This document shows positions 1 to 64,000 of a DNA stretch of 64,000 bases, piece by piece; position 1 is the first letter of the stretch, and every line of letters begins with the position of its first letter. The position numbers were made by a program, and so were the translations under genes. Below the pieces are notes generated by a model that saw only the letters and a program-made list of their open reading frames with translations, was not told the origin of the DNA and did not search any database. The stretch is from Vicugna vicugna (taxonomy: Eukaryota), in contig MU057416.1 of the NCBI GenBank assembly GCA_013265495.1, forward strand, positions 1,110,545 through 1,174,544. Reading direction: 5' to 3'.

Positions 1-369
1 AAGTTTCAGGAGACCAGTAAACCAGCTTCTCTTTGCCCTCGGGCTCTCTCGGCCTGGTGGTGGAGACTTTCTGGAGGGGATAAAAGTGTCTAAGCTTCCT
101 CTGGGGCCGAAAAGTACACACGTGCTACGAGAAATGTGTTCTGGTCTCTCGAAAGCACCAAGTAGTCATGGAGGAGGCCTTCGAAATTGTTTGCAAGGAT
201 GTGGACGGGCAAGCGTCGTGCGAGGCTGGCTGGGTGGTGCGAGGCTTCCCACCCGGGCGCGCGGGAGGCGAGGGTCTTCCACGCTGTGCTTCCGGGGATC
301 TGTGTTTGCTGAGCCCAGGAAACTCGAACCTGTCCTCAAAGTCTTGACACTTTGTGCCTTTGCAGACTG

Positions 370-1630
370 CACGCGGGAAGTGCGCGGGGCCGACCGACAC
401 CCCCCCCCCAGGTCAGGTCAAGGTCAGGCTGTTCCAGGCGCGCGCTCGGGAGCGCGGCGCGGAGGCGCGGGAAGGCGGAGGCGGGAGAGCAAGGCAGTGA
501 CCTCCTCGCGGGCGGGGAGGCCCAGATCTCCTCAGCCCCTGCCCGCGGGTGGATGGGGCGCACGGCCCGTGACGCTGAGCCCGGATAAAATATGCCAGAA
601 CTGTCTTCTTGGGCTCATCAAGGCTGCGGGAGCCTCCCCAAGCCATCATCCTTTGTAATTGCAACCGTCAATCAACGCTTTAAGACAAAGTCAGAGCCGG
701 GAAGGACGAGCCTGGAGACCAGCCTCGTAGGAAAGAAGGTGGGGGCGTGGGGGACGTGGCGGGGAAAGGGAGCGAAGTTTGCCAGGGCTTGGCAGGAGAA
801 CAGGGAGGAAACTGAGGAGGCGCACGGCAGCCGAAGCCAGAGCTGCCTCTCCGGGCCCCCCGGGTTCCCGTCTCCGGCCCCCACCTGTTACACTTCCCGC
901 AGCTGGGGTGGATTCTTCAGTGTGCCTCCCCTAAGAGGCGGTGGGTGAGACGGCCCCGCCGAGGATGGGAGGCGTCGGCCCGCCTGCGGGGGCTTTATCA
1001 TTCCAAGGCGGTGGGTGTATCTTTCTGGGAGTGCAGACCACCGCCAGCATCGACGTTTCAGCCACACAGACCCTGCTCCCCCACCCCCATCTCATCTGCT
1101 TCCCCTCCTGGGGTCCGCTTGGCCCCCCTACCACGTGCTGCGGCCTCTGCCACCTACAACCATCCCCAGGCGACCGACCCGGCCCCGCGGCGGGCTCGGG
1201 CACCTCCGCCGCCGCCACCCTTCCCCGAGGGTGTTCTTGGGAGCCCAGCCCACCCCGGGTCACAGGGCTCCAGTGCGGAAAGGGTGCGCTTGGCCGAGGG
1301 CGGTAACGAGCGCGCGTCCGAAGCCAGGTACCGCCGCCCCTTCCTCGGCCTCTGCCCCAGGGTTGCGGACTCCGCTGCTCCCCTAAACCCCACGCGGAGC
1401 GCCCGGGGAAAGTGGACTGGACCCTCGGGTCTCTCCTGTGGGAGATTTCGGTGGACGAGGCGGGGTTTCGAGATACCCCGAGGGGATCCGGATGGCTGTG
1501 GCCCTCGGGAGCCCTTCCGTTCCTGGAACTGGAGGCCTGCAGCACCGAGGGCTCCATTTCTAAGCAGAGGAGGCTTTCTCTCGGCGTGAGACCTCCGCAA
1601 TCTCGGCGCCTGGAACAGGGCTCGCATCTT
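370..1630. promoter_or_regulatory. CpG island upstream of exon 2 (intron 1)
   Basis: Very GC- and CpG-dense; GC boxes; tandem AGGTCA half-sites at 410-426. Confidence 0.7.
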
Positions 1631-3986
1631 ACTAAGCAGGGCCGCCTGCCTGCACTGGCGCTTCAAAGCAGGCAGAAAGCTTCGGACCTTTCCTCTGAGT
1701 CAACTGTGGGTTCTTTTAAAAAGGGCGGGTTTTTAAAACATTGACCCCAACCCCTTTTCTCCCCCGTTGCCGCTGTCTTTTGTGAGGAAGCCACATGGAT
1801 GCCAGCTAGTCCTTTATCACCATCCCTCCAGGTCTTTGGGGGTCTGATGGGAAGGCAGACTGGCCTAGAATGAAGACACCAGTGTGGCTTAAACAGGTCC
1901 CTTCTGGGGTTGAGGCCGGGTTATGAACGTGATCACGAAGTTTGCCACCAGCCAAGTCAGGCTCAGCCTCGAGAGCCGGTAAAATGTGTGCCACACTGCA
2001 ATTAGGGGGTCCTGGCAGTCCCTGTGTCTACTTCTGACTCTCCTTAACCTCTTCCTCCTGCTCTACCAGCCAGAGGGCCTTCTCTCCCCAACCGAGGGCA
2101 GCACCGGGCCCCTGAGCTGTCTGCCTGGGGCTGGGAAGGCGCCCATAGGCTCCTTGATTACCGTGGGAGGGGGTGGTTCTTACATGAAGGCTTTGTAATC
2201 AACTTATTCCCAAAGTTCATCTGAACCCACAAGTCAAGCCCTGTGAGCACTTATTTGAGCTCCGAGACTTACTCCCTTTCTGAACTTAATTCACGAAGAT
2301 ACTGAAAACTAGGAACACTGAGAATAAATGAATGTTGCTTGATACTGTCACCAACATCTGAGCATCTTAAGGGCCACTAATCTGGGCAAACTCAGCCCCC
2401 TCCTCTTCACAAACTAATGGGCAGCCAACCCACCAAGTTGAGATGTTTTCATGAAACCTGCAAATGCTACTAAAACAGATTTTTAAAAGTTTAAATTTGA
2501 ACTTGGATTCTGAATACTAGATATTGAAGAGCAAAGTAACAACCAGTTTAGAGAGGCAGCAGTGTGGCCAGGCACGGGTAGAGGAGGAACTCCTTCCGGA
2601 TAAAACCATAGGTTAGGCATGACAATGATCGGAGTATTTTTCAGTTCATCAAATACTGGACCCGGCAGTTTGAATGTGTGATCTCTACGCCATTCAAATA
2701 GAATAAATTCAGAGCTTTTGAGATTCAAATTCAGCCCCTTGTGGGTGGACTCTGATAATCGCCAGGCCGCACAGCAGACACTGAATATAAGGCATTTCGC
2801 GTGCAGTCGGGAGGCTGGGGAGATGTTTTCATCTTGCTGGGATGAGATCTGAAAACTTAGAAGGTGGGGCTGCGCTGGTGGCTGAAAAGCTTGCATAACA
2901 GATGGTTCTTTAAAACTTTTTAAAGTGCCGGCCCTCTGGGCCTCATGTGGCTGGTCCCACCCAAGAGACCAGAATGAAAAAAGGAAAGCCCAGATGCATC
3001 TCCGCATTCTAAATGAAAACGCAGTTCACGCAAACTTAGGAAGTCCGCCGCCAAGATAATCTTGGGCTCGAGGAAGGGGATGGTGCATATAAGTGAGCCC
3101 AGGCACTGGGGAAGGGTGGGGAAACGGGGTTAGCTGTTCCAATTCCCAACAAGTGAGGGAACTTGCGGCCACACGGCTGCCCCCGTACCCCCCGGGGGAG
3201 CAGGTGAGCCGCGCTTCGAGCTCGGCCGCTCCCGGGGTCGCGGGGGCTGAGTGCCGAGAGGAGTGAGGTGGAGACACCCTTGAGAGCAGGTTAGCTCCTC
3301 TTTTCTAGGTTGTTTTAATGTGTGTTTAACTCTTCGTGCTGCCCCTCACCGACGCACACCGGGGGCGCGCCCATCCCCACTCCCACCCCCGTCCCGCTGG
3401 CTTCCCCTGCGCGAGCCGCAGTCTCCGCACCAGCTTCCCCTCCTTGGCCGCCGCGTTCAGACAGAGGTCGCCTCTCGCCCGCTGTAAGCCCCGCCGCGCT
3501 CGCATCCCCCGCCCCGGGCCAGAGAGGGGTGGGAGGGGGCGAGGCGGGGTGAAGAGGTTGGGGCAGGCGAGGGGACCGGAGCCTGCGCCTCGTCCTCATT
3601 GGCTGGCGTCTGGTGTCCGACCCGAGCCCGGAACCCGCGTCCCCATTCACTGTCATCACCCCTCTTCCCAGCCTTCCCCTTACCCCGGCCCTACTTACCT
3701 CCCTTCTCCTCCTCTTCCTCCCCCTTCCTCCCCGGGCGCCCTCGGAGCTGGAGAGGACTGCTCTCCGTCAGGCGCCGGCAGACGAAGCAGCAGAGGGAGG
3801 CTGGAACTTCTTAACTCAGCGCTTGCAGAGAGCGGAGGGAAGCGGAGACGGGGAAGGGGCGGAGAGGAGAGTGAGGCCAGAGAGCGCGCGAGACTGAGAC
3901 CCTGCCGCTTCCGAGCGGAGCGCGGCGGAGGGAGGGCGGGGGTCGCCCGCGCCGAGCCGTCCGGGAGCAGCGGCACCGGCACCGCC

Positions 3987-4006
3987 GCGGCGGCGGCGGC
4001 GGCGGC
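3987..4006 (+). repeat. (GCG)6 trinucleotide repeat
   Basis: gcggcggcggcggcggcggc read directly. Confidence 0.9.
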
Positions 4007-4366
4007 AGGACAGCAGCTCGACCGCCGCCTCCTCTGCGCGCCGGGAGCCCGGCCGTCCGCGCATCCGCGCCCCGGGCAGCTGCGGCCTCGCCGAGCCCGA
4101 CCTTGGCGCCCGGACGCGGTCTTCGCTCTCAGCCCGCTTCCTCCTCCTCCTCGCCGCGGCTTGGGCGCTGCGAGACTGGACGGGACTCGGGGTCTTGAGC
4201 GCAGCCCCGGAGGCGGCGGAGGCGCGCTCCAGAGAGCGGGCGAGGGAGCAGCCACCCGGCCGCCCCCTCCTTCTTCCCTCCGGAGTTGAATCTGTGCCGC
4301 CCGTGTCCGGGTGCTGGGCTTCCGGACCGACACGGACCCCCTACCCCGGCCCGCGGCCGCCTTGTC

Positions 4367-4448
4367 ATGCTGCCCAAAGTGGAGACGGAAGCCCTGGGAC
4401 TGGCTCGGTCGCATGGGGAACAGGGGCAGATGCCGGAAAACATGCAAG
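4367..4448 (+). CDS. NR5A2: NR5A2 exon-2-derived coding segment, MLPKVETEALGLARSHGEQGQMPENMQ (start of the shorter ~501-aa isoform type; homology to human exon 2 extends back to 4311)
   Basis: The translation GAGLPDRHG..ARGRLVMLPKVETEALGLARSHGEQGQMPENMQ matches the LRH-1 N-terminus. Donor AAG|GTAAGG at 4448/4449 is phase 1 and joins exon 3 in frame (G+TG=Val). There is an in-frame TGA upstream at 4196-4198. Confidence 0.9.
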
Positions 4449-5259
4449 GTAAGGAGGCGCTCGCGGCGCTCGCGTCCCGCGGCTCTCCCGCCCCGGGCTT
4501 ACCCTGCGGGCTGCAGCCGCCCGTTCCGCGCGGGGCTGGACGCTTGCCGCTGCGGGACTGCGAGGCAGTGCGCGCGCGGGCGGCAGCCCCCCTCCCCAGA
4601 GGTAGGCATAAAAGTTTATGGCTCTTGAACAATGCTGGGTGGAGATTTTCCAAGCAATGCCTAATTGGCCGCTTCTAATTAAGAGAGACTTTGAGCTTTT
4701 TAGATACCAGAGCGGGGTAGTTTCAGGCTAGAGATGCTTTATAATAGTAAGAGCATTCGGAGAAATGGACTGTCTCCCTGGAAACCCGAGCAGGTTCCCC
4801 ATCGTTGGAACCGGTGGGAGCTGGAACCAGTGCTCTTGAGTGGAGGAGGGACCCTCTACCTCGGGGAAAGCTGGCTAAGCCGTGTTAGAACTGGTGGGCA
4901 TCCCAAAGCCCAGGCGCGCACTGGGAACCGGCTCCAGTTGGCACCACTTGATACCCTCAGGAAGGACTGAAGACCAGAGTTACCCCCAGCCCATCCTGCG
5001 GCTGGGCCCTGCGCGGTGAGTGCAGGGCGGGGGCGCCGTTTTGCTCCATTCCTCTCCTGTCTGAGAGCTGGGGATCTGAAGTCCGATTTGTTTTTCCCAG
5101 CTCTCGATTGCTAACGGGAACAACAACAAAAGCAAATCCCTCAGGCTAGATTTTCGCCCGCATAACAAAATAAGAGACTCTAGATCTGGGCCTCTTAAGC
5201 CTTTCAGAAGTTTATCGCAGTTGCTCTGGGCCGGGGTGGGAACAATGCTAGGAAAAGTC

Positions 5260-6450
5260 ACCGGCGCTCTTCCCTCCTCACCCCTTCCAGCGCGCAGGAT
5301 GTGCGGGCAGGCGGGCCTCTGATCCCGGAACGCTTCCTGCCATCCCCTTGAGCGAACTTGAAAGGGCCGGGGAGGCGTGGAGAGCAGAGTTCAGGTCTGG
5401 TGCACGCGGGGGCAGTGCGGGAGAGGCGGTGCGCCCGCGGCGCTGGGCCGGGGCCTGAGGTCGCCCGGCTGCACAGGGCAGAGGGGGCGGCGGGAAGGCG
5501 TGCGTCCTGCGGGTGGGACTCCTCTCGGGACCCGGAGTCTCTCCAAGCCTCTAGGGAGGGCCGTGCAAGTCCTCTGGGGCCGAGGCCCGAGTCTAACTCG
5601 TGGGTTGGCTGCCGGGGGAACCCGGTTGACCCAAAGAGGCTTTTCCGCTCTCACCTGGGACTGCGCGAAAGGGAGCCTAGGGGACGCGGAGCTGCAACGG
5701 GACCCTCTTTGGACAAGTGCCGAGAAAGCCTCTCCTTTGGGCTCCCTTGAGGCCGGCGAGATCCTTGGTTCCAAAGGAAAGTTTCTCCTTACAGCGCGCG
5801 CGTTTCTGAGCGACTCGGGGAAAAAACGTGCGGGAGAAGCTGGAGCAGGAGGTGGGAGAGGCCAGAGTAAGGGTCTGGGGGAAGGTGGGAGGGAAATGCC
5901 AGTGCAGTATTTTTTTCGTAAAATCCGAGAGGAGTGTTGTTGACACCACCTACCGCCCCAAAGCAGAACGGTGGCTTTCCCTGGTGCCCAGGGCTCGGAG
6001 AAGCCGCCGGCCGCTTGCTCAGGCGAGGGTGGGAAGCGGCGTGGGAAGCGCCCAGGCGCTGCTTCCTCCAGGCCACGCAGCTTGTGGCTCGAGAGGAGCC
6101 CCTGGGGACGGGGACCCCACTCCCAAGCTCCTGGGTTCCAGGACAGTCGGGGGAACTTCTCCGCGTGCTGCTGCGGCCTTAGCTTTCCAAGGCCGCACGG
6201 TCTCCTCTACTGTCTCAATCCCCTACGGATTCGGTTCCCCAAACGCTGACTTGGGTTATAGCCCCTGGGAGACAGCAGGACGCCCCAGTCTCGCACAGTG
6301 GCGTCGGCGTCGGCGTCTGTCTTTGAATTTTCCAAGAGGGTCCCCAGCCTCGGTCTCTTCAGTGTTGGATCCCCGAGGCACGCACGGCTTCCCTGTGAAC
6401 GGTCGCCCCTGTGGACCCCTCGGGTGCGGAGTTAGAGCTGACTTCGTTGG
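5260..6450. promoter_or_regulatory. CpG-rich island in intron 2
   Basis: High GC and CpG density by inspection. Confidence 0.55.
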
Positions 6451-6929
6451 GGAAAGGGGGAGGTAGGAAAGAACACTTAGTCAAGCACACTTTTTTCCTG
6501 TCCCTAAAATGTGCTTCAAGACAACAGTCACAGCTTTAGGAGGGATGGGGTTACAAACTTCTGGAACCCTCAGCCTCTCCCAAGTCCCCAGGTTCCCCGA
6601 ACCCCATCTCGGACCCCTCAGGGCTGGGACTCGGGCAGGCATCTCTTTATTTCTATTTCACGGAGCCCAGGGGCCTGCCTCTGCTGGAACATCTTTTCCC
6701 AGGAGCTCTCCACCTCCACCCCCCGACCCTTGAATCCCACAACTCTGGCTCACTCACTCCGATTTCTGCCCCAGCCCAGGGCTCCGTGTCTCCGGGAGAG
6801 CTGGCCCCACTCTGCGGGCCAGGGCTGGGCCCTCAGCCGAGGAGCGCTGCAAGTGACCCCCACCCCGAAGGCCGTGTCCAGAGGCCCCCATAATCCGTAA
6901 AGAAAACCTTTAGCAAGGAAATCGTCGGC

Positions 6930-7300
6930 AAGGCAGCCAATGTGGTGACAGAGTGGCCGGGTACTTTGGGGATGGAGTGGGGGCTCTTTCTCCCTTTCCT
7001 TTTCGGTAAACAAATCAGAGGAAACTTCTGCCCGGCCCTGGGCTTCCCCCATCCCCCCGCCCCGCCCCCCGCAAACGCCACTGATTAACTTAAAACAAAC
7101 TTGACTTGGCGTTTGTGCGCCTGTGTGTAGCCGAAAGTTGAGCAAGGGGCGAGAGGCGACTGCGCCCCGGAGTTTCACGGAGGTGCCCGGAGGGTTCGGG
7201 CGGCGGCCGGGCTGCGCGGATCTGTGCCGTCCGACCCCGCCGCGCGCGCTCCGAGCTCTGACCCGCGTGGACCGAGTCTCTGGGAGGCACCAGATCAGGT
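6930..7300 (+). promoter_or_regulatory. Candidate internal promoter and alternative non-coding first exon in intron 2
   Basis: CCAAT 6937-6941, GTAAACAAA 7006-7014, GC boxes 7053-7072, TAAAACAAA 7091-7099, then CpG-rich sequence and donor-like CAG|GTATTA at 7298/7299. Confidence 0.5.
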
Positions 7301-8235
7301 ATTATCTGGGGTCTCCTGGCCACGGCTCCTCCTGGGCAGTTCATCCGAACTTGAGCTGCGAAGACGCCTTCGAGGGGCTGTGTCCGGAGGAAGGCGGTTA
7401 CCCGATCCCTGCAGGGAGCCGCGCGCAGCCGCGGCCTGATTTCTGTTTAACTTGAACAGGGCGAACTCAAGGTGTTTATATTTTGCAATGATGATCAGAA
7501 ACATGTGAAGTTCATTAAGGAACTTCAATACTTTGCGAGGAAACCAAACCCTCATGTGTATCTTTTTTTTTCTTTTCCTTTTGTTTTTGTTTGTTTGTTT
7601 TCCGGCCGGGCATCCTCCCCTTTTCCTTTTTATTTTTACAGATTTTCAAAAGTGTGGAGATGAAAGTACTCAGGAGCCCTATCAATACGGAACTGAATGT
7701 TTCGATTAATCTAATCTGAACGTTGGGAGCTGCAGGCTGGGGTTGCAGGGGGCCGCAGAGAAGCAGGTTTTGGGGCTTCCATTCCTCCATCAAGTGTTTG
7801 CAAATCTGTGTTGCTATCCCCAGGGCATCCTTAGAGCTGGAGCCAGCTCACCTCAAGAGTGGGAGGAGAACGCCTGTGTTCCTTTCTCTCCCTTAGGCAA
7901 AGGTGATGTTTTGGAACTTGAGCATGGAGGAGCTTTAAAGGGAATTCTAAGTTGGTTCTTTATGCAATTCATGTTTCTATTCTGATTTGTTGCTCTATAG
8001 GGTTAGGAGGCTTGTGTTCGACGGGTCAGCTTAAAAGATTTTTAACAATAGAAACTGGAATTATTTTAAAATTAAAATAATAGAAAGTGCATGTTCATTG
8101 ATGCCCAAAGATGTTTTACTTTCACTGTGTAAGAATAGCTCTCTTCCGTACACTTGGGTCAAACATTTTTATTTTATATTTTACCTGGTGATGTTTGCCC
8201 CCCAATGACCACAATACTTCTGATTGCAGGATTAA

Positions 8236-8451
<216 letters not shown>

Positions 8452-9944
8452 TAAACTGTTGGGTTACTTCTTACAGTTAAATGTAGGCTGTCTTTTTTGG
8501 ACTCAATTAAAAATGAGAGAGGGAGAGAGTTAGTCTCAGGGAGATGATTCTTAGAAATATGTGTCTGATTTAATTCCCAAGGCAAAGAAATTTATGCTGT
8601 TTAGAAAACTTTGCCAGTCTCATGGCTTTAAAATAGTTTATTGTGGTAAAGTGATGTAGCTGTAGAAAGACTTCTATTGCTAACAGTCCAAAATATTGAT
8701 TTTGCTTGACTTATATATATTTAAAGCATCGTTGTTCTCAAGGGGGAGGATGACAAAGTATTTCCCAAATACATTTTAACTTCAGAGTCTTCTGTGCTGC
8801 ACGTCTAAACATTTTTTATCCACGGACATAAAAGTCTAAATTCTCAACTGCGGGATTTCATCCTGATTTATTCCAAAAATAATTTTAAGATGTTTTGAAA
8901 TTTATATCACAAAGAATAAGAAACCAGACCTTAAGTTTATAAAAATAGGTTTCATAAGTATATTACATGACCTGTTTAAATGCAAGAAATTGTAATGTGT
9001 CACATGTACTATATTGCCACTAACAATGTCAACTATACATTAAGGATTTATCTCAGGCCTTTTTTGTATATTCCTGGTAAACTTGATACTCCCTATTGTT
9101 TAACATTTTTAAAAGTAGAAAACTCAGTACAATTACTTAAACCACTGCCAGGAAAATCCCCTTTTTCTCTATAACAAAGTAAGATGGTTTCACTTTGTGG
9201 CCAGTAGGACAAATGTAAAGAAAACACCATCCAACTTGTTACTATGTTATAAAGCTACAGATTTTATATTTGATTAATTCTTTTGCATGAAATATAAGGA
9301 AGGCATACACTCTGCTAAATTTCAACTCTCTGCTATACATTATTTTTTCTTTCCCAATTAGTTGCACCTTTTTTTGTTTTTTTACACAGTTCCCCAACTT
9401 GAATGTATTCCAGTGGAATTACAAATATTTTCCCGTTTTATTCTTTAAATCCTTTTGCTTTTCACTATCTAATGTTGACATTTATTTTAAAAAATCTGAG
9501 GTTTTTGCTATTCCATTTTTCCACTGGTATTTTACAGTAGTTTGCCACTGAACTCGTATCGGGCTGCTTAAAAACAATGCAGCTCTCTAAGAGTGCTTCA
9601 CCTGGAATAGGAAGGTTAATAGGAAAACTTTTTTTTTTCCAAAAAAATTACTGGTCAACATAGAAAGTGTTTTTCTCTGAATGTTGATATGAAATGCTGT
9701 GTAGCGAAATCTCCCCAAGATTTGATGTGATTCTTGAGAAACAGAACTCTGATGCCAGGAAAACCTCCAGCACGGCCTGGCGCTGCTTGAGAGGGCTGAT
9801 CTTGTTAGAAGTGAAACACACCACAGAACCACAGAAGGTCTCAAATGGCGCAATGAAAAGATTTACTGGTGATTTCCTTAAAATGAAACAATAGAAGAGA
9901 CGGGTGCTAGGTTTGTAACATGTCTCGCTGTTTTTCTCTTATAG

Positions 9945-10086
9945 GGCTTTTTTAAGCGAACCGTCCAAAACAATAAAAGGTACACGTGTATAGAAAACCA
10001 GAACTGCCAAATTGACAAAACACAGAGAAAACGTTGTCCTTACTGTCGATTTCAAAAATGTCTAAGTGTTGGAATGAAGCTAGAAG
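9945..10086 (+). CDS. NR5A2: NR5A2 exon 4: second zinc finger ([47 protein letters not shown])
   Basis: Translated by hand (absent from the ORF track). Acceptor tttttctcttatag|GGC and donor GAAG|gtaagt; 142 nt; phases fit both neighbours. Confidence 0.97.
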
Positions 10087-12135
10087 GTAAGTTTCTTCTA
10101 AAGACTACTGCCTGTTAAGTCTCCAAGGACACAGGATTTAAAACAACACTGTACTTATAACATGGTAACAGTATTTTTCTAGTCTTTTAACACTATTGAC
10201 AGGAATGTAAGATCATTTTATGTTTTGTCAGCAGAATAGCCTGAGTTTCATTTAAACACTGGTGAAATCTACTAGGAAAAAAATTGTTAATACCAGGCTT
10301 TCCCCTCCCCCACCTCTGTTTTGGTTTGAGGGGCAGATATATTTATTAGGTTAGATGAAAGGACAGGTTAAATGAAAGCACGACCAAAGTGATTCAACTG
10401 AGAACAAATACAAATAATTTGTGAAAATATTTTTAAAAATCCTTTAAGTCTCCAGAGCAGGACGCCCTGGTAACAGTGTGTTTTTAATCCTTTTACAAGA
10501 GTGCGCCTGTCATAATTGTAACTACTAAGATTCATGACTCCAGAGCAAGAATTAAAGCTTTTAATTATAAAAAAAGGAGTTTCTCATGTAGAGTATCAAT
10601 TTTGATAGTGTGGAAAAGCACGTTTCTTTAAGATGATGACTGAGTCTGCAAAATAAAAAAAATGTGAGAAGCCAGAAACGTGAAAAATAATGAACTATTA
10701 AATCGGTAGTGTTGGTTTGACAAGAATGGTTCCTCAAAAGTCACATTAAACTTTATGTTGAAAAAGTAGACCCTGCATTTACGACGTACAGAAAGTTAAC
10801 AGGTGACCGCTGTAAATAATTTGTCGTTCGTGGACTATCATGGTGTGTTGCTGTTTTTCAGCCTCTGACCTACTGACTTTCCAAAGATTAAATATATACT
10901 GCAAAGAAAGTAGTAGGAAGGGGCACGTATCACCAACGTGCACCAGATGCACAGTGCATGCTATTCGATGAATGAGGCACAAGCTAGTTGTCTGGGGCTT
11001 TTCTGTTTGTGTGGCACTCAGCCTTGAAAGAAACACTCAAAAAGTTTCAAATAAACCTGCTGCATTGCTGATAGACTGCTTCCCAGAGAAGTAGCCACTT
11101 TGGTTATCAAGAAGACTGTTAAGTCAGTGTTGCTTTTAAGACAAGACTGAGAAAGGAATTAATTGATGCTTATTAATTTATTACCAATCCCTGTATTATT
11201 TTCCAAACTGCAAAGCAGTGTGGTACATGCTTACTCTAGTAGGAGACTCAGAAGATAAGCATATGATGTCATTTGAGTCTTTTTTTTTTTTCAACAGTAC
11301 ACTTTCTTAACTATGTCACTTGTGGTGGTGCATACTTTGACCTCCTTGACAGGGATATGAAACAATTGCTCATTCAATAAATTATCATCCAGATGAAAAA
11401 CTCTATTGTCTTGTGCAGTATTCTGGATACCCTTCACAATAAATTTTTAATGTGATACTGATCCTAAGATAAAAAGTTCAAAAACTTCACCTCCAGTAAT
11501 TTAAACATATCACAGGCTCTCAGGGGTCTCTGGCTCCTGTCTCATTGCCATTGGCCACTATGCTAACTAAATTACGAGACATGGCCCCACATGCCAGACC
11601 GTGTTGAGATGGTGGGCCGTTTTGACAGCTTCTGAAATGAATCTGCTTTAAATTCTGTCCAGTTCCACTAGAATTAAAAACAGTAACTGGTAGGTCTCAG
11701 ATGTGTGCTCACAGAGTCCAGTTGAGGGTGATTTTCTAAGAGCGTGTGCCCAGCCCTTCTGCAGTGAGTGAGGGAGATGTTCACAGGCACAACAGAACCC
11801 AGAAACAGGGTATTTGACTCTGCTCTGTTCTCCCTTTTAGCAGTGTGAGTTTCCATACAGAGAATCACAACACAGCTGGCATAATACTTGATACTTTATC
11901 AGTACAAAACCTCCCCTGTGTGTATCAATAGTTAAGAAATCTCGTCAGTTCACCAAAGGGTTAATGTCCCTTTGTATCCAAAATATTTTTTTAATGACAA
12001 ACACACTTGGAGGAAAGAATTCATAAATAAAGAGGACATGGCTTTTTTGGGGAATCTTTGTGGGTTATTGTAATGAAAACAACCACCCACCAACCACTTC
12101 TGATCAATTTTCAGCCTTTCTAAATATCTCGGGAT

Positions 12136-12386
12136 GGGGGGGTGTATAGCTCAGTGGTAGAGGGTGTGCTTCGCATGCACGAGGTCCTGGGTTCAGTCCC
12201 CGTATCTCCATTTAAAAATAAACAGACCTAATGACCTCCCCTCAAATAAATAAATAAAATTTAAAATAAATAAATACAACTAATTACCTAATTAATAATA
12301 AATGAACCTAATTACCTTCCCCTAAAACAAAAAAAAGCAAACTTCCACCCAAATAAAAGAAGTTTAAAAAAATTAAACAGAATAAA
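12136..12386 (+). mobile_element. tRNA-derived SINE (camelid Vic-1-like)
   Basis: A box tagctcagtggtagag, B box ggttcagtccc, then an AT-rich tail with repeated acctaattacc. Confidence 0.85.
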
Positions 12387-12451
12387 GATCTGGAGAATGA
12401 TAATGATCAACCTCTTACTTACCCCCTCAATTCCTGTTTCTGCCCCGACAG

Positions 12452-13098
12452 CGGTCAGGGCCGACCGAATGCGCGGCGGCAGGAATAAGTTTGGGCCCAT
12501 GTACAAGAGGGACAGAGCCCTGAAGCAGCAGAAAAAGGCCCTCATCCGAGCCAACGGACTCAAGCTGGAAGCCATGTCCCAGGTGATCCAAGCTATGCCC
12601 TCGGAGCTGGGCATCTCGTCTGCGATCCAGAACATCCACTCGGCCTCCAAAGGCCTGCCTCTGAGCCACGCTGCCTTGCCTCCCACAGACTTCGACAGGA
12701 GCCCCTTCGTCACGTCGCCCATCAGCATGACCATGCCGCCGCACGGCAGCCTGCAGGGCTACCCGCCGTACGGCCACTTCCCCAGCCGGGCCATCAAGTC
12801 CGAGTACCCCGACCCCTACGGCAGCTCGCCCGAGTCCGTGCTGGGCTACTCCTACGTGGACGGCTACCAGACCAGCTCCCCGGCCAGCGTCCCGCACCTC
12901 ATCCTGGAGCTGCTCAAGTGCGAGCCCGAGGAGCCCCAGGTCCAGGCCAAGATCGCAGCCTACCTGCAGCAGGAGCAGGCGGGCCGCGGCAGGCACGAGC
13001 GGCTCAGCACGTTCGGCCTCATGTGCAAGATGGCCGACCAGACGCTCTTCACCATCGTGGAGTGGGCCCGCAGCAGCGTCTTCTTCCGGGAGCTCAAG
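12452..13098 (+). CDS. NR5A2: NR5A2 exon 5: Ftz-F1 box, hinge (IKSE SUMO motif) and first LBD helices
   Basis: [29 protein letters not shown]...[24 protein letters not shown]. Acceptor ccccgacag|CG and donor AAG|gtacgt; 647 nt. Confidence 0.97.
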
Positions 13099-14499
13099 GT
13101 ACGTGCGCCGCGGGCGCCTGCGCCTGCGCCGTGGGCCCCGCGCCTGCGTCGAGGGCGCCGCGCCTGCGCCGCGGGGTTCGGCCGTGGACCTGAAAACCCA
13201 CTTTCCTTCCTTTCCTTCGTGTGATGTCTTGCGCCCTTGACCTCAGGACCGCGGCAGCCTCACTTTCTGGGGCTTTTATCTACAGAGTTCTCCATGTGGG
13301 GGTGTGGCGTTAAGTGTAAAATGGAGGAAACTGAGTAGGTTGTTTTTTTCTGAATAGCCGAATGTCTTTACTGACTCCCCTCACCTTGGTGGCTTATCGA
13401 AAAAATTTAAGCCAGAGTGAAACAGCACCTAGTAAACTTTAAAAAAAATACCAAATTAAGAGCTAGATTAGAGTGGTGCCAGTTTAGGAGAAAAGAATGC
13501 CAACCTTTCCTTGTGTTTAGACGCTAAAGAATGCAAATGATACCAGTGGTTAGTAGCATGCAGTCGGTATTTACTACCTGTTTATCTTGACGTTAGTTAG
13601 TTAGTTCTGGAAAGTCTTTGTTTTGGGAGCAGATTCCAATAGGATGTTTACCGTCATCGGATGGGGTGGGGGGCCGCCGGTGAGAGCTGGTCTGCCTGGC
13701 TGCGTTTTAGTGCTCATAATCTATGCCTGTCGCTGATTTTAATGGATTGGTACATTGTAAACACAGTACTTGTTTGTACAAGGATCTGTGTTTAACTCCG
13801 TAATTATTTTATTTCCTGAAACTTAAGACTGAATTAATATGGGGAAGTTATAGAGAAGTTCGGGATCTGAGAATCACCAGCAGGCCGCACTCGGTGGTCA
13901 GTGGTTTCGTTCTCGATTTTAAAAAACAAAAATGAATCCTGGATTTGATGTCGAAGTCTTACCTGTTCCCAAATCAGCTTCTTCCTTTTACTGTTGGGGG
14001 AGATGTAAGAACCCCAGAGGACAGTGCACAGCAGACTTCTGATGTGAAGGTTTCTGTTTAAAGCAGTGTGTGTGGACTGGCTGGGGACTGGAAGCCAGGT
14101 GCAAACGGAACCAGTGCTTTCCATGGCCGACTTCACTCTGCACGGAAGCAAAAGTTACCTGAATGGATCCTGATCAGTCACTAGGCCCCCACCAGCCCGC
14201 TGTGAGGCCTGCAGGCGGTGCAGCCCTGCTCTCTGGGCCTTTGTCCTGCGTGGAAGGACGGCCCACCGTGGAGATGATGGGAGGCCAGCAGAGTCTACTG
14301 CCTTAGCCGTCAGGCCAGGCCTGAGTGTGGGCGGCCTCCGGGACAGTCGGGTGCCGGTCACTGAAAACAAAGCCGACAAAGCTGTGCTGCTGCTGTTAGG
14401 CTCACAGCTTTGTCCTGGAGAGAACAGGTGCGGGATTTGAAGATGAAGGTGATCATTTTAGACCCAACCGACAGGGGACCTAAGGGTGGGAAAGCACGA

Positions 14500-14745
14500 C
14501 CTCAGAGTCAGAGGGGCTGATTCGGATCCGATCTTTGCTGTTTAATAACTGCGCAGGCGGGCAGTCTCTGAGCCTCAGTTTTCTCAGCTTCGTGGGGTGT
14601 TTGTGGGGAGCTGGGGGCATATGGGGGATAAATACTTCTATTGAGGACATTTTTTGAGGAATAAAGGAAACTATGGGGGCAAAGCATCTCATCCGGGAGC
14701 CTGGCATGTGTAATATGCTGGGCAGGTCAGTGCTATTTTAACATT
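14500..14745 (+). mobile_element. MIR SINE relic
   Basis: Core ctctgagcctcagttttctca and 3' part gagcctggcatgtgtaa. Confidence 0.55.
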
Positions 14746-14825
14746 GTTGTTAATGTTTCAGGATAAGTGTGTGGAAGCTTTCTGCAATACTCTTACATTC
14801 AGGAAAAAAACAGGCACCTGTACTC

Positions 14826-15389
14826 TTTTTTTTTTTAATTGAGGTATAGTCAGTTGTGTCAATTTCTGGTGTGCAGCACAATTCTTCAGTCATACATGAA
14901 TATAGATATATTCGTTTTCAAATTCTTTTTCACTCTGAGCTATTACAAGATATTAAATATAGTTCCCTGTGCTCTACAGTATAAACTTGTTTTTCTATTC
15001 TATGTATACCAGTCAGTATCTGCAAATCTTGAACTCCCAGTTTAGACCTTCCATCCCTCCGGCAGCCACAAGTCTGTATTCTATGTCTGTGAGTCTGTTT
15101 CTGTTTTATATATAAGTTCATTTGTCTTTTGTTTTTAGATTCCACATATGAGTGATATCATATGGTGTTTTTCTTTCTCCTTCTGGCTTACTTCACTTGG
15201 AATGACATTCTCCAGAGCCATCTGTGTTGCTGCAAATGGCATTATTTTATCATTTTTTATAGCTGAGTAGTATTCCATTGTATAAATACACCATGACCTC
15301 TCTATCCAGTCGTCTGTCAGTGGACGCTTAGGCTGTTTCCATGTCTTGGCTGTTATAAATAGTGCTGCTGTGAACACTGGGGCTGGCAC
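14826..15389 (-). mobile_element. 5'-truncated L1 (ORF2 C-terminus, 3'UTR, polyA)
   Basis: Minus-strand ORF 15135-15389 AALFITAKTWKQPK..W..IYTMEYYSAIK is the L1 ORF2 tail; poly-T at 14826. Confidence 0.92.
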
Positions 15390-15634
15390 CTCTTAATAGT
15401 TCGCCATGTGTTACAACCTCACCACGTGTGTTATACAGAGTAGTAAAATTGTCTAATAGTCGTTAACTGCTGCCAGTTGAGGACTTAAAATTTGCCAGGC
15501 AGTCAGTTGGCTGTAAGATAGATACAAAGTTGAGTAAGGCAAAATATTTTCTCTCAGAGATTTTATGATAAAACAACGTCAGTAATGTCTATTGGAAAAA
15601 AAAAAAAGACCGCTGAAGTTGTTCCACAAATCAC

Positions 15635-15770
15635 GGGGTGGGGGAGGGTGTAGCTCAGGCATAGAGCAGGGCTTAGCATTCACAGGGTCTTGGGTTCAAT
15701 CCCCAGTACCTCCATTAAAAAAAAAAAAAGAAAAGATAAATCTAATCACAACCCTCTCCCTCCAAAAAAG
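15635..15770 (+). mobile_element. Vic-1-like tRNA SINE
   Basis: ggggagggtgtagctcagg...gggttcaatccccagtacctcca plus A tail; approximate TSD acaaat(g)cac. Confidence 0.85.
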
Positions 15771-16542
15771 ACAAATGCACAGGAAATGTAAAAACAGAAA
15801 AGGTTATGAAATCAGTACAGAGCCACAGGTAAGACTCTGAGGGTGCTAGGAAAGCATTCTCTCCAAGTGTCTCTTTTCCTTTCCCTGTAGTTAAATTGTA
15901 TGAGATTCTTTTATAGGGCATGTGATTTCATATTTGGCTAAAATATAACTGCCTTTGGGAACGGGACCTATCAGCGCATTGTCAGCGTTTATGCGGTTGG
16001 TTAATGCATTTGTTGGTCTTCCATGAGCATCTGCTTTGGAGAAGGAACGAGGATACCCTGGGGCCCCCGATGAGGGGCGGGAGGTGCCCCAGGGGAAAGA
16101 AGGACAGACTGGACCACTTCACAGTTTGGGCTTCGGCGGAGAGAGTGATTCCGTGTAAGTATTTTTCAGAGAAGGAAAAGTGGAATTCAGAATAACCTAG
16201 GGATCGTTTAAATGTAGAGTTGTGAGGTGACCATTTGCTTTGGAAGAATTCCTTTTCCTTTGTTGATAAGTTTACCCTGCGAAAACCAGGCCGAGGCATT
16301 TGAAGGCAGCACCGAGACTTGTGTGTTGGCGTGTGTTTCTCCAGGGCACAGGCTTTCAAACTTTTCCACCAAGACCTGCAGTAAGAAATAAATTCTACCC
16401 GAACACCACACACACGCACGCACACACACCCCCTGAACCACAGCTCCGCCAGACGGTACCTGACCTTGTTCACGCCGTGCACTCCGATAGTTCCTATTCT
16501 ATTCTGCTTTAGTTTAATTTATTTCATGTTTTTTAAAAATTT

Positions 16543-16612
16543 CCAGTCATGACCCACTAAATTGATTTCACGACCCACTAATGAGGTCTGTGACCAGCAG
16601 TCCAAGACTCAT
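16543..16612. mobile_element. Probable old hAT-type DNA transposon end fragment
   Basis: gacccactaaattgatttcacgacccactaatg resembles MER-class hAT termini; family not determined. Confidence 0.35.
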
Positions 16613-18656
16613 TGCTCTGGGGAGGGTTCTGCGGGCCGTCCACTGGGCGCTGTCTACCTGCCGCCGCTGGGAACATCTGGCAAAGGCCTCTCCCTCCTGG
16701 CCTGGCCTCCGAGTCACCCCCAAAGCCTGTAGCCCAGGCCTCACACCCTCTTGAAAAAGTTGTGGTTTTAAAATATCATTTGTGGAGACGAATGTGCCCT
16801 TTTAAACGTGTGTCTTTGTCTTGTTAACCTCACCACCAATGAGCCACGAAGAGAGAGACTTGGAGGGCAGGTTGCCTGCACCTCTTCAACCCCAAGATGA
16901 AAAGTCCCGTATCTGCTCCCGGAGGGTAACAGGATAAGGCAGTTTTGCAAGTGACCCCTCGCTCCCTCTCCCAGGACAAGCTACACTCTCCCTGCGGATA
17001 AAAGAAGGAACACAGATTGCACATGTTTACTATTTAAGGGCTCAGAAGGGCCAGAGGAAATTTGGTGGGTTGTTTTGTTTTTCTACATATTTACAAGGTG
17101 CAAAAAAGAGTTTGCTTCCCACTCAAATACTGGAATGGGCAGGAGGAAATTACTGCCCCCAGATTCACATCTTGAAAAACAGCACATAAACAGCAAAAAA
17201 TAAAAAAATAAAAACAACAGCAAATATACTCCTAGAAACCGTGCTGTTTCAGACTGGGCGATGACCGGGGAAAAGGAGAGGGGACGGGTATAAGCCAGTG
17301 GTTTTGTTCTCCTGTGTGCCTTAAGGGACCACTCTGACCTCCATCCAAAATAGTGACCTGGGGAAGATGAAATTAATCCTGTGAAGCTGGTAGCTTTCCA
17401 AACAGCACGTTTGCATCAAATGATAATCCTTGCCTAGAAACCACAGATTTTTCAGATCTAGAAGAGACCGGAAACTGAGGCGGGGCCTGAGGCTCGTGGG
17501 AGATTTTACAGCCACTGAGTGGCAGAGGGGATGGGTTGATTCAGGTTCAAAGCAGCGGTACCCCCCCCCGCCCACCAAGGCACACACACAAATAAGCCAA
17601 GTAACCTTTGCCCCCAAAGACACAGGTCTCTGCCAGTGAGGGGAAGCACACCTTCCAGTTAGCAGGAGTCCATCATTGCCCCGTTACTAGATCACAAGTC
17701 GTCAGGGAGGCAGATTTTCTCCGAGCCCAGACCAGCCCCCGGGAGTGAGGGAGTCACTTGAGGAAGCTACAGTAATTCTCGCAGGCCCCTGGGGCGTCGC
17801 CAAGGGCCCAGCCGCTCCCTGCCAGCACTTCGGAGCCTGGAGAGGGTCCAGAGCTCTCCGGTGCCGCTCCCTCTGGGCACAGTCCTCTCGGGGAGGATCT
17901 GGGTCGGTCTCCACGCGGGTTCTGCTGAGCAGTTAAAAGCACTGAACAAAGTTCCGTCCTGGGTCCTGGGTCCTGGGTCCCGGGCATGTCAGCATGGGTT
18001 ACTTTTTTATATACGTTTGTGAAAATAGGCAGAATTTACGATTGTAACGGGGCAACAGATGGGCCACTCATTTTCCAGACCTGACCGTGTTTTCTGAGGT
18101 GGGTCGGACATCCGCTCTGCCTTCAAATCTTTAAGCCCAGCCTGGCCCGCGGCGGCCTCTGCACTCTGGACTCTCCCTTGTGTCTGGGGAAATGAGAGCG
18201 AGTCCCAGGCCGCAGAGAGCACCCTGCCTTTCCACTGTTTCTCTCTCGTCCGGGTGCTGAGGATCTCGCAGACTCGAGCGCAGTGAGAACATCGTCCCCG
18301 CTTTGTTCAGGGGCTGATGAACCTGGAGGGGCCATCTGACCCCCTGATGAGACCAGGTGTCTTAAGAGGATTCTGGGAATGGACGTGGGAGAGCTTCCCC
18401 GCGATGCAGGATTCTGACACACGCAGGAGGAAGGGGGAACATCTCTAAATTAATCCTGACTGAAGCACATAACCAGTATTTCTGTGGAAAACGGGGCTCA
18501 GAGGCTCGGGGAGCTGGTGCCAAAGGAATTCAGTTGTACTGAAGCCAGTTTTCTCCCAAGTGAGGGGGCTGGAGGTGGGAGGACCGCGCGCTTTTCTCAG
18601 CTCTGCTACGGAAGCTTTTTGAGCAGAGGTTTTATGTCTTTTCCTCCTTTCTCCTA

Positions 18657-18938
18657 ATTTTTTTTAATTGAAGTATAGTCAGTGTACAGTGCTGTGTCCG
18701 TTTCTGGTGTACAGCACAGTGCTTCAGTCATACATGAACGTACTTACGTTCATTTTCATGTTCTTTTTCACCATAAGTCACTACAAGATACTGAACATTG
18801 GTTCCCTGTGCTCTGCAGTATGAGCTTGTTTATCTGTTTTGTACATAGTCGTTAGTATCCGCAAATCTCGAGCTCCCGGTTTACCCCTTCCCAGCCCCTT
18901 TCCCCCCTGGTAACCGTAAGTTTGTTTTCTGTATCTGT
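18657..18938 (-). mobile_element. L1 3'UTR fragment
   Basis: ttttaattgaagtatagtcag..ttccctgtgct..ctggtaaccgtaagtttg, homologous to the other L1 ends in the window. Confidence 0.88.
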
Positions 18939-18959
18939 TATGTATGTATGTACGTATGT

Positions 18960-19139
18960 ATGTATTTATTTATTTAAAAAAAAACATTTATTTTGGGTAC
19001 AATTATTGGGAGGGAGGTAGTTAGGTTTCTTTGTTTTTATTTATTTATTTATTTATGGTGGTGGAGGGACTGGGGACTGAACCCAGGACCTTGGGCGTGC
19101 TGAGCGCAGCGCTCTGTCGCTGGGCCGCTCCCCGTCCCC
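18960..19139 (-). mobile_element. Vic-1-like tRNA SINE (GC-shifted head)
   Basis: Reverse complement of the SINE head ctggggactgaacccaggacc with (TTTA)n tail. Confidence 0.8.
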
Positions 19140-19892
19140 GGGGCTCTGTGCGTTGGGCTGTGTGGCTCAGGGCTATTCGGGCGTCACACATCTGCTGTGA
19201 TGCCTTCCAGGCAGACCTGAAGCAGAAGCCAGGTCTGGCTGACGGTGTTGAGAACGAGTTGCAGTCTCTCCTTCCCCGCTCGTAGGGGTGTGGGTGTTGC
19301 CACCCTCTTGTCTGTGATTGAGTAAGGAATCCCTTTTTCCGCCTTCTAAAGCCTTCTTGGTCACTGTCCTCTGGGTGGATCGGCTCTTCTCCACCAGTAC
19401 CTGTCTGTGCTCTGGCTTGCTCTTGGGTGGGCGGCTGAAGACGGGCCCCTGGCTTGTCCCCCTCCTGTGTTCCTTGATGGAGTGTTAACGTTTGCTTTAT
19501 TCAGTGTGTGTGCATCTGCAAATGGCAGACTCAGTCTAGACGCTCACTTCCCCAAGCTTGGGTCATGGCAGCCAGATGCTGGCAGTTTCCATGCAAACAG
19601 AGCCCCCCCCCCCCGCCCCGGGGCGCCAGGATGTTGGGTCAGAGCGATGATCACAGCTTCGCAGGAGGCCTGCTGCTTCACACACCCGGTATGCTTCCTG
19701 CTCCTAGTCATGTCTTTGCTATCCGGTGGACTCTGGGGCACTCGGGGGTAGCCGGCCACACCCAAGAAGCCCAGGTTAAAGGGCTGGGCCACTGTCAGGC
19801 GTCTGAAACGACCAGGAGGGGAGGAGGGAAGTGGGCATGTTCCTCGTTCTGCTCAGGGTCAGAGAGGGGAGGTCGCCCTTCTGGATGCTCAC

Positions 19893-20055
19893 TCTTTTCT
19901 AATTGACTGTTGTGTTAGTTTTCGGTGTGCAGCATCGTGATTCGGCCGCACACACATTTGTTTTTCCTTTTTACATTCTTTCTCATTATAGGTTATTGAC
20001 TGTGGGTGCTCACTCTTCCTGCTATAGGACGGGGTGCCTCAGTGCCTTTCCTGTC
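19893..20055 (-). mobile_element. Degenerate L1 3'UTR fragment
   Basis: tgttgtgttagttttcggtgtgcagcatcgtgattc..cattataggttatt. Confidence 0.65.
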
Positions 20056-20494
20056 TGCTCCCTCAGGGCCGCCCTGGGAAGTGAGGCCAGGCCAAGGCCT
20101 CCTTTTTCCCAGAGGGAGAGAGTGAAAGACCTGGACTCTGCCGTCGTAGAACCTGGTCTTTCCAGACCACGCCATTCCTCCACCCCTTCCCGTGGTCCCT
20201 TGGGGGTGCGGAGTTCACTGACGAATAAAAGTTTGCCAGCTAGGTTTTTAAACAACCATTTGTTTTAGTCAAATAATTCGTTAGTCCCAGCAGAATTAAC
20301 CCAGGCACCTAAATCAGTTTGGGGTGAGTAGGGATCAGGAACGAGAAAGATGTGGGGGAGAAAAAAGAAGCCAGCAGGTAACCTACCCCCCAGGCGTGGA
20401 GTTACCTCAGTAGGTGAGGGTTTAGGGAAGACTCAAGGTCAACAGAAAACACTTCCATATTTCCTTGACTACAGAGTTCGGATAATAAATGGTA

Positions 20495-20690
20495 ATAAAG
20501 CTGCCATTTATTGAGTTTTTACTGAGTCAGACCATTGTGAAGTGCTTCACCTGTGTTGCTGCGTGTATCTCATTTAACACTGATTAGTCCCCTTGCAGTG
20601 GGCGTGTTTGTTTCAATGTGCCGATAAGGGCGCTGACACCCAGAGACTGACCTCCCCAAGTCACGTGGCTCGTAGGAGGTGACGGCGTCC
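20495..20690 (-). mobile_element. MIR relic
   Basis: gctgccatttattgag..tactg..ccattgtgaagtgcttcac..tctcatttaac..ccccaagtcac. Confidence 0.55.
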
Positions 20691-21760
20691 TTACAGCAGA
20701 AGAACCGATCTGGCAGCCTTCAGTAAACCGTAGAGGACTTTAGAATGGCCTTTTCCCTCTGCTCGGACCAGTACCGCTTTACAGGAGGTCTTAAAGGACC
20801 TCGCTTACTCTGAAACTGCAGGGAGCACTTTCTTAGATTGGCCCAAGAATATGCAAATTCTTTCTTTCTGTTTTAATTGGAGGAAGACCTTGCAGGAGCT
20901 GGAATGCGCCCTGTTCTGTAAATTTGCAGCTGAAGAAGATCCAGGAGCTGGCCATTGGTTGCAGCCTCTGGAGCTTGTAAACCTTAAGTGGCAAAACCAG
21001 CTGCAGCCAGAGGGCCACCGAAGGAGGCTGTGGGGTGCAGTGTGGCCCTCGGGACACTAGGGCAGGCCCCCTCCCCGCTCCCGGGCCAGCATCAGTTCCT
21101 ACGCAATAGTCTGTCTGCCTGCCTAGAAGCAGTTACATGCCTGTTTGCTGAGAATACTCAGGGTCCCGCTCACTCCAGTGCCTGCGTCTACCCAGTGGGG
21201 CACGGAAATTGCCCACCGATCTCACAGAAAGTCTGTGCTGTCAGGGCCCCAGGGCCCCAGGGTCTGGGAGACCCTGTCTGCACACCATGTCCTCTGTCAT
21301 ACAAAGTCAAGTAATGGGTGACAAAACTGAAAACATGACTCCTGTGTGGCACTCCTTAACGCTCTTTTGAAGGACTTTGCCCTCTGAACCTGCGAGGCAA
21401 AATAGGTCTCTCTGTTCTCCAGGATAAGTGAAGGATGGCTTTGCTCTGACTTATTCTTCCACAGCTTGGAAAGTAGATCATACAAATCTTTGAGGGCTCA
21501 ACATCCATTTGCAGAATGGCTGCATAGAAATTGGGCATTTACGCTATTCTTCACGTTAAAGACATTAATCTCTAACCCAAGAATACCACCCACACTCCAG
21601 AGCAGTGAGAAACACCGCATCACCTCTTCCAGCAGCCGGCTCCTTCTTAACCGTCTGGTGCTTAACACCCACCTCCCGCTGCATTTCTGCCTTCCCGTCC
21701 ACCAGGCGAAGCGCAGGCCGCCGTGCGTGGGGCCCCAGCCGGCTTCTCTGGGGACTCTCT

Positions 21761-22041
21761 GACCTCCTGCATCGTTTTCTTTATCTTCTCCACTCCCCTC
21801 CGCCTCCATCTCTCCTATCTGCCCAGTCTCCCCTTCTCTTCTCACTCATGTGGCTTCTCTTGTGACACCTCAGGCTCTCCAGAGGCACCTGCAGGCATCA
21901 CTGCGCACAGCGGTGTGGCCCCAGGGACCGCACGGTGGCTCACCCCGTCCTCCGCGGCATCTGCCCTCTCCCTGCAGGTGGAATGTGGAGGGCCAGGGAG
22001 GGTACCCGAACCCTGTAAGGGGGAGGATGGATGGAGAAGGC
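21761..22041 (+). repeat. Local duplication, copy 1 (281 bp)
   Basis: Aligns end to end with 23433-23723. Confidence 0.95.
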
Positions 22042-22359
22042 CTAGGAAACAACGGGCAGATGAACTGTAGGAGTGAGTGAGCTGCATTCAAGGACAGGAG
22101 GTAGGACTTCCGTGTGGTCCTGCCCCTGGGTGAGGGGACCCCCCCCACAGTGGGGTTCTCTGATGGGGAAGAGGTCAGCTTCAGAGGGCACGGGAGACAA
22201 GGCTGTAGCTGAGCAGGGAAAACGATTAGCTCCTGTGGCTCCAACCCAAAGACGGCTTCGCAACTTACCTTGTTTCCAAACAGCCGTGGGCCGCAAGGCC
22301 TCACCGCCTGAGTTGTTCAGCCCTAAATCCTGACAAAGGGTTACCAACATTTCCCTCCA

Positions 22360-22463
22360 TTTTTTTTTTAAAGATTTATTTATTTAATGGAGGTGCTGGG
22401 GATGGAACCCAGGACCTCGCGCTTGCTAAGCACGCACTCTGCCACTGAGCCACACCCTCCCCC
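22360..22463 (-). mobile_element. Vic-1-like tRNA SINE
   Basis: ggaggtgctggggatggaacccaggacctc..actgagccacaccctcccc; TSD-like flanks caacatttccctccattt / caacgttgccctcattt. Confidence 0.88.
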
Positions 22464-22953
22464 AACGTTGCCCTCATTTTTAACTTCCTCCCTGGAAATC
22501 GTTTTCAAATGCCGCATTTCAGACCTATCAGGGCCAGTTCTCTAAATTCTTCACGTAGTGGCGTGCCCCACGGGGATCGCGTGACACCTGGGGAGAGATT
22601 TTGGAAACCTGGGCACACAGGGATCTTGGGCCTGCCGCCGTCCATGCCTCAGGAAACCAGAAGAAAACACATTATCTGGAATATTTAGAAATGTCGCTAG
22701 GATTGAGCAACATTCAGGATTAACTTTACAGCCAACTGGATCTGACTTCTAATTCTATCTGAATGCTTTTTCTTTACCTGGCCGGTGGGATCATTGGCCA
22801 ATAGGTCTAAAGTCTGCCCTTCATTGCACAATAAAAGCATTGCAAAGGCGGAGCAGACCCTCAGACCCTGGCCTCTGTCTTTCACTGGGGAGCGGGGAGG
22901 TCACTGGCCTTTCCTGAGTGGCTCATGCTGTTGGTTTTTAACGTCTACAGCAG

Positions 22954-23118
22954 GAGGGGGAGGGTAGAGCTCAGTGGTAGAGCGGGTGCTTAGCATGCTC
23001 ACAAGGTCCGGGGTTCAATCCCCAGTGCCTCCACAAAAAAAAAATAAACAAACAAATAAACCTAATTACCTACCCCCTGAAAAAAGAATGAAAACAATAA
23101 ATTAATTTAAAAAATAAA
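22954..23118 (+). mobile_element. Vic-1-like tRNA SINE
   Basis: A and B boxes, acctaattacc tail, TSD gtctacagcag on both sides. Confidence 0.9.
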
Positions 23119-23432
23119 GTCTACAGCAGAACCACCTCTTGTGAGTTGACCATCACATTTCTAAATACCCTGTTTACAGAGTACTTTACCTTGGAGGGCA
23201 GTATAATTATTTCATTGGAATTAAAAACATATTTTATGGGCATGAAAGGTTCTAGTTCCCTGTGGAAGAAACGCGCTCAAGACGTGGAGGAGGGGTCTTC
23301 TTGGGGTAAAGGCAGCACAGATACGTCTTTACTTTGAAGCAACAGGAAATTGCTAATTGGTCGTCTGAAAACTCTCACAGTGATGTTTCCAGCGACTTCT
23401 CGAGCAGTGTTCCCGATGTGATACAGGGGCCG

Positions 23433-23723
23433 GACCTCCTGCATCGTTTTCTTTATCTTCTCGACTTCCCTCCACTTCCATCTCTCCTTTCCTCTCTGCC
23501 TAGTCTCCCCTTCTCTTTCCTCACTCACGTGGCTTCTCTTCCTTGTGACACCTCAGGCTCTTCAGAGGCAGCTGCAGGCATCGCTGTGCACAGCAGTGTG
23601 GCCCCTGGGACCACGTGGTGGCTCACCCCATCCTCCGGGCATCTGCCCTCTCCCTGCAGGTGGAATGTGGAGGGCCAGGGAGGGTACCCGAACCCTGTAA
23701 GGGGGAGGATGGATGGAGAAGGC
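23433..23723 (+). repeat. Local duplication, copy 2 (291 bp)
   Basis: Aligns end to end with 21761-22041. Confidence 0.95.
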
Positions 23724-26101
23724 GATGTGAATTCCTGGAAGGAATGGGAAATCATTTGGTAGAGATGAAGTCCATGCACACGTGGGTTTTGGGTCCCATG
23801 CGGTTCTCCCGGACAGAGCTTGTCTGTACACGTCACAGGGCTTTGAGTGCATAGTCTGTTTTCAGATGTGTTCCCTGAAACGTGGGCTCGTTCTCAGACC
23901 TGTTTAACTTGGACCCCTGTACCCCGTCCGCTCTGAAGTCGTGCGCGCTCCTTCACCACACTCATCCTCACACCCCCGTTGTGCTTTGATCTAAAGTTAT
24001 GATGGATAAGAGGCTCTGCCTATTGTCTAATTAAAAAAATAACTTACTAAATATTACATTCCCCCTTGTAAAATAATGATAGAGATTAGTGTTTGTGCAG
24101 AAGCGTGGGCAACAGCGTTCTTCAAAAGTTTTTCTCTGGGTGATGAAAAGCTGTTAGATTATTTTGACTCACTAATCAAATGTAATTGGGTAGCTTGCAG
24201 GGCCTTAGATTTTCCTTGTCCGGTTATCAAAGCAGGAAATGTCACTCATGGAGCTGATGAAAGGCGTCTCTCACAGTATTCTTTCAATCACAGATCTTAC
24301 AGAGTGAATGAAACGGCTCTGCTGCTGAAAACTCCGAGGCTTGAAATGCCTCTTCGTGCTAATTGCTGTATTAGCTAGTTAACACAGCATTAGACATTTT
24401 AATTGATTCCTGCCCCGGTTTTGGAGAAAAGAAATTCTGGATCTGTTTGGCAAGTAAATTCAGGAGGGCGGAGGCTGGGGCACAGTCATGTTTGTGTTTA
24501 TAGGGGGGCTTTGCAGTGGGAACAACAGCCTCGCTCTCATGCCTTACAAGCGTGGATAGTTTGCCCTCGGTTTGGGATTTGTGGTGTGAATGCTCCCGAA
24601 GGACCTTTATTTGACCACCGAGAATGACTTTTACGGTTTTATCAATGACATCTCATGATCTTGAAAACGTCACTTCACTGCAGTCATGTGTGTGGATGAT
24701 TCCAACGGAGGGTTAGCTTTTGCATAGAATCGAGTCACATCAGGCCTGCATTTCATTCATCAGGATGTGGCAGTTTTCTTCCGGGTTGACTCCCACTCCC
24801 AAGATACCCGTAAAGCAGTTCTGGCCTAAACGATTGGTTGTGACCCAGGATTAGGACACATTCAGTTTGTATTCGTTTACGAATTCACTCGTTTGCTCGC
24901 TCAGGTGTCAAACATGTACTGAGCTCCCGCTGTGAATCAAGCCCCCCCACCCCCGTGCGACCTTGCTGCAGATGAGACAAAAGCGGGTCTCACCGACGCA
25001 CGTTACATCCCCTGTGGGGGGCACTCTTCTCCATCACAGTAGGCCAGGCACCCCAGCAGGCCCCGATGCTGAAAGCTGGTGCAGCTCTTTGCGACGGGCG
25101 CGCAGGCGGTCCTGACCGGGCTTCCACTGATGCTGGAGATGAGACTGGAACTGGAAAATACAGTTGTAGTCTCATCGACAACAGGGCACGGCCTGAGAAA
25201 CATGGCATCAGTCCGGAATGTCATGTAAGCTCTTGGGGGGCGCCTGGCATTGACTAGGAGTGAGGCTGGTCAGGGGAGGGGGGCGTCCTGGGGGATGAGT
25301 AGGAGTTGGGAACCAGATGAACGAGCAGAAAGAAGTGGAGGTGGGGTCAGGGAGGTGTCAGCAGCAGGGAACAGCTTGTGCAGAAACACAAGGCCTGGGC
25401 ACCATCCTTGTGCAGAAACACGAGGCCTGGGGATCTGTGCCTAACTCCCGTGGCGAGGAGGGAGCGCGGAGGGAGCCCGCGGGGGGGAAGGCTGGGCTGC
25501 TGAGCGGGATTGCTCACCTAAGGCTCCTCTCACATGTGGATCGTATCCGAAGCAAAGAGAAGCCACCAGAGGAAGCTGAGAAGGGGCGAGGTGACCCGGG
25601 GGGCTGGAAACACAGCACAGTGGCTGTTGGACTTGCGCCTGCTGTCTCATTTCGCGATTTCACTTTGGTGGCATCGTCTCTGGCCTCCCAGCACTTAGCT
25701 GGCGCGCACTGCCACGTTTCCTTCTCGCGCCCGCGGGAGCTCTGTCGGCGGCGCCGTGAAGGGGGCCTGCGGATGGCTTTCTCCTTCTCGGGAAGTGCCA
25801 GTTACCGGGGACGCAGGTGTATTCGAGGTCTTGGGCCTTGTTTCATGTTTCACTTAAACAAAGGTGCCATTTTAAAATTGCTTCCGTATCACCTACTTTC
25901 TGACCAGAAAGTTTTTCCTTTTCAACCGTACATGGATCTGTTGCTGTTCATTTCATAGTCGTTGGTTTCATGGGGCCACAGCAGCCTTCTAGTTATACCC
26001 ACGTTGCTGTCAGGGAGGGGGCTCTACAGGCCAGGGTGCCTGAAGTCATCACATACCACCTTTTAACATTACTGGTTCCCAGGTCCCACCTTCAACCTGA
26101 T

Positions 26102-26780
26102 GATTCACTCACTCACTCACTCAACACATGTTAATTAAATACCCACCAGGTACCACGCCCTGTGTAGACCAGGGGATGCTGTAGTGAACAGGACCGACAA
26201 GGACACTGTTTTTGTGGATGCCCATATTGTAGTGAGGGGGAAGCAGATGGTGAACAAGCCAAGACAGAAAATGTGAAGACATAGAGCCCGGGAGTGAGTA
26301 GGGTGTGTGGAGGGAGGGAGGGAACAGTGAGAGGCTTCAGAGAAGGCAGACATGAAGAGTTGACACTGAAACTGAAATCTAAATAGTGGGAAGGACCAGG
26401 CTTGCCAAGTCTGGAGACACAGCAGTCCAGGCACAGGAGCAGCAAGCGTGCAAAGGCCCCGAGGTGGAAACTAGCTTGCTAGTTCCGGTGTGTGTGGAGA
26501 CAAGGGTTTGGCAAGGTCCGGCCCTTGCAGGGCTCGGATCTTCTCCTGTTGGGGATGGAACCCCTGGAGGATTTTAAGCAGGGGAGTGTCTTCATCACAT
26601 TCTCCTTGTAAGAACTGTTGCCCTGGCTGTCGGTGGGAGATGGGTTGGGGGGAAGCAAGAAAGTAGGAGACCCAGGACTCCCTTGACGGCAGGGGCCGGG
26701 AGATGTGGGTGGCCCAGGACACGTGCTGAGGTAGAGCAGACAGAACTTGCCAGAAAGGGAGAAAGGGAGGAGGCAGGCAT
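26102..26780 (-). mobile_element. L2 LINE 3' relic
   Basis: attcactcactcactcactcaaca..gtgaacaggac..cagcaagcgtgcaaaggccccgagg..gattttaagcagggga, typical of reverse L2. Confidence 0.65.
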
Positions 26781-28362
26781 AGCGTGGGTTTTTGGGCTGA
26801 GCCCCTGAGAGCCATGTTTTGAGAAGGAAGAGGGACCGGAATCTCTGGGAGCAGGGCTTGCAAATGTCCTTAAAGCTCCTGGAACACATAGACACAGATG
26901 CCAGCACTGGTCCTCAGATGCCCGCTTTGGGAACCACTGATGATTCTGGGCCCTGTTTTTATTCCGTGCACACAGCTAAGGCACCGCAGGCAGGTGAGAA
27001 TCCAGCTCTTCTAAAAGGCCGGGGTTCTGGACGCCCCTGCAATCTGCTTAGCAGCAGAGTCTTCTTTGTTATGCAGCGTAGGTCCTTTTTTGTGCAGATG
27101 CGTCACGGGCGGTCAGGGAAGTCCAAACAGGAGGATGCCCTCAGCTTGATTCTAACCCTTTACTGAGTTGCAGCTACATGAAAACCTAAAAATCTTCTGT
27201 CATTAAGGGACCCAAACTCATTTCGGTCATTGAGATGGAGGAGCCTAGTGAAAACTGGACCCTCTGCCAACACAAGCTGACCAGGATGCGAATTGGCCGG
27301 AGGGGCACCCCTGGAACTGAGGGTCTGAGGTCGGCCAGTGCTCGGCCCCACGCGACCTCCCCAGACCGAGATCAGCTCTGAACTGAAGAGAGAGAGGAGC
27401 CTCGGACCCTTGGTTCAAAAGTGTAGACCGTCAACCCTCCAAAAGCACCTCTCTCACTTCAGTACGGGTTCTCTAGAAACATTTGACCCGAAGTTTGAGT
27501 CACTGCCTAGATGTTGAAGAACTCCTTTTTTAGAAGGAGGAAATTGCTAGTTATTTTAAATATTCTTTCTAAGCCTTATCTCCAATCCTTTAACTACCTT
27601 TGTTGCCCTTCTAAGAAAACTTTCTTTTCTGTGGTAACTCAGGTACCAACACTTCTCTCCCCGCCAGCGCAAAGCAGTGGGTGGAGTCTGGATTATAAAA
27701 CAAATTGAGATTCATCTAGAAAATCATAGACGGCCATGAGTATGGTGGTCATAGCAGAATCAGTATCCCCGCCAAGAGCGGTGAGTGTTCCATCTACTGA
27801 AAGCACTTGGTTTCCCACCACTTCAGACCTTACAGAGTTTATTTCTAGGCACTGGGGTAAAAAAAAACACCCTGATACTGTTTTGTCTGTATCTCTGCAA
27901 GTGAACAAACTTCTTGCCGGCCCTGACGGCGCCAGCCCGCGGTCACCAACAGCACAGACTGGCCTCAGCTTTGTGACCCTGGAGCCAGTGAGCGTTAGGA
28001 AGCTCTCAGTGGGAAAAAAAAGCCAAAATATCTTCCCCTTTGCACATTTTATAAAAACGTTAGCCCTTGCACTCACAGTTGCTTGGGTCCCTCAAGAGCC
28101 TGGGAAAGGGCTCACACGTGGGAAGGTGCTAGAAGCTTAAGCTTGTGGGTTGGTTTCGGGCCACAGTGCCTCTGATCTGAGGCTCAGCCAAGGGACTTCC
28201 TGTGTAGGGGAAGAGCAGAGGGGAGTGGGGAAAGAGCTGACAATCTGCACGGTGGTCGGAAAGGTGTAAGTGTGGACTGCCCAACTGGATAAAGCGCGAA
28301 CGAAGCCCAGACAGCTTTACGGGGCTTTTTTCTTTCTAAAAATAATTCCTCATAGGTCACCA

Positions 28363-28995
28363 CGTAACCGAGTCCAGACTCGTTCTGCTTGCCATGTGAC
28401 AGGCCAGTAAATTGGGAGGCGAGGTGTTGGCACAAGGAGTGTTGGCACACTGTTATTCGGAAAGCCAGTAGACTGAAAAGACCCAGGGCTCATGTCCTGG
28501 AGAACCATGTTCTCCAAGTCAGAATTCAGGCTCCTACGTGTTGGCACAAGGAATAACCACTGTTATTCGGAAAGCCAGTAGACTGAAAAGACCCAGGGCT
28601 CATGTCCTGGAGAACCATGTTCTCCAAGTCAGAATTCAGGCTCCTTTTACACTAAAAGGGAGGGGGGAGGGTGTGGCTGGTTGTTGCAAACTTCTTGGAG
28701 TCAGAGTCCTTTGTTCTTGCAGCTGTCCGCGTGGGTCAGGTCACGATGTTCCTGTAAGTCTCCAACAAGACAAATGTTATCCTCTGTTCTGCAACTTACT
28801 ATCCCTACATGAGTGGGAACGTGTCCTGCCCTAAAGGTCAGCGCCTTGAGAAGGGGCTCTCCTGTAGCTTTCAGGCTCCAGGCAACTTTCTTTTACAAAA
28901 GGTGCGGAACCAGCGGGACGCAGCCCGGAAAGCAGAGCCCAGGGTGAGAGCCAGAGCAGGTCTCACGTGGGGTCAGCGCTCTCGTCCCGACTACA
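28363..28995 (-). mobile_element. Solo ERV1-class LTR (LTR39/MER34-like) with an internal tandem duplication
   Basis: Plus-strand ends (c)gtaaccgagtcc ... gactaca; degenerate polyA signal and TATA on the minus strand (gttattc, cttttacact). Family assignment is from recalled similarity only. Confidence 0.7.
28424..28645 (+). repeat. Tandem duplication with 110-bp period and 88 identical bp
   Basis: 28448-28535 equals 28558-28645; GTGTTGGCACA occurs at 28424, 28439 and 28538. Confidence 0.95.
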
Positions 28996-29839
28996 ATGGG
29001 ACAGTCAAGGCAGCCCTGCCTGCGGACTGAAGACGTGACCACAGCATCGTTAGATGCTCTCTGGCCGTTCTGCCTCACCTGTTCCACCTCCTCCTCACCT
29101 GGACTCACCTGCCTGGCTGAACCCACACATGTTTCTGTTCCTTCTCTTCCACTCTCCTTGCCCTAAGAAATGTCTCATACGTGTATCCAGCCAATTTAAA
29201 TAGGAAGTGTTGTAAGTTCTAGTTCAGTTTTGACAAAGGGTTTATAAGGAATTCGTACTCTCCAATGGCAGTATTACTTTCTGTGCATGCTGGTGTCACA
29301 GTGATGTCAGAGATGCGGGGTTTCCTGTTGTGAGATGATGGAACGTGAAACAAAGGTGTGGGGGTCCTCAGACTACAGAAATTCAGTTTGTCTGTTCTTA
29401 GGATGAATCACATAATAAAGTCTTAAAGAATCACACACTTCCTGCTTGATTTTGTTTACCTAGTCTTGACTTACACAGCTGAGTGAAAAGACTCGAATTC
29501 TTAAGTGGTTAATTAGGAGGAATATTGGAAAATATAATCTCTAATTAGGTCTCAGTACCATGCACGTGTCCATAGGTGGTTACCTCTCCATGGGACTCTT
29601 GTTGGCTTTAACATGGGATGTGGGGGAACGTCTCCATGAGGAGTTTACTCTCAAGAGCTCAGAGTTAGAAATAATTTTAGAAGGTTTTGAGAAGTTTTTA
29701 AAAAGAGAATTTTACTCCTAATATTACAAAAAAAAAGTGAACTCAATTTCTCAAGTGTATTTCATTTGTGAGGTAGTATGACCACATAAAATGTGCGGAA
29801 GAACTTAAACGTTCTTGCCAAAACAAAAAATAAGTCAAT

Positions 29840-29972
29840 GAATGGATGGTTATGTTCATTAACCAGATATGGGAAGTCCTTTCAATATGTAAACATATCA
29901 GATCGCCACAATGCACACTTTAAATTTCTCACAATTTCATATGTCAATTATATGTGTCAACAGAGCTGAGAT
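29840..29972 (+). mobile_element. Old L1M-type 3' end relic
   Basis: atgtaaacatatcagatc..atgcacactttaaat..acaatttcatatgtcaattatat. Confidence 0.55.
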
Positions 29973-31119
29973 AAACTAACTTATTACTTGTACAAGGGAC
30001 CAAAGGAGTATGTGTAGGTGAGTATGTGCATTTGCTGTGGAATTCTGTATTGAGGAGTAACTAAGGTCGAGAGAGAAGGCAGTCTAGCAAATTGTACTAG
30101 CCAAGGCATAGTGTGTCTTATGGCTTTTATTTCTTAATAATCCAAAAAAAAAGTCAAGAATATCCTTCAAATAAAATGATCAGGAGATTTCATGGACTGC
30201 CCCTACATAATGATATTTAATAGAAAATCTTTCCTAAATTTGAATGCGTAGGTAAGTCTGGATGAGAGCTGGTTTAAGTTGCTGGATCCAGCTCCGTGGG
30301 GAGTTGCCCCACCTGGCTACCTGCGAATATGAGCAGTGGCGACGGTCAGCCTGTGTCTGCAGACCTGCCATTTACTGGAAAGAATTCGTAGGGAACAGGA
30401 GAAGTGCAATGGCATCCTTTGCAATAAGAGAGAGAAAATGAATTTGTTTCTTGAAATGAGAACAAAACTGCCTACTTTCCCAGACTCCTGTCCTTTGATG
30501 AGATGGTCTTTTTGAGCCGTTTCTTTCTTTGGGGAGGACTTATTTACCCAGATGGCTGCCCGGTAAGAAACCAGAGCTCAGTCACATCGTTTATAGAGCC
30601 ACGCGGCCTGACGTCCTCAGATTTCTGAGTCAAGTGTACCAGACAGAGTGCTTTCAGAGAGAGGAGCTTACATCCGCAAGATACTACTTCATGTGTTTTT
30701 GCAGGAGGTTTTGTTTAGCTTAACTCTATCAAAACAAAACACGAGGCAAAAACGCATTGAAGGGGGGCACTTGAAACAACAGTGGTGCCCAGGATCGATT
30801 GTTCCATTACAGTTGGGTGTTAGGCCAGTCCAGTTGTTAAGCTAGCCCATACTGAGACTTGATGAATAAATGTTTACATAATTGCTCCCACTTTTCCTGA
30901 CTCTTGGTTCGATCAGTTTCACAGCAGAGAAGTTAAAAAAAATTATTAAAAGAGAGCTTTCGAGATTGAATGCTCTAATTAACTGCTGATTGTGTCTCTA
31001 AATGGACTATTTTGTTTTCATTTGATATTCACTTTTTTTTAATTGAATGAAAGACTCTTTAAATTCTATAGTGCTTTGCAAAGTTTCACACACCTGATTT
31101 CACATAATCCCATAATAAC

Positions 31120-31380
31120 ACTCCCCCATCCCCATGTTGTCCCTCCCCCTTCCCCCTCCCCACTGGTCACCACTAGTTTGTTCTCTGTATCTGTGAGTCT
31201 GCTGCTTTTTTGTTTTATTCGCTAGTTGTTATTTTTTAGATTCTGCATATAAGTGATATCACACAGTACTTGTCTTTCTCTGCCTGACTTATTTCACTTT
31301 AGCATGATATCCTCTGAGTCCATCCATGTTGCCACAAATGGCAACATTTTGTTCTGTTTTTATGGCTGAGTAGTATTCCT

Positions 31381-31411
<31 letters not shown>

Positions 31412-31615
31412 CGCGTACACACCACATCTTCTTTATCCAGTCATCTGTGGATAGACACTGAGGTTGCCTCCATGTCTTGGCTGTGGTAAATCATGCTTTT
31501 GTGAACACTGGGTACGTGTATCTTTGAATTAGTGCTTCTGGGTTTTTTTGGATATATACCCAGGAGTGAAATTGCTGGGTCATATGGTAGTTCTATTTAT
31601 AGTTTTTTGAGAAAC
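31120..31615 (-). mobile_element. L1 3' fragment (ORF2 tail and 3'UTR) containing a (TG)n(CG)n microsatellite
   Basis: ttttagattctgcatataagtgatatc..atggctgagtagtattcc..cccaggagtgaaattgctgggtcatatggtagttct. Confidence 0.88.
31380..31422. repeat. Alternating purine-pyrimidine microsatellite (TG)n(CG)nTA(CA)n
   Basis: Read directly. Confidence 0.9.
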
Positions 31616-33950
31616 AGACTATTTTTGATTAAAAAAAAAGAAACCAAATGTAGCTGTCTCCGTCCCAGTGGACTTCCAGGCTGTGCTGGAAAGCAGAGCT
31701 GATACCTGGGGAGGCCGCAGGAGCTGGTGCGCCAGGGCTGCTCGGCATCCCGCTACTCTGAGGCAGAGCCAATCATAGTATTTAGCAGGTATTCTTTTCT
31801 GAAGGTCTTAAAAGTTGATCAGTTTAGAAGCAGATGCACGTGGACTGCACTGACTTTGACTTTGTGGTGAAAGCAGTCTGTGTTGGGTTTAAAGGGCTCC
31901 GTGGACACGGGATACCGGCTCAGGTTGGCAGAATGTGCGTCTCTGTCGTCTTGGGTTCTGGGGAGAAATTGATTCATCCTCATGACTGTCTTCGCAAGGA
32001 AATCCTTATGAAGCAATAGGCTGTAACTCATCAAAAATCAAGGTAAAGAAATAGCAGAAGTAAATCTGAGAAAATTGATCTTTCTGGTTTTAGATGCTTC
32101 TTATAGCAGAAAACCCATTGGCTCTAAAGGGAATTCCTAAGGTGGAACCATTCATAGAGACACCGTTTTCCAGCAAGCAGTTTGGGGGTTGGGGGTGGGG
32201 AGAAGAGGAGGCATTTTTTTAATATTATATTTTTTAACCATATTATATAGCAATCAGGTATGTTTTAAAATTACAGTCTGATTAATACATTCCTTGTGGG
32301 TTAGTTATAATGGCAACTTTGCTTCAGCATCAAAAGGCAAACTTTGAACTGTTTGAGAACACATGAGCTGCCACATAAAGTGAGATTCTTTTAATCAAAA
32401 CACCAAAGGTCAAATAATAATATTTCATATAAAATTCGGAAAGAAAACACAATTGCACACCCCTCCCCCACCCCGCCCATTGAAATCTGTTTTTAGTTAA
32501 TCAGAAATGGGAGTAAAATATTTTATTGAATCTAAATATAGGCTTTCATATATTAAAAGAAAATCTATTTACAGGTGATTTGTTACTAAATAAAGTCTTG
32601 GAGGGACACTTTTAATTACCAAAAAGGTAGGATAATAATAAACACAGGAAATATAAATGAATAAAGTGTTCACAGAGTCCCACTGCTCTCCGGACTATAA
32701 ATAATACCCCTGCCCTGTCGCTATTATTAGCTTGTATGAACAAAAGAAGATTCCAGAAATAGAAACGGGGAAAGGCATCTCAGAGCCTTGTATTCCATGG
32801 CATAGGAAATATTGCTAGCAAGCTCATGAGTTTAGGGGGTTAATTGATTTTTTAAATAGGGCATTTCCATGCTGTCCGTTTGCCAAGGAAATTCTTTTAC
32901 TGGCATGTTTGTAAAATTGGCAGGCTGACGTTTCCTCTGGGTGACACGAGGTGTGATGAAGAATTTTATCTTTACTTCCTTACTAAAAGCAGCACTGGTG
33001 GCTTGCTTTTTTGTTAACTTATTTGGTTATTATCAGATTGCATCTCTAGAGGGTCAGTTAATGCAGCTGAAGTTGGAAGGGGGCGGGGGGCCCAGTGGAC
33101 AGCCCTGGACCAGGAGTCGGGTCTCAGGGTCACCTGAGCGCTATGACTTGGGCCAAAGCATTTATGCATCCGCGGGCCGCGGTTTCCTGGCTGATGAATG
33201 TAGCCCACACGTGCTGAGCACCCAGTACTGTGGGCCCAACAGTGAGACGTAGGGATACAGTTGAGTAGAAACACCAGGTTCCCACTCAAGGCCACGCGCG
33301 GCTTGGGGAGCAGACCTGGAGTTTACAGAGAAGGTACCGTAGAGAAGACCCCTGGCAGGGGCGCAGGGCAGAGCTGCTCTGTCTAGGGGAGGGCGCCGAG
33401 GAAAGCCTTGCAGAGACGGGGTCATGCGAATCAACACAATCTTGAAGGATGCCCGGTCTATGAAAAGGGAGGAAAGGGTCTGGTGAGGAGCCAATGGCAC
33501 GATCGAAGTGAGCTGCAAAGCATAAAAGACAATGTGAACACAGGCTGCTATTCCTGCAGAACACGTATGACAGGTTTCTATTTTATCTTATTTTCCAGAG
33601 CAAAGGATTCACCGGCAGGAATAGCACTGGTCTATTTGCTAATTTCCCATTGCCTGTTAAAGTTTTTTTTAATAACTAATGATGAGTGCAATTACAGTGA
33701 TGAGAACTGATTACAGAACTGTAGGTAAGTGACAGGAGCACAAATCACCAGTAGTTTGTTTTTGTTTCTGTTTTTAATTAGTAGGGACCAGAATCAAATG
33801 AAGAAAAAAAAAAACTCCCCCAGATACAGACATATTTTCCCATAAGTAGTAATGATACTAATTATTTTTTAAAGAGTCTTATTTGTGGTGATTTTCAGGA
33901 TATAACTTTATGAAGATGCAGTATTTAGTATTAGTAGATTATTTTTTACA

Positions 33951-34082
33951 GATTTTTTTTAATTTTGGGGGGATATAATTAGGCCTTTATTTAGTAATTT
34001 TTTAAAATTGAGGCACTGGGGATGAACCCAGGACCTCGTGCATGCTAAGCACATGCTCTACACCGAGCTACACCCTCCCCCC
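33951..34082 (-). mobile_element. Vic-1-like tRNA SINE
   Basis: cccaggacctcgtgcatgctaagcacatgctcta..gagctacaccctcccc; TSD ag(t/c)agattattttt. Confidence 0.88.
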
Positions 34083-37000
34083 AGCAGATTATTTTTTAAA
34101 ACATAAGTTACTTATGCACAAACTATGGGTTTTCTGGTGAAAGAGATCATCTTTCTTAGGCAAAATAAGGATGAGATTTCTCTCTCTCCAGTAGACATTT
34201 ATTATTCCACTATCTTCAGTTGGACAGCTGGCTCTGTGACTGTTTCACTAGGTGATCTATTCAACAGTTGTTTTTTGAGTGCCTATTATGTGCCGTGTCA
34301 AACAAGATGCACAGTGTGTTATAGAATACGTTCCGCCAGGTCTTTTTAGAATGCAACATTTAAAAACACATTCAAATCAGGCATTGATTGCATACCCCTC
34401 CCAGCACTTCCATTCATAAAAGTGAGCTGACGTTTAACCACAGAAAGAGGGCCGTCTCTGCCTCAGCAGTATGCAAATTAGTTTGGAGTATGCAGATAAT
34501 TTGAGCAGACACTGATTTCGAATTAGCATTGTGCATACATTGTACTCCCAGGATTGCATTTGTTATAAGTAAATGCGAAACAGAAAGGGGTAAAAGAGTA
34601 GAAACCTGTCCCGTGCCTTTGCAGGGTTGCGGACAGCTTAGCATAAGCCGTCGCCCTCACAGCCCGGGTTCAGCTTCAAGGGCACAAGCCTGCATCTGTG
34701 TCCTGTGTCCACCCCTCCGTGTGTCCCGTCCACACTGACTTTTCTCCCAGAAGCTCTTTGCCTTCCTCCTTTTAACAGCTTGGACCGAGGTGAGGACACT
34801 CTGATCAAGAGTCTTCAATAGCCCCTTTGTCAGGTTTTCAGAAAATGCACGAGTACTAGTTTGAATTCAGAAAAAATTCAAACTGTATATGAAAGTGTTC
34901 TGGTTTCATTTGATTTTTTTTTTTTTGGTTAAGAAACAATAGTGTTTATTTATCATGTTTGACTTAGAATTTCTTTGGTATTCGTTTCTCTCAATTTTAC
35001 CAAGAGACCAAACTCAATAACATCTTTAGAAAACAAAACAGTTTTCGGTTGAGGCGGGGTGAGGAAGTTACATGCAGATTGAGCGGGAACTTCAACCCAA
35101 GGACGGAACACACAGCAACCATTTTTTTCCTCCCTTTTCTTCAGAAGTAGTCTTCCGCGTGGCTTAATGTGCTCACATAACCCCGGTCCCAATATTTCAA
35201 AAGATACAGAACTTCCCAGCATGATGATAAAGTTTTCCTGTGTTCCAATAATAAAACCTCAGCGTACCAGTGATTTCCAGTTCCTTTGTGGCTCAGCGAC
35301 TTGTGAAGACCGACCAAGCGCTCAGCGCTCAGCCCGCAGTATCAGTGTGGGAGTCGGAAACAGATGTTCACGGGACAAGGCCATTTGTTGTCACTGTCGA
35401 TACTACCTGGCAAGGTTCCCAAACGAAATTGTTTGTGTATGGAAAAGAATGTAAACGGTGATTCATGCCCAGGAATTTTTTTTCTTTTTTTCTTTTCTTT
35501 TTTTTCTTTTTGGCTGCAGGCTAACCATCTTTTATTTGTTTTAAGTCACAGACCATTACTGGATTAAAAAAAATGTAGGGTAACTTACTATTAGAGTATC
35601 TTTTCCTTTTTTTTTTTTTTTTTGTTCCAGCATTTCCTCCTGAAAGGAATGACTATTTTAGGTGATTTACTGGAAATATTACATGCCTGACTTTTATCTG
35701 GGAATTCAGAGAAGTGGTTGATATGCTTTACTTTGTTTTTGTTTTTAATAATTTGGAAGCATAGAGAATTCAAAATAATCCAGCACTAAGTAGAAGCATA
35801 CTTACTGGTCATAGGCGCCATGACGTGGTCTTGGTTGGAAATTTTCATGAATATTACAGAGGCGCATCCATGAACGCACGGTTACCGTAAGAGACAATGG
35901 ATTCATCTGAGCAAATTAAATATTAATTTCTAGAGAAGCTTAGAATGTGTTTGCAATGAAATAGGTACAGCAAAGCTGCTTAAAAATTAGGCCGCCCTGT
36001 CACACGACACTCATACAAACCGTCCTTTTCAGGAAGGAGACTTAGCAAGAATTCAAGGCATCATATCCATCATCCTCCTGCCGTTTTTATCAAAACAAAT
36101 TCTAATCCACAAAGGGAAGTCTTTTAATGTTTATTCATAACAGCAGACGCCTAAGGCCATAATTATAAAATGTTCTGTGGGTTTTTTTTTTAAATACATA
36201 GGTATCTTTTGTAATTAGGTTTCTGCATCACAGAGAAATTATTTTAAGGGACATGAAACAAAATCTGACTTTTACACAACAGCCAAAGGAAAGATTGGTG
36301 TCACATGTAGTGGGAGGGGTCTAGATGAGACACAGGAATCTGGAATCTCATTCCACAAACTATCATTTTAATACATTGTAGCTGTGGGGCTGCCTCTTTC
36401 TTAGCCTTTGTCTCATCTGCAAAAAAAAAAAAAAAAAAAAAACGGAAAAAAAGCAGGTCAGGCCAGGAGACCTTTGGGTCCTTGCAAGTTCTCACCGTCC
36501 TTGGTTCCAGTTTGGTAATGAAAACGTTGGGGCTTCCAATTCTACTTTCTGGCGATCACTGTTAACCTTCTTTGGGTCACAAACACCTTTAAGTACCTAA
36601 GAAAAGTCATTATGACTCTTCCCAGAAAAAAATGCGTAAATAAGCTTTTGTGTGCAATCCTAGGGCTTCACAGGCCCCTCAGAGCCGAGGGGTGGTGGCG
36701 AGGTAGCTTCGTGTTTCTGTGAAGATTTAAACCGGCACTTAAAAACTGCTTAAAACTTTAGCATTAGAACTTTCTCCTTATTTTTTTGAAAGTTGACTGT
36801 TTTTACTTTGTAACATTTGCACATGTGGGGAGTTTGACGTTGGTGCAGCCCGCCCTGCTGGAAGGAGGGCGTGTACACTCCTTGGCCAGCTGCAGCCTGG
36901 TGTGTGCAGCGCTTGGAAGGGGTCCTGTGTGTAGAGCTAGAGGTGACGGCGGTGCCACGCGTCCCAGCACGCGTCCCAGCGGGAGGCCTTGCTTTGGACA

Positions 37001-37387
37001 GGAAGTCAGTGAGCTGTGGTCTGCTTGCATCTCCCAATCAGTGAGTCAAGCAGTTTTGGTTTTTACTGTATGAAAAATTCAACATTAGATGCTCCCACCC
37101 AGGAGACAGGGGGCTGGGGAGGGCTGTTTCCAGCCTTGTTCACTTTCTGTAGCTGGCACAGAGCGCTGGGGTGCACGAAATGGCTGGACAGTCACAATTC
37201 AAGTAACACATACAAAGTAGGAATTAATTCTAATTCAGATTTAAGAATATTTAAACTGCTGATTTCCTTCCAGTATATAGCTCTGGATTTTTTTGTTTGT
37301 TTTTTTGTTTTTTTTTAAAGCCATTCTACATTTTCCTAAATTTCTAATTGTCATGTTTGGACTTTTTTTAAAATGACCATTTATGTC

Positions 37388-37642
37388 TTATTTTTTTTTA
37401 ATTGAAGCGTAGTTGATTTACAGTGTTTCAAGTGTACGGCCAAGTGGTTCAGCTACACACACACATATACATTCTTTTCCATTATAGGTTATTACAAGAT
37501 ATTGAATATAGTTCCTACTAGGTCCTGGTTGTTTATCTGTTTTATATATTGCAGTGTGCATCTATTAATCCTAAATTCCCAGTTTATCCCTGTGCCTCCC
37601 TTTCCCCTTCGGTAACGTAAGTTTGTTTCCTGTGACTGTGAG
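37388..37642 (-). mobile_element. L1 3'UTR fragment
   Basis: tttttaattgaagcgtagttgatttacagtg..attataggttattacaagatattgaatatagttcc. Confidence 0.85.
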
Positions 37643-40600
37643 AGGTTTGGACTTTCTTGCTCGTGATCTCATTTGCTCCTTTAGTGCCTTCGCACGTGAG
37701 CCGTACAGAACTGAACGTGTGATCCGTGTTAATGAGCAGTGTTATGTCTCAACAGCTGTGCTCGCCCGCTTCTTTCATCTAGCAAATTTATAAGCTTTAG
37801 GAAAACTTTGTTTCCTTCATCACTATAGCTTTTAAGTCCTCAGACGGACACATTCCTCATGGGCTCACCTTTACATTCTTCGAATTCTGTTAACATCTCT
37901 GCATTAAGGTCCAATTGGGTGGATGTACGTTGCCTGTCTCCGGCTCTCGCAGCGAGTACAAGGCATTATCAGGAACACGAAAATTCTCACCCTGATCTTA
38001 CAGGGAAGCCCCCAGTTCCCTGGACAGAGATGGCTTCAGTGAGGGGGTCCCGCCTGCCGCTCCGGTTTCACCAGCACCGCCGTCGTTGGTCGGAGGAGCA
38101 TCTCGGGTACCAGCTCCCCCGCTCACTCTGTGGAGCAGAGCTGCTCAGAGCGCCGACTCCCATCTCAGACCTCTGGCGATATTTTTCTCTGTTATGTCAC
38201 AGAGGTCACCTGGCTCGTGTGTGACAAACTGCCTGCATAAGTCACAGTGCCAGTGGCAGAGATTTGTCACCAAGCCCCTGGTCCATTGCCTTTGAGTTAT
38301 TTCCCAGGCCCACTGCTTTACATTTACACTCTGTCGGGAGATGAACAGGGGAAGGGAGGAAAATCAAGGGCAGGGTCTCATCCTGAAGGACAAGGGGGAA
38401 CAGGTGGAAGGTTAATGGCCCTGGAGCGATTCCACCAGCCGCGCGGGCTTGATATATGGGCCTCGGGCCTAAAACGGGCATTGGCTTTCAAAGATATATT
38501 ATTTCATTTGAGGAGAGACATTCTGGAGTTCCTGCATTTGTCTGCTGATGGATGATCCTCTGTCCACAATTGGTTATGGCGGGCGAGTTTTCCTTGGGCC
38601 TGCTCCCGTCCATAAAAATTTTGCTGAGCTCTCCAGCCGCTCTCACGCCTTAGAAACGGAGACGTGTGCAGGGCGGCCCCCAGGCTGCGTGGGATTTCTG
38701 GGGCTGCTGTTTTACTGGTTCCTTTTGAACCGGGAGGCAAATGGGGGAGGAAAGGCACTTCTGTTCATTCATCCAGAACTTGGTAAGGGCGGCCTGGCCC
38801 AAAAAAAAAAGAAAAGAAGAAAAAGAGAGAGAGGGTGGAGGGATGTGGGGAAGGCACCGCGTCCTTGTGTGAGAGGCGGCCAAGGCGGGCTCAGGATGAC
38901 GCCCGGCCATCGGGGTCTCGGGCGTTGGCTGGGGTGAAACGAGATCCCACCCAGCCGCTTTGGACTTTCTGTTTGGCGTTCCCCGAAGCCTGTAATAATG
39001 GCTCAGTCAGTTTTATTACTGTGTTCAGAAGGTTTGCTGTGGTTTGGGAAGGAAGAGAACAGATCGTTGGGGAAAGATGCTTCACACAGAGACTAATGAT
39101 CAATTTGCCTAACCAGGAACCGCCGGGCATGGGCACCTAAAAATGCGTCCCATGGCTCAGCTGTTACAGGTGAACTGAGCTGGTCCCGAGATTAACGGGC
39201 CCAGGATCGTGCTTTAACCCGTGCGGCCTCCGAAAGTTGTACAACTGATTCTGAAGCCCCAGGAGCCACTCGTCTCTGCCTCCCGGGGTCTGCAGGCTTA
39301 CCACTCACTCAGATGTCTGGAATTCTAATGTGCCTTGGTTTATAAGCAACTGAAATTAATTATTAGCTCAGGTTTGGGGTGTGTGTACATCAGAAATCTT
39401 GGCTATAATTCCTGGGAACTGTTACACTAGCCTGGGCAGAGAGAGAATGCTTATTTTTATGGTAAGCATGATGGAGCAGTAAGCTCTATAAACTCACTGT
39501 TTAAACGAAAGGTGACTTTTCTTCCCAGTTCTTTTGTGTTCCACGGCCCTTGTGTTTGGAGAATACTCACACCACTGTATGGAGTGTCAGAATTCTATCC
39601 GTGGACATTTGTGCACAGAATGCCTTTGTCAAGAGCAAATTCTTCACACGGGGAAACCTGCCATTGTCACCACAGGTACATTGGGATTTATAAGCAGTTA
39701 ATATCAGGCAGCCAATCTGATGATATTTAACTACCGATAGGAATTTACTTTTTGAGTGAGAGGCAGTTGTGCAACAAATGATAAATAATTTCACATGCGC
39801 TGTGTAAGGCACCTCACCTCCATCCTTATTCAGACAAAATCCAGCCTGGCTCCCATTAGAAAGATGCGGTGCCTGGCCATTGGCCCTGCTGATAAGGGGC
39901 TTATGAAGGTGTCCTTTCCCTCTGGAATATTGTAAGAGCGCAGGCTGGACCAGACAGACGCGGGGAGACTGGAGAGACGTGTGTCGTGTCTGCAGGTGGG
40001 AGATGGACTCACTGTTTTCATTGGAGCACAGTCCGTTTACAGTGTTGTCAATTTTTGGTCACAGCAGAGGAACCCGGTGCTTTTAAAGGAAACCGTCAGA
40101 GTCGCGATCACGTGGACAGTTGGATGGCGCGTGCTCGCAGCTGAGCGGCTGCTTTTCCACTTGTCGCTTGGGTAGATGAGGACCTCAGGCCCCCCACCCC
40201 CGGTGGAAGCACCGTGGAGAAAATCATCCCGGCAGAAGGGCAGGTCCCGAGACACCCGCGTCTTCTCAGCGCAGCACGTAACACGCTGGTTTTAGACTTG
40301 TGTTGCTCGTGACCGCGTTTTCACATGTGAAAAGCTACCAGCTTTATGTCAGCCCCGTCTACCCTTCCTGCGTGGTGTTTCCCAGTCCGCAGACCACCGT
40401 CCTGTGATCAAATCAAAGGAGCCCACATAATGGGAGTGAGTGAAGCCCGCCAGTCCCGCATCTGTCAGAGTCTCCCGCTCAGATGGGCACTTCCAGAAGC
40501 CGACCCGCAGGAGGCCAAATACTTGCAAACAGTCTCTTAATTGCTCATTTGCAGTTGGACAAAATGCTCCACGCAGAAGGACTTCAAAGCCAATGGAATC

Positions 40601-43164
40601 TGCATTGGAAACAGGATCTCAATACCCATAGTCGCTTATTGTTGCAAAATTAGAATAACAAACGTTCCCAGCATGAAGCCAACGTAAACTTGCCAGAGTG
40701 TTATTCAACCTGAGACATGTTCCACTTTTTTTTTAACAGCCATAGAAGAGGCACCCTCCGCCGGCTGTTTGTTACTCTATACAGTTCGTTTTAATGATAT
40801 ATTTAGGTCTCCACCACACTTGGTATTTTCACGTATAATTACCCATATTTAAAAAAAACACTCATTAGTGTTCTGTTCCACTGACTTAATTATGCCCTTA
40901 ATTAAATCTCGACTAACTGGGGGGTCACTGGGTGTCAGTGGGATTTGTCACTGTTTGTCAGCAGGTGTCTGGCTTCTTCTATTTCTGGTTTTTCCTCTGG
41001 GTTGTATCTATTTAAGAGCTTGCTTTTTTCCTAAATGCCAGAGGGAGAGAGGCAGTTCTCACTGGAGGGCAGGGAGGGACGGCATGTGTGTGACAGGCGA
41101 CTGCTCTCCGGAAGCTTGCTTGTAAGAGGACGTTTTTGTCATCTGCAGTCTAGAAACATCTCTGGACTGGGGGAGAGAAGCTGAAGACAGACTTGGATAC
41201 AACAGACACACTTCTTCCAAGATCAGTGTGTCTCCGTTCTAGACACCATCGTGATCACATTCACGTGTTCAATTCTAAAAGTTCCTTAAAGAACAAAAAA
41301 TGACTTTTCGTTGTTGTTATGAGACCATCACATGAGATGTTTTGCACCAGGCTGCTTGGTATTCGTTAATTATTTGATTGACATTTGCCATCGTAAGCAT
41401 ATAAAACAAGTTTAAAAAATTAGGAAACAAGTGAAATTTAAAAACGTCTTTTATGTGTGTAATGTACACACAAAAGTCAATTCATTATTTTGAAAGGAAC
41501 TTCAATGATAAGACTGTTTATGCGTTTCATATGAGAATGTTTTAGACGCATGATTTTAGCGCATTACTTAAGGGAGAGATATTCCCGTGTTTATGTCTGT
41601 AATGGGCGCCTAACGTGGATCTGAGCGATTGATTAGTGCAGTCAGGCTTTTATAATTAGTGGTCAGCTTTTCAACATAAGCCCCCAAAACACTGGCTGTG
41701 AATCTACAGAGCTTTTACTCGTATTAATCAGTTTTTAATCTAAAAATGTATGCAAGCTACCTGAAAAAAATGTATACTTTTCTCTGGAATTAGAGTGGCG
41801 CTCCTAGCCTGGGCCCCAAGGAGCCGAGCTCAGACAGTGTGTCTCCAAGTGTTTCAGTCTAGAAATTCTGATTTTTAGCATAACATTTATTTTCACTGTT
41901 TAACTTACTATATTTCTGAAATTCAAATCAGTCCATTTCATCCTAAAGCATTAATTCCAGCTGCCTCTTCTCCAGTAACAAATACTCTCATTTGTTATCC
42001 AGTTTTCAACACAATTTTCATTTGATGTTTCCTGTAAGTTACCTCCTTATCAACTTGAAGTAATTTAAAATTTACATGTGTGAGCATATGTGGTTTTAAA
42101 ACCAATCCAAACGGTGAGGAGGTAAGAATTTTTGTGCACTCCGTGGGTCCCTGTACAGGTTAGTAATAGTCCCTGGATGATGAAAGACAGCGGCCTGTGT
42201 GTGGCCATGAGTGACTGCTGAAGCAGCGTGGTTCCCGGTGTCCTGGCCTTTACACAGCTGAAGTCATCAGCGGGCCGTTTAATTGCCGTCTGGCTGGTCA
42301 GGTGTCTTTAAGGTTCCTTCTTTCATTCAGTGAACACTTAGGAAGGGTCATTGGTGTGCCAGTGACATTTCAGGACTTAGAGACTCCACATGAGGTGTAC
42401 AGACGGGATCCTCTCTCTCGAGGAATATACTCTATTTTGTGTATGTTTTTGTGGTTATGGATCTTTTTAGAATAATTCCACTAACTGAATGGAAGCGACT
42501 GTAATTCAGCGCAGTAGCCTAACCGCGGATTAGACCTGTGACAGTCGTGGAACGTTGCTGCTGCCCCTGGGTTTACGCCTCCCCAGGTCTGCTGCCCAGT
42601 ATACAGCGTGAGTTCAAGGACTTCCCCTGGATAAGTTCCAAGGTTGTTTTAATAGTTAGTGTTCCCTTCTGAAGTGCAGAGTCAAGGTAAACAGAGAAAC
42701 AATAATGATTAAGGGGAATAATAGTTTTCTCATAAATTAATAGTAACTTTGTGTAGGTGGACTAATCACAGAGAAGGGTGGAAGCCGTGCAAATAAACAG
42801 TGATTTTAGAGCCTGATGGAATCTGAGAAATATTTTTCCACGTGACAGCGAATGATGCCCATTGGTAGACTCTCAGCTCTTATCTATGTAAACTCCACAG
42901 AGCTGCCATTATTCTGAGAGAATAATGAGGTATATCATGCAGTTTCATTAAAAATGCATTAATCCTCTTGGGGGAACTCCTCTAATTCATTGATTTGGTA
43001 ATACAAGCACAATAAACATGTTTGGCATAATGAAACGCAGCAGCAAAGTGTCCTGTACCCGTAAGACAAAGTGTGAGAGGAAAACAAACCCACTCCACTC
43101 CCCGAAAGAGAACCAGGTCTGGCTAACAGCGGTGCTGGGGTCGCACAGTGCTAACACGTGACGC

Positions 43165-43622
43165 TGAAACCACCCCAGCGGGGCCCTGCAGGGCCCTCCC
43201 GGGTACGAGCCCTTTTCCTTGTCCTCCGTTTCATGTTTGTAGAAAGACTTTTGTCTCCTAGGTCTTCCCTGCTTGCCAAAGAGCAGACTCAAACAGTCAC
43301 TAATTAGGCAAGTCAAGAAATGCAGAAACAAAGGGAAAGCAGTCAAGAAACAGAGTAGTTCCGCAGTGACATGATTAAGATTCCCGAATTCTCGAAACAC
43401 CACCTCGTTACCTCACCGCCAGCCCGTCAGGAGAGAGGGTCACGCACCCTGCAGCCCTCACCACAAACATTGCCACTGGGGACTTGGGTCTTTTGAGGAC
43501 GAGCCGCCCGTTCTCCTTGCTTGGAGCCCTGCAGTAGGCGCTGTACCTTCCTTCACCACGACCTGCTGTGAGCTTGGCTTTGAGGATGGTGGGTGAGCAG
43601 GCTCAAGTTCAGTTTGGTAACA
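43165..43622 (+). mobile_element. Solo ERV1-class LTR, MER41-like
   Basis: TG...CA ends (tgaaaccacc ... agttcagtttggtaaca); internal gttacctcacc..ccctgcagccctcacc..gggtcttttgag..gttctccttgcttgg. TATA and polyA signals look eroded. Family assignment is from recalled similarity. Confidence 0.65.
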
Positions 43623-43949
43623 ATATATTCAGAATTCTGTCATGGGGGCGGGGAGGGGCGGGTCAGAGCCGACGTCTTCCCTCTCCTGGTGGTAGGTTCC
43701 CACGTAGGCTGCGTAGGGCTCAGGCTCTCCCTCTGTAAAACACAGGCTGACTTCTGCCGGAGGTGGGATGGCGGATGAAAGGACTTCACACAGATCCAGC
43801 TCCCGGAAGCATACGCTCAGGAAATGTCAGTGTCTTCTTCCCTTCATTGATGCTTGGAAGTCTGGTGCTGTATTTGATACAAACACCCTGCTTGGTGCAA
43901 GCACTGGGCGAACAGTTACTTCCCTCTTATCACAACGGAGCCCTTCTGA

Positions 43950-44170
43950 TGTGGAAACCAGAATCAGGCTTGGCCTCAAATCCTCGCTCTGCCGCTTTCT
44001 GGTCCTGTGCTCTTAGGAAAGTGACTTAACCCAACCTTAATTAAGTCCTTGTCTATGCAATAGGGATAGTGTACTACTTACATGGTATTTCAAAATTAAA
44101 TAAAATAAATTTGCAGAGTGCACTGTGCTAGAACCTGAATGCACAAGGTGGTTGAGAAATGGTCCCCGAA
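43950..44170 (+). mobile_element. MIR relic
   Basis: tcaaatcctcgctctgcc..tgtgctcttaggaaagtgacttaacc. Confidence 0.5.
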
Positions 44171-45006
44171 GGAGGAGGGCACACGTGTGTGAAATTACAA
44201 GGACCAGTGACACGTGGGGGTGGGGAGAAAGGCTAGAACAGTGGTTCCAGACTTGCATCTCACCGAAAATGTCATTTCTGAAATTCTGCTCTAGAGAGGT
44301 GCCTGGTAAAGACCAACACAATTTATTGTTCAAACCAATAGATGTGTTTATTCACGTGCATTTGGTATCTGCTCTGTAGTTAAGCAGAATTTTACAAGAC
44401 GGTTTTCTTAAGCCTGTGTAACCGTCTCCCGCTTCTCTTGGGTCTGATGGAAAGCCTCTTGGTCCCTAGTCCCCACCGAAGGATGGAGCGGGGAGAGTGG
44501 TTGTGAGCATCCGCGCGTCCAGCTCTGGGGTGAGGAGCCTGGGTGCTGGGTGGACCCCAGGCGCAGGGAAGGGAAAGGACTCCAGAAGTCAGGGTGGGTC
44601 CGTCGCTGCTGCTGAGTGACTCTGCTTCCTTTCACCCGTGTGCCAGGCAGGCTCACTTACGCCGCACAGTTACGCCTGTTATTAATGGGAAGGCACGAGG
44701 GTGGGGGGAGAATGAGTTCCGGAAACTGTTTTTAGAAATGTTCAAAACTGCAGGTCATTGCACACAATGCGGCGAGTCGGTAACAGCCCCCAGGGGAGGA
44801 CAGGCTCTGCGCCCAGGGGCCCCTGTCACTCTACCCCTGCCCTGGGTTGACACGGGGCCGGGGGGGCAGAGGGCGGGCAGGCTGTGTTCTCTGCAGCAGC
44901 TGAAGGCGTATTCGGGTGATGTCTTTCGGCTCTGACTTACCTGCCCTGTTGGGGCCGCAGGTGTTCTCTTCCTCTGCCGAGACACACCTGCCCATCAGCA
45001 CACGCG

Positions 45007-45134
45007 CCTCCTGCACCAGCGCGCACACACACACACCCCTCCTCCATCAGCTCACACCCCTCCTGCACCAGCACACACCCACACACCCCTCCTCCTGCAC
45101 CAGCGCACACACACACACACATACACACACACAC
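45007..45134. repeat. Compound minisatellite: four CTCCT(G/C)CA(C/T)CAGC units, each followed by a CA run
   Basis: Read directly. Confidence 0.8.
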
Positions 45135-46207
45135 TTCCTCTCAAACCCTGTCCTCCAGGACGACCCAGGGCGCCCTCAGCCCCGTGCCCTGCTCCCTCAC
45201 TGGGAGTCTGAGGCCCCTTCTCTTCTAACTGTCCCTCTCTCCTCTCGTCCCACCTTCTCTCACTTCTTTTGGGTCGTTCCCACCATGTCAGCATCTGCAC
45301 CGTCCCATCCACGGGGTCCCCTCATCCAAACGTGTGTGGAGGCTCCGATCCTAAAAACACAAAACCCACCCAGGCCTCCCGTCTGCCACCGTCCTGTCCT
45401 GCCTTTAACCATCACGGCCACCGTCATGGCCGTGGTCCCTGCGCCCGCAGCTCCACCTCCTCCTGGTGTCTCCTCCGCTGACGAGGTACAGGGAGATGTG
45501 AGCGGGGCCCCCACTTCCCCGTGGAAGCGGCTCAGGGACCTCAGGCATCAGTGGTGACCTCGGCCACGGCTTTCCGGGCCGCGCCTGCCCTCTTGGTTCT
45601 GCAGCCCTGAGGTTCTGGGCACCGAGGCCCGGTGGTCCCTGTGCTGGCTTCTGTCCCCAGCCCTTGCACGAGACTTCTCTCTACATCCTCTGGTCGGGCC
45701 CTTTGCTCTCACGCTTGGCCTTCCTGGCGATTGACCCCACGAAGACAGTTACGCCAGACCCCTCTCAAACTTGCCAGGGCATCTGTGTGGAGTCTGCATT
45801 GCTTGCTAGACGCATGAGTACTCATCACTGACACTGCCTCCCAGAGGTCCTCCTTCAGTGCCCCCGGTTTTTCCTTCCCTGACTCTCCTTGCTTCCTGCG
45901 GTTACCCCGGGTTTCTGGTTCGATCACGTCTCTCTCGGCCATCCGTCGGGTGTGCACAAGTTAAAACTCGTCCCAGTCACCACCATCTTCTCACGCCCCC
46001 ACCACGGCTCACTCCCCGAATCCGGGCACCCTCAACTGCCCACCTTTGCCCACTTCTTTACCCCTCCTGTCCGTGCTCTGCCCGCACCAGCGCCCTTCAC
46101 GACGGCATGAGGCGTGACTGAGCTTAAGCCCCCGCGCCGGGATCCTTCCTCAGGGGCTGGAGCTAAATTGATTCTCCCCCTTCCTGTATGACCATAGTAT
46201 TTTTCCG

Positions 46208-46465
46208 TTCTTTTTTTACTGCAGTCGAGTCAGTTTACAACGTGTGTCCATTTCTGGCGCACAGCGTCCTGTTTCAGCCACGCGTGTACAGACGCGCATT
46301 CCTTTCCACGTTCCTTTGTGCTGTAAGCTGCTGCAAGGTGCTGAGCAGAGCTCGCCGCGCTGCACTTGTCTGTCTGTTTGCTGCACGGGCCAGGACGCGG
46401 GCTCCGAGCTCCCCGCTTGTCCCTTCCCTCCCGCCATGGCCGCAGCGGTTCGTGCTCTGCTTTGG
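46208..46465 (-). mobile_element. L1 3'UTR fragment, heavily A/T>G/C shifted
   Basis: Anchors agtcagtttacaa, atttctgg, tacaga and attccttt are collinear with the L1 ends at 49387, 50211 and 55856. Confidence 0.8.
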
Positions 46466-46760
46466 CTGACGTTTAAGTGCGCGTTCCACCACCAAACCGC
46501 AAGCCGTTGGCCTGGCCCGTGAGCGTAGTCCCGGAACCGCCTGAAACCGCGTCTGTCTGACGACGCCGGGGCCGCGCGGCGGCCAGAGCCCCCGCTTTCC
46601 CCGAGCCAGCGGCGCTGCCTTCCAGGCCTCCCCCCGGCCCGGCCCCGCCCTCCCCGCCGCTGTGTCCTCCCACAGGCGCCAGCACAGAGCTTTGGGCTCA
46701 GCGGTCGCTGCGCGGAGCCCTTCCCTTTTCAGAAACCGGCTTCTGCTGACGTGAAGGTGA
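46230..46760. promoter_or_regulatory. Orphan intronic CpG island
   Basis: CpG-dense; GC boxes ggccccgccctccccgcc at about 46641-46658. Confidence 0.55.
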
Positions 46761-47944
46761 CGGCGGCTGATGCAGAGCAGAGGTCTCAGACTTTTTGATC
46801 TCAGGACCCTTTGCGCTCTTGAAAATGACCGAGGAGAGTGAGTTCTCACTCTCAGCGTTAACGTGTGGGGGTTGAACCTGAGAAGTGGCCGAAGCACAGA
46901 GTCCCCACGCGCACGTCCCATGTGCCGCAAGAGTGATGATGTCATTTTGTCCTGCGGTCCCTGCAGAGTGCTGAGAGGTGGGGAGGGGGCAGAGGGCACA
47001 CAGCATCTGAGTGTCGTGGGAGGGCAGCTTTAACCTCTTGGACCCTCTGACCACACTTGTAAAACCAGGGGCTTAAATATCACTCTCGTGGGTGTTTACT
47101 CAAGCTTGGTGCCGACGGAACGCAGTTCCCAAACCAGAACTTTCACGCCAGCAAGTCAGCGGAGACACCCAGGGGCACAAAGCCCTCCACGACCCGGGGC
47201 TGTGAAGTCGCTCCCCTGGGCAGACAGACGGGTGCGGGAGCCACGACAAGCCGGCCCTGTGTCCCCTGAACCACCACCACATCCCCCCAAACCTTGGCAC
47301 ACCCTCACTCACACCAAGGCCACCAGGGCCTCGACCCCTGTGCGCTGCCGTTAGGGAGAGCTGGGTGCCACTGCGCTCACCCTTCGGGGTCAAAGTCTGC
47401 TGAGTCTGGGCAGCAGCCACAGCTTCTGTCTGGTCGGCCCCCCAGGACAGGGAAGAGAGGGGAGAGACCGTATCCAGAAAAAGCCTGGAGCTGTTGCTTC
47501 GGTTTCATTTTGGGTTGAACTCTTGCCTTGTGATGTTGGCTGAGCTGAGGGTGGAGGGCTCTGGCGGTGGCCTGTGATGACAGCTGGTCTTCCTGAGCCC
47601 AAGCCTTGTCTGGAGTCCTAGGCGTGCGTTAGCTCCGCGGGCTCCCACCGCAAGGTGGGTGCGGGGGGCAGTGTTAGTTGGAATTTGATGGAAGCTGGAC
47701 CAAAGTCAGGCTCAAGGAGTTAAGTCCTTTACCCAAGTCCACCCTCATCTGTCGGCCACGGACGGAGCCCGGCTTTGCCTCAGGCCCGCCCGATGCCACA
47801 GCTCACTCTCTGCCATCGCGGTGTATTTGCCCATGCTGTATTCCTGTGCCCAACAAGCTGGTGTTTAAGTGTGTGCAGGAGACTGTGTGTGCACGCTCAT
47901 GCCCACCTAAAACGGGGATATCTACGTGCTGGAATTTTCTAGAA

Positions 47945-48100
47945 CTTTTGGTTCAAAGGGTGGTGTCTTCTGTCAGCGCTGCCTCACTATTCAGCTTGGT
48001 AGGTGTGCAGAATTCAGTCCCAGACCCGCTGAATCAGAACCTACGTTGTAACAAGATTCCCAGGGAAACTGTAGGTACCTTGATGTTTGAGAAGCAGAGA
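47945..48100. mobile_element. MER5-like hAT MITE
   Basis: tgcagaattc..cccagacccgctgaatcagaacc..taacaagattcccagg..tttgagaagca. Confidence 0.6.
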
Positions 48101-49386
48101 TCACAAGTGCGGCTGCATCTCCCTGAACTCCGACAGGAAGAAGGAAGCAAAGCCGTTAGTGGGACTTCCTGCTTAGAGAGACATCCAGCGCATTTAGTTA
48201 AAAAAAAAAAAAAAACAGAAGAAGAAGGAAAAAATGCATTTAAAAGCATGCATTTATGTCATCTGGTCCCCAATTGCCAACAAAATAAACTAACTCCTCA
48301 AGACCTAGTCTGTACAAGAGACACACTGTAATTTTTCACAGGGATCTTTGAGGTCTGCCTGCAGTGTGCTTGATTAAAAGCAAGTGAAGACGGAAGGTCC
48401 CCATGCAAGACGGTGGTTTGTGGTGGAGTCTAATTTGTGCCGCTGGGCAAAGGTCACGGAGAGGAGCTCGTTAATGCATTCCCTCCGGGACAGACCCATC
48501 TCCAGCCCTCACCATATTGATCCACCGCTCCCGGAGCGGATGAGCTCACGGGCGGATGGAGGGGATGGAGAGGACCAGCCCTCGCAGCCTGAGGATTCTA
48601 GCAGGGGTGCCCCCGGGGCCAGAGGTCGATGGTTTAACGCCCTCGTTTAGATATTCCTTTGGTTCCTAGTGACCTGTTTATCAGTTACTCAGGAAAAAAG
48701 ACTTTCAAAGAAATAGGTTGCTCTTCTCCTGTGAAGAGTGTTGTTTTTCTCCTGTCATTTCTATAAATCACCTGAGCCCCATGGAGGCATTAAATGTCTT
48801 GGAATGGAGGCTTGCTTGACAGTGCAACGTGGCTGTTACCAAAACACAGCTCATGCTTTATTAAGATACCTGCTCAGGGTGGTCCTCAGGACCCAGGAGT
48901 CACCCCGTGTTCCTCCTCGTCTGTATACTTTTGTGGCAGAAGCACTGACGAAGCAATGGCTTGGTGAATCCATCTGGTAAAACACTTAACGTGAATGCCA
49001 AGTACTTCTTCCTGGAAGTGATGGGCCGTGGGAATTCTGGAAGTGAGGTAGAAACAAGCCAACATTTCCCATTAAAACAACAAGAAATGTGTCAATTCCA
49101 GATCCAAACCGCACAGCAGCACACTCAGCGCTTCTGACCCTCAGACACAGTTTCTAAAGGGAGCTTCGGGCTGACAGCGGCCTCCCAGCCTCCTTCGTCC
49201 CACTGCGCATGGGGACCAGCTCCTAGAGCGCTCCCTGTTTCCCCAGGCCCTCGCAGCCTGGTGCCGGCACAGCCTCTGAAGACGCTGCCTAGACTCCATT
49301 CTAACTTTACTTTGAGAAAGAGCGTGAAGCTTAAGTCTGAGGCAGGTAGACTGAGGCCAGATTTCTGCAAAGTGGAATTACACCTC

Positions 49387-49897
49387 TTTTCTTTTTTTAT
49401 TGGGCATATAGTCAGTTTACAATGTTGCATTGGTTTCTGGTGCACAAGGTAATGTCTCAGTCATGCATATACAGATGTGTATTCCTTTTCATATTCTTTT
49501 TCATTATAGGTGACAACAAGGTATTGAATGTGGTTCCCTGTGCTGTACAGCAGAAACTTGTTGTTTATCTATTATATGTATAGTAGTTAGTGTCTGCAAA
49601 TCCCAAACTCCCGATTTATCCCTTCCCACCCTCTTTCCCTCTGGTAACCATAAGCTTGTGTTCTATGTCTGTGAGTCTGTTTCTGTTTCATAAATAAGTT
49701 CATTTATGCTTTTTTTCTTAAGATTCCATATTTAAGTGATCTCATATGGTATTTTTCTTTCTCTTTCTGGCTTACTTCACTTAGAATGACAGTCTCAGGT
49801 CCATCCATGTTGCTGCAAATGGCATTATTTTATTCTTTTCTATGGCTGAGTAGTATTCCATTGTATAAATATACCACAGCTTCTTTATCCAGTCATT
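49387..49897 (-). mobile_element. L1 3' end (non-inverted part of a probably 5'-inverted insertion)
   Basis: Full 3'UTR plus ORF2 tail in reverse orientation. Confidence 0.9.
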
Positions 49898-49905
49898 GCC
49901 AATGA

Positions 49906-50110
49906 GGGGGTAGCAATAATCCTATCAGACAAAATAGACTTTAAAACAAAAGCCATAAAGAAAAATAAGGAAGGACAGTAAATAATGATCAAAGGAGCAA
50001 TACAAGAAGAGGATTACACTCATTAACATATATGCACCCTATATGGGAGCCCCTGAATATATAAAACAAATGCAGACATAAAGGGAGAAATTGGTGGGAA
50101 AGAATAATAG
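49906..50110 (+). mobile_element. L1 ORF2 endonuclease-domain fragment, opposite orientation
   Basis: Translates GVAIILSDKIDFKTKAIKKNKEGQ*IMIKGAIQEED then (frameshift) TLINIYAPYMGAPEYIKQ. Confidence 0.85.
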
Positions 50111-50210
50111 AATACCTCATTCTGTGAGTGGGTATTTCTAAATCTGACACCTGTGAAATTCCACTTTGAAAGTCAAGGTATAACTTTTTTTTCATGTGAG
50201 TAATTCCCTC

Positions 50211-50640
50211 TTTTTTTTTTTTAAATTGAAGTATAGTCAGTTACATGGTGTCCATTTCTGGTGTGCTGCACAGCGCCCCAGTCATGCAGATACATACATA
50301 TATTGGTTTCATATTCTTTTTCATTAAATGTTACTACAAGGTACTGAATACAGTTCCCTGTGCTGTACATGGGTCCTTGCTGTTTATCTGGTTTATATAT
50401 AGTAGTTGTATCTGCTAATCCCAAACTCTTAATTTACCCCTCCCCCTGCCCCCCTGGGTAGCTATGGTTTGCTTTCAGGTCTGTGTCTGTTTCTGTTTGT
50501 GAATAAGCTCATTTGTGTCACATTTTAGCTTCCAAATGTAAGCAACATCATACGGCAGTTGCCTTCCTCTGACTGACTTCACATAGTGTGATCATCTCTA
50601 GCTCCATCCAAATGGCACGTCGTGCTGCTTTCTTAGTCAA
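50211..50640 (-). mobile_element. L1 3'UTR fragment
   Basis: Poly-T followed by aattgaagtatagtcag..tactacaaggtactgaatacagttccctgtgct. Confidence 0.88.
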
Positions 50641-50995
50641 GTACCACTGGGTGTGCGACCCGCCGTGTGGAAGCAGAGTCGTTGTATGATTGGTGGGTTG
50701 GAATAACCCATCTCCAGGCCTGTATCTGTCCACAAATCTGAAAACTGTTGGTCAGTCCGGTTAAAAAATTCATCGGCTTCCTGAGTGGGCTGAATTGCTC
50801 TCCAGCTGAATGTGACTCCAGCCTGTTCAGCCACACAGCCCACCAGCTCAGCCCAGAGACAGCGCATCATCCATCAGTCCAGACTGTAGGAGGTATGCGC
50901 ACAGCTGTGCAGGAAAGCCACCAAGGGGACACTAAAAGCAGAACTGCACGGCTCTTCTTTCTCTGAAAAATGCTTTCCCTCAAAGCACAGCGCTG

Positions 50996-51641
50996 CTGAT
51001 CCCCCAATCCCACTCCTGGGCATGTATCTGGAGAAAACTTTAATCCGAAAAGATACATGTGCCCCAGTGCTCATAGTAGTACTATTTACAGTAGCCAAGA
51101 CCTGGAAGCAACCTAAATGTCCATCAACAGATGGCTGGATAAAGAAGTTGTGGTATATTTATACAATGGAATACTACTCAGCCCTAAAAAAGAACGAAGT
51201 AATGCCATTTGCAGCAATATGAATGGACCTAGAGATGATCATACTAAGTGAAGTAAGTCAGACAGAGAAAGACAAATGTCATATAATATCACTTATATGT
51301 GGAATCTTAAAGAAGGACACAAATGAATTTATTTACAAAACAGAAAGAGACTCACAGACATAGAAAACAAACTTACAGTTACCAGGGGGAAAGGGAGTGG
51401 CAGGGGTTAAGTTAGGAGTTTGGGATTAACAGTTACAAACTACTGCATATAAAACAGATAAACAACAAGGCCCTACTGTAGAGCACAGGGAACTGTGTTC
51501 CATGGCTTGTAGTAACCTGTAATGAAAAAGAATATGAAAAAGAACGTGTGTATATATATATATGTATGTATAACTGAATCACTATGCTGTACACCGGAAA
51601 CTAATAAAAAATTAAATTTTTTTTAATATAAAGGAAAAAAA
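50996..51641 (+). mobile_element. 5'-truncated L1 in sense orientation
   Basis: ORF 51022-51222 LFTVAKTWKQPKCPSTDGWIKKLWYIYTMEYYSA is the ORF2 tail; 3'UTR and A tail follow; approximate TSD aaag(c/a)acagc. Confidence 0.92.
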
Positions 51642-51869
51642 GAACAGCACTACATGCAGAAAATGTGAATAACGTCTCCTGTAAACTGTATGCCCATTTT
51701 GTGTATGATCCATACTTGGAATAAAATACAAACAAAATTAATCACTTAAATTGACGTAAAATTATCATGTGAAACCCAGAGGCAGTGGAGAGGACCAGAG
51801 CTCTCTCATTCCCTCTTCTTTCTCTCTCTCTTTTTTTTTCTTTCTTCCTAACCCCCTTCCATCTCTGCT

Positions 51870-51933
51870 CCCCCCTGGGAGGGAGCAAACCCAGGACCCC
51901 GTGCACAGCAAGCAGGTGCTATATCCCCCACCT
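51870..51933 (-). mobile_element. Degenerate tRNA-SINE head
   Basis: aaacccaggaccccgtgcacagcaagcaggtgctatatccccc. Confidence 0.45.
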
Positions 51934-54559
51934 GCTCCCTCTTCTTTTCAAGGATGCTTCTCCCCCACCACCCACCTCCCTTCGAGAAGCATTCTTTCAA
52001 CCCCAAGAGCTGTTCTCCCATTTTACAACGGAAATAGTTGGGAACACGGAACCCAGCATCTGCCTTTCGCTCCTCAGCCATCTCTGCAGGAACTTCCAGG
52101 TATCATGATAGCTTTGCTATGAGCAAATTATTAGACCTTGATTTGCTCTAATGTATGTAATATGTAACATATAATGACGTTTCATCCTTATATCCCAGTA
52201 CAGACCCCACAGTGTGCAGGTCACGAGGAGTGGATAAAGGAAACACGACCTAGAGACAGAGAGGGCGTAAAGGGACAGGCTTGGGACTGACCTGCAGGCA
52301 CCTGCTCCATCGTGATTCTAGTTTTCCCGGAAGGATAACTGCGTTCCCGCTTCAGCTTGGGCACAAAGCAGACCCCCTTGGGGTGAAGTACATGCTCAGC
52401 TGTCGCTCACCTTCCCTCACTGTCTCCCCTGCAAACAGGAAGGAGCATCTCTCTGGGTGTTACCTCCAGATTGAAAAATCCTGGGTCCTATCACTCAGTG
52501 ACTATGTTTTTGTCTGTTTCCAAAGGACCTTATTTCTCAAGCCAACCTTCTTTACATTTGAAAGAGAGACATTAAAGCCCCATTAGGGTATCTCCTGGCA
52601 GGAAATACACTGAGGCCGTGTTGTGTGAAAAAAAATAAAAATGAACCTAGCCAGAAAACAAGAAGGTTATTCTCTATTCCCGGGTGAAATGGGCTTGGCT
52701 GGCAGAGCCCTGGGCTAGGATTCAGAAGGCCTGGGTTCTGGCAGCTGCTAACCTACGGATTGCAGCCCACCCGGCCATACAGTGAAGCGGCTGGACTGAG
52801 GTGGCTCTGGGTCCTTTCCAGCACTGACCAAGCAAGGACTAGTTAAGCAGAGGCAAGGGTGGGTTGACCCAGAAAAACCATCCTGCCCTTGGAGGCTGAG
52901 CCTTGGACCGCGGGAGCTCCATCCTCCAGTTCTTTGACTTCTGTGAACTCATTTCTGGGCACCTCTAAAGACGCAGGGTCACGGCCCCTCAGCCCTGCGA
53001 CCTTGAGGGAGGAGTTAACGCTGCGAAGGGCGCGGCCCCCCTGTGTCACTGGGGAGCTGCGTGGAGAGTGCTCCCAGGAGCCTCTGGGCCCAGCGGGCTC
53101 CCATCGCTGACCCATCCTGAGGGACCTCTCCTTTGCCTCTGCCCCGATTTCGGTTGTGTTTTTGGTGAGTGAGATTTAGGCCACTTGGGCTCTTTCGTCC
53201 TTTCTTTGGCCAACAGCCTGAGTGAGCAGCTGACAAAATGGACCCAAGGACATTTTAGCCCCTAGGAACCGTTTTTTGGGCTTTGAAATGCCCAAAAGTC
53301 TACAAAGGTGGACACTGCATTAAGACCTTAAAGAAGTCACAGAGCATCCGTCTCCCTTTCTCGTCCACCTGGCACCCCAGGGTCTCCTGTGCGGGCCCAT
53401 TTCATTCACAAGGCGCAGGGCTGCCGAAACCTTCCCTAATTTATGCCTGAATCACTTCTGTTGTCCTGACAATCGGCTGTTGCCCACCTGGGACTCTGTG
53501 GCTTGTGTCATTATTGTCTCTAAAGCAGTGTCTAGAGAACGAAGATTACAAACTTCACCTCGTGACCTTATTCCAAAAAGGACGGTCATATTCACAAATG
53601 CCTTCTCGCCATTCCACCCAGGCCGAGAGGACACATACAGAGCTGCAGGGGCTTTGTCCTCATGGCTTGACGGTCGACGGCCTGGCCAGAGAGTCTTCAG
53701 TCCACACAGGAGATTTCCAGACCTGAGAGCAGGGGCCAGGCGGCGGTCAGCAGTGAACCAGGCCGCGCAGGAGAACGCGCTGGAAGATATTTCACATTTA
53801 TCTGCCTTGACACTGTCATCACCTGAAACTGCATCACCTGAAATTTTTTTCCTTTGTGCTTCATTTAATACCTCTTAGTTTTCCTGCCTTTTTTATTTAG
53901 ATGTAAGTCTAACTACCATTTACAGGGAGTCGGCTGTGTGTCAGCCGCCAAACTGGGCATGTCTCTGTTTCCCTCATTTAACAGAAGGCCGTGAGCAGCT
54001 GAGGTCTAAGGAGTTTGAATTCTTTGCCCGCGGCAGCAGTCTAGGCTTTGGAGCCCCCGCGTCTAGCGGCCCTGAGCCGTGAGAAGCGAAGGGGCCTAAA
54101 GTGTGTACGTTCTCTCCGCTCCTGGACGGTCTCAGGGCACCTCTGGAAAGCAGACTGTCGGAAAGTTGTGTTCTAGGACCAGTTTGCCCCGGCCCCTCTA
54201 AACGTCGAAGGAACGCTCGGTCTTGTGTCTCCGAGGGGATGCTGTCCGAGCCTGGCCCATTGTGCCATCTACAATCCTCCTCTGAGAACACAGAGAACCT
54301 TCTCCCTGGAGTCCAGTCCTGGGAGAAGCTGTCTGGAAAGACACGTGTGCCACAAACCGCGTCAGCGGCGATGCTCGCACGACCAGGACCCAACCTGCGG
54401 CCCTTCAGCTGCCGCTGAAGCCGTCGTGTGGCGCTTGCCTTGGGGACTGGGGCTGTTCTTGGCTGTGACTGGTTTTCCGACCTTCATTTCCCCTTTATCT
54501 CCATTTTCTCAGCTCTTTCATTATTTGTCTTTTATTATACGTACTTATAGACTGCTTCA

Positions 54560-54714
54560 AAATTTTTAAAAAAATTTTTTTAAAAATTGGTTTTGGTGGG
54601 GGGAGGTAATTAGGTATTTTTATCTATGTATTTATTTTAATAGAGGTGCTGGGGGTTGAAGCCGGGACCCCGTGCGTGCTGAGCACACGCTCCACCACTG
54701 CTACACCCTCCCCC
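54560..54714 (-). mobile_element. Vic-1-like tRNA SINE
   Basis: ggggaggtaattagg tail plus reverse head ending ctacaccctccccc. Confidence 0.85.
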
Positions 54715-55855
54715 CAAGCTTTTGTTACGGTTGCTGCCATATGTGTGTGTTTTTCACGCACATACGCACTTACTTGTTTTCCAGTCACTGGTTCCGGAGT
54801 GTGACGCCGTCTGTGCTGCCCTACGAGCCAGCTGCTTTGCATGGATGTGTCTTGTCTGCTGGGTCCTTCCGTCGTTCCTTGAGCACAAGAACTAGGTCTT
54901 GTTTCACTCAGGTCTCGTTAGCGCCCAGCGCCGATCTCTGTTGTTTGACTTACTGTGGATTGTGGATCGGGATTTGTCCATAATGTGAAAAGATGAGTGA
55001 CTCCTGGCTCACCTGTGCCCTCATCCAAACCATCCTTCTCAACGCCAGTGCGGTCAAGTCGGGCTGGGTTGGCCATGACGTTCACCACGGTACCCATTCC
55101 TGTCTTGTCGACTTTGTAGAAGACTGTGGTGCCAACTGAGTTGTCGTGTCAGAGCCACGCTTATGGGAGGGGTGGACACAGCTTACCTTTCCTGAGTGGC
55201 GGAAACCCCCTTCCTTCAAGTCTCTTTACGTGTGAGCGTGCCTTGACTTTGAAGCAGTGGGATGGGGCTGATTCCACGAGCACAAGAAACAATGGCCTCG
55301 TTACCTTGGAGCACTTGCTGTCATCAGGTCTCGTGGCTTCTCTGTGGCTCCACGTAGAAACCTGAGCGGAAAACACTGCCAGCACGGCTGTGTGCAGACG
55401 CTCACTTGACCCCACAAATAGGGTGAACATACTGTTAGCTTTTAATTAATTGATACTTCAGCAAGAAGTTTTTTGAAATGTGACTGAGAGAGAGTAAAAT
55501 CTGGGCAGAATTTGTCCTTTGACAAATTCTGAGAATGTAGCTACAGTTCTATCGGAGAGAAATTGGCTGAATTACACTGACTGGTGATGACGTGCATCTC
55601 AGCAGTGGGATTTAACCCCTGCGCGCACCATGCGGTCTTCTCTCTCCAAACCTCAAAGCTGTCTCTCGCTTGTGTAATTATCACACATTTACTGAAGTGA
55701 AAACAATTGACGTGGAACGTCTGGCATTTGCACATCTTTAGATAAAGGAGCATTGAATTCAGCATCCCTGGGAATTAAGGTAACCCGGGCGTATGAACGT
55801 TCTGGGTAAATCACGTGATTCCCTCCCTTCTAAACAGAGGATTTGTGGAAGCCGT

Positions 55856-56080
55856 TCTTTTTTTTTTTTAATATGTTTTTATCGAAGTACAGTCAGTTTA
55901 CAATGTTGTGTCAATTTCTGGTGTCCAGCCCAGTGCTTCAGTCGTACGTGAACATGCATATATTCGTTTTCATGTTCTTTTTCACCATAGGTGACTGCAA
56001 GATATTGAATACAGTTCCCTGTGCTGTAGGGTAGGAACTTGTTTATCTATCTGATGTGTATTAGTTACTATCTGCAAATG
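55856..56080 (-). mobile_element. L1 3'UTR fragment
   Basis: gaagtacagtcagtttacaatgttgtgtcaatttctggtg..caagatattgaatacagttccctgtgct. Confidence 0.88.
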
Positions 56081-57644
56081 CGGAGGCAGTTCTGACGCCT
56101 TGCCCTGGTTGCCCTGGTCGCCCTGGTTGTGGATGTCTGCAGATTACCCCTGGTTGTGCGGCGCTGGCCCCGTCTCCCTGGGGGTTCAGGAGAGCAGCTG
56201 TAGCTCAGCCACTGCTTGCCTGATTTCCTCGCACCTGGATGGAGCACCAGTGGGCACGCCCAGTGGCACCCGGGCCCCGCACACGCTGGCTAAGAGGTCT
56301 GGTAGGTAGAGCTCCTGGAAGGGAAATCAAGGGGCTGTAGAAAAGAGTTGTGTCCAAGGGAATAAAGCATGACCGAAATAGATCACCCTCGTGACTGTGT
56401 ATGTGATGAAGCAGAACGACACGGAGAAGCACGTGGACTCACCGGGGTCCTAGCTTCCTCGGACTCGTGGTGGTGACGTGGATGGGAAGAAATTGGTGGG
56501 AAGGGAAACGGGAGGGGCGTGGGGACCGACCGTGTGGTTAACCGCCCCCCTGCCTCGCACTTCCCCCACCTGAAAGAGTTGAGATGCTACGTGGAGAAAA
56601 AATCCTTTGTTGCTCCACTGGAGAGACGTAGAAGGAAGCCAGGGTGGCTGAGGTCCTTGGCTCCACGATGACAGATCTTTGTGCCGTGACAGCAGCGGCG
56701 CGCCTGGAGAGCGTGCCCTGGAGCCCGTCAGTTACCTCCGAGCCGGGCCGGGCTTCTGGTCGTGAATCTGTCGGGCGTCGCAGCCATTGACAGGGGAGTT
56801 TCCTGGCTGTTATTTCTCTTGTACGGTGTTGTTTTTAGTGCTTGTTTAATCACTGGTAATGTGAAATCATTTTTCTCTTGGACTTTGTAGCCGTTTATTA
56901 GAGAGGCTGCAGATAATCATCAGGGTTCTTTATAAAAACAGTCAAGGATTAACGCAGTTGTGTGTCCGTCCTGCCCGAAGCAGGTTCTCATTAAGAGTTG
57001 CTAAGCTGATTTTGATTTGCTGATTTTGATTTTTCTCTCCCTGCTTCTGAATATACCTTTATAAATGTCGTCCTTATCACAAAAGGAAATATAAATAAAA
57101 AGAGGTCCATCTCCAGGGATTTTTTTTTCTTTTGGCCAGAAAGAAGAAAACACAGGGAAAAAAGCTGAACTTTATTTGTAATGATTCTGAAGAATCTTTG
57201 CATTATTTTTTAAATACTTCGTTCCAAGAGTTGTTCTAACAGGAGCTCCAGAGGGAAAGAAAAAGAGAGTTTATTTGGTGATCCTGCAAGGTTAAGACCT
57301 GCTTAATAAGCATGCTTCTCAGAAGCTTCCGAGAGCCCCTGGGGTCTCCCCCAAGAAACGGAGCAGGGCGAGGTGCCCCCCGCTTCCTGTGCGCGGGGGA
57401 TCACGCTAGCAGACTGACCCTTCCGTCCCCACTCCTCAAAGTGTGACTTTCTTAAAGGCAGAGATTGTGTGCCGGTCACTGCTGGACCCCCCGTTTCTAG
57501 CACAAGGCCTGGCACACACCAGATTCAACGATCCGACGTTAGAGTTGGGTTCATGTCCACGTAAAACTACCAACCCATGTCAGCAGAGTATTTTACTAAA
57601 AATATCGTTCTTAAAGCTTACCCACAATGATTCATGATGTCGAC

Positions 57645-58033
57645 CTTTTATTTATTGAAGTCAGTTTACAGTGTTGTATTAATTTCTGGGGTACAACATA
57701 ATGATTCAGTTATATGTGTACATATATATTCCTTTTCATTGTAGGCCATTACAAGATATCGAATATAGCTCCCTGTGCTGTACAGTAGGACCTTGTTGTT
57801 TACCTGTTTTATATCTAGTAGTTTGTATCTGCAAATCCCAGACTCCCAATTTATCCCTCCCCCTGCCTTTCCCCCCGGTAACTGTTAGTTTGTTTTCTAT
57901 GTCTGTGAGTCTGCTTTTGTTTTGTGAATACGTTCAGTTGTGTCTTTTTGGTTTTTTCTTTTTTTAGATTCCACATGTAAGTGAGATCATGTGGTGTTTT
58001 TCTTTCTTTCTGGCTTCCTTCACTTAGTATGAT
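57645..58033 (-). mobile_element. L1 3'UTR fragment
   Basis: attgaagtcagtttacagtgttg..ttttagattccacatgtaagtga..cacttagtatgat. Confidence 0.88.
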
Positions 58034-58100
58034 GGCGCGGTGTGGACTTTAAAACAGCCCTGTAAGAGGGAACGTGGACTCGCAGTCCCATTGCTGGACT

Positions 58101-58221
58101 GTTTTGGTTGTTTTGGATGGGGGGCAGTTAGGCTTTATTTATTTAATGGAGGTACTGGGGATGGAACCCGGGACCTTGTGCATGCAAAGCACGCGCTCTA
58201 CCACCGAGCTGTCCCCTCCCC
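58101..58221 (-). mobile_element. Vic-1-like tRNA SINE
   Basis: atttaatggaggtactggggatggaacccgggacc..gagctgtcccctcccc; TSD gc(t/g)ggactgtt. Confidence 0.85.
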
Positions 58222-59766
58222 GCGGGACTGTTAAGAGGGAAGTGGAGGGGCAACAAGGGGGGTTTGAGAAGTTCGGTGTGGGCTGGAGAGGGATCCAGGC
58301 CTTTTCTTCCTCGGACTGTTTGCCGTTCACCGATCTCATGAGAAACCTGCTGGCTTGCGGGAAGGCGTCCTTTGTGACGTGTCCTGTGCTCTTTCACACG
58401 CTCGGCGGTAATATCGTCCCCGTCGTTTCCCTGATGAGGAAGCAGGTTTCTGAGACCAGGCCTTCCTCTTGCTGCAGCTGGCAACACAGGACCATGTGAG
58501 GCGGTATTGCTGACTAGCGAGAGGTTCCGACATAGACAGGGCATGACGCCCCCTCGGGGCCCCCACTGCCACCCTGCGCTGTTTGCGGACAGCACTCACG
58601 CCCGAGGAATCGACCCACAGGTAGTCGCTTGTTGTTCTCCTCTTCTCCCCACCCCCACCGCCTCTGTTTCCTAAAGAAAAGTTATCTTCAGAATCGCCAG
58701 CATCTCTTATCCGGAGACGAGGAACAAGGCGGGCATCAGATGTGCCCTGTCCTTATATTCACAGAGCTGCGTAAAACCTGTCACCCCACGCACCGTACCT
58801 GCACTCGCCAGTTTCAAGATAACGTGAAATATCACATAATCAATTATGGAAAAATGGAAATGGAACATCGGCCTGGAAGGCCTCCTCGGAGGGCGTTAAA
58901 ACAAGGAATCAGTTGCCCGAGAGGGGTGTGAAAATTACCAGACTTTACCTAGGTAGTGGGTCCAGACCTGCCAGCGCGTGCCGGGGGGGGTCAGGTGCAA
59001 GGCGTCCCCGTGTTCCTCGCCAGGTGGGGACCACCCTGCCCCCCGCAGCACAGAGGAGTCCTGGCTCTGGGCCAGGTGCCAGGGACACCGGGGAAAGCAG
59101 CCCCTGCAGGGGTGAAGGCGTCACCGTCATCACACACGCGCTTCTGCCCAGGCTGTGCTGGGACCGCGGGAGCCCAGGGAGGGCAGACAGATGGCGCTTG
59201 GCGGGGACGGGGTGATTATGTCAGAAGGAATGAGGACATGACGGCCCAAACGAACAACCAGAGAAGAAGCGCTGGTTGTGGGAAGCAGACGTGCTCACTC
59301 GCACCCGTCCGGTAATTGCTAAAGGAGCAGAGGAACCGGGCAGATTTTCTAGCCTGTCCACCTCGTTATCGCCTCGGGATGAGAGCGGCAGCGGGCAGAA
59401 GTGGAGGCGAAGAAAAGCCAGCGCCTTTCCTCCCTTCCTGGCAGCTGGTGGCACCCTCTCCACACAGACACACGCACGGAGTTAGGAGTAAGGTCCAAAA
59501 ATGGTACCCTGCACTCTTTCTGAGCAGGACACAAAAACAGACCCTTATTTGAAAGTGTGTCCTCAGCATCACAGAAGAAGGCCGGAGGAAGTCAGATTCC
59601 CATCTTACGATCTGCAGACACTTTGATGCTGGCAAACTCTGCTACCATAGGAGTTTCCGTTATGATGTATACAAAGGAGACGGGGCCGCTGAGCGCAAAC
59701 GGACAGGAAGAGCCCCTTCCTGTGATGGTTCCAGAAAACACGCTGCTTTTAATGTTCCAGGTTGCA

Positions 59767-59852
59767 GGGTGGGTGTAGCTCAGCGGCAGAGCATGTGCTT
59801 AGCGTGCACGAGGTCCTGGGTTCAATCCCCAGTACCTCCACTAAAAAAAAAA
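59767..59852 (+). mobile_element. Vic-1-like tRNA SINE (short)
   Basis: gtgtagctcagcggcagagc..gaggtcctgggttcaatccccagtacctcca plus A tail. Confidence 0.88.
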
Positions 59853-60929
59853 TGGTCAGTGTCCACTCACCTTTCCCCCGTTTCTACGTGGCCTGATTAT
59901 ATCTTAGCTCTTTCATTTGTCTGCCTGGAAAATGGGAATAATCCATTTTCTTGCTGTGTAAACAGGTTCTTAAGCTAGAATCCCCTCCAAATGTCTTTAA
60001 CCGCTCTTCCAGGAGTCTGTATTCCCCCATCCATCTTGAAATTATTTGTAATGTTTATGTGTATGGCACCTGTTACTGGGAGACCGTCTCAGAGGGTAGT
60101 TTTTAGGCTTCCCTGAAAAGAGTCCTAAATAAATAACCAAAGCTTCACATCACAGAAGAGCAGCAGGGGAACTGAATTGCCGTGGCGGAGGGTGCATTTG
60201 AAATCGGATGCCGATAGCATATGGGCCGGAACGCGGTGTAGTGCGCCCAGCGGCACCCCCCAGGCACCTGGGAGGCGCGGTCCCTGGAACGTGCTACGTG
60301 CAAGGACAGGCCAGTTGCTGGGACGTCTGGCCGCGGCGTTGTGCGGAGCGGGACGTGGGTCTCCGCCGTCTGGTGCCCACAGCCTGACTCGAAGAGCCGC
60401 ACGACAGTGGAGCCCTCCCTCTGAAGGAAAACGGGAGCCCCGGTTCTCACCAGCCCGCTGACTGATGCTGGCGAGTTTTCTCCCTGATGAGAGTAACTTC
60501 CCCAAGGTGGGAACTGTGTCTGCCTGGTTCACTGCTCCACCCCAGACCCCGGCTTACGCTCAGCCAATAAATGGCTCTTCACGTCTGCTCCCCTCACGAG
60601 TGAAATTCTCTCGGTCAGAGCAGACTTGCTGGTTCGGAGGATTTCGGATGGCCATGTTTGGGGATGGCCTGCTGACCGCAGAGCCTGAGTGCAGCTTCAA
60701 CCTCTGCAGTTGGTGTTTTGCTTCGAAACAGAATGAATAGGGTCTTCCACCTGGGAGCCTCCTGTGTGGCGTTGTGTCTTCATTTGTGTTTTGCTCCCTT
60801 TACAGAGGGATTTCCCACCCGGGAGCTCATGCCGTCCTCAGAACAAGAACTGCCTCGTGTTTTTGTTCTACTTGGTGTATGTATGAGGTAAAGCGAGATG
60901 CTTACACAAACACAGTGTAAATCAACTGT

Positions 60930-61185
60930 CATTGGTGTTGTGTTAGTTTCAGGTGCGCAGCAAAGTGATTCGGTTATACATTTTTTTTTTCAGATTCTTT
61001 TCTGTTTTAAGATATTACAAGACATTGACTAGCGTTCCCTGTGCTCTGCAGTAGGACCCTGTTGTTTACCTGGTTCATACATAGTGGTGTGTGTCTGCTA
61101 TCCCAGACTCCTCGTTTATCCCTTCCCCCTCCGCTCCCCCCTCGGGTCACTGTAAGTTGGTTTCCTATGTCTGTGAGTCTCCTGT
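60930..61185 (-). mobile_element. L1 3'UTR fragment
   Basis: gttgtgttagtttcaggtg..caaagtgattc..tattacaagacattga..ttccctgtgct..tatgtctgtgagtct. Confidence 0.82.
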
Positions 61186-62356
61186 ATGTTTAGGTGAGAA
61201 AACAAGACTCGGAACCCGGCGGCACGGCCGAGCACCCGTGGCCGGGTGTGCACGGCGGTGCCCGGGGTCCTCACTTGGGCTCTGAGTGCCCTGCTGTCTG
61301 TCCTGGGCTCGCGGACACAGTCCACTCAAAGCTCATCCCACTGCTGGTGTGTGAATGGAAGCGTCCCGAGGAGCACCCCACTGCCCAGAAGTTCAGTTTA
61401 TGCCTGCTCAGAAACAAACTTGTTACAAGTCAGCTGATTAATTTGGTTTAGAAAATTCTAGCATTTCTTGGTGTGATCTGGCGACACCCTGGGCTTGAGG
61501 GAGAAGAAGACTCCGTTCTAGTACAGCAGTCAGTAGGTCTTGAGAGCCTCTTCTCTTGTCTGTAAACTGCGTAAGATGATACCAGTTCTGCTAACTCCAA
61601 AGGCAGGTTCTCGGAATTAAATCTAAAACAATGTGCAAAAACTCTTTAAAACTGTTATATGACATTTAAGAGCTTTTGCACAGCGTTTGAGATTTAACTC
61701 AGAGTGTTATTTTTTACAAACACATGGTGTATGTCCAAACGGGGCCACTGCAGTTGGGTGCACAGGGATCTTTGGCTGGTACACGTTACAAAAGGAAGAG
61801 AAACAGTTGCAGGTCGCCATGGAAATGGGTTGATGCTTGACCGTGGATAGGTGGCCCTAACCTGAAATAGGTGTGTTACTGTCACTGAAGAATGTAGTTC
61901 CCTGGGGGGGCGTGATCAAAGGCAGATCAGAGCCCCCCACTGTGACACAGCGGGCACAGCAGTCCCGTGGGGGAGGTAATGTTGACCCATTTTTCAGATT
62001 AGGAAACTAAAATGTAGGGCGTTGCTGGGGAAATTGTCCAAATCATAAAGCCAGCGTAGGTGACCATCAAGTCAGCACTGACGACAGACAATGGCAGTGA
62101 GCCTCTGTCTCCAAAAGTCACCTGGCCTTTTAGATGAACGCTGGCGAGTTGGCAGCCTGCTGGTAACCCGTGTGCCCTTCCAGCCCTGGCTCAGTGCACA
62201 TCCCGGCTACACAAGCCGGACTGTTTGGGTTCCACTGAGGATGGTCCGAGGCTCCCGTAGCTTCCACAAGCAAACCCTGCTGGATCGCCTACTGTGGGGC
62301 AGACACATCTAACGGGGTCCCCCTTTCCTAGCAGGCCGCTGATTGTGCGCACTTAG

Positions 62357-62776
<420 letters not shown>

Positions 62777-63257
62777 TGAAAGGGAGATTGGCTGCCGACA
62801 ATTTAGAAAAGCGGACCTGGTGTGCTCTGTTCCCACTCTGATGATTAGGTTAAACTTGTAAAAGCCGGCGTCATCGCGAGCCATCCGCCGCTGTCGCGAG
62901 CCGTCCGCCACTGCCAGGCTGCTGGGCTGAAAGGTGGCCTTGGAGGGGTCACAACAATTGCCAAATCAAAATTAAGGATTAGGGTCTTGGGGTTTTTTCC
63001 CTCAAGCTTCTGCTTTTAATCTACCACACTTGTTTGTCAGCTATTTTTTAAAACCTTATAAACTGTGAAATCCTTGCTCTTCTGGAATTACACTGATGGA
63101 AGAGACTGATGCAGTATCACATACAGCCTAAATATCTGGCGTAAGCCGAGCGAGCAGGAACAGGGGTGTCTGCTGTCGAGCGCAGGTCATTATTCGAAAG
63201 GAAGTAGGCAGAGGAAATTACTGTTCGGCCCCTCTCCTTTCTGAACAGTATCTGTTG

Positions 63258-63440
63258 GGTCAGCAAATATTTCTGGAACGTCGTGCGAGGTGCCAGTCAC
63301 GATTCCGGAGCTTTGGCCGCTTATTAGTGACCAGAACAGAAAAAGATTCCAGCCCTCACGGAGTTTAACACCGTAGCACAGAGAAGCTGACAGTAATCAA
63401 TAGTCCTAATAAATGTTAGAGGTCAAAGTGCTGTTAAATT
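63258..63440 (-). mobile_element. L2 3' relic
   Basis: tcagcaaatatttctgga..gtgccag..gtgaccagaacaga..ccctcacggagttta. Confidence 0.5.
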
Positions 63441-64000
63441 AAAAAAAAAAAAGGAACCACCGTGTAAGGGGGAATTAACGTACATCCCTGCCTGTGTTAC
63501 TGCGCGACCCCTGGCTTGCAGTGACAAGTTGTGGGGGTGGTTTACTGAGACGGCGACATCCGAGCCAGGATTTGGGGGAAGCGACACTTGGCCTTCTGGA
63601 CGCCTCGGGGAAGAGAAATCTACCGAACGGACCTGACTCCAGCCGAGTCTGGCGTGTCCCCCCCATTTCTTAGCCTCCGTTTTGTAACTGGTGTGCTGTC
63701 AGAACGGGTGTGCGGAGCGCAGGGGCCCCCCGGCCCTCGGGCAGCCCGGGCATGTCCGCAGAGCCTCGGCGTCCCAGGACTCGCTCCAGCCGGAAATGCT
63801 ATGTGCTGTGAAACCCCAGCAGTGCGCACCTGGACATGAAGGGCGGTCTCCGCATCGCTTGCTGTAACATCCATAGAGCACATTTTCCCCATCGGAGGGA
63901 AGGCGAGCGCCGCTTCCGAGTTTCTGCAGACCGGATCGGTCTGCGTCTCCATCGCTGTCTGGTCCCCGCTTCCGGTCCCGCGCCGCGGAAGGACTTCCTA

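Follow-up and report, generated by a model that had tools for sequence, protein, structure and literature searches.

The deeply conserved nuclear receptor NR5A2 (LRH-1) regulates early development, bile-acid and lipid metabolism and ovarian function. The camelid gene analysed here lies in a window of 64 000 nucleotides from Vicugna vicugna (the whole stretch of DNA, in which all positions are counted) and shows saturated silent sites, a CpG-island-like segment in a coding exon and 17–20 replaced residues, of which nine lie in the structured part of the ligand-binding domain (LBD). How did exon 5 of such a gene come to this state? The original prediction invoked a lineage-specific recombination hotspot at which GC-biased gene conversion (gBGC) had overridden purifying selection. 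The analysis described below indicates that the exon 5 pattern is probably the product of gBGC at a narrow hotspot; if this reading is true, the exon illustrates how much change a neutral process linked to recombination can bring to a deeply conserved gene.

Locus and exon layout

NR5A2 exons were placed by tblastn with human, horse and pig NR5A2, and exons 2–6 are present in order. The following features were assigned (GC3 is the share of codons ending in G or C).

4310–4447, plus strand: NR5A2 exon 2 (tblastn placement, 5′ boundary approximate; inside the promoter CpG-island cluster)
8285–8403, plus strand: NR5A2 exon 3 (GC3 22/39; 0/39 residues differ from human)
9945–10086, plus strand: NR5A2 exon 4, second zinc finger, the contrast exon (GC3 17/47; 0/47 residues differ from human)
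12452–13098, plus strand: NR5A2 (LRH-1) exon 5 (canonical splice sites, open frame)
12454–12603, plus strand: first 50 codons of exon 5 (no amino-acid change)
12688–13098, plus strand: GC3-saturated core of exon 5, 137 codons (136/137 ending in G or C)
13104–13175, plus strand: GC-rich 20 bp tandem repeat in intron 5, 3.5 copies (Tandem Repeats Finder score 100, 84% matches)
12431–13350, no strand: CpG-island-like segment that spans exon 5 and the first part of intron 5 (sequence criteria)
62564–62683, plus strand: NR5A2 exon 6 (GC3 27/40; 0/40 residues differ from human)

Exon 5 (647 nt; acceptor ...ccccgacag/CG, donor AAG/gtacgt) codes for the Ftz-F1 box, the hinge and helices 1–3 of the LBD. 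It is 90–92% identical to the NR5A2 of many mammals and matches solved LRH-1 chains, in which the LBD constructs start at exon residues 134–145. The gene is the NR5A2/LRH-1 orthologue and is distinct from NR5A1, the corresponding exon of which is found on a separate contig, is 48% identical to NR5A2 exon 5 and is 100% identical to Camelus ferus SF-1; the last match places the genome in or very near Camelus, in line with the camelid origin implied at the outset. Conversion of exon 5 by NR5A1 was considered and rejected: the DNA identity between the two exons is 66.6%, the longest shared word (21 bases, at 12487) lies outside the saturated part and just 4/20 derived residues equal the NR5A1 residue.

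Long open frames other than that of NR5A2 run over exon 5. The minus-strand frame at 12427–13242 (271 aa) and the long frames in the other two plus frames were rejected as genes and read as by-products of a GC richness that makes stop codons scarce. Of the window's 61 open frames with 130 aa or more, none evidently codes for a reverse transcriptase.

Sequence sources and definitions

Ancestral amino acids were taken from 80–108 orthologues and the consensus from 80 ungapped orthologues; human exon 5 equals the vertebrate consensus at 215/215 positions. Changes are written with W for A or T (weak) and S for G or C (strong). To count as a CpG island a segment had to be 200 bp or longer, with more than 50% GC and a CpG observed/expected ratio above 0.6.

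A scan of metagenomes yielded 361 matched stretches and 139 relatives, 80 of which were kept; the usable whole copies of exon 5 were one sauropsid (L001) and one teleost (L002) sequence, and none was mammalian. The eight pattern matches in genome contigs and the 391 in viral contigs included no relative. Among the best 120 of 1114 longer matches plus 85 near proteins there was no camelid entry and no protein more than 92% identical. L001 is a metagenome contig whose exon 5 encodes the same protein as bird and turtle NR5A2 (100% identity) and has a GC3 of 108/215.

Six sequencing runs, five of them RNA on record, contain 21–39% of the sampled words of 9900–13300; about 23% of that stretch is taken up by exons 4 and 5. 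Such shares in mostly RNA runs would fit transcripts and are not evidence of expression.

Base composition of exon 5 and its flanks

The 199 of 216 codons that had been counted by hand as ending in G or C were reproduced as 198 of the 215 whole codons (from 12454) plus the split codon G/CG, and an exact recount from 12688 onwards likewise gave 136/137, the sole exception being GCA at 12955. GC3 is far higher in exon 5 (198/215) than in the other six coding exons (197/301; p = 2e-13). The count of 17/47 for exon 4, about 2.4 kb upstream, also agrees on recounting. The remaining exons range from 56 to 84% GC3 (31/44 in exon 2, 69/82 in the last exon); exon 4 is thus the lowest-GC3 exon of NR5A2, and the contrast between exons 4 and 5 is real but overstated.

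In the 137-codon core the GC fractions at codon positions 1, 2 and 3 are 0.59, 0.46 and 0.99, compared with 0.47, 0.42 and 0.52 in L001. The first 50 codons, with GC3 40/50 against 23/50 in L001, contain no difference from the consensus of the 80 ungapped orthologues. Where the amino acid is unchanged, the codons differ from those of L001 by 87 W>S and 4 S>W changes; the comparison is unpolarised and the sauropsid copy stands at a very long distance. In codons 79–215, again unpolarised, all 66 of the 66 third positions that are A or T in L001 are now G or C, with 1/71 changed the opposite way, and at positions 1 and 2 the corresponding counts are 22/152 W to S and 0/122 S to W.

The GC and CpG peak had been noted to continue some 100–160 bp into intron 5. 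In consecutive 50-base bins after the donor the GC fraction is 0.86, 0.76, 0.52 and 0.54, then 0.28–0.48, and the first four bins contain 11, 9, 2 and 2 CpG; the peak therefore extends about 100–200 bases into the intron. The first 160 bases are 72.5% GC with a CpG observed/expected ratio of 1.15 (28.7% GC in L001), and 72 of these bases are tandem repeat; outside the repeat the GC of this shoulder is modest (0.52–0.54). The repeat, which makes up much of the intron 5 GC peak, could stem from slippage and not from point substitution. As a dispersed repeat the segment was rejected: 13099–13260 matches itself alone in its own 2.03 Gb genome. Intron 4, on the other side, is 37.6% GC overall and 32.5% in its last 160 bases.

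Taken together, 12431–13350 (920 bp) has a GC fraction of 0.643, a CpG observed/expected ratio of 0.81 and 77 CpG, and on base counts it qualifies as a CpG-island-like segment. The window as a whole is 49.5% GC and contains 24 CpG-island-like segments of at least 300 bp.

Amino-acid replacements

Exon 5 had been expected to differ from human LRH-1 at about 20 residues, all after 12600, and exons 3, 4 and 6 to be identical. This is what was found: 20 of 215 residues differ from the human protein (P0012), the first at codon 51 (12604), the examples given ([35 protein letters not shown] and SSVFF) are all present and exons 3, 4 and 6 contain no difference. The other six coding exons together have 4 differences in 301 residues (Fisher p = 2.5e-5), namely S>P (CCC) and I>T (ACC), which are the 2/44 of exon 2, together with I>V and M>L; by the genetic code all four are W>S.

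The expected drift towards Gly, Ala, Arg, Pro and Val was borne out in direction. Counted over positions 1 and 2, the 20 replaced codons contain 19 W>S changes, two each of W>W and S>S and no S>W, and the net result is a gain of 10 Gly/Ala/Arg/Pro (GARP) and a loss of 10 Phe/Tyr/Met/Ile/Asn/Lys (FYMINK) residues. For the 17 replacements that are not cetartiodactyl-wide the ratio of W>S to S>W is 16:0 (binomial p = 3e-5).

Nine of the 20 replacements fall inside the part covered by solved LBD structures. As had been noted, the IKSE SUMO motif has been preserved, and so have both Ser-Pro sites of the hinge ([10 protein letters not shown]). Conservative exchanges (I>V, M>L/V, K>R, D>E) predominate among the replacements, and the proposal that purifying selection was overridden is therefore a conjecture.

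Comparison with other mammals

Three of the 20 changes (E51, R183 and V209) are common to pig, bovids, deer and dolphin, and four further ones recur in one or two of these. Pig, sheep, buffalo, dolphin and deer each carry 3–6 of the 20 camelid residues (deer 6). The other cetartiodactyls themselves differ from the consensus at 9–12 exon 5 residues, and the camelid excess is therefore only about twofold. The GARP/FYMINK shift is absent from the exon 5 protein of pig, sheep, buffalo and dolphin, and muroid rodents with as many exon 5 changes show a net shift of about zero. The composition of camelid exon 5, the direction of its replacements and their concentration in this exon are observed directly, as is the fact that they are mostly lacking in pig, ruminants and dolphin.

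Yangochiropteran bats (Pipistrellus, Phyllostomus and Myotis) resemble the camelid in the same exon, with the same shift in composition and numerous derived residues in common. Pipistrellus kuhlii (P0111) has 16/20 camelid residues and, from proteins alone, +24 GARP and −22 FYMINK; Phyllostomus discolor (P0059) has 11/20 and Myotis spp. 8–10/20. Among the 17 changes that are not cetartiodactyl-wide the identical residue occurs in Pipistrellus at 13, in the named bats at 14 and, with two bat-like entries added, at 16. The likeness is one of proteins, from which a GC enrichment of the bat DNA would follow. Pipistrellus differs from the camelid in a His/Gly-rich insertion in exon 5, and other bats (Saccopteryx and Hipposideros) have retained the ancestral protein, with three differences each. 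At most the 17/20 replacements that are not cetartiodactyl-wide could belong to the proposed lineage-specific burst, and bats show the same shift.

Origin of the exon 5 pattern

The gBGC part of the original prediction is supported by the W>S direction, by the saturation of GC3 and by the nearly unchanged rest of the protein; it is weakened by an excess of about twofold and by the repeat in the flank. The sharing with bats runs counter to the lineage-specific part of that prediction. We consider it probable that a site of about 600–700 bases, centred on the 3′ two-thirds of exon 5 and reaching 100–200 bases into intron 5, has been subject to strong and long-lasting gBGC. Mismatches of A/T with G/C alleles that come up for repair in meiosis would be settled towards G/C, so that A/T-to-G/C mutations would be fixed far above expectation. 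At third codon positions, where such changes are nearly all silent, the process would run to saturation; at positions 1 and 2 only the A/T-to-G/C changes tolerated by the protein would be fixed, and this filter would give the 17–20 mostly conservative replacements by which the hinge and LBD helices 1–3 have shifted towards Gly, Ala, Arg, Pro and Val. Recombination would then be the cause, the silent shift would have taken place on the camelid branch and the hotspot would have been long-lived.

Some observations count against gBGC. Intron 4 stays AT-rich as far as the acceptor, whereas GC3 is already 79% over the first 78 codons of exon 5, and two replacements (Y>F, codon 80; S>T, codon 200) do not belong to the W>S class.

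The latter pair also speaks for adaptive or relaxed protein evolution, according to which selection on the hinge and first LBD helices of camelid LRH-1 shifted, for example in connection with reproduction or with lipid or bile-acid physiology, and the GC shift was a mere accompaniment: neither change raises GC, and codon 200 is S in 80/80 ungapped orthologues. The 20 replacements, of which nine lie in the structurally solved part of the LBD, point the same way: they affect a segment in which the human protein nowhere departs from the vertebrate consensus. This explanation leaves the 136/137 G/C third positions, the GC-rich intron flank and the 19:0 asymmetry unaccounted for, however, and it fits poorly with mostly conservative replacements, with the preserved SUMO motif and Ser-Pro sites and with many identical residues in bats of very different biology; we regard it as unlikely.

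The GC3 of exon 5 might instead be largely inherited, from a cetartiodactyl-wide state or a GC-rich isochore, with only the amino-acid changes being camelid-specific. The other exons at 56–84% GC3 (last exon 69/82) and a window at 49.5% GC with its 24 CpG-island-like segments imply that part of the GC3 may indeed be regional or older, and three of the 20 replacements are cetartiodactyl-wide, with six shared by deer. Yet the peak is sharply local, between an exon 4 at 17/47 and an intron 4 at 37.6% GC on one side and 28–48% GC within about 250 bases 3′ of the exon on the other; the GARP/FYMINK shift is missing in pig, sheep, buffalo and dolphin; and the sauropsid copy combines a GC3 of 108/215 with AT-rich flanks. 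As a full account, an older or regional origin is distinctly unlikely.

Selection on composition would suit the abrupt switch from intron 4 to exon 5: codons with a final G or C would be of advantage to exon definition, to mRNA stability or to the expression of a long exon that has AT-rich introns on both sides. Selection for GC at mammalian synonymous sites has reportedly been proposed in print (PMC11865589). It is nevertheless very unlikely here, since it explains neither the replacement of conserved residues towards GC-rich codons nor the GC-rich intron flank, and GC3 is 56% in exon 3 and 36% in exon 4, which share this intron context.

It is highly improbable that exon 5 is misassembled, is a retrocopy or was converted by its GC-rich paralogue NR5A1: assemblies are error-prone in GC-rich stretches and the hinge exon of NR5A1 is GC-rich in this genome as well (GC3 156/209), but exon 5 has canonical splice sites and lies in order with exons 2–4 and 6, just one NR5A2-like exon 5 occurs in the genome apart from that of NR5A1, and 14 DNA-type runs (three organism labels, seven studies) contain 84–92% of the sampled words of 9900–13300.

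If gBGC is accepted as the cause in camelids, the bat data suggest a further step. Exon 5 (∼650 bases) may have been driven towards GC saturation independently in camelids and yangochiropteran bats by a heritable PRDM9-independent hotspot, for instance an intragenic hypomethylated element at the exon 5/intron 5 junction, that is active in some lineages; we put this forward tentatively, as a conceivable rather than an expected outcome. The result in the two groups would be nearly deterministic, because only tolerated A/T-to-G/C changes can be fixed. Were it true, the exon would provide a natural saturation-mutagenesis map of the change-tolerant positions in the LRH-1 hinge and LBD and a clear case of non-adaptive molecular convergence.

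Two practical points arise. Scans for positive selection or convergence, for example between camelids and bats, would flag exon 5 for the wrong reason. The fixed W>S changes, read together with the 130/152 unchanged A/T bases at positions 1 and 2, amount to a rough natural constraint map of the LRH-1 hinge and helices 1–3.

Comparison with known systems

A literature search found no paper on NR5A2 with biased gene conversion or on positive selection of NR5A2 in bats, and among the titles listed for NR5A2 and camel none concerned the exon 5 pattern. A report on Bactrian camel iPS cells (PMC9916525), in the part consulted, mentions Nr5a2 merely as a reprogramming factor and was set aside as not relevant.

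Hotspots of placental mammals that are independent of PRDM9 have been described as CpG-island-like; they are reported to be stable and to be associated with hypomethylated DNA rich in CpG (Joseph et al., 2024, PMC11161765). Their stability is what saturation of an exon would require, and the camelid segment resembles them in its CpG-island sequence alone; the main text of that paper makes no mention of camelids (camel, Camelus, alpaca, Vicugna, Tylopoda) or bats.

In the GC-rich parts of vertebrate exomes a GC-driven GARP/FYMINK shift and faster protein divergence have been reported (PMC6636035, consulted in part). Camelid exon 5 resembles these in its gain of GARP and loss of FYMINK with rising GC. 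The published shifts concern broad genomic landscapes, whereas the camelid effect is limited to about 650 bases of NR5A2, with neighbouring exons unchanged.

A further likeness is to the gBGC-accelerated exons of Berglund, Pollard and Webster (2009, PMC2631073). In the sections of that work available to us such exons are characterized by W>S clusters, a signal in flanking non-coding DNA and an excess of replacements. As here, the cluster of A/T-to-G/C changes affects one exon, and the replacements exceed those in the rest of the gene and can mimic positive selection; a corresponding non-coding signal may be present in the camelid on the intron 5 side. The camelid exon differs from the human cases described there in that its third positions are essentially saturated (136/137), and the episode would therefore have been much longer or stronger than in the human gBGC exons.

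Gene structure

Exons 2–6 of NR5A2 (LRH-1) were located on the forward strand of the window by tblastn with the human, horse and pig proteins, and the limits of exons 3–6 were taken from splice sites.

∼4310–4447, + strand, NR5A2 exon 2 (tblastn)
8285–8403, + strand, NR5A2 exon 3 (splice sites; tblastn ∼8257–8412)
9945–10086, + strand, NR5A2 exon 4 (splice sites; tblastn ∼9945–10088)
12452–13098, + strand, NR5A2 exon 5 (splice sites; tblastn ∼12451–13101)
62564–62683, + strand, NR5A2 exon 6 (splice sites; tblastn ∼62561–62686)

Exon 5 (647 nt; acceptor ccccgacag/CG, donor AAG/gtacgt) holds 215 whole codons, counted from 12454. Its product comprises the Ftz-F1 box and hinge together with the first helices of the ligand-binding domain (LBD); exon residues 134–145 correspond to the start of solved LRH-1 LBD constructs.

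Elsewhere in the window, four adjoining CpG-island-like segments (31–7510; GC 0.61–0.68, 465 CpG in total) lie at the 5′ end of NR5A2, exon 2 included. Further such segments occur deep in intron 5 (45221–46960; 1190 bp, GC 0.61, o/e 0.84), with a CA-type microsatellite and strongly negative GC skew close by, at ∼45000–45500. Open frames at 59553–59978 (+) and 19045–19500 (−), encoding strings such as GVAQRQSMCLACTRSWVQSPVPPLKKK, resemble a SINE of tRNA origin that has an A-rich tail, presumably akin to camelid or cetartiodactyl SINEs.

Composition of exon 5 and its flanks

The proportion of codons ending in G/C (GC3) is 198/215, which equals the originally counted 199/216 once the split codon is included. 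From 12688 onwards it is 136/137, as had been counted, the sole exception being GCA at 12955, which may derive from GCG by a CpG transition; 16 of the 17 A/T-ending codons precede 12688. The originally observed contrast with exon 4 (17/47) was reproduced, exon 4 being the minimum for the gene; the other exons have 56–84% (last exon 69/82), and exon 5 differs from the other exons with a Fisher p of 2e-13. GC content is 0.63 at 12600, 0.69–0.71 at 12700–12900, 0.81 at 13100 and 0.53 at 13200, a shape that fits a narrow focus ∼600–700 bases wide. The interval 12431–13350 passes CpG-island sequence criteria (920 bp, GC 0.643, o/e 0.81) and is one of 24 CpG-island-like segments in the window. Long open frames that overlap the exon [12427–13242 (−), 271 aa; 12489–13193 (+), 234 aa; 12731–13240 (+), 169 aa] were rejected as genes; they are attributed to the scarcity of stop codons in GC-rich sequence.

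The peak extends into intron 5, as originally observed: 50-base bins after the donor have GC contents of 0.86, 0.76, 0.52 and 0.54, then 0.28–0.48. The first 160 bases have 72.5% GC (CpG o/e 1.15), compared with 28.7% in the equivalent stretch of L001, a sauropsid copy of the exon, and the following 500 bases have 42.6%. At the end of intron 4, the final 160 bases have 32.5% GC, near the sauropsid value (35.6%). Much of the intronic peak consists of a 20-bp tandem repeat (13104–13175; 3.5 copies, 84% matches), and the flank is therefore weaker evidence for point substitution. The repeat stretch is single-copy within its own genome. GC-rich minisatellites have a classic association with recombination hotspots.

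Amino-acid replacements and their polarity

Compared with the human protein, the Vicugna product differs at 2/44 residues in exon 2, 20/215 in exon 5, 1/49 in exon 7 and 1/82 in the last exon, and is identical in exons 3 (0/39), 4 (0/47) and 6 (0/40), the last three as stated in the original prediction. The excess of replacements in exon 5 over the other exons has a Fisher p of 2.5e-5. Its expected location after 12600 also held: the first 50 codons are unaltered and the changes start at codon 51 (12604). The IKSE motif and both hinge Ser-Pro sites are intact. In exon 7 (L087) the difference is I>V (codon GTC) and in the last exon (L083, 1522–1767) it is M>L (codon CTG); both are changes from A/T (W) to G/C (S), so GC-increasing change is not wholly confined to exon 5.

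Polarity was assigned with orthologues whose alignment to the exon is gap-free, 80 of the 120 listed. Vicugna departs from their majority residue at exactly 20 columns, and the human protein equals the consensus of 108 sequences at 215/215 positions. Pig has three of the Vicugna residues (E51, R183 and V209), sheep, buffalo and dolphin have four each and deer has six; the three changes found throughout these species are therefore older than camelids. Among the matches listed, P105, V135, G177 and G179 have counterparts in one or two cetartiodactyl groups; the other 13 changes occur in none. No camelid NR5A2 protein was among the matches listed in two protein searches, in which the best identity to exon 5 was 92%.

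With 20 differences, Vicugna ranks eighth of 54 named mammals; other cetartiodactyls have 9–12, which puts the excess at about twofold. It is set apart by the direction of change: its net change is +10 Gly/Ala/Arg/Pro (GARP) and −10 Phe/Tyr/Met/Ile/Asn/Lys (FYMINK), whereas muroid rodents with 15–23 changes have a net change of ∼0.

Direction of change in the DNA

Codon positions 1 and 2 of the ancestral state follow from the ancestral amino acids, and L001 agrees with them. L001 is a metagenome contig; the protein encoded by its exon 5 matches several entries from birds and turtles at 100% identity. At positions 1 and 2, the changes in the 20 replaced codons comprise 19 W>S, no S>W, two W>W (Y>F and S>T) and two S>S. 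Leaving out the three cetartiodactyl-wide changes gives a ratio of 16 W>S to 0 S>W for the other 17 (binomial p = 3e-5). Outside exon 5, all four replacements (S>P, I>T, I>V and M>L) are likewise W>S by the genetic code. Y>F and S>T apart, the exon-5 replacements form a mostly conservative set (I>V three times; K>R, D>E, S>G and T>G twice each; M>L, M>V, M>A, N>S, N>G, Q>P and T>P once each).

L001 has a GC3 of 108/215 and AT-rich flanks. Codons for the same amino acid differ from it by 87 W>S, four S>W, 15 S>S and one W>W changes. In codons 79–215, W became S at 66/66 third positions and the reverse holds at 1/71; at positions 1 and 2 the values are 22/152 and 0/122, and the 22 would have to include synonymous changes at first positions, or the one site specific to sauropsids. 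This pairwise and very deep comparison shows an asymmetry and gives no date for it.

Parallel changes in bats

Among the matches listed, the proteins nearest to Vicugna at the 20 sites are those of bats: Pipistrellus kuhlii shares 16/20 residues, Phyllostomus discolor 11, Myotis spp. 8–10 and Cnephaeus 9, and two Pipistrellus-like entries (P0268 and P0257) share 15 and 14. With the three cetartiodactyl-wide changes set aside, 13 of the other 17 are identical in Pipistrellus; the number is 14 for named bats and rises to 16 once P0268 and P0257 are included; the serine-to-threonine change (S>T) occurs elsewhere only in vole-like entries among the matches listed. The Pipistrellus exon has 43 differences (+24 GARP, −22 FYMINK), Phyllostomus has 28 (+15, −12) and Myotis 21–24; Saccopteryx and Hipposideros retain the ancestral protein with three differences each.

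The genome is camelid: its NR5A1 hinge exon (L082) is 100% identical to Camelus ferus steroidogenic factor 1 over the exonic 93% of the query, the next-best identity being 97% (a dog and a narwhal entry). Exon 2 shows one mismatch to pig, none to a dolphin entry over 34 residues and 7–12 to bats, and exons 2 and 6 lack bat-specific changes. The resemblance is therefore taken as convergence. That GC-biased gene conversion (gBGC) can create background convergence is a recognized concern. For the bats the comparison covered proteins; their DNA is presumably GC-saturated as well.

Hinge insertions of His-rich or His/Gly-rich repeats were observed in the Pipistrellus protein (P0111) and in a teleost metagenome contig (L002, 264–974; GC3 179/237), and in GC-enriched lineages the exon-5 hinge seems liable to expand by GC-rich repeats.

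Alternative explanations and mechanism

Part of the GC3, above all that of the first 78 codons (79%), may reflect inherited or regional GC richness; such richness is at odds with the sharp local peak and the lineage-specific protein shift. Adaptive or relaxed protein evolution could account for the two non-W>S changes, but leaves the silent-site saturation, the flank and the 19:0 asymmetry unexplained. Selection for exon definition, acting on GC content, accounts neither for the replacements nor for the way exon 5 contrasts with exons 3 and 4. Assembly error is unlikely, as the exon stands in its proper gene context and sampled words from the stretch are present in many sequencing runs. Conversion by NR5A1 was rejected (DNA identity 66.6%, longest common word 21 bases at 12487, just 4/20 derived residues matching NR5A1). 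The NR5A1 hinge exon of the same genome has a Pro-rich hinge and is less saturated (GC3 156/209). No retrocopy or duplicate of exon 5 was seen in this genome.

The best reading of these sequences is strong, long-lasting gBGC at a narrow hotspot. It would have driven silent sites to saturation, while at replacement sites fixation would have been restricted to tolerated W>S changes, which fits the mostly conservative replacement set. If the GC3 of the cetartiodactyl ancestor resembled that of sauropsids, conversion of ∼65/66 sites would need several substitutions per A/T site, by a rough estimate tens of times what neutral evolution at general mammalian rates would yield since camelids arose; on that assumption, a stable hotspot is favoured over a short-lived one. 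The proposed lineage-specific gBGC hotspot was thus right in kind and overstated in degree, given the roughly twofold excess, the three older changes and the involvement of bats.

According to PMC11161765, PRDM9-independent, CpG-island-like hotspots evolve slowly and operate in most placental mammals. In its overall pattern the Vicugna exon is like the gBGC-accelerated exons outlined in PMC2631073 and PMC6636035, and it would represent a new, unusually complete example of this known process with a noteworthy convergent parallel.
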